This document shows, one piece after another, positions 1 through 64,000 of a DNA stretch of 64,000 nt. The position numbers and the translations under genes were made by a program. The notes beneath the pieces are model-generated. The model saw only the letters and a program-made list of their open reading frames with translations. It was not told where the DNA came from and did no database searches. How positions within the stretch are numbered: position 1 is the first letter of the stretch; every line of letters begins with the position of its first letter. Source of the DNA: an uncultured Victivallales bacterium (GTDB lineage: Bacteria > Verrucomicrobiota > Kiritimatiellia > UBA8416 > CAZWPN01); assembly GCA_964635275.1 (NCBI GenBank), contig CAZWPN010000001.1, forward strand, positions 4,149-68,148, read 5' to 3'.

Positions 1-1608
1 CGCAGGCCGCTCATGGCATGCAGGTCACCGAGGCTCAGAAGCACGTCTGAAGTCCGCCATTGGTACGTGTCGGAGATTAGTCTTCCACTGCGAGTCAGCG
101 CGCCGTGAGAGAGGACAACGCCCTTTGCCTGCCCGGTGGTGCCCGAGGTGAACAGCACAGCGGCCGCATCCGAAGGCTGCACGTCGGCATCTGTCGGCTG
201 TTCGCCGCCCGCATCAATCCACGCGGTGAACAATTCCGGCCCGTCCGTCGCCGGCTCCTCGTCGTCAAACACCACGATGTCGTCGGGCGACACCCCCGGC
301 AGTTTCCTGGCGCTGACGCGGTCGCAGAATACAACCCTGGGTTGTGCGCGGGCGATGATTCCCGCCAGGACATCCGGCGGAAGTTGCGAGTCGAGAGGCA
401 CGAACACCACACCCGCAATGGCGCAGGCCCAGAACAGCAGGACCGCCTCCGTATGCAGAGGCGAACAAACGCAAACCCGGTCGCCCTTTCTCGCTCCGTG
501 CGTCCACAAAGCCGAGGCAACCCGCGCGACTACTTCGCGCGCGTCTCCGTAGGTGAACATGCCGGCATCCTGCGCCGATACCAGCAAGGGTCTCTGCGCA
601 TGCTCCTCAGTCGCGGCAGCCCAGAGCGCGGGGATGGTGTCTACTCGCGCCGTTCGCCCGGCCGTCTGCGCCCCATCCGTGTAGTAGATATCCATGCAGC
701 CCGAACACAACCGGTTCGCCCCGTACCTGCCGGTCCTGTGTTGTTCCCGAATGGCGGCGAGACTGGAACCGTTCCATATTTCCTTTAGCGAACTTTCCCT
801 GACATTGCCAACCGCGTTTGCCCCGTTGTAGTCCCGACAGCACGGCACAACCGTCCCGTCCCACTGCACTACCAGATACTGCCACGGAAATGGGCACGGC
901 ATGAACGGAGGGTACTTGGTCACATGCCCGAGGTCTGCCATCTCCTTCTCCGTCCACGGGAAGAAAGGTCGCACATCAACGGTGATCCCTTCGGCCTCCC
1001 ATTCCCGTTTGAAGCGATCCGCTGACGAAGCGTTGGCGTTTAGGTGGATCAGGCGGAGACATATTCTGGTCGCCGGCCGGGTCTGTCTGACCAGCGATAT
1101 CAGGTTACGCACATTTCGAACTGCCGCGGCATGGTCGGCCGCCGCGCCGCGCACCGCCGCGTAGGTTTCCTGGTCGTGTCCGTCAAGGGACACTATTAGC
1201 CGGAACGGATTGCGCGCAAGGACGCGCTCCGCCATGTTCGGCGTAAGCAGGGGCGCGTTCACCGACAGAGTCACGTTCAGGGAGCGGGCGGATGCGTAGC
1301 CCACCATGTCGTCAATGCGCGGGTGCAACAGGGATTCCCCGAAATGAAAGAGTTCGATCTCCTTTGACCTCACCGGCTCGGAATAGGTGCTGACCTCGTC
1401 AATAACCTTCTCGTACAGCGCCATATCCATGCGCCCAAGCTGGCGCGTCATGTGTTTGGCCCTTGGACACATGATGCATGTGTACAGACACTCGTTCGTG
1501 GGCTCAATCTGGTGAAGGTGCGGTTCGTCTGTCCGCTGGGACTCGAGCAAATCACACCAGCCGCCCCGGCTTTGCAGGGAAGATGGGAATGGGGATTCAG
1601 TCACGGAG
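1..1608 (-). CDS. Radical SAM/SPASM-domain protein fused in-frame to an AMP-dependent synthetase/ligase (adenylation) domain. Partial: the C-terminus runs off the left edge of the window.
   Basis: Manual minus-strand translation from GTG ~1608 (preceded by AGGAGG) gives ...IEPTNECLYTCIMCPRA... (CxxxCxxC radical SAM cluster). A C-terminal Cys-rich SPASM-like region follows (VVPCCRDYNG...CSGCMD). It continues without a stop codon into MFTYGDAREVV...GDRVCVCSPLHTEAVLLFWACAIAGVVFVPLD...LFTSGTTGQAKGVVLSHGAL (AMP-binding motifs) to position 1. The listed 116-aa ORF 607..957(-) is a wrong-frame shadow of this gene. Confidence 0.7.
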
Positions 1609-2686
1609 CGCCTCCTGTCTTCGCCCCAACCTGCAATCCGGCAGATTGCCTCTGGCTGATCGCGTCACTAATGGCTTTGGCCAGGTGTTCGGCGATGAGA
1701 CGGCAGCCTCGCGCGCTAGGATGCGCCCCGTCATCTGTCTCGACCTGCATCGAGTCCAGATCGACCAGGATCGCTCCGGCCTGCCTGGCGACATCCCGTA
1801 CCATGGCGTTGTAGGCCACCTGCTGCGCCGCATAGTAGTATTCCCACGGCAGATCAGGTCTTTTGTCCTTACCGGTCCGATCGTAAACCGCGGCACGTTC
1901 TCTCTGTTCTGTAGACTCGGCACGGAAGGCCAGAAGTACCGGCACTGTGCCGGCTGCCTTGGCTTTCAGAACGATTGACTCCAGGGATCCCCTGGCGGAC
2001 TCTACGGTCAGCCTATGCTTCACCAATTCCGGCCCCAGCAGACGCCGCAGCTTCCGGGACATGCGGAGTTGCATCACGGCTGGGTCTGTCAGCAACAGAA
2101 GGTGTCTGAGCGCCATTGACCTGTGCCATACCGAATTCACGAAGGCCAGATGCCCGGCCTCGTCGTGCCAACCTACCAGCCGGGACAGGCCCCAGCCGGT
2201 GAAACTCACCACCACAAAACCCGGTTTGATCCGAGGTACAACATCATTCATCAGAATGCTGCCGTGAAAGAGCGTGTACGCGCAAACGCCGAAGTTGAGG
2301 ACAGCGGCGTCCGACCAACCGTACTGCTCGCGTAGAACCCGCTCCAGATGTCTGGGCGCTGTCTCGGACTCATCAGCCACAGTCAGGCCAAGGGCTTCGG
2401 ACGCGCCAATCCATGCTATCCGCTGGGGGTCGTAGGCGGGACAGTCACCTGCGCGGGGGCCACGCCACCCATCGGGATTGACACATTCGCGCCCGCCGGT
2501 CCATATCAGTGCCGCACCTGGCCGCATGCGCCAGCTCAGAGACGGATCATCCTGGTGAAACGACGGAGCCCACCAATCCGCCAGGCGCAACCACACCTCC
2601 AACACGCCAAGGGCCAAGAGTAGTCCGCCGGAAACGTACCAGCACCACTTTGATCGCCCTCCCGCCTTCGTGACCATGCCTTCCAT
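1601..2686 (-). CDS. Membrane-anchored SGNH/GDSL-family hydrolase (probable glycan O-acetyl esterase/acetyltransferase-type).
   Basis: ORF 1601..2854; an N-terminal TM helix (WCWYVSGGLLLALGVLEVWL) follows the probable ATG start (MEGMVTKAGG) at ~2686. C-terminal DDGAHPSARGCRLIAEHL resembles the SGNH DxxH block. The stop overlaps the downstream GTG start (GTGA). Confidence 0.55.
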   Translation of the reverse strand: MEGMVTKAGGRSKWCWYVSGGLLLALGVLEVWLRLADWWAPSFHQDDPSLSWRMRPGAALIWTGGRECVNPDGWRGPRAGDCPAYDPQRIAWIGASEALGLTVADESETAPRHLERVLREQYGWSDAAVLNFGVCAYTLFHGSILMNDVVPRIKPGFVVVSFTGWGLSRLVGWHDEAGHLAFVNSVWHRSMALRHLLLLTDPAVMQLRMSRKLRRLLGPELVKHRLTVESARGSLESIVLKAKAAGTVPVLLAFRAESTEQRERAAVYDRTGKDKRPDLPWEYYYAAQQVAYNAMVRDVARQAGAILVDLDSMQVETDDGAHPSARGCRLIAEHLAKAISDAISQRQSAGLQVGAKTGGAP

Positions 2687-2999
2687 TACCGCTCCGGATA
2701 GTGTACTGTGCGCGTCGTGTCGAGGATGCGACGTCTCATACAGCGGCTGCTTCCCCGGATCAAAGGCGCTGACGAACGGCAAACACTCGCCATGACAAGC
2801 CCCCTTGCAGTCCGTTCCCACACACTGCGCGCGCGATGCTATCCGACGAACCAAGTGCGTTCAATAGAAATTTGGGCTTTCACCAAAGAGCGACATTCCA
2901 TGGTTGGCAATGGGCTGCCTGCTCTGTAGGATCACGCCGCGAAGAAAATGGTGATAGACTATGCACGGAATGAAGAACGTTTCTTCCCGCGGTTTGCCC

Positions 3000-4178
3000 A
3001 TGAGAGATGGAGAACGGCCCCACATACTCCACGTCATCACGAGGATGGACGCCGGCGGCGCGGCAACCAACACACTTCTCGGCATGGACGGGGTTCGTAA
3101 TCACGGTTTCGATGTGACTCTTGTGTACGGCCGGACCAATGATCCCGACGGAAGTATCTCGGCACGGGTCCGGGATATGGGCATACCGGCCGTGCTCATT
3201 CCGTTCCTCGTCAGGGATGTCTCGCCGATCAGCGACCTGCGGGCTGCGGCCGCCATATATAGAATAATGAAGGCGGGCAAGTTTGCCCTCGTGCACACAC
3301 ACACTTCGAAAGCGGGAGCTCTCGGACGCATCGCGGCCAGATGCCTGCGTACTCCGGTCATCCATACACCCCACGGGCACATATTCTACGGTTATTTCGG
3401 CCCCTTGGGTACAACCGTCTACACGCATGTTGAGCGTTTCCTCGCACGGTGGTCGCACGGGCTTGTTTCCCTTACCGAAGACGAAACCATTGAGTGCCTG
3501 AAGCGGGCGATCGGCCGGCGAGAACAGTTTCACACCATCCCAAGCGGAGTGCCACTGGCTCACTTCATGGGCATTGCCCGTCAGGATGGGCTCGATCTGC
3601 GACATCACTGGGGCCTCCACGACAAATCCGTGCTTTTCGTTTCGGCTGGACGGCTGGTCCCGATCAAGGGGTTTGACTCACTGCTGCGTTCATTTGCCGT
3701 TTGCAGAGCACACAATCCCCACTGTTTCCTTGGCATTGTCGGAGACGGGCCCGAACGCGCATCGCTGGAGAAGTTGGCCGCATCCCTCGGCGTGGATCGG
3801 TGCGTCAGGTTCGCCGGCCACATGCACGACATCCGCCCCGCACTCAGCGCGGCGGATGTCTTTGTGCTGGCCAGCAAAAACGAAGGCATGGGCCGCGTCA
3901 TTGTTGAAGCGATGGCGGCCGGACTGCCGGTGATCGCAACAAAGGTCGGAGGGATTGTGAACTTGCTTCGTTCCAACGACACCGGCATACTGGTCGCTAA
4001 GGACGATACGGTCGCACTGGCAGACGCCATGAGGGAACTCGCCGATGATCGGACCAGGAGGCTCCGGATGGGTGCATGCGCCCGCGCGGAAGTCTATCCC
4101 GAATATGATCTGGAAACCATGGTTGCGCGCCTTGCGGACCTTTATAGACAAACGATCGCAGGAACCGGGAAAACGTAG
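3000..4178 (+). CDS. GT4-family (GT-B) glycosyltransferase.
   Basis: ORF 2961..4178. N-terminus ILHVITRMDAGG; C-terminal NEGMGRVIVEAMAAGLPVIATKVGG (EX7E-type GT4 motif). Confidence 0.8.
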   Translation: MRDGERPHILHVITRMDAGGAATNTLLGMDGVRNHGFDVTLVYGRTNDPDGSISARVRDMGIPAVLIPFLVRDVSPISDLRAAAAIYRIMKAGKFALVHTHTSKAGALGRIAARCLRTPVIHTPHGHIFYGYFGPLGTTVYTHVERFLARWSHGLVSLTEDETIECLKRAIGRREQFHTIPSGVPLAHFMGIARQDGLDLRHHWGLHDKSVLFVSAGRLVPIKGFDSLLRSFAVCRAHNPHCFLGIVGDGPERASLEKLAASLGVDRCVRFAGHMHDIRPALSAADVFVLASKNEGMGRVIVEAMAAGLPVIATKVGGIVNLLRSNDTGILVAKDDTVALADAMRELADDRTRRLRMGACARAEVYPEYDLETMVARLADLYRQTIAGTGKT

Positions 4179-4226
4179 CGACGTCGGCCAACACGCGAGC
4201 CAGCCACCGACGTTTGACTGACCACC

Positions 4227-4937
4227 ATGATCTGCGCCATTCACCAGCCTCAATTCCTGCCATGGCTCGGGTACTTGAACAAGTTCAACTCGGCGGACAT
4301 CGTAGTGCTGCTGGATAATGTCCAATTCCGGAAAAACGAGTTCCAGAACCGGAACCGCTTCTGCATACCAACAGGGACACATTGGCTTACCGTGCCGGTT
4401 ACTTTCAACTTCGGGGACACCATAAGGGGTGTCCGGGTTGCACAGGAGCCGTGGGCGCCGAAACTGTGGCGCACCATCGAGCACACTTACGCCAAGGCGC
4501 CATATTTCGCCGCCTATGCGCAGGGATTGAAGGCCATTCTTGATCGCCAATGGACAAGTCTGGCAGACATCAATGAAGCCACGGTTCGCTGGCTTCTTGA
4601 CTGCTTTGAGATCAGGACTCCTCTTGTGGTAGCATCACAGATGCCGGCCTTCACCGATGAGCGGACGGAGCGACTTGTGGACATCTGCCGCCATCTCAAA
4701 GCCGACGTCTATCTTTCCGGCAGTTGCGCCAAATGCTACCTCGAACTGGAAAAGTTCGAGTCGGTCGGTATCAAGGTCGAGTTCCAGTTATTCGAACATC
4801 CGGTCTACCGTCAGGTCAACAGCCCTGACAGTTTCCAATCCCACATGTCAGCCATCGACGGCCTGTTCAATTGCGGCGGCGGCATCGAGGGGCAGAAGTT
4901 GCTCAACCTCACACCAGCCATGGGGAACGCGCACTAA
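4227..4937 (+). CDS. WbqC-like family protein (O-antigen cluster protein of unknown biochemical function).
   Basis: 236 aa, MICAIHQPQFLPWLGYLNKF...VLLDNVQFRKNEFQNRNR, typical of the WbqC-like family. The stop overlaps the next start (TAATG). Confidence 0.6.
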   Translation: MICAIHQPQFLPWLGYLNKFNSADIVVLLDNVQFRKNEFQNRNRFCIPTGTHWLTVPVTFNFGDTIRGVRVAQEPWAPKLWRTIEHTYAKAPYFAAYAQGLKAILDRQWTSLADINEATVRWLLDCFEIRTPLVVASQMPAFTDERTERLVDICRHLKADVYLSGSCAKCYLELEKFESVGIKVEFQLFEHPVYRQVNSPDSFQSHMSAIDGLFNCGGGIEGQKLLNLTPAMGNAH

Positions 4938-5989
4938 TGCTTCCGCACGCAAGAATCCGAGCCTCGGAGGCTGACAAGGTTGCGGTGCTGGCAGTGCTGG
5001 AAAGTGGCCACTGGGCTGACGGGACTGAAGTGGCACGACTCGAAGAGAGCCTCTCCCGGCTCTGCGACGGGGCACATGCAGTAGCAGTCTCATCCGGAAC
5101 CGCAGCTCTATACCTGGCCCTTGATGCAGTAGGCGTATCGCCAGGCGACGAAGTAGTGATTCCCTCATATGCATGCAACAGCCTCTATGCTGCGGTTTCA
5201 CACGCTGGCGGACGGGCAGTCTGCGCCGATACCGGTTCGCGCACGGTAACACTGACACCAGACACCGTAAGGGCTGTGGCTGGATCATCAACCCGCGCCG
5301 TGATCGCCCCGCACACGTTTGGCTATCTGGCGGACATTACCAGCATCGGCGCCATCGGCCCCGCAATCATCGAGGACTGCGCACAGGCGATTGGAGGGAA
5401 ATACCCCGACGGGGCCCCGGTCGGAACAAAGGGGCAGGTGGGCGTCTTTTCGTTTCATGCCACAAAGATGCTGCCATCTGGCGCGGGAGGCGCCTGTGTA
5501 ACGCGGGATGCGGCGCTTGCGAACAGGATCCGCCGCCTGCGCTACTGCGATGAACGGCCCATTGATGCGAGGGCGTTCAACTTCAGACTTAACGATTTGT
5601 GCGCGGCCATTGCGCGTGTCAGGATTCCGCTGCTGCCATCTTGGATCGCCGAAAGAGCACGAATTGCCGATATGTACGACAGGCACCTGTCTCCATGGTC
5701 CTTCGCCAGGAACAACTCCATCAGGCAGGCCGTATGCTACAGGTACATCGTCAAGGTCAACGGCAACATGGAGAGGTTCCTTGCTGAGGCTTCGACTGCA
5801 GGCATCACCTGCCGCAAACCCGTCTGGAGGCCTCTTCACCACGCCTTGGACGGCCACTGCCCAAGAACAAATGAGTTATGGGAAACGACGGCGTCCATTC
5901 CGATGTATCCGGGATTGGAAGATGAGGAAATCGAACATGTATGCAAAACGCTTCCATCGCTGCTTTCCGCGGCGAACCTGCCTTCCTGA
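4937..5989 (+). CDS. DegT/DnrJ/EryC1/StrS-family PLP-dependent sugar aminotransferase (ArnB/WecE-like).
   Basis: ORF frame 4871..5989 with ATG at 4937. Motifs GDEVVIPSYAC, FSFHATKMLPSGAGGA (PLP-Lys region), and ...NFRLNDLCAAIA. Confidence 0.8.
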   Translation: MLPHARIRASEADKVAVLAVLESGHWADGTEVARLEESLSRLCDGAHAVAVSSGTAALYLALDAVGVSPGDEVVIPSYACNSLYAAVSHAGGRAVCADTGSRTVTLTPDTVRAVAGSSTRAVIAPHTFGYLADITSIGAIGPAIIEDCAQAIGGKYPDGAPVGTKGQVGVFSFHATKMLPSGAGGACVTRDAALANRIRRLRYCDERPIDARAFNFRLNDLCAAIARVRIPLLPSWIAERARIADMYDRHLSPWSFARNNSIRQAVCYRYIVKVNGNMERFLAEASTAGITCRKPVWRPLHHALDGHCPRTNELWETTASIPMYPGLEDEEIEHVCKTLPSLLSAANLPS

Positions 5990-6085
5990 CGGCGCGTCGC
6001 CACAGCAGGCGAACACAAGACGGCCTGACTTCGGGATCGGATCGTCCCGCAGGCGCTTTGGCAACATCCATTGGAGTCATTGACC

Positions 6086-7996
6086 GTGTGTGGAATAGTG
6101 GGTGTTGTATATCCGCAGGACGCATCGGCACTCAGGCCAGTGGTAAAAAGGATGGCCGATGCACTGGTTCACAGGGGCCCCGATGACGAGGGCTTCTTTG
6201 CCACCAACGGATTCGCGATCGGGTTCAGGCGTCTGAGCGTTCTTGACATCGGCGGTTCGCACCAGCCTATAGGAGGTGAGGACGGTACTGTGCAGATTGT
6301 CGGGAACGGCGAGATATACAACTATTCAGCACTCCGCTCGGAATTGCTGACACTTGGCCACGAGTTCAGGACCAACGGCGACATTGAAGTCGCGCTACAT
6401 GCCTACGAGCAATGGGGCATGAGTTTCCTCCGACGCCTTCGCGGGATGTTCGCAATGGCCATTCTCGACACGAAGAACGGACTGCTCCACATCGCCAGGG
6501 ACAGGGTTGGTATCAAACCTGTGTTCTACTACCACAGCGGCAACCGGCTCTTGTTCGGTTCGGAGATCAAGGCCATACTCGCATCCGGGCTGGCTCCACG
6601 CGAGGTCGACTGGGATGCCATTGACTCCTACCTGTCACTGCTGTACGTACCGGCACCCAACACCGCATTCGCCGGCATCCGCAAGCTGCCACCCGCTTCC
6701 GTTCTGACCTTCGACGGCCGTGTAGCCAGACTCAATAAATACTGGGAGCCGCGCCGGGAGACGGCCGTCGGCATGAACATCGAGGAGGCCTCCGAGCGAT
6801 TGCACGCGATCCTTCTTGACGCCGTGCGGCTGCACATGCAAAGCGATGTCCCCGTCGGCTTCTTCCTGAGCGGAGGAATGGACTCGAGCGCAATGGTGGC
6901 GCTCGCGGCCGAGGCCGGAGTCGCGCACCCTATAACTTTTTCGGCCGGCTTCCACGAGAAGTCGCACAACGAACTGGAGTATGCCAGGACGGTAGCCTCA
7001 CGGTTCTCCTGCGACCACCACGAAATGATGGTACGCCCGGACGCCGCGGACGTGCTGCCGCAGATAGCACAGGCATTCGATGAGCCGTTTGGCGATGCAT
7101 CGGCCGTGCCCACCTACTACATAAGCCGCTTCGCGGCTGGTCACGTAAAAGTCGCCATCGGCGGAGACGGAGGCGATGAACTGTTCGCGGGCTACGAGTG
7201 GACGAGGCGGCAACGTTTTGTTGAGCAATGGAATCGCCTGCCCCCGCCCCTGCGGAGGATCGCCGGGGCGATTACGCGCAACATAACACATTCATCTTCC
7301 GCGGCGGGCAAGTTCGCACGGTTCATCGCCGACGCCGCCTCCAACCCGCTCGACGGGTATCTTCGTCGCATCTCCTGCTTCACGGCGGAACACAAGGCTG
7401 GCGTCTACGGTCAGCGGCTCATGCAATCGCTGACATCCTCCACGGTACGCGCGCTCATGGCCGGATCCTTCGCCACGTCTGATACGGATCCCGTGAAAGG
7501 CATGAACGCCGCGGACTTCGATTTCTATCTTCCGGACGACGACCTGTGCAAGGTGGACCGCATGACCATGCTCCACTCGATCGAGGGCCGTGTGCCTCTT
7601 TTGGATCATGAAGTTGTCGAGTTCGCGCTCTCCCTGCCGCTGGAAATGAAGCTCAAGGGGCTCACCTCCAAGTTTATCCTCAAGAAATGCATGGAGAAGA
7701 CCCTCCCTCCGGAAGTGATGCGACAGAGAAAGCACGGCTTCGCCATACCCGTATCACGGTGGACGCGGAACGAACTCCACGGCGACATACGACGGATACT
7801 TCTTTCAGGCGCCGAAAGACGCGCGGACGTCTACAACCGGAATGGCTTGAGCCTGATGCTTGACATTCACAGGAGCGGACGGCAAGACCATGGCAGCAGG
7901 CTCTGGGCACTGCTCGTCCTGGAGCTATGGTTCCGCATGTACGTTGACGCGCCAGGCTGCGGCGGCGACAGGGGGCTCCGACTGTCGGACTTCTAG
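6086..7996 (+). CDS. Asparagine synthase-type (class II, Ntn) glutamine amidotransferase, AsnB/WbpS-like.
   Basis: GTG start gives MCGIVGVV (Cys2 nucleophile). GNGEIYNY, then SGGMDSS (PP-loop ATP pyrophosphatase motif). 637 aa. Confidence 0.85.
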   Translation: MCGIVGVVYPQDASALRPVVKRMADALVHRGPDDEGFFATNGFAIGFRRLSVLDIGGSHQPIGGEDGTVQIVGNGEIYNYSALRSELLTLGHEFRTNGDIEVALHAYEQWGMSFLRRLRGMFAMAILDTKNGLLHIARDRVGIKPVFYYHSGNRLLFGSEIKAILASGLAPREVDWDAIDSYLSLLYVPAPNTAFAGIRKLPPASVLTFDGRVARLNKYWEPRRETAVGMNIEEASERLHAILLDAVRLHMQSDVPVGFFLSGGMDSSAMVALAAEAGVAHPITFSAGFHEKSHNELEYARTVASRFSCDHHEMMVRPDAADVLPQIAQAFDEPFGDASAVPTYYISRFAAGHVKVAIGGDGGDELFAGYEWTRRQRFVEQWNRLPPPLRRIAGAITRNITHSSSAAGKFARFIADAASNPLDGYLRRISCFTAEHKAGVYGQRLMQSLTSSTVRALMAGSFATSDTDPVKGMNAADFDFYLPDDDLCKVDRMTMLHSIEGRVPLLDHEVVEFALSLPLEMKLKGLTSKFILKKCMEKTLPPEVMRQRKHGFAIPVSRWTRNELHGDIRRILLSGAERRADVYNRNGLSLMLDIHRSGRQDHGSRLWALLVLELWFRMYVDAPGCGGDRGLRLSDF

Positions 7997-9123
7997 GCCG
8001 TCTGCCCCGGCGGCGCACCCCGCCTGCCTTTTCGCGCTTCGCGTCGGGCGCTACGGCCCGACCGAGCCAACTCCTTCGAGATCTGATCACGCACATTACG
8101 CAGGGTTGCATCGAAGGAAATCCGGGGTTGCCATCCGATAAGCCTTTTGACAGTGGCAGTGTCCGGCACCCGCCGCCGAACGTCCTCGAATCCAGGAGCA
8201 TAGGCTTCGTCATACGGCACCATTCGCACCGCCGCCTTGTTCCCCGTCATGGCGTTGATGCGTTGGGCTAGTTGCATGATGGAGATTTCCCTTTGGCTGC
8301 CGATATTAGCCACCTTGCCGGGCGATGCAGGATGAATGCTTAAACCATGAATTGCCCTGACAACATCACGGACATCGCAGAAGCATCGGGACTGCTGCCC
8401 GTCACCGTAGACTGTCAGCGGCTCTCCCTTCAGGGCCTGGGCCATGAGCCGTGGAATCACCATTCCATACTGGCCGGTCTGGCGCGGTCCGACTGTATTG
8501 AAGAAACGCATCACCACGATTTCCAAGCCGTACTCATGCGCATACGCAAAGCCAAGAAACTCATCCACTATCTTGCTGGCCGCATAGCTCCACCGGTTCT
8601 TGGTTGTAGGTCCGAGCAGGAGGTCGTCGCCTTCACTGAAAGGCGCCTTGTCGCTCTTACCATAGACCTCGGACGTGCTGGCTATCAGCACCCTGCACCC
8701 GTACCGGAGCGCGGCCTGCAAAACCACCTCCGTGCCATGCACGTTAGTTTCAATTGTCTGAACAGGCTGGCTGATAATCCGCTCGACACCCACCATGGCT
8801 GCGAGGTGAACGATTATGTCCGCCTGCGATGTCATACGGTCCAGCACGATCGAATCCAGAATGTCCGCCCGGGCGAAATGGAATCCGGGAGTGCCAACGA
8901 GATGCTTGATGTTCTCCAGTTTCCCCGTGGAAAGATTGTCCATGGCGGAGACCTGATATCCACGCGCCAACAGGAACTCGCAGAGGTGCGAACCAATGAA
9001 CCCGGCTCCGCCGGTGATTAGAAAAGAGGGCTTTGCCGAATCCGATCGTATTCGCCGTGAAGGCGATGTCGCCCCCGTATGCCGTTCAACCATAAAGCTC
9101 CTTCCTGCCCTGGCGACCCGCAT
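7993..9123 (-). CDS. NAD-dependent epimerase/dehydratase (extended SDR); UDP-glucuronate decarboxylase/UDP-sugar 4-epimerase-like.
   Basis: ITGGAGFIGSHLCEFLL Rossmann motif; SYAASK (YxxxK catalytic dyad); MRFFNTVGPRQ. 3' end converges and overlaps asnB by 4 nt. Confidence 0.8.
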   Translation of the reverse strand: MRVARAGRSFMVERHTGATSPSRRIRSDSAKPSFLITGGAGFIGSHLCEFLLARGYQVSAMDNLSTGKLENIKHLVGTPGFHFARADILDSIVLDRMTSQADIIVHLAAMVGVERIISQPVQTIETNVHGTEVVLQAALRYGCRVLIASTSEVYGKSDKAPFSEGDDLLLGPTTKNRWSYAASKIVDEFLGFAYAHEYGLEIVVMRFFNTVGPRQTGQYGMVIPRLMAQALKGEPLTVYGDGQQSRCFCDVRDVVRAIHGLSIHPASPGKVANIGSQREISIMQLAQRINAMTGNKAAVRMVPYDEAYAPGFEDVRRRVPDTATVKRLIGWQPRISFDATLRNVRDQISKELARSGRSARREARKGRRGAPPGQTA

Positions 9124-9565
9124 GGCCTCTGCCTGCCGAAAACGTCGTTCGATTACAGCATTTCCACCCCATTACGTAAAGAAGGTTTGCGAAGTGGTTC
9201 GCGGGGGGCTGCCGTTGCCCGGCAAAGATTGGCTTGCACTCTCGAAGCAAGGTGAGCCCCATCAATCACGGCACGTTCTGGAGCGGGGGCAGGGATGGGA
9301 TATAGTCCTGATGCTTGAAGGCCATACAGGAAACTCGAAGGTCTTCAACAAAGGCATCGAAAGCAACGAGTGAGGGTGTGCGTGCGGACGAATTCAGGCG
9401 AAACAGGATTGTATGATTCCGATCACTGCCTCCCATAGGCGCAGCTTCACAACGTACTGCATAGCGAAGCCCTTGTAAATGAAGGGGCTTTGACGATCTG
9501 CTGGTATATTAGTGATTTCCTTGCGCATTTGAGGATGCGGATCTTGCTTATCGAGTGCCTCGTGT

Positions 9566-18113: not shown

Positions 18114-20029
18114 TAGAGTCCGTTCAAGGAGCTTTGTTGCTTATGACCATGCGATCACGGATTCTTTTCGCCTACCGCTACCGCAGCTTGCTCTTTCGAC
18201 TCTGGCAGGGAAATGCAGCGACTGTGCGAGTCGCTCCCGGTTGCCCGCCTCGTGTCGAGTGTGTCTTCAATGATGCGGGATTGTCGGACGCCTTGACTCT
18301 GGATCTTCTCAACGCTTCCGCAAACTCGATCCCGTTGCCGGAAAACAGCGTACGATCCATAGTCCTGCACATGGACGGCGCGACGCCATCTGCGGCGGAT
18401 GCGCATAAGATGCTGCTGAATGCTTGTGCAGTGCTGAAGCCTGGCGGCAAACTTACCGTCTACACAACCGACGCACCTTTTGTTGCCGGGGCAATCCAAC
18501 GTGTAAGTTTCGAAAAGCCGCAGCAGGTCAGAGGGCTTGCGGTAAGGCACCAGGGCGTGAGCGTACTTGAAGCCCGGCGTTCATCCGCCGGCGCTTCATG
18601 CCTCTGCATGCCGTGTGGCACATTGACACTCTGTATCGGATTGCTGGCACGCACTCGTGCGCTCATAGTCGCCATTTTCAGGCATTTTCGTCGCGTCTCC
18701 TTGAGATTCAGCTATGTGCCAATTCGGGCCCTTGGATTTGCCGAGGAATATCTGAGGCGTAAAACCCGGATTCCTCCGAGCGCGCCGAGAAGCCTGCTTG
18801 TATTCAGTATGGGCGGACTGGGAGACTTCATCCGGATGTTGCCTTTCTTGGAGACGCTGCGAGGTGCGTATCCTACCGCATCAATCACTGTCCTGCACAA
18901 CGGCGGACTGCGCGACATGAGCATTTGGAGCCATTGGTTCGAGGAGGCTGTGGCGCTTCCGCTGCCCAGGGACTTCACCGAGCGTTTCAAGGGCGAGGCA
19001 CGACCCTTTTCGGTGTATGCCACTTGCCCGCACGTGCTCTGGCGACTGCGACGGGGGCGATTCGACATTGGATGGGTCTTCGGATTCAACCAAGCCACCG
19101 GCAATTTCGGCACGGAACTGTTGAGCCTCTGCCGTGTGCGCTACCGCATCGGCGTCCACTACGGAAGCAACGTTAGTCGACTGAACTGGCATCACCGCCC
19201 GCCATCGAAGAAGGCCAGTCTTGTCACTTTCTTCGATCGAGGACTCGATCCTCTTGGCCTGCGGATCGCCGACAGGAATGTGCGCCTCAGCATCGCGGAT
19301 GACGACACGCAATGGGCAAGGGAATACCTGACCGGGCAAGGGGTTCCGCAGACAACCGCAGTCGCGGTCCTCGTCCCCGGTGCCGGCGGAATCTTCAACA
19401 GCAAGCGATGGCCACCAGAGCGCTTTGCAGCGCTGGCCGATCACATTCAGAAGACGCTGTGCGCCCGCGTCATACTGACAGGAAGCGGGGGGGAAGTGGA
19501 TTTGACACGCCAGGTGGTTGAACAGATGAAGACAACCCCCGTTGTAACCACCGGCGCATTGACGATCAGGCAACTTGCCGCCATCCTGTCACAGGCAACG
19601 GCTGTCGTGACGAACGACACGGCGGTCCTGCATCTCGCAGGAACAGTCCAAACGCCAACGATTGTTGGCATATTCGGTCCAACCGATCACGCGAATATCG
19701 TCCCACCGGATACTCGATTCACAAGCCTCCAGAGCAGAGTCGCATGCAGCCCGTGTTCACACATCGATGGCAATGATCCCGAGACCGTCTGCAACAAGGC
19801 GACGCGGGAAGAATGCCTCTTGGCCATTTCTGTTGATGAAGTGTTCGACGCGCTGGTCAGGGGAATCCAAAGAGCTCTACCCAAGACCGCGACGCTGAAC
19901 GCAATACCACCCCGGCAAACAACTACCGTCGGAGCCCCATCTTCCGATAGCAGGTCTGACCAAGGCAATACAAACGCGCTCCGAGAAGGTTGCGGATCAG
20001 AAAACACCAGGCATCGAGTGGCGTCATGA
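18110..20029 (+). CDS. Fusion protein: N-terminal methyltransferase-like segment plus C-terminal GT9 (heptosyltransferase-family) glycosyltransferase.
   Basis: N-terminus LPENSVRSIVLHMDGATP...LNACAVLKPGGKLTV (MT post-motif I/II region; motif I not evident). C-terminus LVFSMGGLGDFIRMLPFLETL ... TNDTAVLHLAGTVQTPTIVGIFGPTD (GT9 signature). Confidence 0.65.
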   Translation: MIESVQGALLLMTMRSRILFAYRYRSLLFRLWQGNAATVRVAPGCPPRVECVFNDAGLSDALTLDLLNASANSIPLPENSVRSIVLHMDGATPSAADAHKMLLNACAVLKPGGKLTVYTTDAPFVAGAIQRVSFEKPQQVRGLAVRHQGVSVLEARRSSAGASCLCMPCGTLTLCIGLLARTRALIVAIFRHFRRVSLRFSYVPIRALGFAEEYLRRKTRIPPSAPRSLLVFSMGGLGDFIRMLPFLETLRGAYPTASITVLHNGGLRDMSIWSHWFEEAVALPLPRDFTERFKGEARPFSVYATCPHVLWRLRRGRFDIGWVFGFNQATGNFGTELLSLCRVRYRIGVHYGSNVSRLNWHHRPPSKKASLVTFFDRGLDPLGLRIADRNVRLSIADDDTQWAREYLTGQGVPQTTAVAVLVPGAGGIFNSKRWPPERFAALADHIQKTLCARVILTGSGGEVDLTRQVVEQMKTTPVVTTGALTIRQLAAILSQATAVVTNDTAVLHLAGTVQTPTIVGIFGPTDHANIVPPDTRFTSLQSRVACSPCSHIDGNDPETVCNKATREECLLAISVDEVFDALVRGIQRALPKTATLNAIPPRQTTTVGAPSSDSRSDQGNTNALREGCGSENTRHRVAS

Positions 20030-20861
20030 AGTAGATGCCTGCGGCAAGCCCGCGGCAGGCCCTTCGAAAAGCCCAGCGCCTGAGCGGCGTATCAGGCACG
20101 TTCTTACGCCAAAACACCTTGTAGGCCTCCAGCATCTCGACGCTCCGCTCTGCGGGCGGACGCCGGTTCACGCCGGATGGCTTGTGGACACACCTGGCGG
20201 CAGCAGTGTAGTAGTTCCGGTACACTCTGGATACGCGATACGAGAGATCCGCATCCTCGAACGGACCAGCGAAAGATTCGCCATCCGGCGGAATATCAAT
20301 CAGCACAGCCCGTCTATAGGATGTAAACCCCCCACCCATAAACTCGACTCTACGAATACCGCTAAGCCCATTTGCCGTTGTGTGCATGCCGGAAAGCCGA
20401 AATCGCCCAGATCCGAACATCGGCAGAAAATAGGCGCGAAGCAGAAGTGCGCGCAAGCTCCACGATGGCGGACGACGACTGCTTGGATCATGACCGGTAA
20501 CCCCGCCAATGGTGCTCATATCGCACAGTTCGTACACCTGTAAAAGTTCACGGACAAAGTCCTGCTCAATATAGACGTCGTCATCAAGGAATAGAATCAC
20601 TTGACCTGTGGCAATCTCAAAACCAAGACGGCGTTGCCGCGCCATGCCAGGAGCACTCCTGACATAATTCAAGGAGCCTGCAAGGCGCGTCTTCATTGAC
20701 TCCACCACACTCTGCGATTCATCCTTTTTCGAGGCATCGACAACGATGACCTCCAGCGGCTTCTCCGACTGCCGGGCGATGTGGTCAAGGCAATGGCCGA
20801 TCTCAACCGGCCGGTTCATCGTGATGATGACTATGGATAAAGTAGGCTTCATTTCAGACAC
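19923..20861 (-). CDS. GT2-family glycosyltransferase.
   Basis: LSIVIITMNRPVEIGHCLD...VIVVDASKKD...LFLDDDV. Confidence 0.8.
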   Translation of the reverse strand: MSEMKPTLSIVIITMNRPVEIGHCLDHIARQSEKPLEVIVVDASKKDESQSVVESMKTRLAGSLNYVRSAPGMARQRRLGFEIATGQVILFLDDDVYIEQDFVRELLQVYELCDMSTIGGVTGHDPSSRRPPSWSLRALLLRAYFLPMFGSGRFRLSGMHTTANGLSGIRRVEFMGGGFTSYRRAVLIDIPPDGESFAGPFEDADLSYRVSRVYRNYYTAAARCVHKPSGVNRRPPAERSVEMLEAYKVFWRKNVPDTPLRRWAFRRACRGLAAGIYFMTPLDAWCFLIRNLLGARLYCLGQTCYRKMGLRR

Positions 20862-22140
20862 ACTTACCTCGCATCAGCATCCCTTTGATGCAGATACGCT
20901 CCGACAAGCCGCTGCGTACAGTCAGGCCCACATGCGCGTCTACCGCCGCGTACAGCGAAGCGGCAACCTTGTCCTTGGCCCTGCATGGCGCTTCACAGAA
21001 CTGATGCAAAGGGAGAATGTTGGAATCCCAGTTCAAATGCTCCCGCACGAGGCGCTGCACATTGCCGCGCAGCGTCGCCATCCTCTGAGGATTCATCAGC
21101 AAGTCCAGCATGACAGCGGCGACATGATCCGGGTCATGCGAATCCAACACCGCGCCCGCCGCGCCGGCAGCCACCAGTCTGGACAGTTCGTCCCCCCGCG
21201 ACAAGACAACCGGCAACCCACCCCAAAGCATGTCAACGACACGCGCTCGCCAGGCAAGTTCGGTCTCCAGCGACATCCGGTACGTGCAAATGCCCAACGT
21301 GGCGCCAGCGTACAATGCCGCACGCTTGTCGTAGGGAGCCCAGTCAATAAAATCTACTTTCCCGCCAAGACCTTGCTCATCAACAAGCGCCCTGAGTCTC
21401 GCGAGATTCGCCTTGCATAGCGCACCGGCATGCGGATTCTGGGCGCCGGCAAAGACAAGCTTTGCCCTTTCGATTCGCTCAGAAACCTTCCTGAAGCCGC
21501 GTATCACGGCAAATGGATCGTACCAGTCATATACGCCAGAGGGCCACAACACGACCGGCTCTTCTGCAGATGGGCACACTCCGTACGCAGATGGCGGATC
21601 CCACGGAACACCGGGGCGCACAATCCCCATCAACTTATCCAAGCCTCCCAGCGTAAGAGGATTGCAGCGCCCCGCCGCGCTTAGAAGCCCCAGGTAGAAC
21701 ATCCGCTGGCTTTCCCCGGCGCAAACGAAGAAATCCCCTGCCCTCAAGGCTTGATGAAGCATTGCCAGACGCTTGCCGAAATAGTACGCATCCACCCCCC
21801 CAAGCCGATCCTGAACGGGAATGGTCGCCGTGAACACCGGGCCCTGCAAGTTGATGACCAGCGGGACCGGACAGCGCCAATCAGGCCTGAGCAACTCCAA
21901 CGGAACTATCGCCACGTCGCACACCCCGCGCCGCAGCGTATAACCCGCGTCGGTCTCAGAGACAAAACGCAACGAAGAGAATGCAGGTGTGGCACGAACG
22001 GCGTCGGACAAAGCCAGGGCCACCGATACGTCATGACCCTTTCGCGCAAGGCTGGCGGCGAGGTTGAGATTACGGTACTGCGACTCCAAAGGTATGGGTC
22101 TTTGTTCCGGATCCGTTCCAAGAAGGAGGACTCTCGACAT
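20854..22140 (-). CDS. GT-B fold glycosyltransferase (GT4/GT1-like).
   Basis: 428 aa, two Rossmann-like halves. C-terminal half has ...LVFAGAQNPH...WGGLPVVLSRGDE. Weaker motif conservation. Confidence 0.5.
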   Translation of the reverse strand: MSRVLLLGTDPEQRPIPLESQYRNLNLAASLARKGHDVSVALALSDAVRATPAFSSLRFVSETDAGYTLRRGVCDVAIVPLELLRPDWRCPVPLVINLQGPVFTATIPVQDRLGGVDAYYFGKRLAMLHQALRAGDFFVCAGESQRMFYLGLLSAAGRCNPLTLGGLDKLMGIVRPGVPWDPPSAYGVCPSAEEPVVLWPSGVYDWYDPFAVIRGFRKVSERIERAKLVFAGAQNPHAGALCKANLARLRALVDEQGLGGKVDFIDWAPYDKRAALYAGATLGICTYRMSLETELAWRARVVDMLWGGLPVVLSRGDELSRLVAAGAAGAVLDSHDPDHVAAVMLDLLMNPQRMATLRGNVQRLVREHLNWDSNILPLHQFCEAPCRAKDKVAASLYAAVDAHVGLTVRSGLSERICIKGMLMRGKCV

Positions 22141-22232
22141 TCAACAACTCTCCTGCCTGCCACCGAACGCACACCGCAAGGGCGCGGCGTGCCGAACTCC
22201 TGAAACCGGGACGCCCTCATCCCGCTACGCGC

Positions 22233-23468
22233 CTACAAACACCCGCCCTTCACCGTCCAATAGATCTGGTCCAACTTACGTACGTGATCATCCACTTCCT
22301 CAAATGTCTCAATAAGCTCCCGCATCTTCGCCACGTCAGATGAGTGGTCCACAACCCAGCGCATGCGATCACGCAGGGCCTCCACGTCTCCTGGCGACAC
22401 CAGAAATCCCGTACGTCCCTCTTCTACAAGCTCAGTGATGCCCCCGATCATACTCCCTATCACCGGAATGCGCGCCGCCCGCGCCTCATGAATGGCAAGC
22501 GGGGAATTATCAGGAAACAGACTCGGGACCAAAAGCACATCGATGTGCCGCAACGCCTCCAACTTCTCCGCCCCTGTAACAACACCCTCGAACAGGACAC
22601 GCCGGCCGCCGTATTCTGATATGATCTCCTGCGGAAAACGGCCGAACATCCGCAGTTCGGCAACACGATCCAGATCGCAAAAAGCCGCAAGGAGAACGCT
22701 TGAACCCTTCCCTTGGTGCGGTCCGCCCAGGAAACCAAAACGGACGACACGCGACGCGGTCGGCACGATGGCGCGAAGACTCCCAGAGCGAATTCCGTAT
22801 GCGCATCTGGTAATTCGAGCCGCATCGAACCCATTGCCGGCGCAATAGTCCAACATCCATTGGGATGGCGCCAGGAAACGGTCAACGTTCCTGAACACTC
22901 TTCTCATGGCCCTCGGGCGCGAATACCAGGCGTACCACAACGCGCTGAACAGCGCGCGCACCCCTATGTCGTCTTTCCGCGCTGCCAATTCCTCCCTCAT
23001 ACAGAGGAAACACCGCCATGCGCCTCTCCTGTAGCAGGGCCTGCAATGTCCGGCGCGCTCAATCAACGGAAAGATCTTGAGGCAAACGAACCACTGGTCG
23101 TGTATTGTGAAGACGACCGGGATTCCGGCGGCCCTGGCGATGGCAGGTATGTCGTTAGAGAGCAGGAGGATGGTATGAATATGGACCACGTCCGGGCGAA
23201 ACTCCCGGAGAAACGAGGAGAAGGCGGCGTTGACCTCCGCATTTCCGGTGTGCCAGCGCCAGTCCTGTTGCCGCGGCGAGACCCTGACGACAGGAACACC
23301 ATCAACTTCGTGTTTGTCGGACGACACACCATCCGACCTTGGCGAACCACCACAGAACACGCGCACATCGTGTTCTCGAACCTGTTCGGCGCAGAGGTCC
23401 GCCAGGTAGGTAGTCGTCCCGCCAACCCCATCCTGGGGGAGATAGCGGTGTATGACGTGGAGGATTCT
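22233..23468 (-). CDS. GT4-family glycosyltransferase.
   Basis: MRILHVIHRYLPQDGVGG N-terminus; C-terminal SLFPDNSPLAIHEARAARIPVIGSMIGG. Confidence 0.8.
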   Translation of the reverse strand, partial: RILHVIHRYLPQDGVGGTTTYLADLCAEQVREHDVRVFCGGSPRSDGVSSDKHEVDGVPVVRVSPRQQDWRWHTGNAEVNAAFSSFLREFRPDVVHIHTILLLSNDIPAIARAAGIPVVFTIHDQWFVCLKIFPLIERAGHCRPCYRRGAWRCFLCMREELAARKDDIGVRALFSALWYAWYSRPRAMRRVFRNVDRFLAPSQWMLDYCAGNGFDAARITRCAYGIRSGSLRAIVPTASRVVRFGFLGGPHQGKGSSVLLAAFCDLDRVAELRMFGRFPQEIISEYGGRRVLFEGVVTGAEKLEALRHIDVLLVPSLFPDNSPLAIHEARAARIPVIGSMIGGITELVEEGRTGFLVSPGDVEALRDRMRWVVDHSSDVAKMRELIETFEEVDDHVRKLDQIYWTVKGGCL

Positions 23469-23648
23469 CATGCCGAAAAGACAGTACACCATGGATCGGC
23501 GCGGGTCAACCGCACGGGCATCCCCCCTGCGACTCCAACTCATGTCCTTTTTGATGCTGAGGCGAGCGAGGCAGAGAGGTTGGAACCAATGGCCGGACCA
23601 AGGGTGGCCATCCGATCAGCATTGATCGGTCGTCTATGTGCATGTCGT

Positions 23649-25067
23649 TTAACGCTTGCCGGGGCGGGCTGAAGGGCCTGTTGCGCGGTCGGCCATGCGG
23701 GAGAAAGAATCTTTGTAGGCACTCAGGTGGTGCCGTATTGCGGTGCAGCCGTAGGCGGCAAAAACAATGACGATAGGCATGAGCGGCCAACGGTAACGTA
23801 TCTCGGTTATCGTCAGGATTAACATGCCGGTGCATACAAGGAATAGCGCAACAAGCAGACTTATGCCAACGCCATCTATCTCCTCAACTGACTGCATCAC
23901 GGGAACAGGGACAGCAGCACCAGCGCCGCCATGTGAATGACCCATACCGCAATCGGCAGAATCCGCGTCGCTCTTCTTTCGCCGGCGAAACCGTAATACT
24001 CGCCAGGCAACAATCATGCCTATCGCGGACAACGGGTAAAGAATGCAAACATCCTGCATCCACATCACGATGGTGTTGATCCGACGGCTTCCCTCATACG
24101 AAGGGCGGAACAGGTTTACAGCACGCCGCCAGCATAACCATGCGTAGCGCCCAGGGTTCTCCCGTATGAATGTTGCCGCCTCATGGTGCAGAAAACGATC
24201 CTGCTGCACTTCACTGCGCCCATCCGGAGGCGGCAATCCACCAGTGTCGATTCCCTGCAGTATCCATCCTCCGAAACCGCCATTGGATTTGGGGTTGTTG
24301 GCGCGGTAGATACTGATCCCGCCTCCTGACGACAAGGGAATCCATGTTCCCATGGAAACATAATTGCGTGCGATCCATGGCGACCAACATAAGGCGAACG
24401 CCAGCGTCACACAGGCCAGGGCAGGAAGAGCTCGGTGGTGGTGGCGCAGCAACAGCACTAAAGCCAGTAAGGAAGCCACCGCCAGTCCGATGGGACGAGT
24501 CAACAAGCACAACCCAAGAACCGCACCGGTCGCCAGCGCCAAGGTGATGCTCTCGACCTTCCGCAAGAGATGCACCCCAAGCAAGACTCCAAGAAACAAC
24601 AGGGTAGTGTAGAGGCATTCCGTCATTATGTAACACGGCATCTGTACCAGTGGCAGGTAGAGTGCACCCATCAGCAAGGCCCACAGCCCAGCCTCGCGAC
24701 CAAAGACCGCGCACGCAATTTGCGAGATGAGCAGACACAACAGAACTGCCATGACGACTTGGACCACGCGTACCGCGACCACATTGGGTCCTGCTATCGC
24801 GAATACCGCCGCAACCAGACCGGCGTACCCCGGCATGATGCTGGCCGTTGGGCGTCCCTCGATACTGTAGCCCTCGGAATTGAGCAGAGACAGCGCCAGC
24901 CCGGTATAATCCGTGGAATCGGCTTCGTAAGTTCGATTCAGATAGTACCGATCGCCCGGGTGCATGAAGAAGTACAGTAAACGAACGGCGAGCGCCAGAG
25001 CCAGACCGGCAAAAAGCAGCCATCTGGTTGAACGGTGCACTGTGCGGGCACACGGGCGATCTGGCAT
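23649..25067 (-). CDS. Polytopic GT-C fold glycosyltransferase (ArnT/PMT/GT39-like).
   Basis: 10 or more TM helices (e.g. LLFAGLALALAV, VVMAVLLCLLISQIACAVF). Second GT-C enzyme in the locus. Confidence 0.5.
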   Translation of the reverse strand: MPDRPCARTVHRSTRWLLFAGLALALAVRLLYFFMHPGDRYYLNRTYEADSTDYTGLALSLLNSEGYSIEGRPTASIMPGYAGLVAAVFAIAGPNVVAVRVVQVVMAVLLCLLISQIACAVFGREAGLWALLMGALYLPLVQMPCYIMTECLYTTLLFLGVLLGVHLLRKVESITLALATGAVLGLCLLTRPIGLAVASLLALVLLLRHHHRALPALACVTLAFALCWSPWIARNYVSMGTWIPLSSGGGISIYRANNPKSNGGFGGWILQGIDTGGLPPPDGRSEVQQDRFLHHEAATFIRENPGRYAWLCWRRAVNLFRPSYEGSRRINTIVMWMQDVCILYPLSAIGMIVAWRVLRFRRRKKSDADSADCGMGHSHGGAGAAVPVPVMQSVEEIDGVGISLLVALFLVCTGMLILTITEIRYRWPLMPIVIVFAAYGCTAIRHHLSAYKDSFSRMADRATGPSARPGKR

Positions 25068-25155
25068 CCCAGGATCTTGATTGCGCGCTGTCACTGTGAC
25101 GCTTTCATGTGCGAGACCATGTCGCATCGGCCTACGTTCATACGAACGGTCCTCC

Positions 25156-26085
25156 TCACATCTTGAGAGCAGATGGAATCCTGAGCCCTCTGAGGACCCC
25201 GCGCAAGATCGCCGCCGTCTCCCGCCAGTGCCCATTCCTCAATTCGGGATACAGACTGCCGATGAAGATGCTCCGTAACATGCGGAACAACAGACCGCAC
25301 CTTCCGCGCCGGGACTGCGAAAGGAAGAACCAGAGGCGATTCCTTGTCCTGAAAAAATAGAATTGCGGCGTACACTTGCCGAGCGAGGACGAAACATCAT
25401 GCAAGGCGCGCACGCGAGGCGATGCCCACAGCGAGAATCCCTGCCGCTTTATCTTCCAGCACCAGTCCGTGTCTTCAAGGTATATGACGTAATCGTCAAC
25501 AAACTCCCCGCAGCGTTCCACGGCAGCGCGCGTTGCACACAGAAACGCTGTTGGAATGGTGTCTACTTCCCTGTCATAGGCGAATGCACCGTCAATCTTC
25601 CCGCCCTGCCCCCCGTCAAACATGCTGCCGTCCGCCCAGTCTATCAGCCCGCCGCCGGCACACCAGCATACATCTGGCTCTGCTTGGTACGCGATGTGCG
25701 CTCCAACAGCCCCGACATTGCCCATCCGCCCGTTCCCCTCATCAAGAAACCTGACAGCCTGCTCCAGCGTATCAGGGAAAACGACAATGTCGTTATCCAT
25801 GAATGCCAACGCACGCCAATTCCTGGAGTCCCTGAAACGACGCAGGATGATGTTACGCCCTGCGGCCGCGCCTATGTTCGCAGCTTCCGTGTGTGTCGTT
25901 ACAAAAGGATAGACTGATGCCGCCTCGGCGATGCCCTGGCCTGATCCGTTATCCACGATCAGGACGTCAAAGGATGTATATGTGCTTCTGGCCAGACTCT
26001 CGAGACAAGCCATGGTCTTGTCCTTGTGGTTGCAGGCCAGTATTCCCACCAGCAAACGATCACAGTCACTTGCAGGGCTGACCAT
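25156..26085 (-). CDS. GT2-family glycosyltransferase.
   Basis: LLVGILACNHKDKT...VLIVDNGSGQG...AFMDNDIVV. Confidence 0.75.
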   Translation of the reverse strand: MVSPASDCDRLLVGILACNHKDKTMACLESLARSTYTSFDVLIVDNGSGQGIAEAASVYPFVTTHTEAANIGAAAGRNIILRRFRDSRNWRALAFMDNDIVVFPDTLEQAVRFLDEGNGRMGNVGAVGAHIAYQAEPDVCWCAGGGLIDWADGSMFDGGQGGKIDGAFAYDREVDTIPTAFLCATRAAVERCGEFVDDYVIYLEDTDWCWKIKRQGFSLWASPRVRALHDVSSSLGKCTPQFYFFRTRNRLWFFLSQSRRGRCGLLFRMLRSIFIGSLYPELRNGHWRETAAILRGVLRGLRIPSALKM

Positions 26086-28283
26086 CACATCCCACCCCCT
26101 GTAACCTGCCGGATCCACTCCTCCTGCCACCGCCGCAAAGAATAGCCGGCAACGATGCGCTCCCTTGCGCGCCGGCCCATCGCCAGACGCATGGTCTCGT
26201 CGACCGCGAGCGCCTCAATCAATTGCGCCCAGTCTTCCGTTCCCCGGGCGTGGTATCCGCAAATGCCATGCTCCACAATCCGCGCATTGACACCGACTGG
26301 CGAGACAATCGGCGCAATGCCCAGCGCCATGTACTGCACGGCCTTGAACCCGCACTTGCCCAGACACCAGGAATCGTCCCGCAGAGGCATCAGCCCGATA
26401 TGCGAACCGACCAGATCCTGCACCTCTGTGTCAAGGTTCCACGGCACCAACTCCATCCCTAGAGGCCCGACATCTCGGGGATCAATGTCAGGAAACCTGT
26501 CACAGACGATGCGAAGAACAAGCCCGCCACGATCCTTCAGGGCCTCGGCGGCTTGTCTCAGGGCCGGAATGATGTCCTCGAGCATCGGCAATGTGCTTCG
26601 TTGCCCGACCCAGACAAGACGAAGCGGAGCGCCATCTTGCCGCAAACCGGAAACTTCGGAATACCAGTAGCGCCGACAATCCAGCACCGTCGGAATAACA
26701 ACGGCATGGCCCCCGTGACGCGCAGATGACTCCGCCAGGAATTCATTGCCGGCGATAACCGCGGTCGCGGATTTCACCAGAGATACCGCCTCGCCGGGAT
26801 TCTGCAGGCGACCCATAAGACCCCGGAAAGGCAGACACCCGGCTCCGCCAAGAACATCGTCATCCAGATCATAGGCGCAACTGACTGCATTCCTGCCCAG
26901 CAAGCCCAGCATCCCGCGCCAGCGGGATGGAGTCAGCGCCTTCTGAACCAGCACATGGCCAAAAAGCCGCGCTTGGCGAAGTTGATACCGTCTTAGCAGC
27001 AGGTGAAAGAAAAGCCATGCCGTCGACACGAAGCGGCGACTGCCTGGTGTCGGCAGGCTGAAGTGTTTTACGCTGTACCCGGCGGACTGAAGGCCTGGAA
27101 TGTACTGCAGCACCCGGTAACGAGTGCTCGGCTGGCCCAGGTCGCCCACGGTGTAAAGAGCCACTCTCTTGCCCAGACCGACCTCGCCGGAGGAACGCGC
27201 AGGCGATCGCCGCGACGCCTCGGCGTAGACGTCTTCGTACTGTCTGGCTATGACGCGCGGATCATGCCTCTCACGCACAACCGCCTGTGCCCTTGCAGCG
27301 ATGGATGAACACTGCCCCGGCCGATCGAGGGCCAAACTCATGGCGCCCGCGAGTTCCTTCTCGTTTCCTGGATTGACCAGAAGACCAAGATCGCCACCGT
27401 CTAACAGTTCCGGAACGCCTCCGCAGGCAAAGGCCACCACCGGAACCCCCTTGCCCATGGCTTCCAGGATCGCGTTGGGACTCGACTCCATTGTGGATGC
27501 ATGCACATACAAGTCAGCGCGGGCGAGAACGCCGGCTACGTTGTCGCGGCGCCCCAGGAAATGGACTCTGTCCCGCAGCCCGAGCGTCCCGGCGAGATCC
27601 TGCAGGGTCTGTCGTCTGTCCCCCTCGCCCACAAGCCACAGGGACGCACTCGCCTTGCCGCACAGAACGGCAAAGGCGCGCAGCAAGATGTCATGCCCCT
27701 TGCCAGGCCAGAAGTTGGCAACGTAGACCATTGTCTTCCCACACGCCTGCGGGAGCTCTTGCCTTTCGTCTGGCGGATCGAAAGGCAAGCTGAATGCATT
27801 TGGGATGGCATGCATCCTCCCGCTGTTCAGAAAGCTCTCGTGGGAACAGGCGTACTCCGCCGCCGCCAGCGAGTTGGCCACAACAGCATCTGCAAACAGA
27901 TTGCCGGCGCCCTGCCACAGTCTGTGCCATCGCGTCTGCCATGTCGCCAACTCGCGCCGCGCGGAAACAATGCATGGCACACCAAGCAGCCTCGCGGCAA
28001 GGTTGGCCCACAAATCAAACCCGAAAAGAAAGGTCTGGACGACATCCGGGCGAAACCGACGGATTTCGCGCATGAAAAACCAAAGACAACGCATGTTATG
28101 GGGCGGCGGGGCGCAGAGAACACGAACATCAATCCCTGGATCGACCGGAAAGGGCCGCCTTGACGGACGAATCGCAAGAATACGCACAGTGTGCCCCAGT
28201 TCCCGCATCTGGCAGGCCAGGATCATGAGCTGGCGCTCGGTGCCGCCGAGGTGCAGTTCGGGTATAATGTAAAGGATGCGCAT
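26085..28283 (-). CDS. Two-domain (tandem GT4) glycosyltransferase.
   Basis: 732 aa. First half MRILYIIPELHLGGTERQ...ESSPNAILEAMGKGVPVVA; a second GT-B unit follows. Confidence 0.75.
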   Translation of the reverse strand: MRILYIIPELHLGGTERQLMILACQMRELGHTVRILAIRPSRRPFPVDPGIDVRVLCAPPPHNMRCLWFFMREIRRFRPDVVQTFLFGFDLWANLAARLLGVPCIVSARRELATWQTRWHRLWQGAGNLFADAVVANSLAAAEYACSHESFLNSGRMHAIPNAFSLPFDPPDERQELPQACGKTMVYVANFWPGKGHDILLRAFAVLCGKASASLWLVGEGDRRQTLQDLAGTLGLRDRVHFLGRRDNVAGVLARADLYVHASTMESSPNAILEAMGKGVPVVAFACGGVPELLDGGDLGLLVNPGNEKELAGAMSLALDRPGQCSSIAARAQAVVRERHDPRVIARQYEDVYAEASRRSPARSSGEVGLGKRVALYTVGDLGQPSTRYRVLQYIPGLQSAGYSVKHFSLPTPGSRRFVSTAWLFFHLLLRRYQLRQARLFGHVLVQKALTPSRWRGMLGLLGRNAVSCAYDLDDDVLGGAGCLPFRGLMGRLQNPGEAVSLVKSATAVIAGNEFLAESSARHGGHAVVIPTVLDCRRYWYSEVSGLRQDGAPLRLVWVGQRSTLPMLEDIIPALRQAAEALKDRGGLVLRIVCDRFPDIDPRDVGPLGMELVPWNLDTEVQDLVGSHIGLMPLRDDSWCLGKCGFKAVQYMALGIAPIVSPVGVNARIVEHGICGYHARGTEDWAQLIEALAVDETMRLAMGRRARERIVAGYSLRRWQEEWIRQVTGGGM

Positions 28284-28285
28284 GG

Positions 28286-29317
28286 CTAATGTAACAAACC
28301 GGCAACGCTTCTCATCATGCCGCCAAATGGACCTATTTCCGCCTTGAATACCGGAAGCGGCCAGTCTTGCACATGAATCCGATGCAGTTCAAACAGATTG
28401 GAAGGAGGACACGGATTCGTCTTCCCCCCCACAAGACATGCATACCTGTAGCTGGCACCTTTCGCCAACTCCGTCATCCATGGCTCAAAGCTGGCGCTCG
28501 GATAGGAAAATCCATGCACAGCTCTGCGCAAATGCCGTTCAATCTCCAGCCTGGAATGCCGCAGCTCGTGTTCAACCCGACTTGGAGACAGTTGCGCAAG
28601 CTGGGGATGCGTCAACGTGTGCGACCCAATCTCCATGAGATGCTCAGGCATTCGTTCGACATGTTCACGGGTTAGCATAAGCCCATCGGCCACATCAGTC
28701 CCGGCGCGCTCTCCAGCCGCATGCTCCATCCGCTCGACGGCGGCAAGCAGTTCATCGTCTGGCAGCCGCTTCAACAGGTTCCACATCGAATGAACAGCCT
28801 CTCTGCGGGACACATCCCCGCCCACGGCAAATTCGTACACTCCATTCCGAAACTCAAGACTGAGTCGCTGCTTGCTGGTATGTCGGACTGCATGCTCGAC
28901 ACGATCGGTCCAAAGGACATCCGTACTGCCGGCAACCGATCCTGTCACATAGACGGATGCCGACGCGCCATGCCGTTCAAGAATTGGCGCCGCCTTCTCG
29001 GCAACGTCGGAATAGCCGTCGTCGAAAGTCACGGCCAGAACCTTAGGCGGCAACGGCACCCCGGCGTTCACCCGATCGACAATGTCGCAGAGCCTCATGA
29101 CGCTGAAGCGGCTGGCAACGTAGCCCATATGTGCATCGAAGTTCTCCGGCGAGACACACGGCCCGTAGGTCAGCGAAGGGGCATTCACCCGATGGTATGC
29201 GAGGATGTAAAGCTTCCGCGCGGCGTCGTAACTGAGAAGCCTGTCGGCAAGACCTGAAACACCGACGCAGCGACAAAGCGCCCGGTGAATAACATGAAGA
29301 ATCATTCGCCTGCTCAT
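28286..29317 (-). CDS. Polysaccharide deacetylase (CE4/NodB-homology) family; ArnD-like deformylase/deacetylase candidate.
   Basis: LAVTFDDGYSDV motif; ...IGSHTLTHP. Confidence 0.75.
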   Translation of the reverse strand: MSRRMILHVIHRALCRCVGVSGLADRLLSYDAARKLYILAYHRVNAPSLTYGPCVSPENFDAHMGYVASRFSVMRLCDIVDRVNAGVPLPPKVLAVTFDDGYSDVAEKAAPILERHGASASVYVTGSVAGSTDVLWTDRVEHAVRHTSKQRLSLEFRNGVYEFAVGGDVSRREAVHSMWNLLKRLPDDELLAAVERMEHAAGERAGTDVADGLMLTREHVERMPEHLMEIGSHTLTHPQLAQLSPSRVEHELRHSRLEIERHLRRAVHGFSYPSASFEPWMTELAKGASYRYACLVGGKTNPCPPSNLFELHRIHVQDWPLPVFKAEIGPFGGMMRSVAGLLH

Positions 29318-30141
29318 GGGACCGTCTTCACTTCATCAATAGCGCCTCGGCCAACGCGCTCCAGATAACGCGAGATAAGCCCATCGGCCAGACGCCTATT
29401 CATCTCCAACCGTCTGGCGAGGGTGAAATCGCGCGACAAGTACAGTTTTCCATCACACCATTGCGGAACACCGGGAAGCTTGCCGTTCTTGAAACCCGTC
29501 ACAGTTCTAGCCATCAGCTCCGTCCCAAGCGCAATAACCTTGCACTCCAACGTATGCAGGTTGTCGTCCTCGCAAATGGAAGGTCGCGCCGTCCTGATGA
29601 TATGACCGGAGTCTATCCCTGGATCGATGTAATGTATTGTCACACCAACATGCTGGGGCGCCTCGTTGTAAAGCGCGAAGAAAGTCGAATGCCCTCCCCG
29701 GTAGTACGGAGAGAGCCCCGTATGAATATTGACGGCAGCAAGCCGGGGCACTGAGATCAGGGGGGCACGCAGCAAACTGGTTCCAAACACCACCAGGAGA
29801 TCGGGCGAGAGCCTGGTGGCAAGCTCGACGGTTTCCGGTGAGTTTATGTCCTGAGTAACTACGACAGAATGGGCTCTGATTGCCGACGGCAGAACTGTTC
29901 CGAACCACTTGGCGTGTGTCCTGCTCTCTTCAGCCTCATCTGACCTGAGCATCGACTTCCTGACCAGATTGGCCATAAGGGTAAGGGGGCGGCGGCGGCT
30001 GCCGCGCCACAGCCTACCCAACCTGTCTGCGGCAGAATAGCGCTGCTCAACAATCACTCCGGCGATCTCATTCTCTGCCGCCAATCTCTCAACAAAGCGT
30101 GTTTGCCTCGCCTCATCTGCTGTCAGTATCAGCAAACGCAT
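29314..30141 (-). CDS. Formyltransferase (Fmt/ArnA N-terminal domain family).
   Basis: MRLLILTAD...VFGTSLLRAPLI...AVNIHTGLSPYYRGGHSTFFALYN (N10-formyl-THF formyltransferase core with HxSLLPxxRG-like block). Confidence 0.75.
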   Translation of the reverse strand: MRLLILTADEARQTRFVERLAAENEIAGVIVEQRYSAADRLGRLWRGSRRRPLTLMANLVRKSMLRSDEAEESRTHAKWFGTVLPSAIRAHSVVVTQDINSPETVELATRLSPDLLVVFGTSLLRAPLISVPRLAAVNIHTGLSPYYRGGHSTFFALYNEAPQHVGVTIHYIDPGIDSGHIIRTARPSICEDDNLHTLECKVIALGTELMARTVTGFKNGKLPGVPQWCDGKLYLSRDFTLARRLEMNRRLADGLISRYLERVGRGAIDEVKTVP

Positions 30142-30381
30142 TGTCTTTCTCCGCCCGCGTGGTTCGCTGCATGGAGAAACCCGCCTAAATACAGACGGGA
30201 CGACGACGCGGCAGCGAATGGCCCTGGCTCTCTGATGATGCACTCAATAGCATTTACAGAAACAACCCTGTAGGCAACTTGGCACGCCTTGGACCATCGG
30301 AGAGCCAAGCACTCCGAACACTGAACGGTGTTGGCGCAAGATACGGCCCACGATTCCTTGCACAATGAGCAAACCATCCCG

Positions 30382-31251
30382 CTACCTCCCACGGGACCTT
30401 CCCCGACAGCCGCCAAGCAGTCCGTACGCATAACCAAGCGCGTAGACAAGATCGCCCAGGCCGCGAATGTAGCTTCCAGTCAGCAGACGCATGGATGTAC
30501 GAAAGGGATAGCCAATGATGCGGCGCCACAACGGGCGATGCAGCGATTCGCCCTTCCATTCCGTGTATTCCGCCGTATCATGGACCTCGCCGGGATTATG
30601 CAACTGCGCGTATGCCGAACCCCGCCCATTGCGCCAGAACATCTTCACAAGGTCCGCGACGCTGCCGGGCACAGGGTGTGACACCTTAAGGTCAGGCACC
30701 ATTACCACGCGATAACCCCTGTCCCGCAGCCTCCTGCGAAGTACCGGGTCGAGACCTCTGACAATGTCCTCAGGTTCACGGCCTATCTCCTTGAAAACTT
30801 CCCGGCGAAAGACGCAGCAACCGTGACAAGCCATGTCGCTATCGGTAATCCTGTCGGCAACCGGCATGTTGAAACGCGGGAATTCGCGCGCCACCCTGCG
30901 CTGGAAAGGAGTCGCGTCTGTCGGCTGGACTATTGCCGCCCCTGCCATGCCGATCCCTGGGTCGTCGCGAACGACGTTCATCAGCTTGCTGATCATATCT
31001 ACGTCGGCCACGCGCGAATCATCATCCAGGATGATGATAGCCTCTCCGACCGCCCGATCGGCGGCAATATTGATCGCCTTCCCTTGCGGACTAACACCCA
31101 CAACCATGATGATCTCGAACTCCCTGAATCGCTGTGCCTTAAGGTCGCGCAACAGGAGAGCCACATTGCCGTTGCGGTCTCCATCCGACGAAGGAATAAG
31201 GATGGATGCCACTACATTCCCTTCAGAGACAACTTCGTGGACAATCTTCAT
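30382..31251 (-). CDS. GT2 glycosyltransferase, polyprenyl-phosphate sugar transferase-like (ArnC/DPM1-like).
   Basis: VASILIPSSDGDRN...EIIMVVGVSPQG...IIILDDDS. Confidence 0.65.
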   Translation of the reverse strand: MKIVHEVVSEGNVVASILIPSSDGDRNGNVALLLRDLKAQRFREFEIIMVVGVSPQGKAINIAADRAVGEAIIILDDDSRVADVDMISKLMNVVRDDPGIGMAGAAIVQPTDATPFQRRVAREFPRFNMPVADRITDSDMACHGCCVFRREVFKEIGREPEDIVRGLDPVLRRRLRDRGYRVVMVPDLKVSHPVPGSVADLVKMFWRNGRGSAYAQLHNPGEVHDTAEYTEWKGESLHRPLWRRIIGYPFRTSMRLLTGSYIRGLGDLVYALGYAYGLLGGCRGRSRGR

Positions 31252-32195
31252 CGCTTGATTCCCTCAAGCAAATTGCCCCCGCGTATCGCCTCAACAACAC
31301 GTTCGGAAGTCAACTGCTTCATGCACGGGTAGTCGTCCGGGATGTCCGAAGTGATCCCAAGCGGGCAGATTCCGGGCGTTCCCATGCGACCGACAGTCCA
31401 GCATCCCTGGCAGGCAACCGGGGATAGCACCGCGTGCATGTTCTTGCGGCGCCCGAAAGCACTTTCCACGTCCACGGGGCCACAGAGCACGAGAGTCGGA
31501 ATCCCGACCGCTGCCGCCAGGTGTGCCAAACCGGAATCGGGACCCATATAGAGCCGACACCGCGAAATCGCGTATGCCGTTTCCGCAATGCTCAGTTTGT
31601 CAGTATAGTCCTGGCCCACGCCGGCCCGCTCACAGTCTTTCCCGACCTCCACAAAGGCAACGTCACCTGCAAATTCCCGGATGGCGGCGCAGGTATCGCG
31701 CAAGTGCTTGGCCGGCCAACTCTTGCATTTCCAACCGGCGCCGCACGAGCAAGCCACCACCAGACCGGCCTTTGGCAACGCCCGTCTCAGGGCGTCATTC
31801 TCCTCGATACGAACCTCCGGTTCGATGTGGCGATATGGCACTCCATGCGCCCTACAGAGATGTTCCAACCGCGACACGCTGCGCGCGTCATCCTTGGCAA
31901 AGATGTACCGGTCACAATCGAATTCGCTCAGATCACTCCTGACCTGTACGTGAGAATTCCCGTGCAGCAACTCCGGGTAGTTGACCGACACAGTTATCTG
32001 TGCCGTCGGATACCGGGCTCGGACCAGTTCATAGAACGGTATCGCCAGGACCTCGTCGCCCAGCCGCCACTTGTTCTCGATGTGAACGTGCAGTTCCAGT
32101 CCCAACAGAGTCTTTGCCGAGCACCTTGCGCCGCGCAAGCAACGCCTCGCCACTCTACCCAAACGACTCGGTATCCGCCCCAGCCCGACAAGCAT
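31248..32195 (-). CDS. GT9-family glycosyltransferase (heptosyltransferase-like).
   Basis: YMGPDSGLAHLAAAVGIPTLVLCGP, the diagnostic GT9 C-terminal motif. Confidence 0.8.
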   Translation of the reverse strand: MLVGLGRIPSRLGRVARRCLRGARCSAKTLLGLELHVHIENKWRLGDEVLAIPFYELVRARYPTAQITVSVNYPELLHGNSHVQVRSDLSEFDCDRYIFAKDDARSVSRLEHLCRAHGVPYRHIEPEVRIEENDALRRALPKAGLVVACSCGAGWKCKSWPAKHLRDTCAAIREFAGDVAFVEVGKDCERAGVGQDYTDKLSIAETAYAISRCRLYMGPDSGLAHLAAAVGIPTLVLCGPVDVESAFGRRKNMHAVLSPVACQGCWTVGRMGTPGICPLGITSDIPDDYPCMKQLTSERVVEAIRGGNLLEGIKR

Positions 32196-32217
32196 ATGCT
32201 ATTCAAACTCCCCTGAC

Positions 32218-34146
32218 TTGCCACGGACGCAAGCGGGCTGTATTGTAACAGAGATGTGCGGCAAGTCATCCACTAACTGGGCATTTGACATGGCCTTGCC
32301 GGCGGCCTTTGCCCTGTGCGCATGGGGTTTCGGCGGCGAAGACTACCGCTTTTCAGGCGCCGCTCTCGCGGTGCTATTCTCCGTTGCGGCCATTACCGTG
32401 CTTTGCACAATGCGCGGCCGTGAAGAACTTGACCTCCCTCGACTGCGTTGCCTTCTTCCTGCAGCCTGCCTCATGGCTCTGGCTGTCGCCATGACAATCT
32501 TCTCCGTGAACCGGTTCGCTTCCCTCGTAGGCATCGTGCATACAGGCGCCCTGGCGGTTGCATTCCTGATGGTTGCTTCCGCGCCGGCAAGAAGTGCGCA
32601 CCGCATCCTGGCGGCGTGCGTCACGGTAGTAGGCATGCTTTCAGTCTACGGCTTCATGCAGTCCGTTGGTTTCTTCGAAAGCGGCTACTGGTATAATGGC
32701 CAGTTTGCCTCCCGGTTCGTCAACAGCGCACACTTCGGCGCCATGGTGGCCGTGGCAATAGTCGTTGGGGTTGGTCTAGCGCCATGCCTCAAGGGAGCGT
32801 GGCGTTTCGCCGTGCTGGCCTCCATCCCCGCAAACGCCGCCGCCATGCTGCAGACGAGGTCCCGGGCGGTATGGATACTAGCGGCGTTGGTCTACACATT
32901 TGTTTTCCTCTTCGCCGGCATTAGACTGCGCAGTCAGGAGAGAAGAACGGGGCGCTGGGTTCTCGCCGGCATGTTGCTTGCGGTACTATGTCTTGGCGCA
33001 GGGGGTTACCTGCTGCGCCACAGCATATCGGACCGCTTCGCTCAACTCGCGACGACGCAATTCCATGCGATCTTCCATCGGGCGGACATACTGCGGGACA
33101 GTGCGATGATGATCCGCGCCAACCCCATGGGCGTTGGCGCCGGGTGCTACGAGGATGCAATCCTCCGCTACAAGATTGGAGTGGACCGCAGCGTCGCAAA
33201 CCACGCGCACAACGAGGTGTTCGAAATAGTCGGCGAACTCGGCTGGGCCGCATTTCCCCTTCTAATCTGGCTCATCGTCGCAATCGGCAGGGATTTCCGG
33301 GCCGCTGCTTCACGGTGCGCTCCCAACTCCCTCTTGTTGGCGAGCGCGCTGGCGGCCGGACTTTCGATCTATGCCTTGCACAGTCTCGTTGATTTCCCGC
33401 TCCGTCTCATGGCGAACAGTCTCTTCGCTGCGTTCATCCTGGGAGCGCTTCTCAACAAAGAGTTCACGGGTGCCGAAGGCATGAGGACCTTGGCGGCAGG
33501 GCGGCTCGCGAAGCTGCTGCTGCCCGCACTGTGCGCCGCCCTGGCTGCGTTCTGCTGTCTGCAAGCGGCGTCTGCAATCTGGACGGCTTCGGCGGAATCG
33601 CACCTGTTGCGCCTTCGTATGGAGGATGCGCGCCAGGCGCTTGTGAAATCGTCGTTCTGGATGCCGCTGGATCCTCGGACGGCCTACCTGAGAGGCAACG
33701 CCGCCTACGCCATGTCGGCCATCGCGCCGGAACCGCGGAAGTCCGCGCTTAGATCTGAAGCCCTTGAGTGGTTGCGCCGGGCCGCCAGCATTGCTTCAAC
33801 TCATGCCGACACTCATCTGCGCCTTGCCTGGATTCGTGCCGATCTTGGACAGTCGAGGGATGCCATTGAATCTTTTCGCAAGGCCATAAGTTGCGATCCG
33901 AAACTAGGCATCTACCACTTCTATTACGCCGAGTACCTGCTGGCGCTCAAGCAATGGCACGAGGCGGCGAAGGAATACAGAACCGCATTGGAGACCTTCA
34001 ACGACAACAGCATAATAGGGGCGGAGAGTATTTTCAGGAAGATCCTCGTGCAGTCTGGAGACGAGGCAATTGCGGAAGAGGCATGCCCGTCCGAGCCAGG
34101 CTTCCGAGCCAGCCTCGAGAGGGTTTTGCGGGAGCGCAAGAAGTGA
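32218..34146 (+). CDS. O-antigen ligase/polymerase-family (Wzy_C/WaaL-like) membrane protein with a C-terminal TPR-repeat domain.
   Basis: About 10 TM helices; NHAHNEVFEIVGELGW (Wzy_C motif). The C-terminal ~200 aa have TPR-like repeats (AIESFRKAISCDPKLGIYHFYYAEYLLALKQWHEAAKEYRTALE). The real start is possibly at the internal ATG ~32254 or ~32290. Confidence 0.7.
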   Translation: MPRTQAGCIVTEMCGKSSTNWAFDMALPAAFALCAWGFGGEDYRFSGAALAVLFSVAAITVLCTMRGREELDLPRLRCLLPAACLMALAVAMTIFSVNRFASLVGIVHTGALAVAFLMVASAPARSAHRILAACVTVVGMLSVYGFMQSVGFFESGYWYNGQFASRFVNSAHFGAMVAVAIVVGVGLAPCLKGAWRFAVLASIPANAAAMLQTRSRAVWILAALVYTFVFLFAGIRLRSQERRTGRWVLAGMLLAVLCLGAGGYLLRHSISDRFAQLATTQFHAIFHRADILRDSAMMIRANPMGVGAGCYEDAILRYKIGVDRSVANHAHNEVFEIVGELGWAAFPLLIWLIVAIGRDFRAAASRCAPNSLLLASALAAGLSIYALHSLVDFPLRLMANSLFAAFILGALLNKEFTGAEGMRTLAAGRLAKLLLPALCAALAAFCCLQAASAIWTASAESHLLRLRMEDARQALVKSSFWMPLDPRTAYLRGNAAYAMSAIAPEPRKSALRSEALEWLRRAASIASTHADTHLRLAWIRADLGQSRDAIESFRKAISCDPKLGIYHFYYAEYLLALKQWHEAAKEYRTALETFNDNSIIGAESIFRKILVQSGDEAIAEEACPSEPGFRASLERVLRERKK

Positions 34147-35057
34147 GCGCGAAATCCAGACTTCTTGCCAAAAGACTCGCGTTGTACGCTCTGGCGGCCG
34201 TGGGCTACGCCCTGTGCCTTCCTCTCCTTAGACTGTTGCGTGTGCATTCCGGCCGGGAGCGGTTCAGGATCTTCAACTACCATAGCGTCAGTTCAATGCG
34301 CAAGCATGCCACAACGGTGACTTCGGAAGTATTCGCCAACCACATATCGCTCATCCGAGACAGGGCCACCATCGTAGGCATGGACGATATTCTGGAATCG
34401 GTCAGGGGCGACGCATTGCTGGCGCCAAACGCCGTAGCGATCACCCTCGACGACGGGTACGCGGATAACCTTTACGGCGCACTCCCCGTTTTCATGCGCT
34501 ACAGGGTCCCGGCAGTGTGCTTTGTGACCGTGGCATTCATCGGAACCGACAAACTGCTGCCGCACGACGCCGCCGACACCGTTGAAGCAGCCCGTCTTCT
34601 TTCGTGGGCCGAGGTCCGCAAACTTGAAGACGGCGGTGTGGAGATAGGATCGCACGGACTGACGCACATCCGGCTATCGAAGGCGCCATCCCCCACCGTT
34701 CATACAGAGGAAATACGGAGAAGTTACGACATACTGAGCAGTCGTCTCCACAAACCGCCAAGGTGCATCGCCTTCCCATTCGGACAAAAGGGAGACTACA
34801 CGCCCGAGACGCTTAAAGAGTCGAAAGAAGCAGGTTACCTTTGCGCCTTTTCAGCGCAGTACGGATGGAATTGCGGAAGATCCAACCCATACGAACTCCG
34901 TAGAATCGGCATCGACGGCAGCGACACTCTCTTCACGCTCAGGGCAAAACTGAACGGCGCTCTGGATCTCTTGAGTGTCACGCGGACCAGGCCGGTCCGA
35001 GCCATCATTGCCTGGGTAAACACGTTGACCAAACGGTGCATCAGATGCGAGTACTAA
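34143..35057 (+). CDS. Polysaccharide deacetylase (CE4) family protein; second copy.
   Basis: NAVAITLDDGYADN; ...IGSHGLTHI. The GTG start overlaps the ligase TGA (GTGA). Confidence 0.75.
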   Translation: MSAKSRLLAKRLALYALAAVGYALCLPLLRLLRVHSGRERFRIFNYHSVSSMRKHATTVTSEVFANHISLIRDRATIVGMDDILESVRGDALLAPNAVAITLDDGYADNLYGALPVFMRYRVPAVCFVTVAFIGTDKLLPHDAADTVEAARLLSWAEVRKLEDGGVEIGSHGLTHIRLSKAPSPTVHTEEIRRSYDILSSRLHKPPRCIAFPFGQKGDYTPETLKESKEAGYLCAFSAQYGWNCGRSNPYELRRIGIDGSDTLFTLRAKLNGALDLLSVTRTRPVRAIIAWVNTLTKRCIRCEY

Positions 35058-36172
35058 TGGTTACGGTCGATTTCATCCCGCACAGCGACGGGGTGAGCAC
35101 TCTAAGCTACAACTACGCCAGAAGACTGGCGGAACTCGGACACGAGGTGGAAGTCGTCGGCCCGAAATCCGAAGGACAGGAAGATGCCGACAGCAAAGCG
35201 CCCTACACTATTCGAAGGTTTCCTGGCTACCACCTTGGCCCCCTTCGATTTATCCCATTTGCGGCACACGTTATACGAGCCATTCGAGAGCGGAAACCAG
35301 ACGTACTCATGGCGATGAACATCGGATACGGCGGGATTCTATCCCTGTTTCATCCGACTGCACGGCGCATTCCCGTCATTGTAATGGCCTATGGCTTGGA
35401 GTTCAGGAAGTTCCGGAACAACCCCGTTTTCTCGGCGCTCTACCGTCACATCTACAAGAGGAGCGTCCTCGTCATCGCAGTCAGCAACTACACCAGAAGT
35501 GAACTTCTCGAGCTTGGAGCTCCGGCGGAACGTGTGAAGATGGTCTACCCGGGAACATTCAAGCCGGCCCAGATGCATGAATCCGCCCCGCCGGCGCCCA
35601 GAGCAGGCAAGCCCGTCATCGGCACATGCGGCCGTCTGATACGTCGCAAAGGCCACGATATCGTGATCCGCGCACTTCCAATGGTTATAGCGACTCACCC
35701 CGGAATCGAATACGTTATCGTCGGTAAAGGCCCGGAAGCGGATAACCTCCGCGCTCTGGCCATCTCACTCGGAGTCGAAAAACATGTCACATTCCTCGGG
35801 GAGGTACCAGCCGACGAACTACCGTCATTCCTGAAATCCCTCGATGTGTTTGTCATGCCCAGCAGAAACGACCGAATGACAGGACATGTGGAGGGATTCG
35901 GCATCGTCTATCTGGAGGCTGCCGTATACGGTGTGCCTTCCATCGGCACGACCACCGGCGGAATCCCGGAAGCCATCGTGGATGGTGAGACAGGAATGCT
36001 TGTTCCTGACGAATCGCCAGCCGCCCTGGGGACTGTCCTGTCCGATCTCCTTAAGCGCCCTGCCGAAGTCTGTCGTCTAGGGCAGAACGCCAAACACAGG
36101 GCTGAGACCGAATTCCTGTGGGACCATCAGGTCGATCGCTTTAACACCATGCTCTTGAACGCAGGAAAGTGA
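35045..36172 (+). CDS. GT4-family glycosyltransferase.
   Basis: MRVLMVTVDFIPHSDGVS...VEGFGIVYLEAAVYGVPSIGTTTGG. Confidence 0.8.
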   Translation: MRVLMVTVDFIPHSDGVSTLSYNYARRLAELGHEVEVVGPKSEGQEDADSKAPYTIRRFPGYHLGPLRFIPFAAHVIRAIRERKPDVLMAMNIGYGGILSLFHPTARRIPVIVMAYGLEFRKFRNNPVFSALYRHIYKRSVLVIAVSNYTRSELLELGAPAERVKMVYPGTFKPAQMHESAPPAPRAGKPVIGTCGRLIRRKGHDIVIRALPMVIATHPGIEYVIVGKGPEADNLRALAISLGVEKHVTFLGEVPADELPSFLKSLDVFVMPSRNDRMTGHVEGFGIVYLEAAVYGVPSIGTTTGGIPEAIVDGETGMLVPDESPAALGTVLSDLLKRPAEVCRLGQNAKHRAETEFLWDHQVDRFNTMLLNAGK

Positions 36173-36184
36173 GAGGACTGCCGA

Positions 36185-37030
36185 ATGGAATCCACAGCAA
36201 CACAGCGACAAGACGGAGCTGGTCAGACAGCCATCCCGCGGTTGAAAGTTGCCATTGTCACCAGGACAGGACGGCCATCCGGGGCCAGATTCGCCATGGC
36301 CGTGGGACAAAGTGGACATCAGATCAGCGGCATCATCGCCGAGAAGCGATCCGCCATGCTCTGGCGGGCTATACGCCGCCTCGGGATTGGGGGCTTTCTG
36401 AGGAAATACCCGCATGCCTGGCTTGCAGCACGCATCAGCAATACAATTCAAACCATACTCGGTCGGCGGATCTCAGGAAATAGTAATGTCCTCGCGGCAT
36501 GCCCATCGGCGGCTGATACAGCAAAACGGTTCTCGGCCCCCTATGCGGAGGTCAGCGACTTGAACTCCTCGGATTCCCTCGCGATACTAAAGCGGTGGAA
36601 CCCTGACGTCCTTGTTGTCGCAAATGCTCCGGTACTCAAGGATCATGTGATGGGCACTGCACGACTGGGAGGAATCAATTTCCATTCCGGCCACTTGCCG
36701 GAATACGGCGGAGTGGCCTCCGAATTCTGGGCCATGTTCGATGGAAACACCACAGCCTGGGCCACACTGCACCAAGTGTTACCTACACTGGATTCAGGGG
36801 ACATCCTCGCCGAGGAGCCTGTGCCTATAGATGCATCAGACACGCCGGAAACGCTTCACGAGCGCTGCGTTGCAAGGGGCGTGTCAATGATAGGAGCGGT
36901 TCTGGACACCATGGCATCCGGATCTTGTAGGCCGGTCAGGTCCCCTGGTCCGGCTGTTCTGCGGAAATGGCCGTCGTCGCAGGAGCACAGCGCTCTATTA
37001 CGCAGGCTGCATGCCACCGTCATCACATGA
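36185..37030 (+). CDS. Formyltransferase-family protein; second copy, Formyl_trans_N-like.
   Basis: LKVAIVTRTGRPSG...DVLVVANAPVLKDHVM...GINFHSGHLPEYGG. Confidence 0.6.
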   Translation: MESTATQRQDGAGQTAIPRLKVAIVTRTGRPSGARFAMAVGQSGHQISGIIAEKRSAMLWRAIRRLGIGGFLRKYPHAWLAARISNTIQTILGRRISGNSNVLAACPSAADTAKRFSAPYAEVSDLNSSDSLAILKRWNPDVLVVANAPVLKDHVMGTARLGGINFHSGHLPEYGGVASEFWAMFDGNTTAWATLHQVLPTLDSGDILAEEPVPIDASDTPETLHERCVARGVSMIGAVLDTMASGSCRPVRSPGPAVLRKWPSSQEHSALLRRLHATVIT

Positions 37031-37751
37031 CGAATCGGTAACAGCAAAACGCTTCCGCCGCATCGACGCAGATTTCATGGCCATGCACAGCCATCTGATG
37101 TTCCAGCATCGACAGGCTGAGATAGTGCGGCGGCTGACGCAACTGTGACACATGGCACTTCATGGCCTCTCTCTTAATCTCGACATAGTCCGAGATATCG
37201 ACGTACAGATTAGGGTGAAACTTGTCCTGCTCGACATTCCAGAAATGGGTCGGACTGTCGTAGGCCACGACGATTCGTGGATAGTCGCAACCATTCTGCG
37301 TATGCGGTCGGCACGCCGTGAACCCTGCCCGAAAGACCGCCTCGTGATCCTGATTGTAGGATATTGACGGAAGCGCAACCATCGTCGGCCTAAAATGATC
37401 CATCCCGAGACGACTGCGACGGCAAATGGCATCGATCAGATCCCGCCGCCCCATCTTGTCAAGCCGAAGGTGCGTTTCTTCGTCCTCATATAAGATTTCT
37501 GCGTCGTCAACATTCATAGCCTTCATCCCGTCAAAGAATTCCTGGCGTCTAGTGCGAGCCGTAATCAAGGATGCAGCAGTGTCATACTGTACAAGGTTCG
37601 CAATCGTGACGCAGATCACGTTCACCTTGCCGCCATGGGCCTTGACCTTGGCGATTGTGCCGGCGCAGCCGAACACTTCGTCATCAGCATGCGGAGTCAC
37701 AACCAACAACCGTTGCTTCGCCCAAAACTCATCTGGCAGCAGATGCATCAT
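37023..37751 (-). CDS. PIG-L/LmbE-family N-acetylglucosaminyl deacetylase.
   Basis: RLLVVTPHADDEVFGCAGT (HPDDE-type motif). Confidence 0.8.
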   Translation of the reverse strand: MMHLLPDEFWAKQRLLVVTPHADDEVFGCAGTIAKVKAHGGKVNVICVTIANLVQYDTAASLITARTRRQEFFDGMKAMNVDDAEILYEDEETHLRLDKMGRRDLIDAICRRSRLGMDHFRPTMVALPSISYNQDHEAVFRAGFTACRPHTQNGCDYPRIVVAYDSPTHFWNVEQDKFHPNLYVDISDYVEIKREAMKCHVSQLRQPPHYLSLSMLEHQMAVHGHEICVDAAEAFCCYRFVM

Positions 37752-38850
37752 TGCTTGTCTCCGCGGAATGTAAAGCTCTTGCGTGTTGTCGCCACAGCTC
37801 CGGTTTCGAGGTGTTCCTGTCGAGGTACCACCCAAAGGCGGCAAACCCCAGGGTCAGCAATGCCGCTGCCCCGATCGCCCCTGCCGGGCTAAGGTGGCGA
37901 ACCATCGCAGCGACACCACTGCATAGCAGGGCGATGGCCCCAAAGATCGCGAGCATTCCGCCATGCGAAACACCAAGAGCAAGGAGCCGGTGGGAAATGT
38001 GATCGCTGTCGCTGCATGCAATTGCGTCAATAACATTCTTAACAACCCCATGTCGTATCCTAAGCAGTGTTGTCAAGGCCAGATCATAGACCGGCACTGC
38101 AACAACAAGGAAACCGCTGATAAGCGAATTGACACTAACATCCGACCACTCCCCGAAAATGACAAGCACGGCCAACACGTAGCCAATGAAGAAACTCCCG
38201 GCATCCCCCATGTATATACGCGCGGGCGGCCAGTTGAAGTGAAGAAACCCGAGAACGCTCCCGGCCAAGGCAGCGGCAAGGAAAGCAAACCCCTTCTGCC
38301 AGGTGCTCCACCCGAACAGCAGCAGCGACACGGCGCTGATGAAGCAGATAACGCCTGCCAACCCGTCCTTGTTGTCTATCGCGTTGAAAGCGCTAGCCAC
38401 TCCTGCAACCCAGAGAAAGGTAAGCGCAAAATTCAACAGCGGCCACGGGGTACGATTGAGACCAATCCCATACATGGCGAGCACTGCACATCCCGCAGCA
38501 AGTGCAAACAATTTGACCATCGCACTTACGTCGAACACATCGTCGAGAACCCCAACCATGGCAACCCCAACCCCGACAAGTGTGATGGCCCATATCTCCG
38601 GAGTCCTGCCATAGGAAAGACTAAGCGCCAAGACAGTGGATAGGACGATCGCTACACCGCCGAACAGTGGCACAGGTTGTTTCTGGTCCTTGCGAACGCC
38701 AGGATGATCCAAAACTCCGAACCAAAGGGAGAGCTTGCGCCCGACACACGTACCGTTGACCGCGAAAAAAAAGGCCAGCAGGAAAACGACCGCAGGTGGA
38801 ACAATAGGAGCATACCGCCCGCTCCCAATGATTTGACCCAGAGCATCCAT
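37729..38850 (-). CDS. Polyprenyl-phosphate N-acetylhexosamine-1-phosphate transferase (WecA/WbpL/MraY family); initiating phosphoglycosyltransferase.
   Basis: GVLDDVFDVSAMVKL, NAIDNKDGLAG, and YMGDAGSFFIGY motifs; 10-11 TM helices. Confidence 0.85.
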   Translation of the reverse strand: MDALGQIIGSGRYAPIVPPAVVFLLAFFFAVNGTCVGRKLSLWFGVLDHPGVRKDQKQPVPLFGGVAIVLSTVLALSLSYGRTPEIWAITLVGVGVAMVGVLDDVFDVSAMVKLFALAAGCAVLAMYGIGLNRTPWPLLNFALTFLWVAGVASAFNAIDNKDGLAGVICFISAVSLLLFGWSTWQKGFAFLAAALAGSVLGFLHFNWPPARIYMGDAGSFFIGYVLAVLVIFGEWSDVSVNSLISGFLVVAVPVYDLALTTLLRIRHGVVKNVIDAIACSDSDHISHRLLALGVSHGGMLAIFGAIALLCSGVAAMVRHLSPAGAIGAAALLTLGFAAFGWYLDRNTSKPELWRQHARALHSAETSNDASAAR

Positions 38851-38871
38851 GTCGCTGTGCCGCTGTCCCAG

Positions 38872-40029
38872 TTACATCTCAAGTTGGCCGTATGCCCAGA
38901 CGGCATAGTCCAGCGAATCGCCGTCTCCCGCGTCAGAGGCCTCAAGCACCAGCTCCTTAACCCCGTCAAGCTTCACATCTACCGGTTTCTCTCCGGCCAC
39001 ATAGGACAGGACTCCGCTGTCATAGAGCATCCTCCCATCGCCATAAACAGCAAAACGAACGGTTCCACAGTCTTTTCGTTGCAGCTCCCTTTCGATCGCT
39101 TCGATCTGCTCTTTCTCTCCTTTAAAAGCCGACACCAACACAGTAGCCGTAAACCGCTTGTAACGCCCCGCCAGATCGTAGGTCAGCTTGGACGGAGCAG
39201 GAGCCCAAATGCCACGGACGTACACTTTGCCACCGTTGTAGATCGGCAGCCCTCCCCATCTTGTCTCGTTGACCCTCAAAATGTCCTTCTTGTTGCAGGA
39301 CGACGACACTGGACGCATCTCCTCAAGCACAATTGCCACTTCAGAGCCCGCGCTCTTGTTCGCTTTCAGCACATTGCCATCCTGTTCGGACTCTGCCTTT
39401 CGTTGCGTCAGCCATTCGCGCGCCTCCCTGTTGGCAGGCCACAACTCAAGAGCGCGACGACGGAGATTCAGCGCATCATCCTTTCGACCAGCATCCTCCG
39501 CTATGACCGCATTCCTGACCAACACATCAGAGGCTTCTGATAATGCAATCGCAACAGTGTCGAGCCGCCGCAACAAGTCTTCCGCCTTTGATCTGATCCT
39601 TACGACAGTCCTGTCTGGCGGCGCAGCGAGCAACTCCTCCAACAGATTCCTGAGCCGCTTCAGAGCTTCATCTTTCCGCTCCTGTTGACAGAGTGTTTCT
39701 ACGGTTTCCAATTTGGCCTCATAGAATTCAGGATCAGTATTCAGCGCTCTTGAGTAATTCTCGACAGCTTTGTCGAAATCCCCCATCGTTCGGAACTTCC
39801 TTGCAGTGTCCGCATAGACTTTCGCCTGCATTCGCTTCGCAAGCTTTGCTTTCTGCGCCTCTTCCTCGGCCAGCTTGTTTTCTGCAGCGGCACTGTCGGT
39901 GTCAGCGGGCGAGGCTGCCACAGGTGTGGAAAAGCCAGAGTCTCCCTGCGCGTTTTCCGAAACGGACGAACATCCTCCAAGGGTAGCTGCAGATATTACG
40001 ACCAGACAGCCAGCTATCCACCACCTCAT
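38872..40029 (-). CDS. Lipoprotein with N-terminal TPR-like region and a C-terminal NPCBM-like (carbohydrate-binding) domain.
   Basis: Signal peptide plus lipobox AATLGGCSS. C-terminal ...GDGDSLDYAVWAYGQLEM resembles the NPCBM/NEW2 motif. Confidence 0.45.
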   Translation of the reverse strand: MRWWIAGCLVVISAATLGGCSSVSENAQGDSGFSTPVAASPADTDSAAAENKLAEEEAQKAKLAKRMQAKVYADTARKFRTMGDFDKAVENYSRALNTDPEFYEAKLETVETLCQQERKDEALKRLRNLLEELLAAPPDRTVVRIRSKAEDLLRRLDTVAIALSEASDVLVRNAVIAEDAGRKDDALNLRRRALELWPANREAREWLTQRKAESEQDGNVLKANKSAGSEVAIVLEEMRPVSSSCNKKDILRVNETRWGGLPIYNGGKVYVRGIWAPAPSKLTYDLAGRYKRFTATVLVSAFKGEKEQIEAIERELQRKDCGTVRFAVYGDGRMLYDSGVLSYVAGEKPVDVKLDGVKELVLEASDAGDGDSLDYAVWAYGQLEM

Positions 40030-40293
40030 CTCACGCCCAAGAACCGCAGTGCGTATCCGAATTGCTGACCAGCCATTCAACATGCGAACCTCCATCCTAA
40101 AGCACAACAAACGAGCAAAACTCGGTGTTCTCTATATCCCAATACCCCATCCACTTGCAACAAGAAGTTCGCAACAGGAAGCTCTGCGAAATTGCTCAAA
40201 CTCGGGCAGATCGGTCGTGCGTGCCTGCTACCGGCGCATTTACGCGCTTTCCGCCAGGCGCACACTCGGAGCTTCCGGAGCCGCTGGAGCATT

Positions 40294-41244
40294 TCAACCG
40301 CAGTTGCGGGGCGCTTCTTCCAGAATGCGCTGTGCCTGTAGGGCATCCCTGCGCATCTGGAGCTGAAGCCCGGGAACCGAGGAGAACCGGCGTTCCGGCC
40401 GCAACCGTTTGTGAAAGAAGACCTCGAGATCCTGGCCGTACAGACACCCGTCAAAGCCAAACAGGTGCAATTCGATGACTGGCGGCTCCGATGGGTCTAT
40501 GTTGAAGGTTGGCCTCACGCCGTAGTTCATCACGGCATTGAAACACTGCCGTCCGTGTCGGACCCTTACCGCGTAGACCCCGTACGGCGGGAGGACCTCG
40601 CTGGCGATTTCCAGATTGGCGGTCGGAAATCCCAATGTGGTTCCGATGCCGCGGCCCCGGGTCACCGTGCCGAGTACGCTGAAGCGACGCCCCAACATTC
40701 TCTCCGCCTCTGCCAGATGTCCGCTAACAACGGCTTGTCGAATGCGAGTGCTGGAAATCGGCTGCCCGTCACGGACGAGCGGGCGCACAACGCGTACGTG
40801 GAGTCCGGCGCTCCGGCCACGTCTGGCCAGCAGTTGAGGCGTGCCGCGACCCAGTCGGCCGAACCGCCAATTGTTGCCGGCGAGGACTTCTACCAGGGGC
40901 GGGGTACAGGCCAGCAACTGCTCTACGAAGGCATCTGCGTCGGTGGCGGCCAGAACCGGCGTAAAGGGCAGCATGAAACAGCCGTCCAGACCAAGTCGTT
41001 TGAAAAGCAAGAGCCGGTGTTCGTTGGAGGTAAGCAGCCGTGGAGCCCCGGCGGGATGGAGAACTTTGAGCGGATGGCGGTCAAATGTCAGAACCCAGGC
41101 TTCGCCATGTAGCCTGCGCGCCTGTCGAATGGCCTCCGTGAGGACCTGTTGGTGCCCTGTGTGGACGCCGTCGAAGAACCCCGCCGCGAGGACGACCGGC
41201 CTTCGTATCCGCCGGAGAAGAAGGAGGTCGCGTCGGCACTTCAT
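40294..41244 (-). CDS. ribF: Bifunctional riboflavin kinase/FMN adenylyltransferase.
   Basis: GFFDGVHTGHQ (nucleotidyltransferase motif); C-terminal riboflavin kinase GFPTANL...PTFN. Confidence 0.9.
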   Translation of the reverse strand: MKCRRDLLLLRRIRRPVVLAAGFFDGVHTGHQQVLTEAIRQARRLHGEAWVLTFDRHPLKVLHPAGAPRLLTSNEHRLLLFKRLGLDGCFMLPFTPVLAATDADAFVEQLLACTPPLVEVLAGNNWRFGRLGRGTPQLLARRGRSAGLHVRVVRPLVRDGQPISSTRIRQAVVSGHLAEAERMLGRRFSVLGTVTRGRGIGTTLGFPTANLEIASEVLPPYGVYAVRVRHGRQCFNAVMNYGVRPTFNIDPSEPPVIELHLFGFDGCLYGQDLEVFFHKRLRPERRFSSVPGLQLQMRRDALQAQRILEEAPRNCG

Positions 41245-42014
41245 CCCCGGATCAATCTCTCAATAAGCAGCCGCTGAAAAGGAATGACGCGTTCGGCCAA
41301 TTGCTCAGGGGTCAGCGCCAGCACCTGATCCAGCGTCAACGCATCCTGAACAAGGTAGGAGCCGCTCTGCAGGCGGCGAAGCGACTTCAGGTGGGCGCCG
41401 CAGCCCAGCGCATCGCCAACCTCGGCGCAAAGGGATCGGACATAGGTTCCCTTGGTGCAGCGGATCAGGAAGGCAGCACAGGGCAGATCGAAAGAAACCA
41501 TTCGAAACTCGTATATGTGAATCAGCCGTGCCTTGCGTTCGACGGTCTTTCCCTTCCGCGCGTGACGGTACAGGGGTACGCCGGCCACTTTGACGGCCGA
41601 TACCATCGGCGGAGTCTGCATGATATCCCCGGTCAGCTTCTTCATTTCAGCCTCGACCTGCGCCGCGGTTACGGAGGCACAGTCCGCCTCCCGCAACACC
41701 TTGCCCTCAGCGTCATGGGAATCCGTTGTGACACCAAGGCGCAGCGTTCCTTCGTACACTTTGTCAGAACCTATAAACCCGTCGGCTAGTCTTGTGCCGC
41801 GGCCCAGCAGGATAATAAGCAGGCCGGTTGCCTGCGGATCGAGGGTGCCGCCGTGTCCAACCTTGTCCAGTCTGAAATGTCGCCGAATACGGTCCACGAT
41901 GTCGTGTGAAGTGGGACCTGCCGGCTTATCGACCAGCAGCACCCCGTCGAGGGGGCTGCTTTCCGGCATTGGTGCGGGGCGGCGCGGGTGAGGACTTTGT
42001 CGGTATGTTGTCAT
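41241..42014 (-). CDS. truB: tRNA pseudouridine(55) synthase.
   Basis: LLVDKPAGPTSHDIVDRIRR...KVGHGGTLDPQATGLLII (catalytic Asp motif). Confidence 0.9.
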   Translation of the reverse strand: MTTYRQSPHPRRPAPMPESSPLDGVLLVDKPAGPTSHDIVDRIRRHFRLDKVGHGGTLDPQATGLLIILLGRGTRLADGFIGSDKVYEGTLRLGVTTDSHDAEGKVLREADCASVTAAQVEAEMKKLTGDIMQTPPMVSAVKVAGVPLYRHARKGKTVERKARLIHIYEFRMVSFDLPCAAFLIRCTKGTYVRSLCAEVGDALGCGAHLKSLRRLQSGSYLVQDALTLDQVLALTPEQLAERVIPFQRLLIERLIRG

Positions 42015-42418
42015 GGTTTATGGCTCGCGGTATCAGGATTGGCTGGGGCTTCCCCGGCAGACGGCTCATCGTCCAGCCCCAGCCCCGAGAGAACCTGAAG
42101 GACGTGATCCCCCCGCTCGATTGAAGTGTCCAGCTCGAAAAATAGTCGCGGCGTGTACTTGAGCTTCAAGTCCCGGTTGATCAAGCTCTGCAGTTCTGGC
42201 GCTTTCTGCCGCAGGCGGTGAAGCATCCGGCCGCGCTCGTGTTCATGGCCCAGGATCGAGACGCCGACGTACGCCTGCCGGAGGGACGCACTGACTGTCA
42301 CACGGGTGACGGTTACGGCGGCAAGATCCAACTGGTCGGCGGTCAGGACGCGAAAGAGCGACTCGCCGATCTCACGGCGAAGGAGCGCATTCACTCGGGT
42401 CAGGCGATCTACCGTCAT
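42011..42418 (-). CDS. rbfA: Ribosome-binding factor A.
   Basis: RLTRVNALLRREIGE...VTVTRVTVSASLRQAYVGVSIL; position between infB and truB. Confidence 0.85.
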   Translation of the reverse strand: MTVDRLTRVNALLRREIGESLFRVLTADQLDLAAVTVTRVTVSASLRQAYVGVSILGHEHERGRMLHRLRQKAPELQSLINRDLKLKYTPRLFFELDTSIERGDHVLQVLSGLGLDDEPSAGEAPANPDTASHKP

Positions 42419-42461
42419 GGCGACCTGCGGGCTGTCGGCGCGAGCGCCGAACGGCCGGTCC

Positions 42462-44741
42462 TTAGAGGGTCTGCTGGATTTCCTCGATCTCGTAGAACTC
42501 GAACGTATCACCTTCGGCGTAGTCCGTGTAGCGGCTGAGGCGAATACCGCATTCCTGCGGCTCCTTGATCTCGCTCACGTTGTCCTGGAAATGCCTGATC
42601 GAATCGATAGATCCCTCGAACAAGCATTCCTTGTTGCGTACAACGCGGACCTTCGATTTCGTAGTGGCAAAACCGCTCGTGATCTGGCAACCCGCCACCT
42701 TGCTGCCCTTGCCGACGGTGAAGACCTGTTTGACAGATGCACTGCCGGTCACTTTTTGGCGGATGATCGGCTTCAGAAGCCCCGCCATGCCCTTCTCCAC
42801 TTCATCCAGCAGGTTGTAGATGATCTGATGCAGGCGAATTTCCACCCCTTCGCGCTTGGAGGCAGCCTCGACACCAGGCTCCTTCCCGATATGGAACCCG
42901 AGAATGACGGCATCCGACGCGCTTGCAAGCATGACATCGTTGAGCGTGATGTTGCCGGTCGTTCCCAGCAGTATGTTCAACGAGACCTTGTCGCTCTTGA
43001 TCTGACGAATGGCATGGGTGATGGCCTCAATGGAACCCTGCGTATCGGCCTTGATAATCACAGGCAGTTCAAGGCGCTCACTTTCCTTCATCTTCTCAAA
43101 CAGCGTTTCGAGCGACGCTTTCCGTGGAACGACAACTTGCTCCTGAAGCTGCTTCGATACCTCGCGCTCAGCCGCATCGCGAGCCATGCGGTCATTGGGC
43201 ATGACCTTGAATTCCGCGCCGGCATCGGGGACACCTGGAAGTCCCAGACAGCGCACCGGAATGCCCGGCAGGGCCGACTTGACCTTAAGCCCGTGATCGT
43301 TGATCAGTGCACGAACCCGGCCCCATAACCGGCCGCACACCACCGTGTCTCCGACGTTCAGTGTACCGCTGGTGACGAGTACGTTGGACGTGGGTCCCAT
43401 TCCGGGCTGCATCTGGGCCTCAATAACAAAGCCCTGCGCCCGTCGCTTTGGGTTGGCCTTCAGCTCCAGCACGTCGGCTTGAAGCAGGATCATGTCCAGA
43501 AAGTGGGGAATGCCTTCGCCAGTGACTGCGCTCACGCGGCAACAGACAACATCGCCACCCCATTCCTCCGGCGACAACCCCTCAGCCTGCAGTTGCTGCA
43601 TAACGCGTTCTGGATTGGCGCTCGGAAGATCGATCTTGTTCATGGCAACCATGACGGACACTTCCGCGGCCTTCGCGTGGCGGATCGCCTCCTTCGTCTG
43701 AGGCATAACGCCATCCGCGGCGTCCACAATGATCACGGCGATGTCGGTTAGATTCGCGCCCCGCGCACGCATGGCGGTGAACGCAGCGTGTCCAGGCGTA
43801 TCGAGGAATGTGATGGGTCGTCCGCTAACGTCAACTGTGTAGGCACCAATGTGCTGGGTAATGCCGCCGTGCTCCCCCTTGGCCACAGTCGTGTTGCGGA
43901 TCTTATCCAGAAGCGAGGTCTTGCCGTGGTCAACGTGGCCCAGGAATGTCACCACAGGCGGGCGGGGCATAAGACTTTCCGGCCGGTCCACCTCTTCGCC
44001 CGTGGCGTCCTTCACCGGTTTCAGGAGTACGTGCTCGTGTGACTTCTTCTCGTGCTCCAGCGTAAACCCGTGCCGTTCTGCAAGTTTCCGGGCTACAGTA
44101 ACATCAAGGCGCTCATTGATGGAGGCAAGGACATTCATGCTCATCAATTCTGCGATGAGCTTGTTGGGCCTTGCACCCATGCAATTTGCAAGATCCCTTA
44201 CGATAATCGGTCCCTTCGCCTTAATGACGTTGCCGAATACGGAAATATCCGCGGCCGCTTCGTGTCGCGCCGACGACTTCCTGGAGCCTTCCGCAGCGGC
44301 TTTGGATACTGGCGCGTCCGCGGTCGGACTCTCGACCGCAGGCGGCAGGCCTTCGTCTGCGTTCGCCTCATCCGGAGAAGGTTCGGCAACGGGGGCCGGG
44401 GCGGGTGTTGGTACGGGTGCAGGTACGGGTGCAGGTACGGGTGCAGGTGTAGACACTACGGCGGCTATTGGAATGACAGGAGCCGCCGCCACTGCGGGGG
44501 GCGGTGCGGAAGGCACTGGGGCGGGTGGCGCCTTTGGGACGGCAACCACCATCTTCTTGACGGGAGGCGGAGGAGCCTGAACCGTCTTCGGGAGCATCAT
44601 CGCAATTTGACGGGCGACGATCTCGCTCTCCTTATCCAAGACGCTCATGTTGTTCTTGACGTCAACATGCGCTTCCTGGAGTTTGGCCAGCAGATCCTTG
44701 GCGCTGACGCTATACTCCTTGACGAGCTCGTGAACTCTCAT
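42462..44741 (-). CDS. infB: Translation initiation factor IF-2.
   Basis: [19 protein letters not shown]-terminus; Pro/Ala-rich linker; [13 protein letters not shown]-domain. Confidence 0.95.
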
Positions 44742-44742
44742 A

Positions 44743-46005
44743 CTATTCCGCTTTGCTTTCCGGCACCACCTGGCGGGCGGCGGCGGCTTCGTAAACAGCT
44801 TGGGCTGTCTGGATGTCGAACCCAGCCATTTCTGCCATATCACTCTCTTCAGACGCCAGGATTCCTTCCGTGGTAAGGAATCCCGCCTTCACCAGCTTTT
44901 GTGCATTGTCAATTCCGATGCCTTCGATGGCGGCCAGATTGGCAGTCGCCTTGGCCACCTTCTCCTCGAATGTAACGTTGCTCTCGTCCTTCTGAATGTC
45001 GACCTTCCACCCAAGGAGTTTGGCAGTGAGCCGGACGTTCTGCCCACGCTTGCCAATAGCCAGCGAAAGCTGGTCGGCATCCGTCAACACATGCAACGTG
45101 TTCTTCTCGGGCTCAATGGTGACCTTCAGCAACTTGGCTGGAGAAAGCGCGTTTGTGACGTAGGTCTTGACGTCGGAACTCCAGCGTATGATATCGATCT
45201 TCTCGCCTGAGAGTTCCCGAACAATGTTCTTCACCCGGATGCCTCGCATACCCACGCAGGCTCCGACCGGATCCACTTTCTCATCCTTGGAGGTGACCGC
45301 TATCTTGGTACGGTACCCCGGTTCCCTGGCAATGCCTTTGACCTCAACGATGCCGTCAGCTATTTCCGCCACTTCCAGCTTAAACAGAGCGCGAACGAAG
45401 TCCGGATGACTTCTGGAAAGAATAATCTGCGGTCCCGCCGTGTTGGCCTGAACACTCAACACAAACGCGCGGATACGGTCGCCAACCTGATATTCTTCGG
45501 TGGGCACCCGCTCCTTGGACGGCACAATCGCCTCTCCTCGACCCAGATCGACAACTACGTCGCTGCGGTTGAACTGCCGGACCGAACCACTGACGATATC
45601 GCCGACGCGATTCTTGTACTCCTCGAAAACGTTGTCTTTCTCGGCTTGCCTGATCTTCTGGATGATGGCCTGTTTGGCCGTCTGAGCGGCTATCCGACCC
45701 AGATTCTTCGGCTTTACCTCGACCTCGATCATGTCGCCAATTCGGGCATCCGGCTTGACCTTGCGCGCTTCTTTCAGTTCGACTTCCGAATCCTTCAGAA
45801 ACACGTCCTCCACCACTTTCATCGGCGCAAATGCGTGGATATCGCACGTCTTCCTGTCTATCTGGATACGCAGGTTGTCATTGGGGCCAAAATCCTTCTT
45901 GGAAGCGGATTGCAGCGCAAACTCCACCGCCTGAACCAGGGTCTCCCGGTCAAGTCCGCGCTCCTTCTCCATGTAATTCAGTATGGCAAAAAGTTCGTTA
46001 TTCAT
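44743..46005 (-). CDS. nusA: Transcription termination/antitermination factor NusA.
   Basis: MNNELFAILNYMEKERGLDRE...; S1 and KH domains. Confidence 0.95.
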   Translation of the reverse strand: MNNELFAILNYMEKERGLDRETLVQAVEFALQSASKKDFGPNDNLRIQIDRKTCDIHAFAPMKVVEDVFLKDSEVELKEARKVKPDARIGDMIEVEVKPKNLGRIAAQTAKQAIIQKIRQAEKDNVFEEYKNRVGDIVSGSVRQFNRSDVVVDLGRGEAIVPSKERVPTEEYQVGDRIRAFVLSVQANTAGPQIILSRSHPDFVRALFKLEVAEIADGIVEVKGIAREPGYRTKIAVTSKDEKVDPVGACVGMRGIRVKNIVRELSGEKIDIIRWSSDVKTYVTNALSPAKLLKVTIEPEKNTLHVLTDADQLSLAIGKRGQNVRLTAKLLGWKVDIQKDESNVTFEEKVAKATANLAAIEGIGIDNAQKLVKAGFLTTEGILASEESDMAEMAGFDIQTAQAVYEAAAARQVVPESKAE

Positions 46006-46059
46006 GATTCTCTCCCCGAACTCAGCACACGGGCTCTTCCAGCCCATTAAACGGAAAAG

Positions 46060-46100
46060 AGTGGGTAAATGCCCACTCTTTCCCTTGAGGCCCAGTTCAA
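46060..46100 (-). promoter_or_regulatory. Perfect 10-bp-stem hairpin (AAAGAGTGGG...CCCACTCTTT) in the nusA 5' leader, followed on the minus strand by a T-rich tract; possible leader attenuator/terminator.
   Basis: Inverted repeat read directly from the sequence, ~55 nt upstream of the nusA ATG. Confidence 0.3.
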
Positions 46101-46233
46101 GAGCCCCACTACAGTACCAGCCCGTCGCGGGGAGTCAAGTGCCGAATACAAAAACTCGGTTGCGCTTTTTTGTTGACCCGCACAGGTACGCGGCTATCAT
46201 AGCACGCTTTTCAAGGACAAGGAGTTCAGAATC

Positions 46234-46501
46234 TATGCCGCACACCAAGAGTGCAGCCAAGCGCGCAAAACAGAGTGTCGTTCGCCGGACAAGCAACCGG
46301 GCGGCCAAAGCTACCATTCGCACCCTCAGCGTCAGGCTGGGCGAAGCCGTTGAAAACGGTGATAAGGCCAAGGCCATGGAGGTGTTCCGGGCTTTTGCAT
46401 CTTCACTGGATAAGGCGGCAAAGAGGGGCACGCTCACGGCCAATAACGCCAGCCGCCACAAGGCGCGTGCATCGGCGGCTCTGACGAAGATCAAGGCGTG
46501 A
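46234..46501 (+). CDS. rpsT: 30S ribosomal protein bS20.
   Basis: MPHTKSAAKRAKQSVVRRTSNRAAKATIRT...; RBS AAGGAG 8 nt upstream. Confidence 0.9.
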
Positions 46502-46514
46502 TTGCCTTTCTCTT

Positions 46515-47030
46515 CTACCAGAATTCGACTACGCTCTCGACGATGTTGTGAGCGAGGTCCTGTGCGGCTTCGGGAGTGGCGCTTCTCTTTGCCGTGGTCA
46601 GGTCAGACCCTGGTAGAAAAGTCGCCTCTCCCACCACAGTCCTCTTGAGCAGTTCTCTTCCATTCCGCTGGCTCGTTAGAACCAGCTGGGCCTTGATCCT
46701 CAGACGATACTCGCTGGGCGACTTGGCGCTATCACGCTCATAACTAATTGGTTCCGTCGAGAAGGACTGAATCGAAACCTTCAGCAGAACGTCGGCATCC
46801 GTTGCGCCGGCAATGGAAAGATTTCCGTCCTTCTGGAACTCGTTAAGTGCTACCCGCGTGGTTTCGATTTCGACCAGCGGTTCGCCGGAATGGTTCGCGA
46901 ACGTTGGCACATGCACTGTGCGAATCTCCAGCGGCAGGGATGTGCCAACACGATAGCCGAGGCAACCGGCAGTGGAAAGTGCGGCGGCAAGTGTGCAAAG
47001 CGCGACGGGGGAGATCCGTACGCCTCTCAT
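46515..47030 (-). CDS. lptE: LptE-like LPS-assembly lipoprotein.
   Basis: Signal peptide plus lipobox LSTAGC; 171 aa; sits beside the BamD-like gene. Confidence 0.5.
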   Translation of the reverse strand: MRGVRISPVALCTLAAALSTAGCLGYRVGTSLPLEIRTVHVPTFANHSGEPLVEIETTRVALNEFQKDGNLSIAGATDADVLLKVSIQSFSTEPISYERDSAKSPSEYRLRIKAQLVLTSQRNGRELLKRTVVGEATFLPGSDLTTAKRSATPEAAQDLAHNIVESVVEFW

Positions 47031-48028
47031 TTTGACCCCTTCTTCGGCTGCAACTCCAACTGGTCCACGCGGGAACGGGCGGCTTCCGCCAGCGGCGTGT
47101 CGGGAAATTTCCGGATGAAATCCCGGTAGGCTATGTTAGCCGCATCCGGCTTGCGGACGATCCGGTCATAGTAGACGGCCCGGTCGTAGTACTGACGAGC
47201 CAGGAAACTGCGCCGTTCCTCCAGATGAGCCCTGGCTACAACGGCGTATTCACTCCTCGGAAAATCGCGCAGGAATCCGGAAAGCGCGGAAAGAGCCGAG
47301 CGGCAGCTCTCCTCATCGCGCGAGTTATCGCGCGATATCTGGCGCCAGCATTCGGCGCGACGGAATGCCGCCTGCTCAGCCACCGAGGTCAGCGCGTGCC
47401 GCTGCATGACACCCTCGTAGGCCAGAATGGCCAGTTCACGCTCGCCATCCTCTTCCTGGATCATGCCTATCTGAAATTGGACCTCCGCAGCGTGCTTCCA
47501 AAAGGCGGCGTTCCTGACTATGGCTTCATAGAGGGGAAGTGCGTTCCCGGGATCTGCGAACCCCCTGAATCCAAGGAATGCCATGCGGCGCCGTGCACGA
47601 ACGGCGTTGGCAACCTGGTACTGGAGGGTCAGTACGTCTTCAAACGGAAATCGCCCCGGGAAGTGATCCACCAGATACTGCAATTCGTTGAAGGCTGCAT
47701 CGTACTTGCGGCGCACGATGAGCGTTCTGGCATAACCAAGCTGCGCCTCGGGTGCCTCAGGAGAATCATGCCATTGGTGTACCAGCGCGAGGTATTCGGC
47801 GCCGGCGGCCTTCAGACGACCGGCCTTGTTGCACTCATCAGCGTACGCAAGCTGATCGACCGCCGTCGAGGCCGTCGGCCTGTGAAACATGCTGTGCTCA
47901 CGACGCTCGGCCTTTTCGACACCGCGCTTGGGTTGCGGAGCCGGTTCCTCCTTCGTCTGCGCCGGAGCGGTGCCGGCGGCGAAAAGCAAGAGACCAATGA
48001 ACAGCGGAAGGGTTCGATACGTTGACAT
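47027..48028 (-). CDS. bamD: BamD/YfiO-like TPR outer-membrane assembly lipoprotein.
   Basis: Signal peptide; TPR repeats; ...RAHLEERRSFLARQYYDRAVYYDR... typical of BamD. Confidence 0.6.
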   Translation of the reverse strand: MSTYRTLPLFIGLLLFAAGTAPAQTKEEPAPQPKRGVEKAERREHSMFHRPTASTAVDQLAYADECNKAGRLKAAGAEYLALVHQWHDSPEAPEAQLGYARTLIVRRKYDAAFNELQYLVDHFPGRFPFEDVLTLQYQVANAVRARRRMAFLGFRGFADPGNALPLYEAIVRNAAFWKHAAEVQFQIGMIQEEDGERELAILAYEGVMQRHALTSVAEQAAFRRAECWRQISRDNSRDEESCRSALSALSGFLRDFPRSEYAVVARAHLEERRSFLARQYYDRAVYYDRIVRKPDAANIAYRDFIRKFPDTPLAEAARSRVDQLELQPKKGSK

Positions 48029-48201
48029 GCCCTGAAGACTAGGCCGCGGAACCGACTTTGGTCAAGCTCCGAATCGGGTGTCTACATGGCGAGAAGCACC
48101 GAAAAATACCCCGTGGTGAAATGTCGCAAAATGGTGCTTGACCTTGATGCGGTATCCGGTAAAAAGTGGCCGGTCTTCGAAACTCGCTATTCGCACGGGG
48201 A

Positions 48202-48603
48202 ATGACCATGAAGGATCCATCCGAACTCAAGTACACGCGGACGCACGAGTGGGCCTGTTCGAAGGGTGCCAGGGTCGTGGTCGGCATAACCGATTACGCA
48301 CAGGCACATCTGGCAGATATCGTGAACGTCGAATTGCCGGAACCCGACGACCATCACTACGAGGCAGGGGAGGAGTGTTGCGTGATCGCTTCGCTGCGGA
48401 CATCACGCGCCTGCCTCATGCCGGTGGCGGGCACCATTGTTGCCATTAATACGGAATTGCTCAGCCGGCCCGAAGTCATCAACAGCGCCCCATACGCCGA
48501 GGGATGGCTCGTCGAAGTCAAGCCCGACAGGATCGAAGACCTCCGGGACCTGATGGATATTGACGAGTATGAGGCCTCGCTTCCCGAGGAGGAAGAGGAA
48601 TAG
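48202..48603 (+). CDS. gcvH: Glycine cleavage system H-like protein; lipoyl-Lys position replaced by Arg.
   Basis: ELKYTRTHEWA...VGITDYAQAHLADIVNVELP...EAGEECCVIASLRTSR...VAGTIVAINTEL...PYAEGWL. Aligns to GcvH with ESVKAAS changed to ASLRTSR. Confidence 0.75.
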   Translation: MTMKDPSELKYTRTHEWACSKGARVVVGITDYAQAHLADIVNVELPEPDDHHYEAGEECCVIASLRTSRACLMPVAGTIVAINTELLSRPEVINSAPYAEGWLVEVKPDRIEDLRDLMDIDEYEASLPEEEEE

Positions 48604-48615
48604 ACGGGGGGCGTA

Positions 48616-49254
48616 GTGATCTGGGTGTACGGATTCGGGCTGGGTTTGGGTGCCTACCTGTTCGGTGCGATCCCGTTCGGGCTTCTGGTGGCGCGGTCGA
48701 AAGGCGTTGACATTCGCAAGGTTGGAAGCGGCAATGTCGGGGCGACGAACGTCTTTCGATCGGTCAGCAAGCCGCTGGGAATTGTCACTTTCTTTCTCGA
48801 TGCATTCAAGGGGTTTGCGCCGGCCTTCTTTTTTCCCGGGTTGCTGGCATACGCAACGGGCGTCACCGGCTCGGAGATGCTGGCGGTGGTTTACGGAGTG
48901 GCGGCGGTTGCCGGACATAACTGGCCGATTTATCTGCGCTTCAAGGGCGGCAAGGGCATAGCGACCAGCACCGGGGCACTTCTGGGGTTTGCGCTCCCGG
49001 CGGCGGCAATCGGTCTTGGGATATGGCTGGCTGTCTTCATTGTCAGTCGTTATGTTTCCCTCGCGTCGATCGCCGCATGCTTGGTGGTGCCCGCCGCAGG
49101 CTGGGTCTTGTGGGCGTGTCATCGCATGGATACCACGGCTGTTCCAATTACTTTGACGGTCTTGGGGGTCGTAGGCGTCTGGCGGCACAAAAGCAATATT
49201 AGACGCCTGCTGGATGGCACAGAGCACCGATTCGGCAAGCAGAAATCGGCGTAG
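48616..49254 (+). CDS. plsY: Glycerol-3-phosphate acyltransferase PlsY.
   Basis: GAIPFGLLVARSKGVDIRKVGSGNVGATNVFR. Confidence 0.9.
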   Translation: MIWVYGFGLGLGAYLFGAIPFGLLVARSKGVDIRKVGSGNVGATNVFRSVSKPLGIVTFFLDAFKGFAPAFFFPGLLAYATGVTGSEMLAVVYGVAAVAGHNWPIYLRFKGGKGIATSTGALLGFALPAAAIGLGIWLAVFIVSRYVSLASIAACLVVPAAGWVLWACHRMDTTAVPITLTVLGVVGVWRHKSNIRRLLDGTEHRFGKQKSA

Positions 49255-49302
49255 CGGCGATGCCGTCACCCGTGCATGCCGTCGTCAGGGGGCGGATGGG
49301 GT

Positions 49303-50298
49303 ATGAGTCTTCGAATTTCCATTCTTGGTGACGGAGGATGGGGCACGGCGCTGGCGCTCGTTCTTCATGAGAACCGACACGCCGTGACCGTGTGGGGGCC
49401 GTTTTCTGGCCAGGTCGCGGCCATTCGCGAGGCCAGAGAAAACCGTGCCTTCCTGCCCGGCGTGCCGCTGCCTGGATCGATCAGGTGGACGGCAGATCGT
49501 GGAGAAGCCGTGGGCGGCGCGGATGTCGTTGTGCTCGCCAGTCCTACCAAGTTCATGCGCCCGGTTCTGGAGGGTTTTGCCGGCCTGCTGCCGGCTAATG
49601 CCCGCGTGGTCAATGTGGCCAAGGGGCTGGATCCGCAGACGCACCAACGCATGACCGAGGTTGCGGAGTCCGTGCTCGGAAAGCGCGCCGTGGCCGTGCT
49701 GTCAGGGCCCAGCCATGCCGAGGAGGTCGCTCGCCGCGTGCCAACGGCGGTTACGGTGGCCTGTCGCGAGAGCGCCGTAGCCCAGGAGCTGCAGCAGCTC
49801 TTCACCAACACCTTTTTCCGTGTCTACACGACCGAGGATGTGATAGGCGTCGAACTCGGCGGCTCGCTCAAGAACGTGATTGCCGTCGCCGTGGGTGTCA
49901 GCGACGGCATAGGGTTCGGCCACAACACGCGGGCAGCGCTTATCACACGGGGCCTCGTGGAGATTACGCGCCTGGGATGCGCGCTGGGCGCCAGTCCCGC
50001 CACGTTCTCAGGATTGAGCGGTATGGGCGACCTTATCGTGACATGCACCAGCCGTCTGAGCCGCAACTGGTCGGTGGGATACCGTGTCGGCCAGGGCGAA
50101 TCCGTCGAGTCCGTGGTGGGCGGTTCGCAGCAGGCGATCGAGGGTGTGTGGAATTGCTCCACGGCGCTGGCCGTGGCCCGCGAACGAAACATTCAGGTTC
50201 CCGTCACCGCAGAAGTTCATGCCATCCTCCAGGAGGGAAAGCCGCCGCGCGAAGCGGTGAAATCCCTCATGATGCGCGATCTCAAGCCGGAAAGCTGA
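49303..50298 (+). CDS. gpsA: NAD(P)H-dependent glycerol-3-phosphate dehydrogenase.
   Basis: ISILGDGGWGTALALVL...; GpsA length and order after plsY. Confidence 0.9.
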   Translation: MSLRISILGDGGWGTALALVLHENRHAVTVWGPFSGQVAAIREARENRAFLPGVPLPGSIRWTADRGEAVGGADVVVLASPTKFMRPVLEGFAGLLPANARVVNVAKGLDPQTHQRMTEVAESVLGKRAVAVLSGPSHAEEVARRVPTAVTVACRESAVAQELQQLFTNTFFRVYTTEDVIGVELGGSLKNVIAVAVGVSDGIGFGHNTRAALITRGLVEITRLGCALGASPATFSGLSGMGDLIVTCTSRLSRNWSVGYRVGQGESVESVVGGSQQAIEGVWNCSTALAVARERNIQVPVTAEVHAILQEGKPPREAVKSLMMRDLKPES

Positions 50299-50325
50299 AG
50301 CCGCCGCTATCGAAGGAATCAACTC

Positions 50326-51591
50326 ATGAGTCAGCAACACATCAATCGTCTCGTAGAGTTCATCGGCAAGGATTATCAGAAAATGTACCGGGAGCCGGGC
50401 GGTGAGATCCGGCACCCGTTCCTGACGCCGGGCAGCGACCAGTATTGTGATGTCCTGTGGGACTGGGATTCCTGGCTGACCGACGTAGCCTTGCGGCAAA
50501 TCGTACGGCGGCAGGGCGATCCCGCCGAGGGACAGAAGTTGGCGGTGTACGAGAAGGGATGCATTCAAAACTGGCTCGAATTTGCCAAACGCAGCAGTTG
50601 CGTGGGTTGGGTGCCCATCTGGGTGAACCGGACCGGGAACACCGTTCCGCAAGACGTCTATGCGCAGAACATGCACAAGCCATGCCTGGTACAGCATGCC
50701 GCCTTTATCGTGCGCGAGAACCAGGGGGATCTGGAGTGGCTGCGCGAGAATATCATGTTCCTCCAGTATTTCGTGAATAACTACCGCAACCACCACCGCC
50801 ATTCCTGCGGGCTCTACTTCTGGCAGAACGACGCGGCGATCGGAGTGGACAACGATCCCTGCACCTTCGGACGGCCACCGCGCAGCAGCGGCTCCATCTA
50901 TCTCAACTGCATGATGTACAAGGAGCTGCTCGCGCTGGTCTACCTGCTTGAACTCGCGGGGCTGGATGAGGTGGCCGCGCAGTACAAGGCGGACGCCGAA
51001 GCGCTGAAAGCCGCCGTCCGTGAGCACTGCTGGGACGAACGGGACGGCTTCTACTACAGCGTGGACCTGAACCTGACGTCGCCCGAGACGCAGCGGTGGA
51101 CCGCGCATTCCGGGCAGGTGCGGGACTGGCCCTGCCTGATCCAGCGCATCGGTGTGTGGTCGGGGTTCATGGCCATGTGGGCGGGTATTGCGACGCCGGA
51201 ACAGGCGAAGCGCATGGTGCTGGAGCACTATGGCAATACCCGTACCTTCAATGCGCCGTTCGGCATCCGGACGCTCTCGCGCATGGAGAAGATGTACAAC
51301 CTGCGCGCGGCTGGAAATCCCTCCTCCTGGCTGGGGCCGGTCTGGGGGATCTCGAACTACATGGTCTTCCGTGGACTGGTGCGCTATGGATTTGATGCGG
51401 AGGCCCGTGAGTTGGCCGGCAAGACGATCGCCCTGTTCGGGACGGACCTGGAAAAGCATGGAGGCCTGCACGAGTACTACCAGCCAGAGAACGGTGCGCC
51501 GATCCTCAACCACGGCTTCCAGAACTGGAACTACCTGGTTCTGAACATGATCGCCTGGCTGCGCGGCGAGGCGGTGGTAGAGGAGTTCTGA
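50326..51591 (+). CDS. Six-hairpin (alpha/alpha)6 glycoside hydrolase-like protein (GH63/GH125/GDE_C-like superfamily).
   Basis: 421 aa, Trp/Tyr-rich helical repeats (WDWDSWL, YFWQNDAAIGVDND, GPVWGISNYMVFRGL). No family-specific assignment possible by eye. Confidence 0.4.
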   Translation: MSQQHINRLVEFIGKDYQKMYREPGGEIRHPFLTPGSDQYCDVLWDWDSWLTDVALRQIVRRQGDPAEGQKLAVYEKGCIQNWLEFAKRSSCVGWVPIWVNRTGNTVPQDVYAQNMHKPCLVQHAAFIVRENQGDLEWLRENIMFLQYFVNNYRNHHRHSCGLYFWQNDAAIGVDNDPCTFGRPPRSSGSIYLNCMMYKELLALVYLLELAGLDEVAAQYKADAEALKAAVREHCWDERDGFYYSVDLNLTSPETQRWTAHSGQVRDWPCLIQRIGVWSGFMAMWAGIATPEQAKRMVLEHYGNTRTFNAPFGIRTLSRMEKMYNLRAAGNPSSWLGPVWGISNYMVFRGLVRYGFDAEARELAGKTIALFGTDLEKHGGLHEYYQPENGAPILNHGFQNWNYLVLNMIAWLRGEAVVEEF

Positions 51592-51592
51592 A

Positions 51593-53428
51593 ATGTATCG
51601 TTGCTTGAATGCCGGAAACGTTGGGGTTTCTCTCAATTGGGAGTCTTGTTTGCCGCTGGCAAGAGCCGCCGGATTCACAGGCTTTGACATTCCAGTGACT
51701 CCGGAAACGGATTGCGGAAAGGTCCGGGATCTGTTGGCTGCCCACAATCTGAGACCCGGCGGACAGCCGCTGCCATTCGATTTCCGCGGAAGCGAAGCCG
51801 CATTCCTCAACGGGCTGAAGACGCTCCGGGCTGTGGCCGAAAAGGCCGCTGGGATCGGCCAGACCCGGTTCTATATCTGGATCTGGCCATATTCGGACAC
51901 ATTGGCGTTCAAGGATAATTTTCGCTTTCACGCCGACCGACTCGGTCAGGCGGCGACAATAATGCGGGATGCCGGTTGCCGGCTGGGCCTGGAATTCCTC
52001 GGCCCGCGGCATTACCGGGAAGGGCACCCTTTCAGCTTTGTCCACACCCTCGGCGGCATGCTGGATCTCGCGGACGCCATCGGGCCCAACGCCGGCCTGT
52101 TGCTCGATTCCTGGCACTGGCACACCTCACTGGGAACCGTTGACGAAATCCGCGCGCTGAAGAACGAGCAGGTCGTCTACGTCCACATCAACGACGCGCC
52201 ACGCGGCATTCCGGTCGAAGATCAGTACGACTACGTTCGCGCCGTCCCCGGGGAAACGGGCGTTCTCAATCTGCCCGGTTTTCTCGACGCGTTGCGCACC
52301 ATCGGCTACGACGGACCAGTCGTCCCGGAGCCGTTCGTTTCCGCACTGTCAGCAATGCAGCCTGAAGCGGCGCTTCGCCGGGTGGCCACGGGGCTGGATC
52401 GCATTTGGGATGTGCGGCCCCGCCCGCCCCTCCCCTCGACGATGAAGGTCTTGGCGACCGGTCGCCGGAAAGCCTGGCTGGTTGATCTGCCCGTGCCACG
52501 TCCGCAGGGCAATGAAGTGGTCGTGAAGCTGCATGCCTGCCCTATCTGCGGCAGCAACTTGGGTGCCTTTCTTGGGGACGGGGAATGGGTCAATACCGGA
52601 CACGAGGGCGCGGGCGAGGTGGTGGCGGTGGCGGAGAGTCAGCGACTGCGTGTTGGCGACCGCGTTGCCTTGGCGCCGCTCAACGCCTGCGGCCGTTGTT
52701 CAGACTGCCTGCGCGGCGACGTCATCTTCTGCAGGAACCGGCCGGCCATTCACGGAACCTTCGCACCGTTCACCCGCGTGGCGGACGTGATGTGCGCCAA
52801 AGTTCCCGATGACCTGGACTATGATCACGCCTCGCTGATGGGCTGTGCGCTGGGGCCTGCCTACGAGGCCATCAAACGGCTGGGGGTTGGCGGTCTCGAC
52901 ACGCTGGTGGTCAGCGGCCTGGGGCCAGTAGGACTCGGCGCATCGGCACTAGCCTCAGCGATCGGCACACGCGTGGTTGCACTGGATCCCGAACCATTCC
53001 GTCGGGAACTGGCGGCAAGGATCGGCGCGGCAGTAACGCTGGACCCGTCGGCTCCCGACATCAGGGAAGCGTTGCTCCGCGCGGTGGGGGCCGATGGCAT
53101 CCGCAAGTCCATCGACTGTTCCGGCAAGGAATCAGCCGAACGCCTGTTGATCGATCTGGCTTCCATCCGGGGAGCGGTCGCATTCGTCGGCGAGAACGGG
53201 GGCACAATTCCCCTTTCCCCAAGCCGCGATATGATCCGCAAAGGGCTGACGCTTCTTGGCTGCTGGCATATGAACATGCTCGACGCTCCCGACCTGATCG
53301 AATTTCTTCGGCGTCATCCGGCCAAAGCCGGGTTGTTGATCTCGCATCGCTTTGCCTTCGACCACGCGCAGGAGGCATTCGAGGTATTCGCCTCGCGCCA
53401 GACCGCCAAGGTAATCCTGCATCCATGA
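51593..53428 (+). CDS. Fusion: xylose-isomerase-like TIM-barrel (sugar phosphate isomerase/epimerase) domain plus Zn-dependent medium-chain alcohol/polyol dehydrogenase (MDR) domain.
   Basis: N-terminus ...LGLEFLGPRHYREGHPF...LLDSWHWH (TIM-barrel metal-site style). C-terminus ACPICGSNLGAFLG...GHEGAGEVV...CGRCSDCLRGDVIFC (catalytic plus structural Zn sites) and GLGPVGLGA Rossmann. Confidence 0.6.
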   Translation: MYRCLNAGNVGVSLNWESCLPLARAAGFTGFDIPVTPETDCGKVRDLLAAHNLRPGGQPLPFDFRGSEAAFLNGLKTLRAVAEKAAGIGQTRFYIWIWPYSDTLAFKDNFRFHADRLGQAATIMRDAGCRLGLEFLGPRHYREGHPFSFVHTLGGMLDLADAIGPNAGLLLDSWHWHTSLGTVDEIRALKNEQVVYVHINDAPRGIPVEDQYDYVRAVPGETGVLNLPGFLDALRTIGYDGPVVPEPFVSALSAMQPEAALRRVATGLDRIWDVRPRPPLPSTMKVLATGRRKAWLVDLPVPRPQGNEVVVKLHACPICGSNLGAFLGDGEWVNTGHEGAGEVVAVAESQRLRVGDRVALAPLNACGRCSDCLRGDVIFCRNRPAIHGTFAPFTRVADVMCAKVPDDLDYDHASLMGCALGPAYEAIKRLGVGGLDTLVVSGLGPVGLGASALASAIGTRVVALDPEPFRRELAARIGAAVTLDPSAPDIREALLRAVGADGIRKSIDCSGKESAERLLIDLASIRGAVAFVGENGGTIPLSPSRDMIRKGLTLLGCWHMNMLDAPDLIEFLRRHPAKAGLLISHRFAFDHAQEAFEVFASRQTAKVILHP

Positions 53429-53468
53429 CTTCGGCGCGTTTCTATCTATCAGCGAGTTTGGAGCACAC

Positions 53469-55889
53469 ATGAAAAATGCCTTGCTAGTTCCCGATCCCGA
53501 GCGACTCCGCCGCAAACTGACGAATCCCCCACCCTTACTGGCGAAACTCCAACGGCGTTTCCAGGAACGGCTTGCCGCGGATCCTGAGTTCCGCCGGCAT
53601 CACATCTTCCTGCCCGCGCTGCTCGGGGATCCGGCCGCCATTGCCGAAGCGAGGGAGCAGATCGTCACGCTTGCGGCAGACCCCGTCGAGTTGGCCACCA
53701 CCCGGCCCGGCGCCCGGACGCCGCCGCAGAACAGTCTCGATCATCATATCTGGTGCATCGCCCCGCGGGCCATGCGCATCGCCGCCTATTTCACGTGGCT
53801 TGACCTTCACGGCGTCTGGACGCCCGCGGAGCGTTGCACGATCGGCGCCGGGTTGCTGGACTTCTTCGACAACCATGTGATCCCGGTCTTGCGCGCGCGC
53901 ACCCCCGGCGGACACAATCAGCAGTTCTCGATGACATTCTGCAGTACCGTCGTTGGACATGCCTTTGCGGATGTGGACGGGGTTGCCGAACGCGCCTGCC
54001 GGTTGCGAAACTGGGCGTTCCCGAAGTTAACGCAGACGCTTGGACTCCTTCCCGCGAGCGGCTACTCCGGCGAAGGGACGACCTACCAGTCCGACGTGGT
54101 CGCGGCTTTGACCCTGTGGGCAGGCGTCTTTCTCAAACAGATCGGCGAACACGACGTCTGGAACCGCCGCTGGACGCCCAACGGATGGCGTATGGCCGAC
54201 ACGCTGCGGATGGAGGCACTGATGTGCAGTTGCGGCGGATGGCTGCCGCCGTGGGATCAGTACGGCTGGCAGCGGGTTCACAACTTGGCCGCACGCACGC
54301 TCTGGGCGGAGCTGTCCGGCGATGCCGGAATGCTGCGCATCGCCGAGGACGCCTGGGACGAGCCGCACCACCTGGCCTGGCGGCCCGACGACCGGCTGTG
54401 GACGCTGATCTACTGGCCGGAGGAGGAGGGGGAACGGTGGTCTGTGGTCGGTGATCGGTTACCGGTAACGGAGCGTCACGTCTCAGCATCGCCTGGACAA
54501 GGGCATAGTCAGCCGTCCGACAACCGAAAACCCACAACCGACAACCGGACACCGAACACCGTTCTTTCCGGCTGGAGTGTTCCGGTGGTCGGCGCCGCAG
54601 TCGAGCACCTGCCGCGGCGGCTGCGCGTCATGGCGGCCTGGGATGAATGCTCCGGCAGCCTCCAGGGCCTCGGCCGCGCCCAAGTCAACCCGAACCACCT
54701 GATGATCGACCTGGCCGGCGAACCGGTCACAGGCGACGGCTGGGATCTTGTCGGCCTTCGGCTGACCTCTGATGAGGCGCGCGAACGAACGAGGCACGCT
54801 CTCCCGCCGGTCCAGATGGAAATGATAGCAAGGCAGTACGGCAGCTTCGAGCGATGGGTGCGCGCGAGTGAGAACGGATTTCTGGGCGCATCCTGCGCGA
54901 TCATCGTGGACGGCTGGGACAGCTACTTCCCCCGCAAGGCCCGGCAGGGACAACTGGTGTTCGAGCGGCGGACACCGGAACGGCACACGTTCGCCGGCGA
55001 GGCGGCCCCGTACTATCAGCCGGCCTTTGACGTGACGCGGATGCGGCGTACCGTTTCGATGGGCGCTTCAGGCGTCACCTGGATCGTGGACGACATCCGG
55101 TCCGGGTCTCCGCACATGTTCACATGGCGGATGTGGCTGCGTGGCGGCTTGCGCCAGGCCGGCCCGCAGGCCCGGCGGCTCGATCTTCAATCCGGAGTCG
55201 CACTGGCTCTCGGCTGGCGTGTTGAGACGGAGGGAGAGGCCCGGCCTGTTGATGTTCGCGCCGAAAAATGCGAAGCCTATCCGCTGGCGCCGGACGATCC
55301 TCGGACCCACTGGCCCAGCAAGAATACCACGCGCTGTGAAGTGAACGCGACAGGACGGCGGGTCCGCTTTGTAACCTGCCTGGTGCCGGAGGGGGTCGAC
55401 GGATTGCAGGTGCGGCAGATGGCACCCGAGACCTGGGAGGCGGTCTGGGCCGGCGGAGCCGACACCTTCGTCCTGCCACCCGAGGTGGAAGCTACGCCGG
55501 ATCCCGCTCCGATCGTCGGCGCCCAGATTGCGGCTGAAGAAACCGTCTGCGATCTCGACGAGGCGCCCTATGGGCTGATCGCCGAACCCGATGCGGTGCT
55601 GCTCGCGGCGCTGGACAGCCCGCCGGTTGAGGCCTTTCGCCGCACCGGGGCGGCCATGCTGACCCTGACGATTCGAGGATGCGCAGACGCCATGCCCAAG
55701 ATCATGGCCCTGCTGGAAGATGCCCGCCAGAACTACACGGTCCACTCCGTGGCCGCCTGGTGCCTGGGGCGCGCGCAATACCGGCCCGCGCTTGAGCTGC
55801 TGCGAAGGGTCTCCCACATCCCCGAGGTCAACACGGCCCTCCGTGCCGGTTGGGCGGTGGAGCGGATGGAAGCAAGTAAGAGGAGGTAG
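53469..55889 (+). CDS. Heparinase II/III-like polysaccharide lyase-family protein (tentative).
   Basis: 806 aa; N-terminal alpha-helical toroid-like region followed by a beta-rich C-terminus. Assigned by overall architecture and composition only. Confidence 0.3.
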   Translation: MKNALLVPDPERLRRKLTNPPPLLAKLQRRFQERLAADPEFRRHHIFLPALLGDPAAIAEAREQIVTLAADPVELATTRPGARTPPQNSLDHHIWCIAPRAMRIAAYFTWLDLHGVWTPAERCTIGAGLLDFFDNHVIPVLRARTPGGHNQQFSMTFCSTVVGHAFADVDGVAERACRLRNWAFPKLTQTLGLLPASGYSGEGTTYQSDVVAALTLWAGVFLKQIGEHDVWNRRWTPNGWRMADTLRMEALMCSCGGWLPPWDQYGWQRVHNLAARTLWAELSGDAGMLRIAEDAWDEPHHLAWRPDDRLWTLIYWPEEEGERWSVVGDRLPVTERHVSASPGQGHSQPSDNRKPTTDNRTPNTVLSGWSVPVVGAAVEHLPRRLRVMAAWDECSGSLQGLGRAQVNPNHLMIDLAGEPVTGDGWDLVGLRLTSDEARERTRHALPPVQMEMIARQYGSFERWVRASENGFLGASCAIIVDGWDSYFPRKARQGQLVFERRTPERHTFAGEAAPYYQPAFDVTRMRRTVSMGASGVTWIVDDIRSGSPHMFTWRMWLRGGLRQAGPQARRLDLQSGVALALGWRVETEGEARPVDVRAEKCEAYPLAPDDPRTHWPSKNTTRCEVNATGRRVRFVTCLVPEGVDGLQVRQMAPETWEAVWAGGADTFVLPPEVEATPDPAPIVGAQIAAEETVCDLDEAPYGLIAEPDAVLLAALDSPPVEAFRRTGAAMLTLTIRGCADAMPKIMALLEDARQNYTVHSVAAWCLGRAQYRPALELLRRVSHIPEVNTALRAGWAVERMEASKRR

Positions 55890-55895
55890 GGAACC

Positions 55896-57632
55896 ATGGA
55901 TCTGCGAAAGCATGCTCGTCTATCGCTCAAATTCCTGGAAACGGCCACCAACCCGGCCATGCAGGATCTGCCGTATTTCTGGATCGACTTTGTGCGGAAT
56001 CCGCCGGAATTTGTTCATTGCATGGTGTTTGACGATGTCGAAAACTTCGGGCGCTGGCTCTACGCCATCAAGGCGGCGCAGGTCGTCAGCGGGACGGATG
56101 GGGCCGAAGGCACCCGCCGCGCGATGATTCGCGAGATTGATCGCCGTCGGAACGGCCCGTATGGTCTCGTCTACACTTCGGCCTACAGCGAGAAGTTCTG
56201 CCGCGGCTTCCTTGGCCATCACGCCTGGCTCTGGGGCAACCGCTCCGTCCTCCAAGGATGGGTCCTGTGTTACCGCTTCGCCAGCGATGCCCGCGAGCGC
56301 GAGGAGATGAGGCAGCGCATCGACACCATGGTCTCCGGTATGAACGAATTCGTCGTCCGGATCGGCGACTGCGTCTATTTCCCATCCCTCACGCCCACCC
56401 GTGACTTCCGCAAGCGCGACGACTACATCGAGCCCCGGGAGGCTGCAGGAAAACACTGGAACGCCATGTACGGCTCGGCGGAGCCGGACGACCCGCGCAT
56501 GCTGCCGCACATCAGCGACAGCGTCGGCGGAATGATCGCGCCTCTTGTTCAGTGGTACGAAGCGACCGGGAATCAGACCGCCCTGGATCTAGCGGTCGGC
56601 ATCAGCCGCACCATGGTGAAGCATCACCACACCAAGGGAGACCTGACGAATCCAATCGGCTGCTTCTCCAACAATCACGGCGTGCTCAACGCCGTGGCGG
56701 GCGTGCTGGCCGCCAACCGACACGTGCCCGACCGCCACCACCGGATCTGGGCCAAGACGCTCTGGGAGTACTACGTGGCCCGCTGTGCCTCCTCGTTCGG
56801 CTGGGCGCCGGAGAATGAGCGGGTGGACTACACGCGCCCGCTGGAGCGGCCGTCCTGTGAAGGCTGCGCCACCGTTGACATGGTTCGCGCCGGCGTCGAG
56901 CTGGCGCGCGCCGGCTTTTCCGAGTCGTGGGACATGGTGGAGCGTTTCACTCGCAACTACATGACCCAGGCACAAATCCAAGATGACGTGAAACCGTTCT
57001 CCCTGGAAGGCGTGCCACTCAACGATGTCAGCCGTGGCGGCATCGAATGCGAACCTGAAGCCTTGCGCGATCGCCGCGATATCTACACCCGCTGCATCGG
57101 CGCTTTGGCCGGCTGGGGCGCTCCGAACGACGTGCTGGACCCGCACGGCCGCTTCGCGATGTGCATCCAGAACTGCTGCAGCGGTCACTTGCCTCTGGGA
57201 ATGCTCGACGTGTGGAGCCAAACGGTCGTGCGCGACTCCGAGGGTGTCCGGATCAATCTGCTTCTGGACCATGAAAGCCCGGACGGTTCGGTAAAGGATC
57301 ATCAACCCACCGACGGCCGACTGGACATCCGGATGAAACGGGCCGGCACCGTGCGTGTGCGCATTCCCGACTGGGTTCCGGATGCCAAGGTGGCGATCCG
57401 TGTGGATGGCCGGGGCGTTCCGGCGGTATGGGAAGACAGGCCCAGTCGCTACATTCGCGTGAGCGACGTGGCCGCTGGAAGTACGGTTGCGGTGAACTAT
57501 CCGTTGCGAGCGCAGACAATGACGGAGCGACTTGGCGGCGAACTCTACACCACGCAATGGAAGGGCGATACGGTGGTTGGAATCGAGCCGCCGGGGCGGT
57601 TCATTCCAATCTTCAATGGACGCAAGGACTGA
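55896..57632 (+). CDS. GH127/DUF1680-like six-hairpin glycosidase (tentative).
   Basis: 578 aa; Cys-containing CEGCATVDM region and helical-repeat N-terminus. Low-certainty architecture-based call. Confidence 0.3.
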   Translation: MDLRKHARLSLKFLETATNPAMQDLPYFWIDFVRNPPEFVHCMVFDDVENFGRWLYAIKAAQVVSGTDGAEGTRRAMIREIDRRRNGPYGLVYTSAYSEKFCRGFLGHHAWLWGNRSVLQGWVLCYRFASDAREREEMRQRIDTMVSGMNEFVVRIGDCVYFPSLTPTRDFRKRDDYIEPREAAGKHWNAMYGSAEPDDPRMLPHISDSVGGMIAPLVQWYEATGNQTALDLAVGISRTMVKHHHTKGDLTNPIGCFSNNHGVLNAVAGVLAANRHVPDRHHRIWAKTLWEYYVARCASSFGWAPENERVDYTRPLERPSCEGCATVDMVRAGVELARAGFSESWDMVERFTRNYMTQAQIQDDVKPFSLEGVPLNDVSRGGIECEPEALRDRRDIYTRCIGALAGWGAPNDVLDPHGRFAMCIQNCCSGHLPLGMLDVWSQTVVRDSEGVRINLLLDHESPDGSVKDHQPTDGRLDIRMKRAGTVRVRIPDWVPDAKVAIRVDGRGVPAVWEDRPSRYIRVSDVAAGSTVAVNYPLRAQTMTERLGGELYTTQWKGDTVVGIEPPGRFIPIFNGRKD

Positions 57633-57661
57633 GCCTGGAACGAGCCGTTGGCGTGGTAAGA

Positions 57662-60600
57662 CTATGGCTTCAGCAGCTTGGCGGCGGCCTCCGCCACGGG
57701 CCCCTTCGTTGACGTTGCTGCATTCTTGAGGTAGAGCTTCCCCGCGCCGCCGGCCTGAAGAATCGTCGCCTTGGCCGCCTCGAATTCCACCTTGTTGGTC
57801 GAGCCAAGGCTGTTGATCGCCGCCGGCAGGAGCGCGACCTCGGCTGGCAGGAGCGCCGTGCTCAACGCGTTGGTGGAGATAAGCTGGCGAGTGAAGCCCG
57901 GCCCGCTCCAGAGAAGCGCAATGTTGTTCTGTCCGTCATTGCCGAACTGCAAGTCCACGCGGACCTGGTGCGTTCCGCTGCTCAGAACGATCGCGTTGGT
58001 CCAACTCTGCCCGTCGCCCGGAACCTGCTGGAGCGGGAGGGGCTTGGCGTCCATCCACAGTTGGACCTGGGCGTGTGCCCGCTGCACATACATGACATAC
58101 GCGCCAGGCTGGTTCACGAGCAGCGTTCCGGTCCACCGAGCGGAGATGTCGCGCTGTTGGTTGTTAGGCGCCGGGATGCGGCTATTCTCTATATTCACGG
58201 CAGCTTCAATCCGCGCAGCCAGTTGTCCATCAAACAGTTGTCCGGTGTAGTAGCGGCCCCTCAAGCCCATCACGGGCGCTACAAACGGAGCCCCGAGTGC
58301 CGCCGCGCGTGCGACAACGGCTGCATTGGGCGAAGCGCCGGCCGCTTCCACATAGGCTTTCAACTGTTCATATCCCTTCGGGTCCTTCGTGAGTTTGTTG
58401 AACTCTTCGGCGCTGCCGCCGCAGGCACGATCCAGAACCATGCAGAGCATGGCAGCTTCCGGAATCATCCGGAACGAGTTGTCGTTGCGAACCGCTTCAT
58501 AGAGTGGCACCGCGAGATCCGGCGGGATAAATCCGCCCAGCTCGCGGAGGCTGTCGAAGAGGTCCGGCACAATTGCGGAATCCGGAGCCTTTCGGATGCG
58601 TTCCACCAGCAGGGCCGCGGCGAGGGCGTCGTACTGCTCGGCCAGGATCGCGGCGGCGGCCTTGGCGACCGGATCGGGCTTGTACCGGATCGCGTTACGA
58701 AGGAAGTGAAGGCCCGCATCACCGGACTGGAGCAGAGTCGCCTTGGCCGCGCGGACCTCCGCCCAGTTCGTGGAGGTAAGGCTGTTGATGGCGCCGGGGA
58801 GTTTGGCGAGTTCGCTCTGCCAGAGCGGGGTGCGCAGAACGCTCGGGGGGATGATCTGTTTGCCGATGCCGGGGCCGTTCCAGTAGAGCGTGAGCTGGTT
58901 CCAATCGCCGCCGAGCTGGGCATCCAGACGTATCCGGTGCGTGCCTTTCGCGAGGGTGATCGTGTTGGTATAGCTGTTCTGATCACCCGGAACCTGCTGG
59001 AAGGACAGATTCCTTTCGTCAATCCGCAACTGTGCTTGAGCCTGCGCGCGTTCCACCCAGATGACATAGTCGCCCGGCTGGGTGACCAGCAAGGTTCCCG
59101 ACCATCGCGCGGAAAGATCCCGCTGCCAGTTGGCGGGAACCGGGTATTGCTGGTTCCGGAAACTGACCGAGGCATCGGCCCGTTCCGTTGCCAGTTCGTC
59201 CCGCTGCTGGCCGAGGTAGTAGCTGCCGCGCAATCCCGGCACGGGCGCCACAAAGGAGGGCCCGAATCGGCATGCGCTCATGACCACGGCGTCGTTGCTG
59301 GATGCAAGCGCCTGTGTGACATAGCCCTGCAGTTGTTCATAGGCCTTGGGATCCTTAACGAGCCCGTTGAAGCTTTCCGCATTTCCGCCGCAGGCCCGGT
59401 CCAGGACGATGCAGAGCATGGCGGCTTCCGGGATCATCCGGACATCCTTGTCCGCGCGCACCGCTTCGAGCAGGGCAGGCAGGCTGTCCGCCAGAATGAA
59501 CGCGGCCAGATCGCGGAGGTTCTCCAGCAGGTCGGGTACGATGGCGGAAGCCGGCGTCTTGCGGATACGTTCGACGAGCAAGGGCGCGGCCGAGGCATCG
59601 TACTGCTCGGCCAGGATCGCGGCGGCGGCCTTGGCGACTGCATCGGGCTTATGCCGGATCGCGTTACGAAGGAAGTGAAGGCCCGCATCGCCGGACTGGA
59701 GCAGAGTCGCCTTGGCCGCGCGGACCTCCGCCCAGTTCGTGGAGGTAAGGCTGTTGATGGCGCCGGGGAGTTTGGCGAGTTCGCTCTGCCAGAGCGGGGT
59801 GCGCAGAACGCTCGGGGGGATGATCTGTTTGCCGATGCCGGGGCCGTTCCAGTAGAGCGTGAGCTGGTTCCAATCGCCGCCGAGCTGGGCATCCAGACGT
59901 ATCCGGTGCGTGCCTTTCGCGAGGGTGATCGTGTTGGTATAGCTGTTCTGATCACCCGGAACCTGCTGGAAGGACAGATTCCTTTCGTCAATCCGCAACT
60001 GTGCTTGAGCCTGCGCGCGTTCCACCCAGATGACATAGTCGCCCGGCTGGGTGACCAGCAAGGTTCCCGACCATCGCGCGGAAAGATCCCGCTGCCAGTT
60101 GGCGGGAACCGGGTATTGCTGGTTCCGGAAACTGACCGAGGCATCGGCCCGTTCCGTTGCCAGTTCGTCCCGCTGCTGGCCGAGGTAGTAGCTGCCGCGC
60201 AATCCCGGCACGGGCGCCACAAAGGAGGGCCCGAATCGGCATGCGCTCATGACCACGGCGTCGTTGCTGGATGCAAGCGCCTGTGTGACATAGCCCTGCA
60301 GTTGTTCATAGGCCTTGGGATCCTTAACGAGCCCGTTGAAGCTTTCCGCATTTCCGCCGCAGGTCCGGTCCAGGACGAAGCACAGCATGGCGGCCTCGGG
60401 GATCATCCGGACGTCCTTGTCGGCGCGGATGGCTTCCAGCATGAAAGGCAGGCTGTCCGCTGGCACGAACACGGCCAGATCGCGCAGGTTATCAAGCAGA
60501 TCGGGCACGATGGCGGAAGCCGGCGTCTTGCGGATGCGTTCGACCAGCAGGGCCGCGGCCGGAGCGTCGTTTTGTTGCGACAGAATCGCGGCAGCCGCCT

Positions 60601-63600
60601 TGGCCGCTGGATCGGGCTTGTACCGGATCGCGTTGCGGAGGAAGGTCATGCCCGCATCACCGGCCTGAAGCAGCACTGCCTTGGCCGTACGGACCTCCGC
60701 CCAATTCGTCGAGGTGAGATTGTTGATCGCGCCGGGCAGTCTGGCCAGTGCGTCCGGCCACAGCGGAGTGCGCAGCGCCTCCGGCCCGATGATCCGCCGG
60801 CCAAATCCAGGCCCGGCCCAGTCTAGTTGCCCGCCAATATCCCAATCCCAACCGTCTCTGCCCTGTTGCAGCGTCACGCGAATCCGGTGGACTCCTGCGG
60901 CCACGGCGACCTTGTTGGTCCTGCGATTCCATTCGCCCTGGAACTGAACGGGCACGCCATCGATCGAGATGCCTTGCCATGCCCCGGAGTTGAGGTCGAA
61001 GGTATAGTCGCCTGCCCGCTCCACGTTCAGCCAGCCGTCCCACTGCACGGAAACATTCTTCATCTGGTTGCTCGGCCACGGATACGAACGATCCGGGATC
61101 GAAGCGACGGGATCAAGGCGATCGAGTGTCAACTCCTCGAAATACGCTCCGAGATAGTAGCGGCCGCGGAGTCCCGAGGCGGGCGCCACGAACGGCGCAC
61201 CGAACTGTGCGGCGCGCATGACGACGGCATCGTTGGTTGTGGCGCAGGCCTGTTCGACGTAGGACTTCAGTTGCTCGTGCGCCTTCGGGTCCTTCGCCAG
61301 CTTGTTGAACTCCTCAACCTTGCCGCTGCAGAGCCGGTCCAGGATGATGCAGAGAATGCTGGCCTCGGGGATCATCCGGCTATCCTTGTCCGCGCCGATG
61401 GCCTCGCAGAGGGATGGAACAAGATCCGGCGGGATGTTTGCGGCCAGGCTGCGCAGGTTCTCCAGGAGATCGGGGACGATGGCGGAGTCCGGGGTTTTGC
61501 GGATGCGCTCGATCAGCAGGACCGCAGTCGGGGCATCGTTACGTTCGGTCAGGATGGCGGCGGCTGTTTTTGCCATGGAGTCCGGTTTGTGGCGGATGGC
61601 GTTGCGCAAGAAGATGGGCGCGAACTCCTGCGCCTGTGCCAGTGTGGCGGCGGCGGCCCGCATGGTGGCCAGGTTCGTGGAGGCCAGGTTGTCGATGGCG
61701 GGGGGCAGGGTCAGCAGTGCACTGCGCCAGATGGGGGTGCGGAAGATATTCCCGGCGATAATCTGTTTCGCGACGTTGGTCCAGCTCCATGACATCTCGA
61801 AGACGGCGCCTTCCGCCTTCATGCGGTGCCAGCCGGGTTCCAGGGTGACCGGGGCTCCTGACCGTTCATTCCAGTCCCAGTTGTTGACGACGGGCCGATC
61901 GTCGATGAACAGGGCGGAGTTCCCTCCGGAACGTGAATAGAACGTGTAGGCGGCGGCCGTGTCGATGCGCAGGAAACCGGTCCAGCGCAGAGAGCTGTCA
62001 CCACGCCGGTTTTCCGGAAGCGGGTTCGGATTGGACCGGTCGTTCAGCTCGAACCTTCCCTCGAGCCGCTCCAGGGCGAGTTCGTCGAACTGCTGGCCAT
62101 AGAAGTACTGTCCGCGGAGGCCGCCGGTGAGGTATGGGGTAAACGGGATTCCGTATTCGCAGGCATTCACGACGACCGTGTCTTTGGCGGAGATCGTGGC
62201 CTGTTGGACGTAGCGCTGGAGTTGGTCGTAGCCCTTCGGGTCCTGGACGGCCTGGTTGAACCGGGTCTTGTCGTTGCCGTATACGTCGTTGAGGAGGGCA
62301 CAAAGCGCCGAGGCATGCGGGAGCATGGAGGCATCGGCGTCCTGCAGCATGGTCTTGTAGAGATACTGGATCTGGTCGGGCGCGAGGATCGGTGCCATGT
62401 TGCGCAACGCGACGGTCAACTCGGGAATTACCGGCGACGCGGGGTACTTCTCGATGCGCTCGATCAGGATGGCGGGCGCCCGAGTGTCGCGGCGGGCGAC
62501 CAGCCATTCCGCGGCGCGCGCGGCGACGGGGTCGGACTCGTTCCGGAGCGCATCGCGCAGGTAGATGTCGCCGGCCGTGAATCCCCATGCGAGCCGGGCT
62601 TTGGCTGCGCGCGCGGTGATCCAGTTCGTGGCGGTGAGATCCCGGATGGCCTGGCGTAGCGGAAGCACGGCATCCTTCCAGGGTGGAGAGCGAAGCACGC
62701 CGCCGTCCACGAGCCGCCGTGGCATATCCGGTCCGCTCATGTCAACTCGGATGCCGTATCCATGCTGTACCTGTACGAGGTCCGCGCTGATGGGCACCCA
62801 TCCGGGCTTAAGTTCGACGGTCATATTCGTTCCCGAACCTACAACTCCGGCCAGGATCTGCGTTCCGACCGATACCGAGCCACCGTCGTCCGCGCTTGCG
62901 TAGAATGTATACGTTCCGGCCTTCGGGATATCGAGGAACCCGGTCCACCGCGCGGAGAAGTTTTCGCTCGGCCCGCCCGGAAACGGCGGCGTGTTATAGC
63001 CCGAGATGGCGATTTGCGATTCGGGGCGCTCGTTGGTCAGGCTTCCGAATTGGGTGTCGGCGTAGTAGCGGGCGACGGCGGTGCTGAATGCGCCCGCCAG
63101 CGACCCTCCGTGTCCGCAAACCCAGGCCACAACCTGCGTATCCGTCGAAAGCATCGCGTTCTCTAGGTAGGTTCTGAGCGTCTCGAATGCGTTTGTGGCG
63201 CCGATTAGCTGGTTGTATGGCTCGACCGCCCCTCGGCATCTCTTCTCAAAAGCCGTGACGAGCACACCGGCCGACTCACGACGGACGAAATTTGTGTCGC
63301 AAAGAATGGTCTCATGCAGTGTAACAAATGCGTTGGTTTGGACATTGTCGATCCTGACATTCATGCCTTGAGCCATCAGCTCCAACAAGGGAATGAACTC
63401 GCGTCTTGCCAGTTGCACGGCAAAGAGGGGATAGGCCTTAGCGTCGGCCTGCTCGATAAGCAATCGGGTCGCTATCAAGGCGGCGGCATCCTTGTCTTCC
63501 CGCACGACCTTGCGCAAGAAGATCCGCCCTGTTTCGCCGGCATTGCTCAACTTCTCCTGTGCCACCTGAATGTAGCTTTGATTCTCGGAAGACAGGTACC

Positions 63601-64000
63601 TGACAGACAACCGGAGGTCCACCGCTTCCGCGCGCTCATCTGTCAGCCGGAGCATGATGTCGTACAGGGCCTTTTGCTGCTCCGGATCCTTGCGGGAATC
63701 CTGAAAGGTCTTGCAAAGCCGGATGGCTTCTTGGAATTGGGCGTCCTGTTCCAGTTCGTAAATCCTCTGCAAGTCCAGCGCAAAAGAGGCGTCGAACGCG
63801 ACCCGGACAACCTCCGACGTATCGGTAACGGAACCGCCTACCGGCATCACGACTGTTGCGTCTGCCGCAATTTCGTTGGTTTTTGCAGCAGGCGTGTTCG
63901 TTGCGGATTCAACGACTGTGGGTGGATTCGTTGCAGCAACGATCGGGAGCGGTGCCTGATGTTCGACCGATGGCAATGGCTGCTTCGCCGCCACTTCCGT
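57662..64000 (-). CDS. Giant (>2100 aa) repetitive protein made of at least six tandem modules of a HEAT/ARM-like helical segment plus a PA14 carbohydrate-binding domain. Partial: the N-terminus lies beyond the right edge.
   Basis: PA14 signatures recur roughly every 320 aa (FSARWTGFLDIPKAGTYTFYASADDG; LSARWSGTLLVTQPGDYVIWV; ISARWTGTLLVNQPGAYVMYV). HEAT-like blocks recur between them (FLRNAIRHKPD..AKAAAAIL...LLVERIRKTP.SAIVPDLL.NLR). The reading frame is open to the window edge. Confidence 0.75.
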   Translation of the reverse strand, partial: TEVAAKQPLPSVEHQAPLPIVAATNPPTVVESATNTPAAKTNEIAADATVVMPVGGSVTDTSEVVRVAFDASFALDLQRIYELEQDAQFQEAIRLCKTFQDSRKDPEQQKALYDIMLRLTDERAEAVDLRLSVRYLSSENQSYIQVAQEKLSNAGETGRIFLRKVVREDKDAAALIATRLLIEQADAKAYPLFAVQLARREFIPLLELMAQGMNVRIDNVQTNAFVTLHETILCDTNFVRRESAGVLVTAFEKRCRGAVEPYNQLIGATNAFETLRTYLENAMLSTDTQVVAWVCGHGGSLAGAFSTAVARYYADTQFGSLTNERPESQIAISGYNTPPFPGGPSENFSARWTGFLDIPKAGTYTFYASADDGGSVSVGTQILAGVVGSGTNMTVELKPGWVPISADLVQVQHGYGIRVDMSGPDMPRRLVDGGVLRSPPWKDAVLPLRQAIRDLTATNWITARAAKARLAWGFTAGDIYLRDALRNESDPVAARAAEWLVARRDTRAPAILIERIEKYPASPVIPELTVALRNMAPILAPDQIQYLYKTMLQDADASMLPHASALCALLNDVYGNDKTRFNQAVQDPKGYDQLQRYVQQATISAKDTVVVNACEYGIPFTPYLTGGLRGQYFYGQQFDELALERLEGRFELNDRSNPNPLPENRRGDSSLRWTGFLRIDTAAAYTFYSRSGGNSALFIDDRPVVNNWDWNERSGAPVTLEPGWHRMKAEGAVFEMSWSWTNVAKQIIAGNIFRTPIWRSALLTLPPAIDNLASTNLATMRAAAATLAQAQEFAPIFLRNAIRHKPDSMAKTAAAILTERNDAPTAVLLIERIRKTPDSAIVPDLLENLRSLAANIPPDLVPSLCEAIGADKDSRMIPEASILCIILDRLCSGKVEEFNKLAKDPKAHEQLKSYVEQACATTNDAVVMRAAQFGAPFVAPASGLRGRYYLGAYFEELTLDRLDPVASIPDRSYPWPSNQMKNVSVQWDGWLNVERAGDYTFDLNSGAWQGISIDGVPVQFQGEWNRRTNKVAVAAGVHRIRVTLQQGRDGWDWDIGGQLDWAGPGFGRRIIGPEALRTPLWPDALARLPGAINNLTSTNWAEVRTAKAVLLQAGDAGMTFLRNAIRYKPDPAAKAAAAILSQQNDAPAAALLVERIRKTPASAIVPDLLDNLRDLAVFVPADSLPFMLEAIRADKDVRMIPEAAMLCFVLDRTCGGNAESFNGLVKDPKAYEQLQGYVTQALASSNDAVVMSACRFGPSFVAPVPGLRGSYYLGQQRDELATERADASVSFRNQQYPVPANWQRDLSARWSGTLLVTQPGDYVIWVERAQAQAQLRIDERNLSFQQVPGDQNSYTNTITLAKGTHRIRLDAQLGGDWNQLTLYWNGPGIGKQIIPPSVLRTPLWQSELAKLPGAINSLTSTNWAEVRAAKATLLQSGDAGLHFLRNAIRHKPDAVAKAAAAILAEQYDASAAPLLVERIRKTPASAIVPDLLENLRDLAAFILADSLPALLEAVRADKDVRMIPEAAMLCIVLDRACGGNAESFNGLVKDPKAYEQLQGYVTQALASSNDAVVMSACRFGPSFVAPVPGLRGSYYLGQQRDELATERADASVSFRNQQYPVPANWQRDLSARWSGTLLVTQPGDYVIWVERAQAQAQLRIDERNLSFQQVPGDQNSYTNTITLAKGTHRIRLDAQLGGDWNQLTLYWNGPGIGKQIIPPSVLRTPLWQSELAKLPGAINSLTSTNWAEVRAAKATLLQSGDAGLHFLRNAIRYKPDPVAKAAAAILAEQYDALAAALLVERIRKAPDSAIVPDLFDSLRELGGFIPPDLAVPLYEAVRNDNSFRMIPEAAMLCMVLDRACGGSAEEFNKLTKDPKGYEQLKAYVEAAGASPNAAVVARAAALGAPFVAPVMGLRGRYYTGQLFDGQLAARIEAAVNIENSRIPAPNNQQRDISARWTGTLLVNQPGAYVMYVQRAHAQVQLWMDAKPLPLQQVPGDGQSWTNAIVLSSGTHQVRVDLQFGNDGQNNIALLWSGPGFTRQLISTNALSTALLPAEVALLPAAINSLGSTNKVEFEAAKATILQAGGAGKLYLKNAATSTKGPVAEAAAKLLKP
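58622..60390. repeat. Near-perfect in-frame tandem direct repeat, 2 x 969 bp (about 700 bp identical, flanks >95%), inside the giant PA14 gene. More diverged copies at the same period extend to ~62.6 kb.
   Basis: Identical ORF translations are reported at 58465..59253 and 59434..60222, at 58719..58904 and 59664..59873, and at 59019..59273 and 59988..60242, all offset by 969 nt. Direct sequence comparison confirms this. Confidence 0.9.

What the first reader, a model, noticed from the sequence alone, without database searches (positions are those of the whole stretch)
1..1608. In-frame radical SAM/SPASM-AMP-ligase fusion, translationally coupled to an SGNH hydrolase
The minus-strand frame carrying the CxxxCxxC cluster and SPASM-type Cys motifs runs without any stop into a canonical adenylation-domain N-terminus (TSGTTGxAKG motif). 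It continues past the window edge. SPASM radical SAM enzymes usually act on peptides or cofactors. Fusion to an acyl/aminoacyl-adenylating domain inside a glycan locus is unusual, and I am not aware of a characterised example. It suggests a radical-mediated modification of an adenylated substrate that is attached to the glycan. The ORF track misses this gene because it has no stop inside the window and shows only a wrong-frame shadow ORF.
Basis: partly seen in the sequence, partly recalled or inferred. Interest (0 to 1): 0.75.

Follow-up and report, generated by a model that had tools for sequence, protein, structure and literature searches.

The report
Radical-SAM/ligase fusion heading Dlt-like cassette
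The gene is a real fusion of a BtrN-like radical SAM enzyme to an acyl-adenylating ligase, and it opens an undescribed six-part gene cassette, widespread in Gram-negative anaerobes, that resembles the Gram-positive Dlt machinery for attaching acyl groups to cell-envelope polymers.

Summary
From a GTG at 1604, preceded by an AGGAGG Shine-Dalgarno site and overlapping the SGNH stop as GTGA, the minus strand reads stop-free to base 1 (534 codons). Pfam finds Radical_SAM, SPASM and AMP-binding. An independent 99.8%-identical metagenome contig (L001) shows the same junction and completes the protein at 834 aa.

At least 24 fused homologues exist, with linkers of about 10-90 aa. About 96 of the best 120 relatives are stand-alone rSAM proteins at 50-64% identity.

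- The "SPASM" domain is a BtrN-type Twitch domain. Its four Cys align column for column with those of BtrN's Twitch segment, implying one auxiliary cluster.
- The conserved partners are neither the upstream SGNH gene nor the glycan locus.

In 29 non-redundant loci across at least seven phyla, the rSAM gene travels with:
- ANL-1, the ligase fused here;
- ANL-2, which carries a C-terminal carrier domain;
- a membrane-anchored SGNH-fold protein;
- a DltB-like MBOAT;
- a 45-aa DltX-like microprotein ending F-x-Y-x-x-L.

The most likely function is making or tailoring the acyl donor of a Dlt-like envelope-acylation pathway. The acyl group and the target are unknown. I found no curated family and no paper describing this cassette.

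The parts
1..1604 (-). 5' part (534 of 834 codons) of the fused radical-SAM/Twitch plus ANL (AMP-binding) gene. The last 300 codons lie beyond window base 1.
   Evidence: Stop-free frame. Pfam domains. Completed from contig L001, with 834 aa and ANL motifs A3, A5, A7, A8 and A10 all present.
1098..1508 (-). Radical SAM core (aa 33-169), including the CxxxCxxC motif at 1467-1490 (C39, C43, C46).
   Evidence: Pfam PF04055. The three Cys are invariant in 98 homologues. AF2 model has pLDDT 95.
696..896 (-). Twitch-type (abbreviated SPASM) auxiliary Fe-S domain, aa 237-303. Invariant Cys at C237, C255, C256, C300 and C303.
   Evidence: Pfam SPASM 63 bits. C237/C255/C300/C303 align with the only four Cys in the BtrN Twitch segment (4m7t C189/C207/C252/C255). 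BtrN is the best PDB match by profile, E 1.7e-23, and by fold, E 7.6e-12.
639..680 (-). Short linker (aa 309-322, TDGAQTAGRTARVD) joining the rSAM and ANL halves.
   Evidence: It aligns with the rSAM C-terminus and the ANL-1 N-terminus of the two-gene versions. It is identical in the independent contig L001.
1..638 (-). N-terminal subdomain of ANL-1 (aa 323-534), with the A3 P-loop TSGTTGQAKG at 120-149 and an acyl-CoA-ligase-type GDLHAMSG motif at 6-29.
   Evidence: Pfam AMP-binding E 8.5e-37. Best NCBIfam hits are acyl/malonyl-CoA ligase families, all far below cutoff. Motif coordinates.
1601..1616 (-). Translational coupling signals: AGGAGG (1611-1616), a 6-nt spacer, then the GTG start (1602-1604) overlapping the TGA stop of the SGNH gene (1601-1603).
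   Evidence: Read directly from the sequence. The N-terminus from this GTG aligns with homologues.
1601..2686 (-). Upstream membrane-anchored SGNH/GDSL-like gene (361 aa; TM helix about aa 15-35; GASE at aa 94; DGAH at aa 319). Co-transcribed here but not a conserved part of the cassette.
   Evidence: Pfam Lipase_GDSL_2 33.3 bits, cutoff 32.9. No homologue in 44 other loci. No profile relation to the cassette's own SGNH-fold protein.

Best explanation
The ORF encodes one 834-aa protein. A BtrN-like radical SAM domain (SAM cluster plus one Cys4 auxiliary cluster in a Twitch domain) is joined by a 14-residue linker to a complete acyl-adenylating ligase, ANL-1.

It is the first gene of a self-contained cassette whose other members are:
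- ANL-2, fused to a phosphopantetheine carrier domain;
- a membrane-anchored SGNH-fold protein with an invariant Ser...DxxH;
- a DltB-like MBOAT;
- a 45-aa single-pass microprotein ending F-x-Y-x-x-L, the DltX 'acyl-shuttle' motif.

Proposed mechanism. In the cytoplasm a carboxylic acid is adenylated and loaded as a thioester on the carrier domain. It is probably a small non-amino acid. The radical SAM domain, working next to ANL-1, abstracts a hydrogen atom from this acid or its activated or carrier-bound form and tailors it. By analogy with BtrN, the likeliest chemistry is oxidation of a C-OH or C-NH2 carbon. The MBOAT passes the acyl group across the membrane to the microprotein's Tyr. The SGNH protein then transfers it to a periplasmic-face envelope polymer, here plausibly the LPS/O-antigen made by the adjacent locus.

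Shown: the fusion, the domain identities, the cassette and its conservation.
Inferred: the order of steps, the radical chemistry, the acyl group and the target polymer.
For: The fusion is real: a stop-free frame; an independent 99.8%-identical contig with the same junction; and 24 fused homologues.

The rSAM domain is BtrN-like:
- PDB profile search gives BtrN at E 1.7e-23. The next hits, TYW1, DesII and BlsE, are at 1e-7 or weaker.
- The four Cys align column for column with those of BtrN's Twitch segment.
- The AF2 model has pLDDT 95, and Foldseek ranks BtrN first, then DesII, CteB, anSME and BlsE.

The cassette is conserved:
- Gene tables of 8 loci show it.
- Iterated profile searches (jackhmmer) over 41 loci find all six components in 29 non-redundant loci. 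They occur in three gene orders: rSAM first, last or divergent.
- No other gene family recurs next to them.

Component identities:
- ANL-2 has a PP-binding domain (24 bits, cutoff 20.8) and a conserved GWDS motif.
- The MBOAT's only NCBIfam hit is DltB TIGR04091, E 5e-56, and its only PDB hits are DltB, E 1.6e-35.
- The SGNH-fold protein has invariant G75/S77/D290/H293, and the top 47 Foldseek hits of its model are all SGNH/GDSL structures.
- The microprotein has the length, topology and C-terminal Tyr position of B. thuringiensis DltX and fits the FXYXXF motif (PMC5541007, PMC12148441).

In this genome, L001 shows ANL-2 starting 14 nt before the fused gene's stop.
Against: - For this genome only the first two cassette genes are seen. 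The SGNH-fold, MBOAT and microprotein genes are inferred from synteny in homologues, and attempts to extend the contig failed.
- The microprotein does not hit Pfam's DltX model, and the SGNH protein does not hit the DltD model. The MBOAT scores 190 bits against a 375-bit DltB cutoff.
- Nothing identifies the acyl group. Both ANLs merely resemble oxalate, malonate, feruloyl and fatty-acyl CoA ligases.
- Why two ANLs serve one carrier domain is unexplained.
- BtrN similarity is only 19% identity with TM 0.56-0.72, so the chemistry could differ.
- A few loci deviate: L013 has the rSAM and both ANLs but no MBOAT within 10 kb, and L018 lacks ANL-1.
Confidence: 0.6

Rival explanations
1. RiPP-like or protein-maturase reading. 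The rSAM/SPASM-family domain modifies the conserved 45-aa microprotein, or another cassette protein such as the carrier domain or the SGNH Ser (anSME-style). The ANL would activate a carboxylate of that peptide or protein.
For: - SPASM/Twitch rSAM enzymes are best known as peptide maturases.
- A conserved short peptide gene always accompanies the rSAM, directly adjacent in the 'rSAM last' gene order.
- Fold search also returns CteB, anSME, SuiB and EpeE.
- Some fused homologues carry a 60-90 aa winged-HTH-like insert that could act as a peptide-recognition element.
Against: - The best relatives by sequence and fold, BtrN and DesII, along with lower-ranked BlsE, act on small molecules.
- There is only one auxiliary cluster, and most members, including the window protein, have no RRE. 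Only about 30 residues precede CxxxCxxC.
- The microprotein is a transmembrane DltX look-alike whose conserved Tyr motif already has a known role as an acyl shuttle (PMC12148441).
- The fusion partner is the ligase, not a peptide-binding domain.
Confidence: 0.15
2. Sugar-tailoring reading. The rSAM domain acts, like BtrN, DesII or BlsE, on a sugar or nucleotide-sugar intermediate of the adjacent glycan locus. The ANL would N- or O-acylate that sugar, independently of any MBOAT route.
For: - The closest characterised relatives act on an aminocyclitol, a TDP-amino-sugar and a glucuronate nucleoside.
- The window neighbours include a DegT aminotransferase, WbqC, an AsnB-like amidotransferase, an epimerase/dehydratase and many GTs.
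- L002 also sits in a polysaccharide locus.
- A more distant Twitch rSAM relative is fused to a glycosyltransferase (P0227).
Against: - In 29 loci the rSAM co-occurs with the ANL/carrier/MBOAT/SGNH/microprotein set. Many of these have no sugar-nucleotide genes nearby, for example L005, L043 and L045.
- No sugar-pathway gene family recurs with it.
Confidence: 0.12
3. Artefact reading. The fusion results from a sequencing or assembly frameshift or a lost stop codon, and the organism really has two genes.
For: In most relatives the two halves are separate genes that overlap by a few nucleotides, for example 20 nt in L005. A single indel could therefore fuse them.
Against: - An independently assembled contig has the identical junction.
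- 24 fused homologues in at least 8 clades have varied linkers.
- The linker aligns with homologous residues on both sides.
Confidence: 0.02

Closest known systems
Dlt D-alanylation pathway of Gram-positive bacteria (DltX, DltA, DltB, DltC, DltD)
   Same: - An adenylating enzyme loads a phosphopantetheinyl carrier.
- The MBOAT is DltB-like and lacks the fused C-terminal shuttle motif (only NCBIfam and PDB hits are DltB).
- A separate microprotein of about 45 aa has one TM helix and a C-terminal F-x-Y-x-x-hydrophobic motif, with the Tyr four residues from the end.
- The pathway includes a membrane-anchored SGNH-fold protein with Ser/Asp/His.
   Different: - It contains a radical SAM enzyme and a second ANL.
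- The carrier is fused to ANL-2.
- The ANLs resemble acid:CoA ligases, not DltA, and on inspection lack the amino-acid-binding Asp.
- The hosts are Gram-negative-type phyla without teichoic acids.
- The microprotein and SGNH protein do not match the Pfam DltX and DltD models.
- PMC12148441 states that MBOAT/SGNH pathways other than Dlt lack a carrier protein and a DltX-like microprotein.
BtrN, the radical SAM 2-deoxy-scyllo-inosamine dehydrogenase of butirosin biosynthesis (PDB 4M7T)
   Same: It is the best PDB relative by profile (E 1.7e-23) and by fold (E 7.6e-12, TM 0.72 on the target). The CxxxCxxC motif is present, and the four Twitch-domain Cys have identical spacing (18, 45, 3).
   Different: - Identity is only 19%.
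- The window domain is about 70 residues longer, with a conserved N-terminal extension (P..L.SR.GW).
- It has an extra invariant Cys (C256).
- There is no aminoglycoside cluster context.
- It is fused or adjacent to an ANL ligase.
PatA/PatB, AlgI/AlgJ/AlgX and WssH-type MBOAT-SGNH O-acetylation systems of Gram-negative bacteria
   Same: An MBOAT plus SGNH pair acylates an extracytoplasmic polymer through an acyl-Tyr shuttle motif (PMC12148441).
   Different: Those systems use acetyl-CoA directly, carry the FXYXXF motif on the MBOAT's own C-terminus, and have no ANL, carrier or radical SAM component. Here the MBOAT is DltB-sized (about 375 aa) and the motif sits on a separate microprotein.
SPASM-domain peptide maturases (anSME, CteB, SuiB, PqqE, MftC)
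   Same: The Pfam SPASM model matches, and these enzymes appear further down the fold-search list.
   Different: The 7-Cys two-cluster SPASM motif is absent, as are an RRE or PqqD domain and any cytoplasmic precursor peptide. No NCBIfam maturase family reaches its cutoff.

Membership tests
Radical SAM superfamily (PF04055) | CxxxCxxC motif for the SAM-binding [4Fe-4S] cluster in a partial TIM-barrel core. | tested here: met
   C39/C43/C46 are invariant in 98 sequences. Pfam score is 39.2 bits against a 29.5 cutoff. The AF2 model has pLDDT 95 with alternating beta/alpha elements.
SPASM subfamily (two auxiliary clusters) | Seven-Cys motif CX9-15GX4C ... CX2CX5CX3C ... C (from my own knowledge of the family definition). 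| tested here: not met
   The first half is present (C237-x13-G-x4-C255). Downstream there is only one CX2C (C300, C303). There are five invariant Cys in all. The Pfam SPASM HMM still matches at 63 bits.
Twitch subfamily (BtrN type, one auxiliary cluster) | An abbreviated SPASM domain with a single, fully Cys-ligated auxiliary [4Fe-4S] cluster. | tested here: met
   C237/C255/C300/C303 align with the four Cys of the BtrN Twitch segment. BtrN's auxiliary cluster is Cys4-ligated (PMC10337720). BtrN is the top hit by sequence and by fold. Cluster content itself cannot be tested in silico.
BtrN orthologue (DOIA dehydrogenase) | The same substrate and reaction, in an aminoglycoside biosynthetic context. 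| tested here: not met
   Identity is 19%. No aminoglycoside genes occur in any of the 41 loci. The conserved context is the MBOAT cassette. The chemistry was not testable.
ANL superfamily (acyl/aryl-CoA synthetases, NRPS A domains, luciferases) | Core motifs A3 (P-loop), A5, A7, A8 (hinge) and the A10 catalytic Lys. | tested here: met
   TSGTTGQAKG at 486, YGMTE at 629, YRTGD at 706, GRKGDAIK at 724 and GTNGK at 816 in the 834-aa protein completed from L001. Pfam finds AMP-binding, and AMP-binding_C on P0001.
Amino-acid-activating A domains (NRPS type or DltA) | An Asp in the A4 'FDxS' motif that binds the alpha-amino group. | tested here: inconclusive
   By inspection, ANL-1 has GDLHAMSG and ANL-2 has LPLHHADG at this position, the acyl-CoA-ligase 'LPLFHxxG' pattern. 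DltA is not among the top 60 PDB hits, whereas oxalate, malonate and feruloyl CoA ligases lead. No structure-based pocket analysis was done.
Dlt-type pathway | A DltB-type MBOAT: catalytic His present, no fused C-terminal FXYXXF motif. | tested here: met
   The only NCBIfam hit is TIGR04091 DltB (E 5e-56, 190 bits, below the 375 equivalog cutoff). The only PDB hits are DltB 6BUG and 8JEM. A WHE His is present and the C-terminus lacks the motif. This was seen in homologous loci, not in the window itself.
Dlt-type pathway | A DltX microprotein: about 50 aa, one TM helix, extracytoplasmic C-terminal FXYXXF with an invariant Tyr. | tested here: inconclusive
   29 microproteins of 44-50 aa have a TM segment and end in [F/I]-x-Y-x-x-[L/I/F...], with Tyr invariant. 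They match the length and layout of B. thuringiensis DltX (PMC5541007). There is no hit to Pfam's DltX family at E<=1.
Dlt-type pathway | A carrier protein loaded by an adenylating enzyme. | tested here: met
   ANL-2 carries a C-terminal PP-binding domain (24 bits, cutoff 20.8) with a conserved GWDS Ser. Loading itself was not testable.
Dlt-type pathway | A DltD-like membrane-anchored SGNH transferase. | tested here: inconclusive
   It has an N-terminal TM helix and invariant G75-x-S77 and D290-x-x-H293. The AF2 model (pLDDT 78) matches only SGNH/GDSL folds among its top 47 hits. Six of 26 members weakly hit Lipase_GDSL_2. There is no specific similarity to DltD.
Dlt-type pathway | D-alanine as the acyl group and teichoic acid as the acceptor. 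| not testable with these tools
   The ANLs look like acid:CoA ligases, and the hosts are Nitrospirota, Desulfobacterota, Bacteroidota, Planctomycetota, Proteobacteria and others. Both features are therefore unlikely, but no chemistry was measured.
Any curated NCBIfam rSAM family | A score at or above the curated cutoff. | tested here: not met
   The best hit is W_rSAM_matur at 92-107 bits against a cutoff of 380, and all others are lower. The family is sharply delimited: 9 representatives score above 380 bits, then scores drop to 291.

The most novel reading that the evidence does not exclude
The cassette may be a previously unrecognised, phylogenetically widespread envelope-acylation system of Gram-negative, mostly anaerobic, bacteria. 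It would be carrier-protein-dependent and use a DltB-like MBOAT, a DltX-like acyl-shuttle microprotein and an SGNH transferase. Its acyl donor would be generated or tailored by a BtrN-like radical SAM enzyme working with, and here fused to, an adenylating ligase. That would make it the first radical SAM step in a cell-envelope polymer acylation pathway, installing a non-D-alanine and possibly new acyl decoration on LPS, O-antigen or another periplasmic polymer.
Probability: 0.5. Interest if true: 0.8.

Novelty: new variant of a known kind. Interest (0 to 1): 0.7.

Why it matters
Envelope acylation changes surface charge, antimicrobial-peptide resistance, phage and immune recognition, and biofilm properties. 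D-alanylation and the O-acetylation of peptidoglycan, alginate and cellulose are examples.

The recent mechanistic literature treats the carrier-protein plus microprotein (DltC/DltX) arrangement as special to Dlt. It treats the other bacterial MBOAT-SGNH systems as acetyl-CoA users (PMC12148441).

This cassette would show that the Dlt logic is used well outside the Firmicutes, with a different acyl group made by radical chemistry. It also gives a defined genetic and biochemical context to an unannotated Twitch-type radical SAM family and to an rSAM-ANL domain architecture with no characterised example. One cultured host, Desulfopila sp. IMCC35008, and a compact six-gene unit make the question directly testable.

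Tried and rejected
1. Extending the locus left of the window failed three ways. An exact 50-mer from window 1-50 found nothing in metagenome contigs. A related-locus scan with the L001 ANL-2 fragment confirmed no relative. An exact-protein look-up of the neighbouring GT4 found nothing on record. Only L001 (+1984 bp) was obtained.

2. I tested whether the window's upstream SGNH is the cassette's SGNH moved upstream, and rejected it. hhalign gives probability 0.5%, and tblastn finds no homologue in 44 loci.

3. A sequence-profile search of the cassette SGNH-like family against PDB gave only non-significant hits (E>=0.13). Fold search was needed instead.

4. Pfam and NCBIfam gave no hit for the microprotein.

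5. NCBIfam on more distant Twitch rSAM relatives (P0129 and others) gave no curated function to borrow.

6. Three literature searches combined radical SAM, MBOAT, DltB, DltX and AMP-binding. None returned a paper describing this cassette. The Nat Microbiol 2023 Dlt mechanism paper is not held.

7. I searched for additional conserved neighbours such as a PPTase, PLP enzyme or dehydrogenase. None was found, only shadow ORFs.

8. I considered full-length AF2 modelling of the fusion. I dropped it because the tool returns no inter-domain error estimates.
Full report
**1. The observation**

The minus strand of window 1-1700 has one frame that is open from a GTG at 1604-1602 down to base 1, 534 codons. 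It contains CLYTCIMC (aa 39-46) and TSGTTGQAKG (aa 486-495).

The mechanical ORF list omits the gene because it has no stop in the window.

Pfam confirms three domains above their gathering scores:
- Radical_SAM, aa 33-169
- SPASM, aa 237-303
- AMP-binding, aa 331-531

The start is well supported. AGGAGG lies 6 nt upstream. The GTG overlaps the TGA of the upstream SGNH ORF as GTGA. The N-terminus from this GTG aligns with homologues.

**2. Is the fusion an artefact?**

No. A JGI metagenome contig (L001, 5155 bp) is 99.84% identical to window 1-3171. Its single indel is in a G-run near 2801, far from the junction. It carries the same uninterrupted frame and extends 1984 bp beyond the window. 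This completes the protein at 834 aa with all ANL core motifs: A3, A5, A7, A8 and the A10 Lys.

JGI's gene call (P0001, 783 aa) starts at an internal Met and so omits the CxxxCxxC motif.

A search of 5.8 billion proteins returned 24 fused homologues (690-930 aa, 42-67% identity) among the best 120 clusters. The other 96 are stand-alone rSAM proteins of about 310-345 aa at 50-64% identity.

In a rough NJ tree of the rSAM domain, the fused forms fall into at least 8 separate all-fused clades. Their linkers run from about 10 to 90 residues. Fusion or fission has therefore happened repeatedly. The tree was not bootstrapped.

In the two-gene versions the rSAM stop overlaps the ligase start, for example by 20 nt in L005. 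That explains how easily fusions arise.

**3. What kind of radical SAM domain?**

Across 98 homologues the invariant Cys are C39/C43/C46 plus C237, C255, C256, C300 and C303. That is five C-terminal Cys, not the seven of a full SPASM domain.

- A profile of the family finds BtrN in the PDB at E 1.7e-23. The next hits, TYW1, DesII and BlsE, are at 1e-7 or weaker.
- In the residue-level alignment, the only four Cys of the BtrN Twitch segment align exactly with C237, C255, C300 and C303, with identical spacing of 18, 45 and 3.
- An AF2 model of the window's rSAM domain is confident, with pLDDT 95.2 and pTM 0.91.
- Foldseek against the PDB ranks BtrN first (E 7.6e-12), then DesII, CteB, anSME and BlsE.

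So "SPASM" is right at the level of the Pfam model, but the domain is the abbreviated single-cluster Twitch type. Its nearest characterised relatives act on small, sugar-like molecules rather than peptides.

No NCBIfam family comes near its cutoff. In a library of 1.84 billion representatives, the family stands apart. Nine representatives score above 380 bits, then scores fall to 291 bits for a broader set of equally uncurated Twitch rSAM proteins.

**4. The conserved context**

Gene tables around fused (P0002, P0008, P0013, P0014, P0019) and stand-alone (P0025) homologues all show the same downstream set:
- a second AMP-binding gene of about 610 aa
- a gene of about 300-320 aa with no Pfam hit
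- an MBOAT of about 375 aa
- a gene of about 45 codons

I fetched 36 further loci from GTDB species genomes and searched all loci with iterated profiles (jackhmmer) seeded from the L005 cassette proteins. All six components occur in 29 non-redundant loci.

They appear in three arrangements: rSAM first (fused to or overlapping ANL-1), rSAM last (after the microprotein), or rSAM on the opposite strand. Most other loci are cut by contig ends. L013, L018 and L037 deviate.

No other gene family recurs next to the cassette, so it is self-contained.

Hosts include Nitrospirota, Desulfobacterota, Bacteroidota, Planctomycetota, Riflebacteria, Acidobacteriota and Beta/Gammaproteobacteria. One is an isolate, Desulfopila sp. 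IMCC35008.

Surroundings vary. Some are polysaccharide loci (the window, L002). Others hold housekeeping or signalling genes (L005, L043, L045).

**5. What the partners are**

- ANL-2 ends in a PP-binding domain (24 bits, cutoff 20.8) with a conserved GWDS motif.
- The MBOAT's only NCBIfam hit is DltB (TIGR04091, E 5e-56, below the equivalog cutoff). Its only PDB hits are DltB structures, E 1.6e-35. It is DltB-sized and lacks a C-terminal FXYXXF motif.
- The microproteins are 44-50 aa. They have a basic N-terminus, one hydrophobic helix containing a conserved aromatic pair, and a C-terminus [F/I]-x-Y-x-x-[L/I/F] with an invariant Tyr.
- That layout matches B. thuringiensis DltX (48 aa, TM 12-33, C-terminus FIYNEF, invariant Y45; PMC5541007). 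It also fits the FXYXXF acyl-shuttle motif through which DltB passes D-Ala to DltD (PMC12148441).
- The 300-aa protein has an N-terminal TM helix and invariant G-x-S and D-x-x-H. NCBI names one member an SGNH/GDSL hydrolase. Its AF2 model (pLDDT 78) matches only SGNH/GDSL structures among its top 47 PDB hits.

Together these reproduce the logic of the Dlt pathway: an adenylating enzyme, a carrier, a DltB-type MBOAT, a DltX-type shuttle and an SGNH transferase. The cassette adds a radical SAM enzyme and an extra ligase.

PMC12148441 states that MBOAT/SGNH pathways other than Dlt lack a carrier protein and a DltX-like microprotein. This cassette is an exception to that generalisation.

**6. What differs from Dlt**

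- Both ANLs resemble oxalate, malonate, feruloyl and fatty-acyl CoA ligases. DltA is not among their top 60 PDB hits.
- At the A4 position they show the acyl-CoA-ligase LPLFHxxG-type pattern rather than FDxS. This is from inspection only.
- The hosts lack teichoic acids.
- The microprotein and SGNH protein do not match the Pfam DltX and DltD models.

The acyl group is therefore probably not D-alanine, and both it and the acceptor are unknown.

**7. This window**

The window holds only the first cassette gene. L001 adds the start of ANL-2, which overlaps the fused gene's stop by 14 nt. The remaining three genes are inferred from synteny, and three attempts to extend the contig failed.

The upstream, translationally coupled SGNH gene (1601-2686) has its own TM anchor, GASE and DGAH motifs. 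It has no homologue at other cassette loci and no profile relation to the cassette's SGNH protein. It is a lineage-specific addition or belongs to the glycan locus.

The rest of the window is an LPS/O-antigen-type region:
- GT4 and GT2 glycosyltransferases and a GT9 heptosyltransferase-like gene
- WbqC, a DegT aminotransferase, an AsnB-like gene and an epimerase
- Wzm/Wzt transporter genes
- a methyltransferase and a deacetylase
- a WaaL/Wzy_C-like gene

This makes LPS or O-antigen a plausible acceptor in this organism.

**8. Mechanism proposed**

Shown: the fusion, the domain types, the cassette and its conservation.

Inferred:
- A carboxylic acid is adenylated and loaded on the ANL-2 carrier.
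- The BtrN-like domain, acting beside ANL-1, performs an H-atom abstraction that tailors this donor. Oxidation of a C-OH or C-NH2 carbon is the likeliest chemistry by analogy.
- The MBOAT moves the acyl group to the microprotein's Tyr.
- The SGNH protein delivers it to a periplasmic-face polymer.

Why two ligases serve one carrier is unexplained.

Rivals:
- A peptide or protein maturase acting on the microprotein or another cassette protein.
- A sugar-tailoring role for the neighbouring glycan locus.
- An assembly artefact, which is essentially excluded.

**9. Novelty**

The kind of system is known: Dlt-type, MBOAT-SGNH acylation. The variant is not. It is a six-component cassette with a Twitch radical SAM enzyme and two ANLs, in Gram-negative lineages, sometimes with the rSAM-ANL fusion.

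I found no curated family and no paper. Three full-text searches returned nothing relevant. The library lacks many subscription papers, so prior description cannot be excluded.

Noticed in passing
L001 1720-4071 (equivalent to window 1-1451 and beyond): The public JGI gene call for this protein (P0001, 783 aa) starts at an internal ATG (MTRQLG...). This removes the CxxxCxxC motif, so its precomputed Pfam list lacks Radical_SAM. P0009, P0014, P0006, P0011 and P0020 look similarly truncated at the N-terminus.
   Followed up: partly
P0005, P0006, P0010, P0011, P0019-P0022, P0026 (fused homologues), between the Twitch CxxC and the ANL N-terminus: A subset of fused homologues has a 60-90 aa insert in the linker that looks like a small winged-HTH. 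The hits are weak and below cutoff: MarR_2 E 2e-4 in P0010, HTH_23 in P0020 and HTH_45 in P0021. The window protein lacks the insert. It could be a docking or recognition element.
   Followed up: partly
window ~2801-2811: The only indel between the window and the independent contig L001 is a one-base difference in a G homopolymer (GGGGG versus GGGG). It lies upstream of the likely SGNH start, inside the longest-ORF extension 2687-2854. This is further reason not to trust the 417-aa ORF call.
   Followed up: partly
window 57662-63994 (-): A very large ORF (2110 aa, and it may run on past the window end) has repeated PA14 domains and a weak GLEYA hit. It looks like a giant carbohydrate-binding surface or adhesin-like protein.
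   Followed up: no
window 4227-5989 (+): A WbqC-like gene (4227-4937) overlaps the start of a DegT/DnrJ/EryC1 aminotransferase ORF (4871-5989), and an AsnB-like amidotransferase follows (6071-7996). This is the signature of an amino-sugar with an unusual N-substituent in the adjacent glycan.
   Followed up: no
L013 (Nitrospirae MAG) 9977-14386; L018 9965-15437: These are deviant cassette loci. L013 has the rSAM and both ANLs but no SGNH, MBOAT or microprotein gene within 10 kb. L018 lacks ANL-1, has a shortened ANL-2, and has the MBOAT on the opposite strand. They may be decaying or split versions.
   Followed up: no
P0227 (1233 aa, from the representative library): A more distant Twitch rSAM relative (207 bits to the family profile) is fused to a GT8-like LPS galactosyltransferase and a methyltransferase-like region. 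This hints that the wider uncurated superfamily is often glycan-associated.
   Followed up: no
window 23649-25235 (-), 53469-55889 (+), 55896-57632 (+): Three long ORFs (528, 806 and 578 aa) have no Pfam hit at E<=1e-5. The first lies within the glycan region; the other two lie beyond it, just upstream of the PA14 ORF.
   Followed up: no

What the first reader, a model, noticed from the sequence alone, without database searches (positions are those of the whole stretch)
4227..7996. WbqC-like, DegT aminotransferase and AsnB amidotransferase triad
Three co-directional genes with overlapping stops and starts (TAATG). The AsnB-type amidotransferase has an intact Cys2 nucleophile and PP-loop. This implies glutamine-dependent amidation of a carboxylate, for example a uronic acid amide as made by WbpS-type enzymes, on an amino sugar produced by the DegT enzyme. 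The WbqC-like family has no assigned biochemical function, and this context could help assign one.
Basis: partly seen in the sequence, partly recalled or inferred. Interest (0 to 1): 0.5.

Follow-up and report, generated by a model that had tools for sequence, protein, structure and literature searches.

The report
BshC-like WbqC in glycan amino-sugar operon
The three genes are real sugar-tailoring genes in a cell-surface polysaccharide locus, and the uncharacterised WbqC protein has the fold of BshC and of tRNA-synthetase catalytic cores, which suggests it attaches an amino acid to an amino sugar.

Summary
The three genes exist as described: WbqC 4227-4937, DegT 4937-5989 and an AsnB-type amidotransferase 6086-7996. 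Only the WbqC/DegT junction is a TAATG overlap. AsnB starts at a GTG after a 96-nt spacer.

AsnB has an intact Cys2, glutamine site and PP-loop. It lacks the aspartate-site residues of E. coli AsnB. Its best family is TIGR03108, the family of the uronamide-forming WbpS/WbqG enzymes.

The triad is not the conserved unit. In 83 related loci the recurrent operon is GT4..WbqC-(PIG-L)-DegT-WecA-like phosphotransferase. AsnB directly follows DegT in none of them, only in one sister taxon. The phosphotransferase and PIG-L genes of that operon lie 32 kb away in this window.

My best reading is that WbqC is an adenylate-forming ligase that N-aminoacylates a sugar amine, in parallel to MshC/BshC. This fits the N-acetylglycyl-Qui4N of E. 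coli O121. That is inferred, not shown.

The parts
2961..4178 (+). GT4 glycosyltransferase and conserved upstream partner of WbqC. It probably uses UDP-GlcNAc.
   Evidence: Pfam Glycos_transf_1 at 5e-37. The top NCBIfam hits are TIGR03088, EpsE, BshA (1.4e-34) and MshA. A GT4 lies within 3.5 kb upstream of WbqC in 51 of 62 loci. It is 47-51% identical to the GT4 next to WbqC in the closest related loci, L001-L011.
4227..4937 (+). WbqC-like protein (236 aa). Proposed to be a BshC-like, adenylate-forming ligase that N-aminoacylates a sugar amine.
4935..4939 (+). TAATG stop/start overlap between WbqC and DegT, consistent with translational coupling.
   Evidence: Read directly from the sequence.
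4937..5989 (+). DegT/DnrJ/EryC1/StrS sugar aminotransferase (350 aa) that produces the free sugar amine.
   Evidence: PF01041 at 5e-67. The best NCBIfam hits are PseC, ArnB and LegC, all below their cut-offs. The PLP lysine K177 is present. A DegT gene lies within 2.5 kb downstream of WbqC in 59 of 67 loci.
5990..6085 (+). 96-nt spacer between DegT and AsnB. It is not conserved and marks the point where the ancestral operon continued into the phosphotransferase gene.
   Evidence: Sequence read. The spacer is about 30 nt in the sister locus L098, and only the GGAG and the GTG-TGY start are conserved. No terminator-like site was found.
6086..7996 (+). AsnB-type glutamine-dependent amidotransferase (636 aa), WbpS/WbqG-like. 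Proposed to convert a glycan carboxylate, most likely a uronic acid, into an amide.
   Evidence: GATase_7 at 1.5e-40 and Asn_synthase at 1e-90. TIGR03108 is the best family at 552.6 bits, below its cut-off of 816.9; the AsnB equivalog also fails. Cys2, R49, N74-E76, D99 and SGGMDS 262-267 are present. The AsnB aspartate-site residues are not conserved.
7993..9123 (-). Convergent SDR, UDP-glucuronate decarboxylase (UXS) / ArnA-C-like. It is a candidate source of the 4-keto sugar that DegT aminates.
   Evidence: Best PDB hits are human UXS1 at 2e-54 and ArnA at 6e-38. NCBIfam hits include LegB, RmlB, ArnA and UDP-4-keto-pentose/UDP-xylose synthase. The gene keeps this position in L096 and L097.
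37729..38850 (-). WecA-like polyprenyl-phosphate sugar-phosphate transferase (PGT). It is the displaced member of the ancestral WbqC operon.
   Evidence: PF00953 at 2.7e-28. The best NCBIfam hit is WecA. It is 59% identical to the PGT that follows DegT in L005. A PGT lies within 4 kb downstream of WbqC in 48 of 60 loci.
37023..37844 (-). PIG-L (LmbE/BshB-like) de-N-acetylase. It is the displaced member of the ancestral WbqC operon and a second source of a free sugar amine.
   Evidence: PF02585 at 6.6e-17. Its only NCBIfam hits are BshB1 and BshB2. It is 75% and 69% identical to the PIG-L of the GT4-WbqC-DegT-PGT-PIG-L operons in L003 and L005. A PIG-L gene is adjacent to WbqC in 52 of 75 loci.

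Best explanation
Genes 2961-9123 are a sugar-tailoring block inside a polysaccharide locus of about 36 kb. The locus is exported by an ABC transporter (Wzm/Wzt), and the WbqC best hits point to a PVC-group bacterium.

The proposed steps are all inferred:
1. The UXS/ArnA-like SDR, or another dehydratase, makes a 4-keto nucleotide sugar.
2. DegT transaminates it to an amino sugar.
3. WbqC activates an amino acid as an acyl-adenylate with ATP and transfers it to a free sugar amine. WbqC is a free-standing catalytic core with the BshC / class I aminoacyl-tRNA synthetase fold. The amine could be the one made by DegT, or the C2 amine exposed by the PIG-L deacetylase. This is the MshC/BshC step of the thiol pathways applied to a glycan.
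4. The new alpha-amine may then be acetylated or formylated.
5. The WecA-like transferase and the GT4 place this sugar at the base of an undecaprenyl-linked glycan.
6. The AsnB-type enzyme acts separately. It uses glutamine and ATP to turn a carboxylate, most likely a uronic acid C6 as with WbpS/WbqG, into an amide.

What is shown: the gene identities, the WbqC fold, the synteny and the domain fusions. What is inferred: every substrate and the ligase chemistry.
For: Fold:
- The WbqC model is confident (pLDDT 94.5).
- Foldseek independently gives BshC as the only hit at E<=1e-3.

Synteny in 83 loci of the same orthologous group:
- DegT within 2.5 kb downstream: 59/67.
- PIG-L adjacent: 52/75.
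- PGT within 4 kb downstream: 48/60.
- GT4 within 3.5 kb upstream: 51/62.

Distant members on plasmids from seven genera also sit next to DegT and/or PIG-L. The B. cereus and M. branderi loci read sugar dehydrogenase-DegT-SDR-aminotransferase-GNAT-WbqC-PIG-L. B. thetaiotaomicron BT2884-85 is a WbqC+DegT pair.

The partner genes echo the bacillithiol pathway:
- The window PIG-L hits only BshB1/BshB2 in NCBIfam.
- The GT4 hits BshA and MshA among its top four families.

Domain fusions: WbqC is fused to a GNAT acetyltransferase in both orders (P0290, P0359, P0373). This parallels the ligation-then-acetylation of MshC and MshD.

Chemistry: the E. coli O121 O antigen carries N-acetylglycine. WbqG of O121 is the uronamide enzyme. 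By elimination, WbqC is left for the glycyl step. That wbqC belongs to the O121 cluster is from my memory.

AsnB: as set out in the interpretation check.
Against: - There is no sequence-level link between WbqC and BshC or any aaRS.
- WbqC has no HIGH or KMSKS motif.
- H6, which sits where HIGH would be, is replaced by Ile in the alphaproteobacterial members sampled (Azospirillum, Rhizobium) and in Solidesulfovibrio.
- The reaction of BshC itself has never been reconstituted (PMC5790435), so the closest structural relative does not prove ATP-dependent ligation.
- Two formyltransferase-like genes in the window could instead acylate the DegT product.
- The window holds no UDP-sugar 6-dehydrogenase that would supply a uronic acid for AsnB. 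However, the UXS-like SDR implies that UDP-GlcA is available.
- AsnB scores below the TIGR03108 cut-off.
- I could not verify the O121 gene content in any sequence or paper held here.
Confidence: 0.5

Rival explanations
1. WbqC transfers an amino acid to the sugar amine from an aminoacyl-tRNA, rather than activating the amino acid with ATP. The logic resembles that of cyclodipeptide synthases, which are class-I-aaRS-like folds that lost ATP chemistry.
For: WbqC has a class I aaRS-like fold without HIGH or KMSKS. In Streptomyces, a dedicated ProRS paralogue and tRNA-ProX sit in the operon proSx-GT4-WbqC-lmbE-tRNA-murG (PMC10404621). BshC could not be reconstituted, and an unidentified activated form of cysteine is presumed.
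Confidence: 0.2
2. One reading: the three genes act on one sugar. DegT aminates it, AsnB amidates its uronic acid carboxylate, and WbqC is an accessory of unknown role.
For: The genes are co-directional and close together. The order is conserved in a sister taxon. The best family of AsnB is the WbpS/WbqG family. In the P. gingivalis Wbp/Vim pathway, one sugar does carry an amine, an amino acid and an amide together.
Against: AsnB directly follows DegT in none of the 83 related loci. AsnB orthologues live in Wza-Wzc-Wzy blocks. The spacer is not conserved. The window has no uronic acid dehydrogenase.
Confidence: 0.15
3. AsnB amidates a free carboxylate of the acyl or amino-acid group that WbqC installs, for example Asp/Glu to Asn/Gln. 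This would resemble the AsnB-type enzymes that amidate peptidoglycan stem peptides.
For: AsnB lies next to WbqC-DegT here and in the sister taxon. AsnB is also present within 10 kb of WbqC in Nitrospira, Syntrophales, Omnitrophota and Mariprofundaceae loci, and within about 7 kb in the Mariluticola locus. That AsnB-family enzymes amidate amino-acid carboxylates in peptidoglycan is from my own knowledge.
Against: AsnB is absent within 10 kb in all 7 PVC loci with full flanks (Kiritimatiellae, Verrucomicrobia, Victivallales, Spartobacteria) and in the Scalindua, Planctomycetes and Deltaproteobacteria loci. There is no direct evidence for an acidic amino acid.
Confidence: 0.08
4. WbqC is some other enzyme of the HUP nucleotide-binding fold class, for example a nucleotidyltransferase, and is not an amide-forming enzyme.
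Against: These hits are far weaker than BshC and LysRS. Several loci already have separate nucleotidyltransferases, such as PseF and an NTP transferase. A nucleotidyltransferase role does not explain the tight link to amine-forming enzymes and GNAT fusions.
Confidence: 0.12
5. The AsnB homologue is the cell's housekeeping asparagine synthetase and lies in the glycan locus by chance.
For: It passes the broad TIGR01536 asn_synth_AEB cut-off (455.6 against 267.1), and sources name it asparagine synthase.
Against: It fails the AsnB equivalog NF006949. T322/T323/R325/E348 are not conserved. Its closest orthologues are always inside glycan clusters.
Confidence: 0.05

Closest known systems
E. coli O121 / Shigella dysenteriae type 7 O-antigen cluster (VioA, WbqC, WbqG)
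   Same: It has the same three families: a DegT aminotransferase, WbqC and an AsnB-type amidotransferase. The O121 glycan carries N-acetylglycine and a uronamide made by WbqG.
   Different: The organism is different, and here export is by Wzm/Wzt. WbqC here belongs to a GT4-WbqC-(PIG-L)-DegT-WecA-like module. I recalled the O121 gene order and content from memory and could not check them. The function of WbqC has not been shown in O121 either.
Bacillithiol (BshA/BshB/BshC) and mycothiol (MshA/MshB/MshC/MshD) biosynthesis
   Same: The enzyme logic matches: GT4 GlcNAc transferase, PIG-L de-N-acetylase, class-I-aaRS-like enzyme that adds an amino acid to the freed amine, then GNAT acetylation. 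WbqC's best structural match is BshC. The PIG-L hits BshB and the GT4 hits BshA/MshA. GNAT fusions exist.
   Different: There is no sequence homology to BshC. WbqC lacks BshC's coiled-coil domain (236 aa against 540 aa). The operon also carries a membrane phosphotransferase and DegT, so the product is a lipid-linked glycan and not a soluble thiol.
Porphyromonas gingivalis Wbp/Vim linking-sugar pathway (WbpE/PorR, VimE, VimA, WbpS)
   Same: It needs the same four activities: a DegT aminotransferase, a de-N-acetylase, amino-acid transfer to the freed amine, and an AsnB-type uronamide synthase of the TIGR03108 family.
   Different: There, the proposed amino-acid transferase is VimA, which has a predicted N-acetyltransferase function, and the deacetylase is VimE. 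They are not WbqC and PIG-L. The window shows no T9SS or sortase-like context, and no PEP-CTERM tails were found.
WbpS (P. aeruginosa O6) / WbtH (Francisella) uronamide synthases
   Same: All are AsnB-type glutamine amidotransferases inside O-antigen loci that also encode a DegT aminotransferase. The best family is shared.
   Different: The window protein scores below the family cut-off (552.6 against 816.9). The best PDB relative is the TsnB9 hydroxyamidotransferase 7ylz. No UDP-HexNAc dehydrogenase lies nearby.

Membership tests
WbqC-like family (PF08889) | Full-length match to the Pfam model above the gathering score | tested here: met
   225.2 bits against a cut-off of 21.3; residues 7-217 match profile positions 1-212 of 218.
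WbqC-like family (PF08889) | Family-wide conserved residues (N-terminal [HI]Q[PS]x[FY][LI]P, D30, the N41-R42-N43 motif, Y171) | tested here: met
   All are present in the window protein. P12, D30, R42, P57, Y88, A159, G165 and Y171 are invariant across 17 diverse members.
BshC (bacillithiol cysteine-adding enzyme) | Detectable sequence homology to BshC | tested here: not met
   A profile of 51 WbqC sequences finds no BshC chain in the PDB at E<=10. No BshC Pfam hit appears for any of the 51 members at E<=10.
BshC (bacillithiol cysteine-adding enzyme) | Rossmann-like core with connective-peptide insertions that superposes on BshC | tested here: met
BshC (bacillithiol cysteine-adding enzyme) | C-terminal coiled-coil dimerisation domain in a protein of about 540 aa | tested here: not met
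   WbqC is 236 aa and is covered end to end by the core fold. That BshC has a coiled-coil domain is from my memory of the 4WBD paper.
BshC (bacillithiol cysteine-adding enzyme) | Works with a GT4 GlcNAc transferase (BshA) and a PIG-L deacetylase (BshB) | tested here: met
   Met at the level of gene families and synteny only. GT4 lies upstream in 51/62 loci and PIG-L is adjacent in 52/75. The window PIG-L hits only BshB1/B2, and the GT4 hits BshA at 1.4e-34. All these hits are below the equivalog cut-offs.
BshC (bacillithiol cysteine-adding enzyme) | Adds cysteine to GlcN-malate | not testable with these tools
   This needs biochemistry. The BshC reaction itself has not been reconstituted.
Class I aminoacyl-tRNA synthetase / MshC | HIGH and KMSKS ATP-binding signatures | tested here: not met
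   Neither motif occurs in the sequence. The HIGH position holds H6-Q7-P8-Q9.
Class I aminoacyl-tRNA synthetase / MshC | Anticodon-binding or other tRNA-binding domain | tested here: not met
DegT/DnrJ/EryC1/StrS sugar aminotransferases | Pfam match plus the PLP-binding lysine (an aminotransferase, not a dehydratase) | tested here: met
   PF01041 at 227 bits. The SFHATK motif carries K177.
DegT/DnrJ/EryC1/StrS sugar aminotransferases | Assignment to a substrate-specific equivalog (PseC, ArnB, LegC, WecE) | tested here: not met
   All scores are below the cut-offs, for example PseC at 164.8 against 423.5 and ArnB at 145.3 against 631. The top PDB hits mix 3- and 4-aminotransferases.
AsnB-type class II glutamine amidotransferase with PP-loop synthetase domain | N-terminal nucleophile Cys, glutamine-site residues and the SGGxDS PP-loop | tested here: met
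   MCGIVG start; R49, N74-G75-E76 and D99; SGGMDS at 262-267; K549 aligns with E. coli K449.
Housekeeping asparagine synthetase B (NF006949) | Score above the equivalog cut-off and conserved aspartate-site residues | tested here: not met
   295.9 bits against a cut-off of 499, matched in three fragments. T322P, T323F, R325D and E348D in the alignment to 1ct9. The residue roles are from my memory of the literature.
WbpS/WbqG uronamide synthases (TIGR03108, eps_aminotran_1) | Score above the family cut-off | tested here: not met
   TIGR03108 is the best-scoring family, but at 552.6 bits it is below the cut-off of 816.9.
WbpS/WbqG uronamide synthases (TIGR03108, eps_aminotran_1) | Uronic-acid-forming dehydrogenase in the same locus | tested here: not met
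   No UDP-sugar 6-dehydrogenase was found among the window ORFs scanned. The UXS-like SDR implies that UDP-GlcA is made elsewhere.

The most novel reading that the evidence does not exclude
WbqC and BshC belong to one ancient fold family of stripped-down class-I-aaRS catalytic cores. These cores aminoacylate sugar amines using aminoacyl-tRNA, not ATP plus free amino acid, as the activated donor. This would explain three things at once: why BshC has never been reconstituted, why Streptomyces keeps a private ProRS/tRNA-ProX pair in a GT4-WbqC-LmbE operon, and how amino acids are attached to amino sugars in many O antigens and capsules.
Probability: 0.15. Interest if true: 0.85.

Novelty: new variant of a known kind. 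Interest (0 to 1): 0.6.

Why it matters
WbqC-like proteins are a large family with no assigned reaction. A profile search finds 17,015 clusters at 50% identity (12,321 at E<=1e-10). They occur in O-antigen, capsule and EPS loci across many phyla, including pathogens such as STEC O121 and gut Bacteroides.

Many surface glycans carry amino acids on amino sugars, and no enzyme for this step turned up in the papers I could search. Four lines of evidence point the same way:
- the BshC-like fold;
- the near-obligate pairing with enzymes that make sugar amines;
- the GNAT fusions;
- the O121 chemistry.

Together they turn "function unknown" into a specific hypothesis that can be assayed. They also link WbqC to BshC, whose reaction in bacillithiol synthesis is still unsolved.

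The AsnB part is ordinary. It is one more WbpS-like amidotransferase in a glycan locus.

Tried and rejected
- **Sequence links from WbqC to solved structures or other Pfam families.** A profile search against the PDB at E<=10 gave only a chance DapA hit. Scanning 51 members against Pfam at E<=10 gave only PF08889.
- **AlphaFold-database fold search.** The library was not available.
- **tRNA genes as a sign of tRNA dependence.** None occurs in the window, and none is enriched near WbqC in 91 loci.
- **A conserved element in the DegT-AsnB spacer.** It was rejected. The sister taxon has a 64-nt deletion there, and only the ribosome-binding site and the start are conserved. Promoter and terminator scans were at chance level.
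- **An exosortase/PEP-CTERM link.** The TIGR03108 and TIGR03088 names suggested it, but no PEP-CTERM tails were found in any window ORF and no exosortase was seen.
- **Verifying the E. coli O121 gene content.** PMC2168959 and PMC4303302 are not held. The supplements were absent or uninformative.
- **Looking up the source contig through P0001.** It is not on record, so I used the DegT protein instead.
- **Housekeeping asnB.** Rejected.
- **Assembly chimera at the DegT|AsnB junction.** Rejected because three independent assemblies and a sister taxon share the junction.

Full report
**The observation**

The + strand between 4227 and 7996 carries three real genes.
- WbqC, 4227-4937, 236 aa, PF08889, E 1.1e-66.
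- A DegT-family aminotransferase, 4937-5989, 350 aa, PF01041, E 5e-67. The PLP lysine K177 sits in the motif SFHATK.
- An AsnB-type amidotransferase, 6086-7996, 636 aa, with GATase_7 (E 1.5e-40) and Asn_synthase (E 1e-90) domains.

The TAATG overlap exists only at the WbqC/DegT junction, where TAA 4935-4937 overlaps ATG 4937-4939. DegT ends at TGA 5987-5989. AsnB starts at GTG 6086, immediately followed by the Cys codon, with GGAG nine nt upstream. The spacer is therefore 96 nt.

AsnB has Cys2, the glutamine-site residues R49, N74-G75-E76 and D99, and the PP-loop SGGMDS at residues 262-267.

Two independent assemblies encode identical proteins in the same order, GT4-WbqC-DegT-AsnB with a convergent SDR (L096 from JGI, L097 from Logan). 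A sister taxon keeps GT4-WbqC-DegT-AsnB (L098; WbqC 82% and AsnB 77% identical). The arrangement is therefore not an assembly artefact. In the sister taxon the spacer is only about 30 nt and shares just the ribosome-binding site and the GTG-TGY start. No regulatory element is conserved there.

**The surroundings**

The block lies at one end of a glycan locus of about 36 kb. The locus holds:
- a GT4 gene directly upstream of WbqC (2961-4178);
- a convergent SDR (7993-9123);
- several GT2, GT4 and GT9 genes;
- the ABC exporter genes Wzm and Wzt (11938-14167);
- a methyltransferase;
- two PMT_2 GT-C proteins;
- a Wzy_C-TPR protein;
- two pairs of polysaccharide deacetylase and formyltransferase-like genes;
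- at the far end, a WecA-like phosphotransferase (37729-38850, - strand) followed by a PIG-L deacetylase (37023-37844, - strand).

Housekeeping genes follow (ribF, truB, infB, nusA). The window holds no tRNA gene and no UDP-sugar 6-dehydrogenase.

The SDR is most similar to UDP-glucuronate decarboxylase (human UXS1, E 2e-54) and to the C-terminal domain of ArnA.

**What is conserved elsewhere**

The nearest WbqC relatives are 55-64% identical and come from Verrucomicrobiota, Kiritimatiellia and Lentisphaerota MAGs. I scanned 83 non-redundant loci of this orthologous group with profiles built from the window proteins. The recurrent co-directional operon is GT4..WbqC-(PIG-L)-DegT-phosphotransferase.

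| Neighbour of WbqC | Loci with it / loci with enough flank |
|---|---|
| DegT within 2.5 kb downstream | 59/67 |
| PIG-L adjacent | 52/75 |
| Phosphotransferase within 4 kb downstream | 48/60 |
| GT4 within 3.5 kb upstream | 51/62 |

AsnB lies within 10 kb in 21 of the 36 loci that have full flanks. These are all 16 Nitrospira-type loci and a few Syntrophales, Omnitrophota and Mariprofundaceae loci. There it sits about 4 kb upstream and is only 36-40% identical to the window AsnB. AsnB is absent within 10 kb in all 7 full-flank loci of named PVC taxa, and in no locus does it follow DegT.

The window's phosphotransferase is 59% identical to the gene that follows DegT in L005. The window's PIG-L is 75% and 69% identical to the PIG-L genes of the GT4-WbqC-DegT-PGT-PIG-L operons in L003 and L005. 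So in this lineage the ancestral operon was split, and AsnB now occupies the break point.

The closest AsnB orthologues (53-56% identical) sit in Wza-Wzc-Wzy-AsnB blocks. These blocks lie next to the same kinds of genes seen at 26-37 kb of the window, and they have no WbqC or DegT.

One caveat applies. These loci were retrieved with two WbqC motifs, so they sample a single subfamily.

**What WbqC looks like**

An AlphaFold2 model built from 51 homologues is confident (pLDDT 94.5, pTM 0.91).

No sequence-level relationship can be detected. WbqC has no HIGH or KMSKS motif. The conserved residues lie at the C-terminal ends of the beta-strands, the usual active-site edge of this fold:
- invariant: P12, D30, R42, P57, Y88, A159, G165, Y171;
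- nearly invariant: Q7, W13, G15, Q33, N41, N43, Y162, Y194, Q196, D211.

BshC is the genetically defined enzyme that adds cysteine to GlcN-malate. Its reaction has never been reconstituted (PMC5790435). MshC, from my own knowledge, is the ATP-dependent Cys:GlcN-inositol ligase.

**Context across the wider family**

The family is large. A profile search finds 17,015 clusters at 50% identity.

Distant members on plasmids again sit beside genes that make sugar amines:
- Mariluticola: pseB-pseC-pseF-PIG-L-pseG-neuB-x-WbqC, with asnB nearby.
- B. cereus and Mycobacterium branderi: sugar dehydrogenase-DegT-SDR-aminotransferase-GNAT-WbqC-PIG-L-MFS.
- S. vietnamensis: WbqC-DegT-NTP transferase-MurG-like.
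- Azospirillum and Rhizobium: WbqC with rffA.
- Solidesulfovibrio: DegT-radical SAM-methyltransferase-WbqC.

One Streptomyces plasmid member has no sugar context. B. thetaiotaomicron BT2884-85 is a WbqC+DegT pair.

Three of the six long proteins among the best 150 hits are fusions of WbqC with a GNAT acetyltransferase, and both domain orders occur.

A published Streptomyces operon reads proSx-GT4-WbqC-lmbE-tRNA-ProX-murG.

The window PIG-L hits only BshB1/BshB2 in NCBIfam. The GT4 hits BshA and MshA among its top four families.

**How it most likely works**

DegT and PIG-L are the two enzyme families that expose a free amine on a sugar. WbqC is almost always next to one or both of them, and often next to or fused with an N-acetyltransferase. 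It has the fold of enzymes that activate an amino acid and pass it to a nucleophile.

I therefore propose that WbqC N-aminoacylates a sugar amine through an aminoacyl-adenylate. This is the glycan counterpart of the MshC/BshC step, and GNAT or formyl capping of the new alpha-amine would correspond to MshD.

This fits E. coli O121, the source of the wbq gene names. Its O antigen carries N-acetylglycine, on Qui4N according to my memory. VioA makes the Qui4N, also from memory. WbqG makes the uronamide. That leaves the glycyl transfer without an assigned enzyme.

In the window, the UXS/ArnA-like SDR could supply the 4-keto sugar for DegT. The WecA-like transferase and the GT4 would place the product at the base of the lipid-linked glycan.

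All substrates, and the use of ATP, are inferred.

**AsnB**

It is not a standard asparagine synthetase.
- It fails the AsnB equivalog (295.9 against 499).
- Aligned to E. coli AsnB it has P, F and D at T322, T323 and R325, and D at E348, while it keeps K449. The residue roles are from my memory.
- Its best PDB relative is a hydroxyamidotransferase (7ylz).

Its best family is TIGR03108 (552.6 bits, below the cut-off of 816.9). PMC7468200 says that WbpS, WbqG and P. gingivalis PGN_1234 are members of this family and make uronamides. Glutamine-dependent amidation of a glycan carboxylate is thus the best reading.

Nothing ties that carboxylate to the sugar DegT makes. The adjacency of AsnB to DegT is a shallow, lineage-specific rearrangement.

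**Comparison with known systems**

The gene set is a new example of the O121-type trio. The operon logic parallels bacillithiol and mycothiol synthesis, and also the P. gingivalis Wbp/Vim pathway (aminotransferase, deacetylase, amino-acid transfer, WbpS), although different proteins carry out the middle steps there.

WbqC is a member of PF08889. It is not a BshC family member by sequence or by architecture, but it resembles BshC in fold and in its genomic partners.

Among the papers I could search, 15 mention WbqC and none gives a function. None of them links it to BshC.

**Verdict**

The triad itself is ordinary. What makes the locus worth following up is the specific, testable function it suggests for WbqC, and the link to the unsolved BshC reaction.

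Noticed in passing
window 7993-7996: The stop codon of AsnB (TAG 7994-7996) and the stop codon of the convergent SDR gene share the palindrome CTAG. The two genes therefore overlap tail to tail by 3-4 nt.
   Followed up: partly
window 7993-9123, 16440-18113, 23649-25235, 28286-30243, 33891-37030: The locus holds an Arn-like gene set: a UXS/ArnA-C-like SDR, an ArnB-like DegT, two formyltransferase-like proteins (the best hit of one is dTDP-4-amino-4,6-dideoxyglucose formyltransferase), two polysaccharide deacetylases, GT2 genes and two PMT_2 GT-C proteins. This hints at a 4-amino-4-deoxy-pentose or N-formyl amino sugar branch.
   Followed up: partly
window 37023-38850 (- strand): The WecA-like phosphotransferase and PIG-L pair is orthologous (59-75% identity) to the genes that directly follow DegT in related operons (L003, L005). 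The ancestral operon was split here by about 31 kb of other glycan genes.
   Followed up: yes
P0290, P0359, P0373, P0244, P0251 (proteins): WbqC domains occur fused to GNAT acetyltransferase domains in both orders, and also as tandem WbqC-WbqC proteins.
   Followed up: partly
L004 8343-9902 and the equivalent position in Nitrospira-type loci: In L004 a 519-aa protein with only a weak PHP-domain hit sits between the GT4 genes and WbqC. Other Nitrospira-type loci show a similar 1.5-kb gap between the last GT4 and WbqC. The ORF was not checked there, and its role is unknown.
   Followed up: no
window 57662-63994 (- strand): A protein of at least 2110 aa with PA14 repeats and weak GLEYA and CBM6 hits runs off the window end. 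No PEP-CTERM tail was found.
   Followed up: partly
window 105-788 (+), 48403-49269 (-), 53469-55889 (+): These long ORFs have no Pfam hit. One of them is an 806-aa protein that sits between a TIM-barrel/alcohol-dehydrogenase fusion and a GH127-like gene.
   Followed up: no
L085 (Mariluticola plasmid NZ_CP090961) 529-14648: A pseudaminic-acid-type cluster (pseB, pseC, pseF, pseG, neuB) carries PIG-L, WbqC and asnB but no annotated PseH. This suggests an N-acyl variant of a nonulosonic acid.
   Followed up: no

What the first reader, a model, noticed from the sequence alone, without database searches (positions are those of the whole stretch)
28286..32195. Arn-like (aminoarabinose-type) module, arnC-arnA(N)-arnD order, embedded in the locus
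GT2 polyprenyl-P sugar transferase-like, then Fmt-family formyltransferase, then CE4 deformylase-like. This is the same order as E. coli arnC-arnA-arnD. A second formyltransferase + CE4 pair lies at 34143..37030. The locus also has a DegT aminotransferase (4937..5989) and an SDR decarboxylase/epimerase (7993..9123). These could supply the ArnB and ArnA-C-terminal functions. Two ArnT/PMT-like GT-C enzymes lie at 16545..18113 and 23649..25067. Together this suggests a transiently N-formylated amino sugar carried on undecaprenyl phosphate and transferred periplasmically, here inside an ABC-transporter-type glycan locus rather than a lipid A modification operon.
Basis: partly seen in the sequence, partly recalled or inferred. 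Interest (0 to 1): 0.6.

Follow-up and report, generated by a model that had tools for sequence, protein, structure and literature searches.

The report
Conserved formyltransferase–deacetylase sugar-editing gene cassette
The genes are real, but they are not an aminoarabinose (Arn) pathway: they are two copies of a widespread, uncharacterised gene pair (a formyltransferase next to a GlcNAc-type deacetylase) that most likely swaps an N-acetyl group for an N-formyl group on a sugar during surface-glycan assembly.

Summary
Observation partly confirmed. On the minus strand, 28286-32195 holds four translationally coupled genes, not three: GT9-like, GT2, Formyl_trans_N (FT1) and CE4 deacetylase (CE4_1). 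The second "pair" is a trio: CE4_2, GT4, FT2.

Arn membership fails.
- No GT2 in the locus resembles ArnC: there are no transmembrane helices and no model hit.
- Neither CE4 resembles ArnD. The CE4_1 model matches the GlcNAc de-N-acetylases PplD, PgaB and IcaB; ArnD ranks 30th (TM 0.30).
- FT1 and FT2 keep the Asn/His/Asp catalytic triad but form separate clades, equally distant from ArnA-N, Fmt and the sugar N-formyltransferases.

What is there is a tightly conserved FT-CE4 cassette.
- It was found in 240 species across about 9 phyla, usually with a 4-bp gene overlap.
- The two partners co-evolve (r=0.96).
- Fusions exist: FT-CE4, and GT4-FT.
- It sometimes stands alone among housekeeping genes.
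- It is absent between the same flanking genes in a related locus.

Relatives of CE4_1 pair with or fuse to other acyl- or methyl-transferases. Aminotransferases are rarely nearby (3 of 85 loci).

Best reading (about 0.45, inferred): the CE4 removes an N-acetyl group in the cytoplasm and the FT re-acylates the amine with formyl. Arn-style transient formylation remains a rival (about 0.2).

The parts
31248..32195 (-). GT9-like glycosyltransferase (315 aa). Only the C-terminal Rossmann half matches.
   Evidence: Pfam Glyco_transf_9 E 5.4e-12. Orthologues sit next to the same GT2 or the cassette in L001, L005 and L090.
30382..31251 (-). Soluble GT2 (GT-A) glycosyltransferase, 289 aa, with a DDD motif. 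It is not ArnC-like.
   Evidence: Pfam Glycos_transf_2 E 3.5e-8. No ArnC BLASTP hit and no TM helix. The only weak PDB hit is an archaeal GT2, 6yv7. Its 56%-identical orthologue in L089 works without an adjacent FT-CE4.
29314..30141 (-). FT1: formyltransferase-fold enzyme (275 aa from ATG 30141; the ORF extends to 30243). It belongs to an uncharacterised clade with the motif N-x-HTGLSPYYRGG, a roughly 50-aa basic three-helix insertion and no OB C-domain.
   Evidence: Pfam Formyl_trans_N E 1.3e-14. N138, H140 and D177 are invariant in 30 sequences. AF2 pLDDT 93.5. Foldseek places ArnA-N, WbkC, Fmt and FDH as near-equal matches. The family profile finds 1651 representatives at E<=1e-30.
28286..29317 (-). 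CE4_1: cytoplasmic PgaB/IcaB/PplD-type de-N-acetylase (343 aa) with an inserted segment of about 90 residues (helices plus a beta-hairpin in the model) between the TFDDG and GSHTxTH motifs. It overlaps FT1 by 4 nt.
   Evidence: Pfam Polysacc_deac_1 E 4.5e-21. D99, D100, H233 and H237 are invariant; Y41 and H42 are nearly invariant. AF2 pLDDT 93.8. Foldseek top hits are PplD, PgaB, BpsB and IcaB, with ArnD at rank 30. No signal peptide or TM helix.
26085..28283 (-). Double GT4 glycosyltransferase (732 aa), 2 nt downstream of CE4_1.
   Evidence: Pfam Glycos_transf_1, two stretches. Orthologues follow CE4 in L001 and follow GT2 directly in L089.
32218..34146 (+). Wzy_C (O-antigen ligase/polymerase-like) membrane protein with C-terminal TPR repeats. 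It heads the second module.
   Evidence: Pfam Wzy_C E 1.7e-11 plus TPR. The same Wzy_C-CE4-GT4-FT order is found in L001, L089 and L090.
34143..35057 (+). CE4_2: second CE4 deacetylase (304 aa from GTG 34143). It lacks the long inserted segment of CE4_1 and has an N-terminal hydrophobic helix.
   Evidence: Pfam Polysacc_deac_1 E 6.4e-20. NCBIfam PgaB 83 bits and IcaB 32 bits, with no ArnD hit. 42-44% identical to the CE4 genes of L001 and L089. Hydropathy 1.85.
35036..36172 (+). GT4 glycosyltransferase (378 aa) lying between CE4_2 and FT2.
   Evidence: Pfam Glycos_transf_1 E 8e-40. It is fused to the FT in L001 (657 aa, GT4 + Formyl_trans_N). A GT4 follows the FT-CE4 fusion in L087.
36185..37030 (+). 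FT2: second, divergent formyltransferase-fold enzyme (281 aa). It is 26% identical to FT1 and has the same basic insertion.
   Evidence: Pfam Formyl_trans_N E 5.4e-14. Only about 15 close homologues were found. Its type is fused to a CE4 in P0214.
37023..37844 (-). PIG-L/LmbE-family de-N-acetylase, convergent with FT2.
   Evidence: Pfam PIG-L E 6.6e-17. NCBIfam BshB1 58 bits. The adjacency to the WecA-like gene is conserved in L008, L089 and L090.
37729..38850 (-). WecA/MraY-family polyprenyl-phosphate HexNAc-1-P transferase (initiating enzyme).
   Evidence: Pfam Glycos_transf_4 E 2.7e-28. NCBIfam wecA 89.5 bits. 11+ hydrophobic segments.

Best explanation
The finding covers one of two copies of a conserved two-enzyme 'amine-editing' cassette embedded in an ABC-transporter-type surface-glycan locus.

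Proposed mechanism:
1. A glycosyltransferase (the GT2 or double GT4 for copy 1, the GT4 for copy 2) installs a HexNAc residue on the lipid-linked glycan at the cytoplasmic face.
2. The PgaB/PplD-type CE4 removes the N-acetyl group, exposing a free amine.
3. The adjacent formyltransferase uses N10-formyl-tetrahydrofolate to formylate that amine, so the finished glycan carries an N-formyl hexosamine.

The strongly basic three-helix insertion of the FT is proposed to hold it at the membrane or on the pyrophosphate-lipid acceptor.

Shown:
- the gene anatomy
- intact catalytic residues in both enzymes
- near-obligate FT-CE4 linkage, with fusions and co-evolution
- CE4 similarity to GlcNAc de-N-acetylases
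- that the cassette is dispensable

Inferred:
- the order of the two reactions
- the identity of the sugar
- the lipid-linked nature of the substrate
- folate use
For: 1. Linkage. 78 of 85 loci have a full-length CE4 directly beside the FT, mostly with a 0-4 nt overlap. Four more have a split or truncated CE4 beside it. One (L076) has it about 1 kb away. Two contigs are too short to judge. The loci include Cyanobacteria, Acidobacteriota, Omnitrophota, Alpha- and Gammaproteobacteria, Campylobacterota, Bacteroidota, Gemmatimonadota and Chloroflexota.
2. Co-evolution. FT and CE4 pairwise identities correlate with r=0.96; Mantel test 0 of 2000 permutations.
3. Fusions. FT-CE4 in P0214/L087, followed only by a GT4. 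GT4-FT in L001.
4. CE4_1 is a PgaB/IcaB/PplD-type enzyme. Foldseek gives PplD at E 2e-14 with TMt 0.83, then PgaB, BpsB and IcaB. The metal and acid/base residues H42, D99, D100, H233 and H237 are conserved. PplD is a GlcNAc de-N-acetylase (PMC8807736).
5. Both proteins are probably cytoplasmic. CE4_1-type proteins mostly lack a signal peptide or TM helix, and an FT needs cytoplasmic folate.
6. Relatives of CE4_1 fuse with or sit beside other transferases. Fusions: LbH acyltransferase (P0146), Acetyltransf_6 (P0170) and methyltransferases (P0136, P0190). Neighbours: ACP + AMP-ligase + GNAT-like sets. This fits a 'deacetylate, then re-decorate the amine' pattern.
7. A self-contained two-step edit explains cassettes that stand alone among housekeeping genes, as in Roseibium L002 and Cyanobium L025. 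It also explains the rarity of nearby aminotransferases, 3 of 85 loci.
8. The cassette is dispensable. In L089 the orthologous GT2 and double GT4 abut directly without it.
9. The FT catalytic triad N138/H140/D177 is invariant. The insertion carries a mean net charge of +8.4, against +3.2 for the rest of the protein.
Against: - No biochemical data exist for any member of either clade.
- The direction of the two reactions is not determined by any computation here.
- The precedents ArnA/ArnD and def-fmt show that a formyltransferase and a deformylase can be encoded together even when another step lies between them.
- ArnA-N is nominally the top structural neighbour of FT1.
- No polysaccharide with a 2-formamido sugar could be tied to a cassette-bearing organism.
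- CE4_2-type proteins have an N-terminal hydrophobic helix in 3 of 4 cases. If that helix spans the membrane, the deacetylase would be periplasmic and could not feed a cytoplasmic FT.
- The locus also encodes DegT, and an SDR with the T-S-E motif typical of UDP-GlcA decarboxylases. An NDP-amino-sugar acceptor for the FT is therefore available in this particular genome.
- All characterised sugar N-formyltransferases act on NDP-sugars (my own knowledge).
Confidence: 0.45

Rival explanations
1. Arn-like transient formylation. The FT formylates an NDP-amino sugar. A glycosyltransferase (GT4, GT2, or one encoded elsewhere) transfers the N-formyl sugar to a lipid or glycan acceptor. The CE4 then removes the formyl group and leaves a cationic amino sugar.
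For: - The enzyme trio FT + GT + CE4 matches ArnA-N/ArnC/ArnD, and all three are linked by fusions.
- ArnA-N is the top Foldseek hit for FT1.
- This locus has a DegT (ArnB 29% identity, E 1e-36) and an SDR with an ArnA-C-like STSEVYG motif (ArnA-C 29% identity, E 5e-41).
- L008 has PIG-L, WbqC, DegT, WecA, FT and CE4 in a row.
- CE4_2's possible TM anchor would allow deformylation after flipping.
- ArnC accepts only the formylated donor (PMC12690121), which shows that such gating exists.
Against: - The CE4s group with acetyl-specific PplD, PgaB and IcaB rather than ArnD.
- There is no ArnC-type Pren-P GT2 in the locus.
- Only 3 of 85 loci have an aminotransferase within 10 kb.
- Stand-alone cassettes have no source of amino-sugar nucleotide nearby.
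- The GT2 orthologue functions without FT1-CE4_1 in L089.
- Relatives of CE4_1 pair with other acyl- or methyl-transferases, which fits amine decoration better than deprotection.
Confidence: 0.2
2. Coupled in regulation only. The FT is an ordinary sugar N-formyltransferase that makes a permanent N-formyl-amino sugar nucleotide. The CE4 independently de-N-acetylates a different HexNAc residue of the same glycan. The two are co-inherited because both decorate one polymer, not because they act consecutively on one nitrogen.
For: - FT1's best NCBIfam and PDB sequence hits include dTDP-4-amino-4,6-dideoxyglucose formyltransferases (PRK07579 at 57.8 bits; Rv3404c at E 4e-13).
- DegT and WbqC are present in the locus.
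- CE4 deacetylases are common stand-alone tailoring enzymes.
Against: - Near-obligate adjacency with 4-nt overlaps across about 9 phyla, FT-CE4 fusion proteins and r=0.96 co-evolution are unusual for two independent tailoring steps.
- Cassettes occur alone, without any aminotransferase or other sugar genes.
- All scores to sugar N-formyltransferase models are far below their cut-offs.
Confidence: 0.15
3. The cassette acts on a non-glycan or non-lipid-linked amine, for example a small-molecule glycoside of the mycothiol/bacillithiol type made by the GT4, a peptidoglycan precursor, or a lipid head group. Its presence in glycan loci would then be secondary.
For: - There are stand-alone pairs among housekeeping genes.
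- The stand-alone [FT-CE4 fusion]+GT4 operon in L087 resembles the GT4 + deacetylase logic of MshA/MshB and BshA/BshB (the precedent is from my own knowledge).
- FT-CE4-DedA synteny occurs in picocyanobacteria.
Against: In the window and in L001, L003, L004, L005, L007, L008 and L089 the cassette is embedded in, and translationally coupled with, polysaccharide genes.
Confidence: 0.1

Closest known systems
Arn (PmrHFIJKLM) pathway: ArnA-N formyltransferase, ArnC, ArnD deformylase
   Same: - The same three enzyme superfamilies (Formyl_trans_N, a glycosyltransferase, CE4) are encoded together, in the order GT2-FT-CE4.
- The FT keeps the ArnA N102/H104/D140-equivalent triad.
- ArnA-N is nominally the best structural match (TM 0.61).
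   Different: - No protein reaches any Arn equivalog model.
- The GT2 lacks ArnC's JM and TM helices.
- The CE4s are PgaB/PplD-like, not ArnD-like (ArnD TM 0.30).
- The FT lacks ArnA's OB subdomain and fused decarboxylase, and has a roughly 50-aa basic insertion.
- The cassette usually lacks an aminotransferase, a decarboxylase, ArnT and ArnE/F nearby.
- It is part of a Wzm/Wzt glycan locus, not a lipid A modification operon.
NodC/NodB/NodA, with the related LpxC/LpxD, MshA/MshB/MshC and BshA/BshB/BshC logic (precedents from my own knowledge)
   Same: - A glycosyltransferase installs GlcNAc, a cytoplasmic deacetylase frees the amine, and a third enzyme re-acylates it.
- NodB is also a cytoplasmic CE4.
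   Different: - The re-acylating enzyme here is a folate-type formyltransferase, not NodA, LpxD or a ligase.
- There is no sequence relationship beyond the shared CE4 fold.
- The substrate is unknown.
PplD / PgaB / IcaB GlcNAc de-N-acetylases
   Same: - They are the best structural and profile matches for CE4_1 and CE4_2.
- They share the N-terminal YH motif, the DD motif and the HxxxH metal site.
   Different: - Those enzymes are extracytoplasmic and leave a free amine.
- CE4_1 has no export signal, carries an inserted segment of about 90 residues, and is tied to a formyltransferase.
Sugar N-formyltransferases (WbkC, VioF, WbtJ, WlaRD, Rv3404c, PseJ)
   Same: - The same fold and catalytic triad.
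- Comparable sequence and structure scores to FT1.
- They occur in O-antigen-type loci.
   Different: - They act on NDP-amino sugars made by a neighbouring aminotransferase.
- They lack the basic insertion.
- They are not paired with a CE4.
PEP-CTERM/exosortase-associated EPS loci with a CE4 deacetylase, ACP, AMP-ligase and acyltransferase
   Same: - Close relatives of CE4_1 sit in such loci (L092, L093, L088).
- L005 carries the FT-CE4 cassette beside EpsH/EpsI.
- The AsnB-type amidotransferase of the window best matches the XrtA-system model.
   Different: - The window has no exosortase.
- The acyl-activation genes are replaced by a formyltransferase.

Membership tests
ArnC (Und-P Ara4FN transferase; Pren-P GT2) | GT-A domain followed by two juxtamembrane and two transmembrane helices (PMC12690121) | tested here: not met
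   In a Kyte-Doolittle scan, ArnC shows 2 TM segments. GT2 30382-31251 and the four other GT2 proteins in the locus show none.
ArnC (Und-P Ara4FN transferase; Pren-P GT2) | Sequence match to ArnC or its equivalog model (NF007986, cut-off 529 bits) | tested here: not met
   BLASTP of E. coli ArnC finds no hit to GT2 30382-31251 at E<=10. The NCBIfam ArnC model hits only GT2 10746-11804, at 32.6 bits. The PDB sequence search returns no ArnC, GtrB or DPMS.
ArnA N-terminal formyltransferase | Catalytic Asn-His-Asp triad of folate-dependent transformylases | tested here: met
   N138, H140 and D177 are invariant in 30 family members and align with ArnA N102, H104 and D140.
ArnA N-terminal formyltransferase | Equivalog-level similarity, C-terminal OB subdomain and fusion to the UDP-GlcA decarboxylase | tested here: not met
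   NCBIfam ArnA scores 54 bits (FT1) and 61 bits (FT2) against a cut-off of 777. Identity is 29% over 143 aa. There is no OB domain or fusion. Foldseek does not separate ArnA-N from WbkC, Fmt or FDH.
ArnD (Und-P-Ara4FN deformylase) | Sequence or profile similarity to ArnD | tested here: not met
   No ArnD family appears among the NCBIfam hits (E<=0.01) for CE4_1 or CE4_2. BLASTP finds no hit at E<=10. hhalign of the CE4_1 family against ArnD gives probability 14.5%.
ArnD (Und-P-Ara4FN deformylase) | Structural proximity to ArnD (8T0J) compared with other CE4 enzymes | tested here: not met
   8T0J ranks 30th, with E 3.5e-3 and TM 0.30/0.37. PplD, PgaB, BpsB and IcaB occupy ranks 1-13 with E 1e-14 to 1e-8.
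ArnD (Und-P-Ara4FN deformylase) | Preference for formyl over acetyl substrates | not testable with these tools
   This needs an enzyme assay.
ArnT (GT-C, GT83) | Sequence similarity to ArnT | tested here: not met
   BLASTP of ArnT finds no significant hit. The two multi-TM proteins match Pfam PMT_2 at only 30.7 and 23.6 bits.
Arn pathway as a whole | ArnB-type aminotransferase, UDP-GlcA decarboxylase, and ArnE/F flippase | tested here: inconclusive
   DegT scores 145.5 bits on the ArnB model (cut-off 631), and PseC scores higher. The SDR has an STSEVYG motif and is 29% identical to ArnA-C, but its best models are LegB and RmlB. ArnE/F were not searched for. Both genes lie more than 19 kb from the FT genes.
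Formyl_trans_N superfamily (Pfam PF00551) | Pfam hit above the gathering score, and a formyltransferase fold | tested here: met
   54.9 and 52.8 bits against a cut-off of 26.1. The AF2 model has pLDDT 93.5, and all top Foldseek hits are formyltransferases.
NDP-sugar N-formyltransferases (WbkC/VioF/WbtJ type) | Equivalog similarity, and an adjacent sugar aminotransferase that supplies the amine | tested here: not met
   PRK07579 scores 57.8 bits against a cut-off of 238. A DegT homologue lies within 10 kb in only 3 of 85 family loci.
CE4, PgaB/IcaB/PplD-type de-N-acetylases | NodB domain with an Asp-Asp motif, an HxxxH metal site and an N-terminal (Y)H catalytic residue, plus closest structural neighbours in this clade | tested here: met
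   Pfam scores are 75.5 and 71.8 bits. D99, D100, H233 and H237 are invariant and Y41/H42 are at least 90% conserved. See the Foldseek ranking and the NCBIfam PgaB/IcaB hits. Equivalog cut-offs are not reached and there is no export signal, so these are a distinct subfamily, not PgaB orthologues.

The most novel reading that the evidence does not exclude
The FT1/FT2 clades would be the first formyltransferases that act on an amine freed in situ by a dedicated partner CE4 deacetylase on a lipid-linked (or otherwise assembled) glycan, rather than on a nucleotide-activated amino sugar. That would make this a portable two-gene cassette that rewrites N-acetyl to N-formyl. It is spread by horizontal transfer across at least nine phyla and can be plugged in between existing glycosyltransferase genes. 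This would be a new biosynthetic route to N-formyl sugars and a new acceptor class for the folate-dependent transformylase fold.
Probability: 0.4. Interest if true: 0.65.

Novelty: new variant of a known kind. Interest (0 to 1): 0.45.

Why it matters
If the reading is right, bacteria have a modular way to change the N-substituent of a hexosamine without building a new nucleotide-sugar pathway. This would alter the charge, antigenicity, and lysozyme, phage or lectin recognition of surface glycans.

The family is sizeable: 1651 clusters at 50% identity, in 240 GTDB species. It includes abundant freshwater picocyanobacteria and cultivable Roseibium. No member has been characterised, so annotation pipelines currently call these proteins 'methionyl-tRNA formyltransferase', 'PurN' or 'polysaccharide deacetylase'.

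For genome annotation, the practical message is that a GT2-FT-CE4 gene order is not sufficient evidence for an aminoarabinose or polymyxin-resistance pathway.

Tried and rejected
- Arn homology. I fetched the E. coli arn operon and ran BLASTP against all 31 ORFs of the locus. Only the generic ArnB/DegT, ArnA-C/SDR and ArnA-N/FT similarities appear. Rejected as evidence of membership.
- Placing FT1 by structure. Foldseek against the PDB does not discriminate between ArnA-N, WbkC, Fmt and FDH; all have E 1e-14 to 1e-11 and TM about 0.6. Sequence searches are equally flat.
- Literature. Searches for formyltransferase + polysaccharide deacetylase, for 2-formamido sugars such as GalNFoA and for WbqC returned nothing about this cassette. 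One apparent co-mention (PMC12815270) was irrelevant. The ArnD structure paper (PMC10914315) is not held.
- Source organism. An exact-sequence look-up of RibF and TruB shows only an unnamed 84.6-kb NCBI contig and Logan contigs. The taxon remains unknown. The closest relative of the module (L001, 48-53% identity) is an unnamed ENA metagenome contig.
- L064. One ORF appears to read through FT and the N-terminal part of CE4. This is a long-read MAG and the CE4 is split by a frameshift, so I do not count it as a fusion. P0214 is the fusion I rely on.
- CE4_2 as a periplasmic enzyme. Its N-terminal helix is hydrophobic in 3 of 4 orthologues, but not in L001 or in the FT-CE4 fusion. Left open.
- An ArnC-like partner among the other GT2 genes (25156-26130, 19923-20861, 10746-11804, 9566-10726). 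None was found.

Full report
**1. What is at the coordinates**

The window between about 1.6 kb and 40.1 kb is one large surface-glycan locus. Its genes are:
- a GDSL esterase, many GT4 and GT2 enzymes, WbqC-DegT, and an AsnB-type amidotransferase
- an SDR
- Wzm and Wzt (with the Wzt_C carbohydrate-binding domain) and a methyltransferase
- two PMT_2-like multi-TM proteins
- a Wzy_C/TPR protein, a PIG-L deacetylase, a WecA-like initiating transferase, and a TPR/NPCBM protein

It is followed by ribF-truB-infB-nusA.

The finding's span 28286-32195 matches ORF boundaries exactly but contains four minus-strand genes:
- GT9-like, 31248-32195
- GT2, 30382-31251
- Formyl_trans_N (FT1), 29314-30243. 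The start is most likely ATG 30141, because homologues begin at the corresponding MRLLIL.
- CE4 (CE4_1), 28286-29317

GT9/GT2 and FT1/CE4_1 overlap by 4 nt. CE4_1 is 2 nt from a 732-aa double GT4. A 240-nt gap precedes FT1.

The second "pair" is really Wzy_C, CE4_2 (34143-35057), GT4 (35036-36172) and FT2 (36185-37030). It misses one gene, and it is wrong in calling the GT2 polyprenyl-phosphate-transferase-like.

**2. Test of Arn membership**

I fetched the E. coli arn operon and compared it with all 31 ORFs of the locus.
- ArnC, ArnD and ArnT have no BLASTP hit (E<=10) to the proposed counterparts.
- ArnA-N is 29% identical over 143 aa to FT1 and 26% over 114 aa to FT2.
- ArnA-C is 29% identical to the SDR, and ArnB 29% to DegT. 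These are superfamily-level similarities.

ArnC-type enzymes are defined by a GT-A domain plus two juxtamembrane and two transmembrane helices (PMC12690121). A hydropathy scan finds those helices in ArnC but in none of the five GT2 proteins here.

NCBIfam's ArnC model hits only another GT2, at 32.6 bits against a cut-off of 529. GT2 30382-31251 finds only a weak archaeal GT2 in the PDB.

No ArnD family appears among the NCBIfam hits (E<=0.01) for either CE4; both hit PgaB and IcaB.

A profile of 32 CE4_1 relatives aligns to ArnD with only 14.5% probability.

A confident AF2 model of CE4_1 (pLDDT 93.8) is closest to PplD (E 2e-14, TMt 0.83), then PgaB, BpsB, BA0330 and IcaB. Salmonella ArnD (8T0J) ranks 30th with TM 0.30.

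That is what is found.

**3. The formyltransferases**

FT1 scores almost identically against dTDP-Qui4N formyltransferase, a generic formyltransferase model, Fmt and ArnA (54-58 bits). All are far below their cut-offs.

PDB sequence hits (Rv3404c and ArnA, both E about 5e-13) and Foldseek hits (ArnA-N, WbkC, Fmt, FDH; E 1e-14 to 1e-11, TM about 0.6) do not place it either.

Its homologues form a separate family of 275-295-aa proteins, named only by automatic pipelines. A profile search finds 1651 representatives of 50%-identity clusters at E<=1e-30.

In a 30-sequence alignment, N138, H140 and D177 are invariant. These align with ArnA N102, H104 and D140. The motif is N-x-HTGLSPYYRGG.

Compared with ArnA, the family lacks the OB C-domain. 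It also has a roughly 50-residue, three-helix insertion after strand 2 (model helices 37-47, 52-64 and 66-80). The insertion has a mean net charge of +8.4, against +3.2 for the rest of the protein. From my own knowledge, this is the position of Fmt's tRNA-binding loop 1, which is an acceptor-recognition site.

FT2 is 26% identical to FT1, has the same kind of insertion and belongs to a much rarer clade.

**4. A conserved cassette**

A pattern scan of one genome per GTDB species found 240 species with an FT1-type gene. I analysed 85 loci: five metagenome contexts plus the 80 loci returned by the scan.
- 78 have a full-length CE4 gene directly beside the FT on the same strand. It is mostly downstream with a 0-4 nt overlap, and upstream in Bacteroidota.
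- Four more have a frameshifted or truncated CE4 in the same place.
- One has the CE4 about 1 kb away.
- Two contigs are too short to judge.

FT and CE4 pairwise identities across 41 non-redundant loci correlate with r=0.96 (Mantel 0 of 2000).

Among all the window's proteins, only the CE4 is consistently co-located with the FT. DegT occurs in 3 of 85 loci, the SDR in 9 of 85, and the GT2 and GT9-like genes only in the two closest loci.

In Roseibium hamelinense and Cyanobium gracile the pair stands alone among housekeeping genes. In about 33 picocyanobacterial loci a DedA/VTT protein follows it.

Fusions exist:
- P0214 is FT-CE4 (550 aa). In L087 it is followed only by a GT4, in an otherwise unrelated neighbourhood.
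- In L001 the orthologues of the window's GT4 and FT2 are one 657-aa protein.

The block Wzy_C-CE4-GT4-FT / PIG-L-WecA-NPCBM recurs in L089 and L090.

In L089 the orthologues of GT2 30382-31251 (56% identity) and of the double GT4 (43%) abut directly, with no FT1-CE4_1 between them. Copy 1 therefore behaves as an insertable, dispensable cassette, and the GT2 does not depend on the FT.

**5. Which way round do the two enzymes work?**

Nothing computed here fixes the order. Several lines favour deacetylation followed by formylation.
- The CE4s belong structurally and by motif to the GlcNAc de-N-acetylase clade. H42, D99, D100, H233 and H237 are conserved. PplD is a GlcNAc de-N-acetylase (PMC8807736).
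- CE4_1-type proteins mostly lack export signals, so they share a compartment with a folate-dependent enzyme.
- Relatives of CE4_1 are fused to an LbH acyltransferase, an Acetyltransf_6 domain or methyltransferases. Others sit beside ACP + AMP-ligase + GNAT-like genes in exosortase-type EPS loci. The recurring theme is to free an amine and then decorate it.
- A two-step edit needs no third enzyme. That fits the stand-alone pairs and the rarity of nearby aminotransferases.
- The logic has precedents: NodC/NodB/NodA, LpxC/LpxD, and MshA/B/C (my own knowledge).

Points against:
- ArnA/ArnD and def-fmt show that a formylase and a deformylase can be encoded together.
- ArnA-N is nominally the top structural hit.
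- This genome does have DegT, and an SDR with the STSEVYG (T-S-E) motif that I associate with UDP-GlcA decarboxylases.
- L008 strings PIG-L, WbqC, DegT, WecA, FT and CE4 together.
- CE4_2-type proteins have an N-terminal hydrophobic helix in 3 of 4 cases. It is not hydrophobic in the FT-CE4 fusion.

My estimates are:
- editing model, about 0.45
- Arn-like transient formylation, about 0.2
- independent tailoring steps, about 0.15
- a non-glycan substrate, about 0.1

**6. Comparison with known systems, and novelty**

The module works with the same superfamilies as ArnA-N/ArnC/ArnD, but it is not a member of that system. The defining features of ArnC and ArnD were tested and not met. The ArnA-N features are met only at superfamily level.

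It is closest in kind to GT + deacetylase + N-acylase systems. The acylase here is a new clade of formyltransferase, and the deacetylase is a cytoplasmic PgaB/PplD-like CE4 with an inserted segment of about 90 residues.

I found no description of the cassette in the searchable literature. That search is limited, so I rate it a new variant of a known kind.

**7. Verdict**

- The Arn interpretation is supported only in that FT, CE4 and a glycosyltransferase form a functional unit.
- The mechanism proposed here is inferred, not shown.
- Interest is moderate (0.45). This is an ordinary glycan locus, but it exposes a sizeable, uncharacterised and experimentally tractable enzyme pair.

Noticed in passing
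window 57662-63994 (-): A 2110-aa ORF that runs off the window end. It has at least five PA14 domains and weak GLEYA and CBM6 matches. It looks like a giant carbohydrate-binding or adhesin-like surface protein.
   Followed up: no
window 7993-9123 (-): The SDR carries STSEVYG (T-S-E) plus YxxxK, which I associate with UXS/ArnA-C-type UDP-GlcA decarboxylases rather than 4,6-dehydratases. NCBIfam is ambiguous: LegB 176 bits, RmlB 167, ArnA 149, UXS 144, all below their cut-offs. Orthologues (about 49% identity) sit beside the GT9/GT2 genes in L001, L089 and L090.
   Followed up: partly
window 37023-40110 (-); L008, L089, L090: The PIG-L deacetylase and WecA-like transferase are a conserved neighbouring pair, joined by the TPR/NPCBM protein in L089 and L090. 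In Omnitrophota L008 the genes PIG-L, WbqC, DegT, WecA, FT and CE4 are consecutive. This suggests a de-N-acetylated initiating GlcN-PP-lipid.
   Followed up: partly
L025 11887-12552 and about 32 other picocyanobacterial loci: A DedA/VTT-domain membrane protein immediately follows the stand-alone FT-CE4 pair in Cyanobium/Synechococcus genomes. From my own knowledge, DedA proteins are linked to polyprenyl-phosphate recycling. The synteny could simply reflect shared ancestry.
   Followed up: partly
L089 1-2781 compared with window 26085-31251: The orthologous GT2 and double GT4 genes overlap directly in L089. In the window and in L001 the FT1-CE4_1 pair sits between them. This is a presence/absence polymorphism of the cassette.
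   Followed up: yes
P0146, P0170, P0136, P0190; L088, L092, L093: CE4_1-type deacetylases are fused to LbH, Acetyltransf_6 or methyltransferase domains. Others neighbour ACP + AMP-ligase + Orn/DAP-decarboxylase + AsnB sets typical of exosortase-associated EPS loci.
   Followed up: partly
L064 9968-11807: One ORF reads through FT and the N-terminal part of CE4. The rest of the CE4 is in another frame at the contig end. This is either a true fusion or frameshift errors in a long-read MAG.
   Followed up: partly
window 4227-5989 (+); L008, L089: WbqC-like (PF08889, E 1e-66) and the DegT aminotransferase are an overlapping, conserved pair. WbqC has no NCBIfam hit and I found no functional literature on it.
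   Followed up: partly
window 6071-7996 (+): The AsnB-type amidotransferase best matches the XrtA/PEP-CTERM-system amidotransferase model (550 bits, cut-off 817), although the window has no exosortase. AsnB homologues occur in 10 of 85 cassette loci. It may amidate a uronic acid.
   Followed up: no
window 53469-55889 (+), 48403-49269 (-), 105-788 (+): Three long ORFs (806, 288 and 227 aa) have no Pfam match.
   Followed up: no

Follow-up and report, generated by a model that had tools for sequence, protein, structure and literature searches.

The last 6.3 kb of the 64,000-nucleotide stretch of uncultured Victivallales DNA analysed here (the window) encode most of a giant protein in which helical and PA14 domains alternate. 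The locus raises the question of what such a protein is for: a first-pass annotation, made from the letters alone, had proposed a surface glycan-capturing scaffold or adhesin next to a glycan-degradation operon. Positions 57662-64000 (-) form a single ORF of 2,112 codons, with its stop codon at 57662-57664 (-) and no stop up to the window end. This ORF is 100% identical to residues 28-2139 of the database protein P0001 (2,139 aa), in agreement with the annotated ORF of more than 6.3 kb, open at the window edge. The 27 N-terminal residues of P0001, with the signal peptide and the lipobox Cys21, fall beyond that edge. The features of the gene are listed in Table 1.

Table 1. Features of the giant-lipoprotein gene, in positions of the window; residues are numbered as in P0001.
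Feature	Position	Strand	Basis or remark
Giant lipoprotein CDS, residues 28-2139	57662..64000	-	ORF and 100% match to P0001
Pro/Thr/Ala-rich tether after the lipidated Cys, residues 28-95	63797..64000	-	Sequence; comparable tethers in homologues
N-terminal helical cap, residues 96-143	63653..63796	-	Common to single-unit family members
Unit 0: H0 (residues 144-333) and PA14-1 (333-462)	62696..63652	-	Only PA14 with the Asp-Asp pair intact
Unit 1: H1 and PA14-2, residues 463-779	61745..62695	-	Positional match: P0006 unit 1 (70% identity)
Unit 2: H2 and PA14-3, residues 780-1102	60776..61744	-	Positional match: P0006 unit 2 (84% identity)
Unit 3: H3 and PA14-4, residues 1103-1425	59807..60775	-	Unit modelled with AlphaFold2
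Unit 4: H4 and PA14-5, residues 1426-1748	58838..59806	-	Protein 92% identical to unit 3
Unit 5: H5 and PA14-6, residues 1749-2072	57866..58837	-	
Truncated seventh solenoid, residues 2073-2139	57665..57865	-	Roughly one third of an H domain, from its start
Perfect 673-bp direct repeat, copy 1: mid-H3 through PA14-4 to start of H4	59691..60363	.	Lag 969
Perfect 673-bp direct repeat, copy 2: offset by one unit towards the 3' end of the gene	58722..59394	.	

The PA14 family (Pfam PF07691) matched six stretches of the window protein with 164.2 bits against a cut-off of 24 (E 2.3e-48), which is far above chance. With a custom HMM the domain order was H-P-H-P-H-P-H-P-H-P-H-P-H (H, helical domain; P, PA14), the helical-domain profile (A2) matching seven times. 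The array DNA repeats with a period of 969 nt (323 aa), and the units, 317-324 aa long, contain no linker: every H domain ends at the start of the next PA14. Unit 0 is atypical, with an additional N-terminal helical cap and 22-25% identity to the remaining units. A seventh, truncated solenoid follows PA14-6 and ends the protein, and no C-terminal sorting signal is visible there.

AlphaFold2 models were obtained for one unit (pLDDT 88.1, pTM 0.77) and for two (pLDDT 84.3, pTM 0.72), from shallow alignments of 6-10 rows that consisted of paralogous units throughout. Each modelled unit is a 12-helix HEAT/ARM-like solenoid fused directly to a PA14, and the PA14-to-H junction of the two-unit model is ordered. 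The stacked antiparallel helix pairs place the helical domain in the HEAT/ARM-like alpha-solenoid fold class, and the other half has the PA14 beta-sandwich fold; HEAT_2 (Pfam PF13646) scored 16 bits in the window protein and 25.7-27.5 bits in relatives, under its cut-off of 27.7. Because both models are confident as whole bodies, they argue for a chain that would be semi-rigid rather than beads on a flexible string, as judged from pTM alone. The PA14 assignment of the first-pass annotation was thus confirmed by Pfam, and its ARM/HEAT-like helical part by the single-unit model at the level of the predicted fold, with a sub-cut-off HEAT_2 score. Its six modules of about 320 aa stood as a six-fold iteration, and had to be amended for the atypical first unit and the extra truncated solenoid.

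The N-terminus was read from P0001, which starts with MLIIRCIGGMVLSASLLAAG followed by Cys21 (lipoprotein signal LLAAG-C). A lipobox was defined as a signal peptide ending in [LVI][ASTVI][GAS]C, the motif being taken, for the window protein, from the 27 codons beyond the window; P0001 carries it, as bacterial lipoproteins do. Lipoboxes were also present in P0002, P0005-P0008, P0012 and the proteins of loci L002 and L003, and, among members with complete N-termini, a crude regular expression picked one out in 24 of the 40 that have several units and 48 of the 88 that have one. The lipobox in the recovered N-terminus supports a predicted extracytoplasmic lipoprotein, tethered to the membrane by its N-terminus.

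The HEAT-PA14 lipoprotein family is undescribed, as had been suspected for iterated HEAT and PA14 modules: Pfam and NCBIfam hold no family for the HEAT-PA14 unit, the PDB holds no entry with both a helical solenoid domain and PA14, and no paper describing the architecture was found in the literature searched. Nor is the window protein an orphan. The A2 profile alone recovered 321 clusters at E up to 1e-3, so the family comprises at least 321 clusters. Among the best 150 of these, the number of PA14 domains was 0 (45 clusters), 1 (59), 2 (18), 3 (7), 4 (11), 5 (4), 6 (3), 7 (1), 8 (1) or 9 (1). Single-unit lipoproteins of ~450 aa are the majority of the family, and arrays of 2-9 units are also present; the named members belong to Kiritimatiellia and Phycisphaerae. 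The window protein has the arrangement that defines the family: lipobox, Pro-rich tether and helical cap come first, and an A2 match and then PA14 follow. In some members the helical domain is followed by Laminin_G_3 instead of PA14, which fits a scaffold domain presenting an exchangeable binding domain. Comparison across the family shows the ~450-aa single-unit lipoprotein as the ancestral form, and the giant forms as products of tandem duplication of the entire unit.

The homologue P0006 (60% identity to the window protein) likewise has six units, its units 3-5 being diverged. Units 0-2 of the two proteins match by position; units 3-5 of the window protein are closer to each other (62-92%) than to their P0006 counterparts. 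The perfect 673-bp repeat recurs at a lag of one unit (969 nt) and is flanked by ~82%-identical DNA. Between the diverged halves of units 3 and 4, synonymous differences (34 codons) outnumber non-synonymous ones (27), for a rough dN/dS of ~0.3; this suggests purifying selection on both copies, and that both units may be functional. The L003 protein begins with 96-97% identity to P0006 but has one unit fewer (five PA14 stretches with Pfam): H2/PA14-3 of P0006 has no close counterpart there, and PA14-2 has been replaced (45% identity between 93-96%-identical flanks). Between P0002 and P0007, identity was uniform (79-94% over all domains), with no mosaic. Overall, the alignments show arrays on which unequal recombination or gene conversion continues to act, with gain or loss of whole units and replacement of cassettes.

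Because of the perfect 673-bp repeat, the six-unit count in the assembly could be an assembly error. An identical neighbour gene was found on four other contigs, and the three that were read all break at the edge of the repeat, 1.0-1.1 kb into the gene. If the count were a repeat-array artefact, the architecture would still be real and the true gene longer or shorter; this was given a small chance, against which stand the six units of P0006, with its diverged units 3-5, the 4-9 mutually distinct units of other relatives, and the differing flanks of the two repeat copies, through which the path can be resolved.

The calcium-sugar site was defined as the Asp-cis-Asp pair (DcisD) on beta5 with the Tyr and the Asn/Gln of calcium-binding loop 2 (PMC6852018). 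In PA14-2 to PA14-6 the Asp-Asp position reads GG, GA, QA, QA and HA, with no Tyr and no Asn/Gln; PA14-1 keeps DD and has L-V-Q, the Tyr being lost (Tyr in 0 of 6 copies). The window protein thus has no calcium-dependent lectin-type PA14 of the Flo/Epa/RsgI/MpIBP type, and its canonical sugar-binding site is, judged by these residues, lost in most PA14 copies (5/6). In P0006 the Asp-Asp pair is absent from all six copies. The pair was found in 50/59 single-unit copies, 26/49 first, 27/49 last and 12/82 internal copies, and the complete signature in about half of the single-unit relatives. In the RsgI PA14 dyads, the closest solved relatives, the DcisD-less copy holds no calcium and alone binds no polysaccharide, and the RsgI3 PA14 without DcisD binds neither calcium nor pectin (PMC6852018). 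Six lectin modules, as the first-pass reading of PA14 implied, are therefore contradicted by the sequence. The only Asp-Asp-bearing copy lies nearest to the membrane, which is the wrong end for a classical adhesin with an extender and a distal binding tip.

Four neighbour genes are convergent with the giant-lipoprotein gene, and so are not co-transcribed with it. One is a clear GH63-like match (E 1e-30), another encodes a fusion of a sugar-isomerase-like TIM barrel with a Zn alcohol dehydrogenase, the product of a third (806 aa) has no detectable family, and a GH127-like match in the fourth is below threshold (23.3 bits against a cut-off of 24.9). The four convergent polysaccharide-degrading enzymes of the first-pass annotation therefore stood as to orientation and one firm glycoside hydrolase, and not as to the other three. 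None of these neighbours is common to three other loci with multi-unit homologues (L001, L002 and L003), which leaves little to tie the gene to a glycan-degradation operon. In the scan of window genes, no SusC/SusD pair or TonB-dependent receptor family was found, as would be expected next to surface glycan-binding proteins of polysaccharide utilisation loci (PULs).

Several known systems resemble parts of the protein. The clostridial RsgI PA14 dyads (PDB 6QE7, 6QDI) belong to Firmicutes proteins with an anti-sigma domain, a transmembrane helix and two adjacent PA14 without a solenoid, whereas the window protein has a lipobox and solenoids alternating with six PA14; an RsgI anti-sigma factor was rejected, no RsgI_N domain being found with Pfam/NCBIfam and the N-terminus being a lipoprotein signal. 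RTX/Lap adhesins (MpIBP, PDB 5J6Y, 6X95; Marinobacter Lap, 6M8M) have C-terminal RTX repeats for type I secretion, Ig-like extender repeats and a single PA14, close to the tip, whose calcium-sugar site is intact; none of these features occurs in the window protein. An RTX/LapA-type giant adhesin was rejected on the lack of HemolysinCabind or Ig-like domains (Pfam, E up to 0.1) and on the truncated solenoid at the C-terminus. The fungal Flo/Epa/Cea A-domains (PA14/GLEYA), where the DcisD site was defined, share the PA14 fold, and one copy of the window protein, PA14-1, passes the GLEYA cut-off (30.4 bits against 26.2); these adhesins differ in being eukaryotic and GPI-anchored, in their Ser/Thr-rich stalk and in carrying just one PA14, at the N-terminus, with an intact DcisD-Asn site. 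For the HEAT/ARM scaffolds (API5, TOG domains, PBS-lyase HEAT-like, alphaRep), the sequence score of the window protein is under the Pfam cut-off; most HEAT proteins described so far bind other proteins as scaffolds in the cytoplasm, and they are not known to alternate with lectin-like domains in a lipoprotein. The surface glycan-binding proteins of Bacteroidota PULs are a functional analogy only: they are likewise lipid-anchored and multi-domain, with beta-sandwich modules and glycoside hydrolase genes nearby, but have Ig-like or CBM-like domains, belong to another phylum and, unlike the window gene, sit in a conserved locus with SusC/SusD.

The preferred reading, held with about even confidence as a whole explanation that includes unit duplication and the lost sites, is a lipid-anchored, length-variable envelope or surface stalk. 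After its lipobox signal peptide and some 70 residues of Pro/Thr/Ala-rich tether, the protein continues with six head-to-tail units and the partial seventh solenoid. The amplified units would mainly set the length of a membrane-projecting stalk, or serve it as scaffold or extender modules. Canonical calcium-dependent glycan binding, if any, would be confined to the membrane-proximal PA14-1, and PA14-2 to PA14-6 would bind via other surfaces or not at all. In its putative adhesin-like role, the stalk may hold the cell or an envelope component to a polymeric partner, the number of units fixing how far apart they are.

That all six PA14 are instead lectins of a multivalent glycan-capture scaffold or adhesin, holding polysaccharide for the glycoside hydrolases encoded nearby, is unlikely. 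Kiritimatiellia are polysaccharide degraders, which counts for such a scaffold, and since ligand binding by PA14 domains does not always require DcisD, the internal copies may still be lectins. The PA14 fold is nearest to carbohydrate-binding PA14 (RsgI sensors, RTX-adhesin PA14, Flo/Epa/Cea adhesins), most single-unit relatives keep the Asp-Asp pair, the Laminin_G_3 domain swapped for PA14 in family variants is ConA-like, and CAZyme-like genes lie close to the window, L002 and L015 genes. These points are opposed by the absence of both DcisD and Tyr-x-Asn/Gln from five of the six copies and of Asp-Asp from all of P0006, by the inactive DcisD-less RsgI3 PA14, and by convergent neighbours with one firm glycoside hydrolase and no conservation over four loci. 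The surface scaffold or adhesin first proposed has gained a predicted membrane tether through the lipobox, and its glycan capture has been weakened.

A role as the outer-membrane-side partner in a PVC-specific trans-envelope machine (giant TPR, ExbB/ExbD and DUF4159), with unit number setting the reach, is improbable. Single-unit genes lie directly downstream, on the same strand, of giant TPR (2,697 aa)-ExbB-ExbD-ExbD-DUF4159 in L012, of giant TPR (2,916 aa)-DUF4159 in L013 and of the gene for a 1,143-aa TPR protein in L008-L010, and in L011 genes for DUF4159, TPR and an ECF sigma factor lie no more than 5 kb from a 33%-identical member. However, the contexts of L014 and L015 differ, the multi-unit loci (window downstream side, L001, L002 and L003) have no TPR, ExbBD or DUF4159 neighbours, and the proteins at the syntenic loci are 60-64% identical to one query, P0047, so that the synteny may only reflect shared ancestry. 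Slimmer still are the prospects of a wider version, in which the family would be the lipid-anchored, length-tunable arm of this apparatus (giant TPR, ExbB/ExbD motor, DUF4159), capturing or handling surface polymers, and the multi-unit proteins of Kiritimatiellia would be derivatives of this arm that stand alone and have diversified by recombination; if true, a superphylum without SusCD-type systems would turn out to have a new energised surface machine. Also improbable is a polymorphic recognition or decoy surface protein, whose recombination-diversified PA14 cassettes would serve protein-protein or cell-cell recognition or be targets of phages or predators. The cassette replacement amid near-identical flanks, the gain and loss of whole units, the recent conversion or duplication within the gene (673-bp repeat) and the loss of the canonical sugar site favour it, as does the precedent of the myxobacterial surface protein TraA, whose PA14-like domain reportedly acts in cell-contact-dependent outer-membrane exchange, not glycan capture, and is said to determine recognition specificity. 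TraA differs in its single PA14, its Cys-rich repeats and its MYXO-CTERM tag, features that the window protein does not share; moreover, P0002 and P0007 show no mosaic, and selection on the diverged parts seems purifying, not positive (rough dN/dS ~0.3).

A diversity-generating retroelement target was also considered and rejected: the window has no reverse transcriptase, and in L001 no template/variable repeat links the reverse transcriptase to the homologue gene. The L001 enzyme, encoded after the homologue, is of the retron type (PADLOC RT_XIII, E 1e-80).

The reading frame that the first-pass annotation had described as longer than 6.3 kb and open at the window edge runs on the minus strand from a stop codon at 57662-57664 to the window end (2,112 codons, still open). 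These codons correspond at 100% identity to residues 28-2139 of P0001, a 2,139-aa NCBI-derived database protein encoded on a ~84.6-kb contig, and only 27 codons of the gene lie outside the window. The N-terminus missing from the window can be read in P0001, whose first 27 residues (MLIIRCIGGMVLSASLLAAG/CGRK) make up a signal peptide with a lipobox at its end. The DNA of the gene has a period of 969 nt, and repeat-derived HMMs resolved six successive pairs of a helical domain (H) and a PA14 domain, PA14 beginning exactly at the H end in each, and a truncated H after the sixth pair. This agrees with the at least six consecutive modules noticed at first, and the PA14 assignment was confirmed by Pfam (six domains, 164 bits against a cut-off of 24, E 2.3e-48), which also placed a GLEYA match on PA14-1. 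The Rfam scan of the window gave no matches. Two antisense ORFs of 952 aa and 321 aa lie opposite the gene, and both were matched by BLAST to antisense frames of the homologous genes in L001-L003, the loci of multi-unit homologues; they are probably not genes, and most likely result from high G+C content and conserved sense codons.

One unit (residues 1103-1425) was modelled from an alignment of ten units: the model (pLDDT 88.1, pTM 0.77) contained twelve helices and then a beta-sandwich, as anticipated for a single module. The ARM/HEAT-like description of the solenoid is supported by these helices but not by the Pfam HEAT_2 profile, which matched the giant protein below threshold only. A two-unit model (646 aa, six-row alignment; pLDDT 84.3, pTM 0.72) remained confident and its junction was ordered, which suggests that the units would form a semi-rigid chain. 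Among PDB structures, Foldseek returned single-domain matches only (query-normalised TM-score <=0.20) and no solved structure with both domains; for the helical domain, sequence searches gave nothing significant in the PDB and no family in NCBIfam. A Cys-x6-Cys disulfide was rejected as an extracytoplasmic sign (present in only 76/250 helical domains).

The family came to light when the helical domain by itself served as the profile in an exhaustive search, which returned 321 cluster representatives at E <=1e-3, of which 177 passed E <=1e-10. Word-indexed searches were nearly blind to it: the whole protein retrieved no more than itself and a single true homologue, and the helical profile one fragment; the Ala-rich sequence seems to saturate the word index. 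A scan with the single protein gave one locus (L002), and a metagenome scan had L003 and L004 among the matches listed. The suggested homologue search thus recovered the same architecture with 1-9 PA14 domains: among the best 150 of the 321, the PA14 count was 0 (45 representatives), 1 (59), 2 (18), 3 (7), 4 (11), 5 (4), 6 (3), 7 (1), 8 (1) or 9 (1). The commonest form (~450 aa) has a lipobox, a Pro-rich tether, a helical cap, one solenoid and one PA14. Laminin_G_3 (ConA-like) replaces PA14 in 9 of the 10 PA14-less members scanned (P0058, P0074, P0077, P0085, P0094, P0095, P0103, P0140 and P0143), a terpene-cyclase-like (squalene-hopene-cyclase-like) toroid does so in P0054, and P0043 (2,961 aa) has ~21 partial helical repeats and no PA14. 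Six units are also present in P0006 (MFZ4395916.1; 60% identical to the window protein), five in the L002 and L003 proteins and four in P0012. The two source-named members checked came from a 'Kiritimatiellia bacterium' (P0006) and a 'Phycisphaerae bacterium' (P0102); the ten clusters looked up each comprised 1-3 sequences, and no cultured isolate was among the sources traced. The giant protein belongs to a PVC family of envelope lipoproteins with 1-9 units. The earlier remark that iterated HEAT+PA14 modules match no described family stands for curated families and for the papers searched, in which no description of the architecture was found, but the protein is one of 321 clusters. Its domains are known, and the iterated unit in a lipoprotein and its family appear undescribed in the libraries and papers searched; by sequence, these searches define a family that is apparently PVC-restricted, with a unit outside the curated families.

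In the closest solved relatives of these PA14 domains, the ligand is contacted by a calcium ion that an Asp-cis-Asp pair (DcisD) on beta5 and the Tyr/Asn of loop CBL2 hold in place; the PA14B copy of C. thermocellum, which lacks DcisD, carries no calcium and by itself is unable to bind pectin (PMC6852018). The Asp-Asp pair aligned to the calcium site occurs in 50/59 single-unit proteins, 26/49 first copies, 27/49 last copies and only 12/82 internal copies; amplification of the units has thus been accompanied by decay of the canonical sugar site. The window protein keeps the pair in PA14-1 only, where the Tyr is lost, and PA14-2 to PA14-6 have lost the whole calcium–sugar signature; no copy in P0006 has the pair. 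This decay argues against a six-valent canonical lectin, and non-canonical binding may still occur. Caution is needed in reading a 'PA14' annotation as 'lectin', because most copies here lack the site used by the best-studied PA14 domains. The C-terminal segment of a solved 682-aa sulfatase (PDB 9s8a_A) resembles the end of these domains (…LKWEGPGLPKQEIP), which suggests that PA14-like modules may be appended to sulfatases too.

The neighbours at the three other multi-unit loci (L001, L002 and L003) are unrelated to those in the window, and all-against-all BLAST of neighbours in the four loci found no shared partner gene; the sole match, a common GFO/IDH/MocA oxidoreductase (27% identity), was rejected as a conserved partner. 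Single-unit members follow a 1,143-aa TPR protein in L008-L010. They directly follow a giant TPR protein (2,697-2,916-aa range) and DUF4159 in L012 and L013, with ExbB/ExbD only in L012. DUF4159, TPR and ECF sigma factor genes are nearby in L011, and L014 and L015 have other contexts. The TPR/ExbB/ExbD/DUF4159 genes lie on the same strand as the single-unit lipoproteins (L008, L012, L013) and may be an envelope gene cluster of Phycisphaerae-like genomes that has so far gone undescribed. In L001, the gene directly downstream of the six-unit homologue P0002 encodes a reverse transcriptase of 307 aa and retron type (PADLOC RT_XIII, E 1e-80). The spacer ahead of it contains an imperfect tandem pair of 40 nt; Rfam gave no msr/msd match there, and no repeat joins the enzyme to the giant gene. 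The giant gene was rejected as a DGR target: no template/variable repeat was found, and this reverse transcriptase is of retron type.

Coordinates of features in the window and in loci of relatives
Feature	Sequence	Coordinates	Strand
Giant HEAT–PA14 gene	window	57662-64000	-
Antisense ORF, 952 aa	window	57968-60826	+
Antisense ORF, 321 aa	window	60827-61792	+
Perfect 673-bp repeat, two copies	window	58722-59394; 59691-60363	
Protein identical in other assemblies	window	55896-57632	
GH63/MGH1-like hydrolase	window		
TIM barrel–alcohol dehydrogenase fusion	window	51593-53428	+
806-aa protein	window	53469-55889	+
GH127-like protein	window		
Wzm/Wzt	window	11938-14167	
Deacetylase/formyltransferase-like set	window	28286-30243	-
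Wzy_C–TPR protein	window	32218-34146	
Deacetylase/formyltransferase-like set	window	33891-37030	+
TPR–NPCBM/NEW2 protein, 412 aa	window	38872-40110	-
Spacer with tandem pair (intergenic)	L001	16769-16864	
Reverse transcriptase	L001	17189-18112	+
TPR protein, 1,143 aa	L008	4419-7850	
TPR, ExbB/ExbD, DUF4159, single-unit member	L012	1-7842	
TPR, DUF4159, single-unit member	L013	1-7879	

Compared by position, the window protein and P0006 are 39% identical in unit 0, 70% in unit 1 and 84% in unit 2, and units 3-5 of the window protein resemble each other (62-92%) more than their P0006 counterparts. The perfect 673-bp repeat is spaced by one unit, with adjoining DNA only ~82% identical; the diverged halves beside it show 34 synonymous and 27 non-synonymous codon differences, a pattern compatible with purifying selection on both copies. 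The L003 protein is 96-97% identical to P0006 over tether and unit 0, and has one unit fewer, without a close counterpart of P0006 H2/PA14-3; in its PA14-2 identity drops to 45%, with 93% on either flank. These comparisons show a unit amplified, to judge from the sequences, from one to nine copies and still recombining. The protein encoded beside the giant gene at its 3' end is identical in four contigs from other assemblies, three of which were read (L005, L006 and L007; JGI 3300045131, SRR12261225 and SRR35365923, from three samples), so the source organism recurs across samples. All three reach 1.0-1.1 kb into the giant gene from its 3' side and end at the repeat edge: the array breaks these assemblies, and the repeats are therefore real in nature, six being the count as assembled, pending long reads. 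The break of 3/3 contigs at the edge of the 673-bp repeat would also fit a miscounted assembly, which we consider improbable.

The protein combines a lipoprotein signal, a tether and six rigidly built HEAT-like/PA14 units; its array recombines actively, and most copies have lost the canonical sugar site. The explanation we favour, in which our confidence is evenly divided, is an extracytoplasmic, membrane-anchored stalk: unit number would set its length, the amplified units would act mainly as extender or scaffold, and binding would be confined to few copies or use non-canonical surfaces. A multivalent lectin is unlikely, given the loss of the whole site from five of the six copies. Membership of a TPR–ExbBD–DUF4159 machine finds a lead in the gene order of L012 and L013, but is very doubtful in view of the different contexts of L014 and L015 and the unrelated neighbours at the other multi-unit loci; a polymorphic recognition or decoy protein commands similarly little of our belief. 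Known systems were compared with the protein: it is a bona fide PA14 protein, but five of its six copies fall outside the calcium-lectin type, and the defining tests of RTX adhesins, RsgI sensors, fungal adhesins, DGR targets and PUL surface glycan-binding proteins all exclude it. It was assigned to the broad kind of giant modular bacterial envelope/surface proteins.

Among anaerobes, Kiritimatiellia and Phycisphaerae rank as major degraders of recalcitrant polysaccharides; to our knowledge, little is understood of the way in which they hold polymers and take them up. The HEAT–PA14 family is a lead, with component domain types already known and a function that is predicted only, and would provide a natural series for the effects of repeat number, binding-site loss and cassette exchange on a bacterial surface protein.

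Downstream of gpsA, four genes are convergent with the giant gene and therefore not co-transcribed with it. They had been taken for four polysaccharide-degrading enzymes: the convergence was confirmed and one is a GH63/MGH1-like hydrolase, but the others are a single 611-aa ORF that joins a xylose-isomerase-like TIM barrel (AP_endonuc_2) to a Zn-dependent alcohol dehydrogenase (tdh/IolM-like), a sub-threshold GH127-like protein and, between these two, an 806-aa protein of no detectable family (no match in Pfam, NCBIfam or PDB sequences). Two neighbours without an assigned function had no sequence relatives in the PDB. The fusion was also called as one gene in L005, and in both L005 and L006 the 806-aa protein recurs along with identical neighbours. 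The remainder of the window looks like ordinary chromosomal DNA, with a large O-antigen/EPS cluster, nusA-infB-truB-ribF and a BamD-like gene, which indicate a diderm cell. The glycan-biosynthesis cluster (~35 kb) has many GT1, GT2, GT4 and GT9 genes, Wzm/Wzt, a Wzy_C–TPR protein and two polysaccharide deacetylase plus formyltransferase-like sets in opposite orientation; a protein with TPR repeats and a C-terminal NPCBM/NEW2 glycan-binding domain adjoins a GT4 (WecA/MraY-like) gene.
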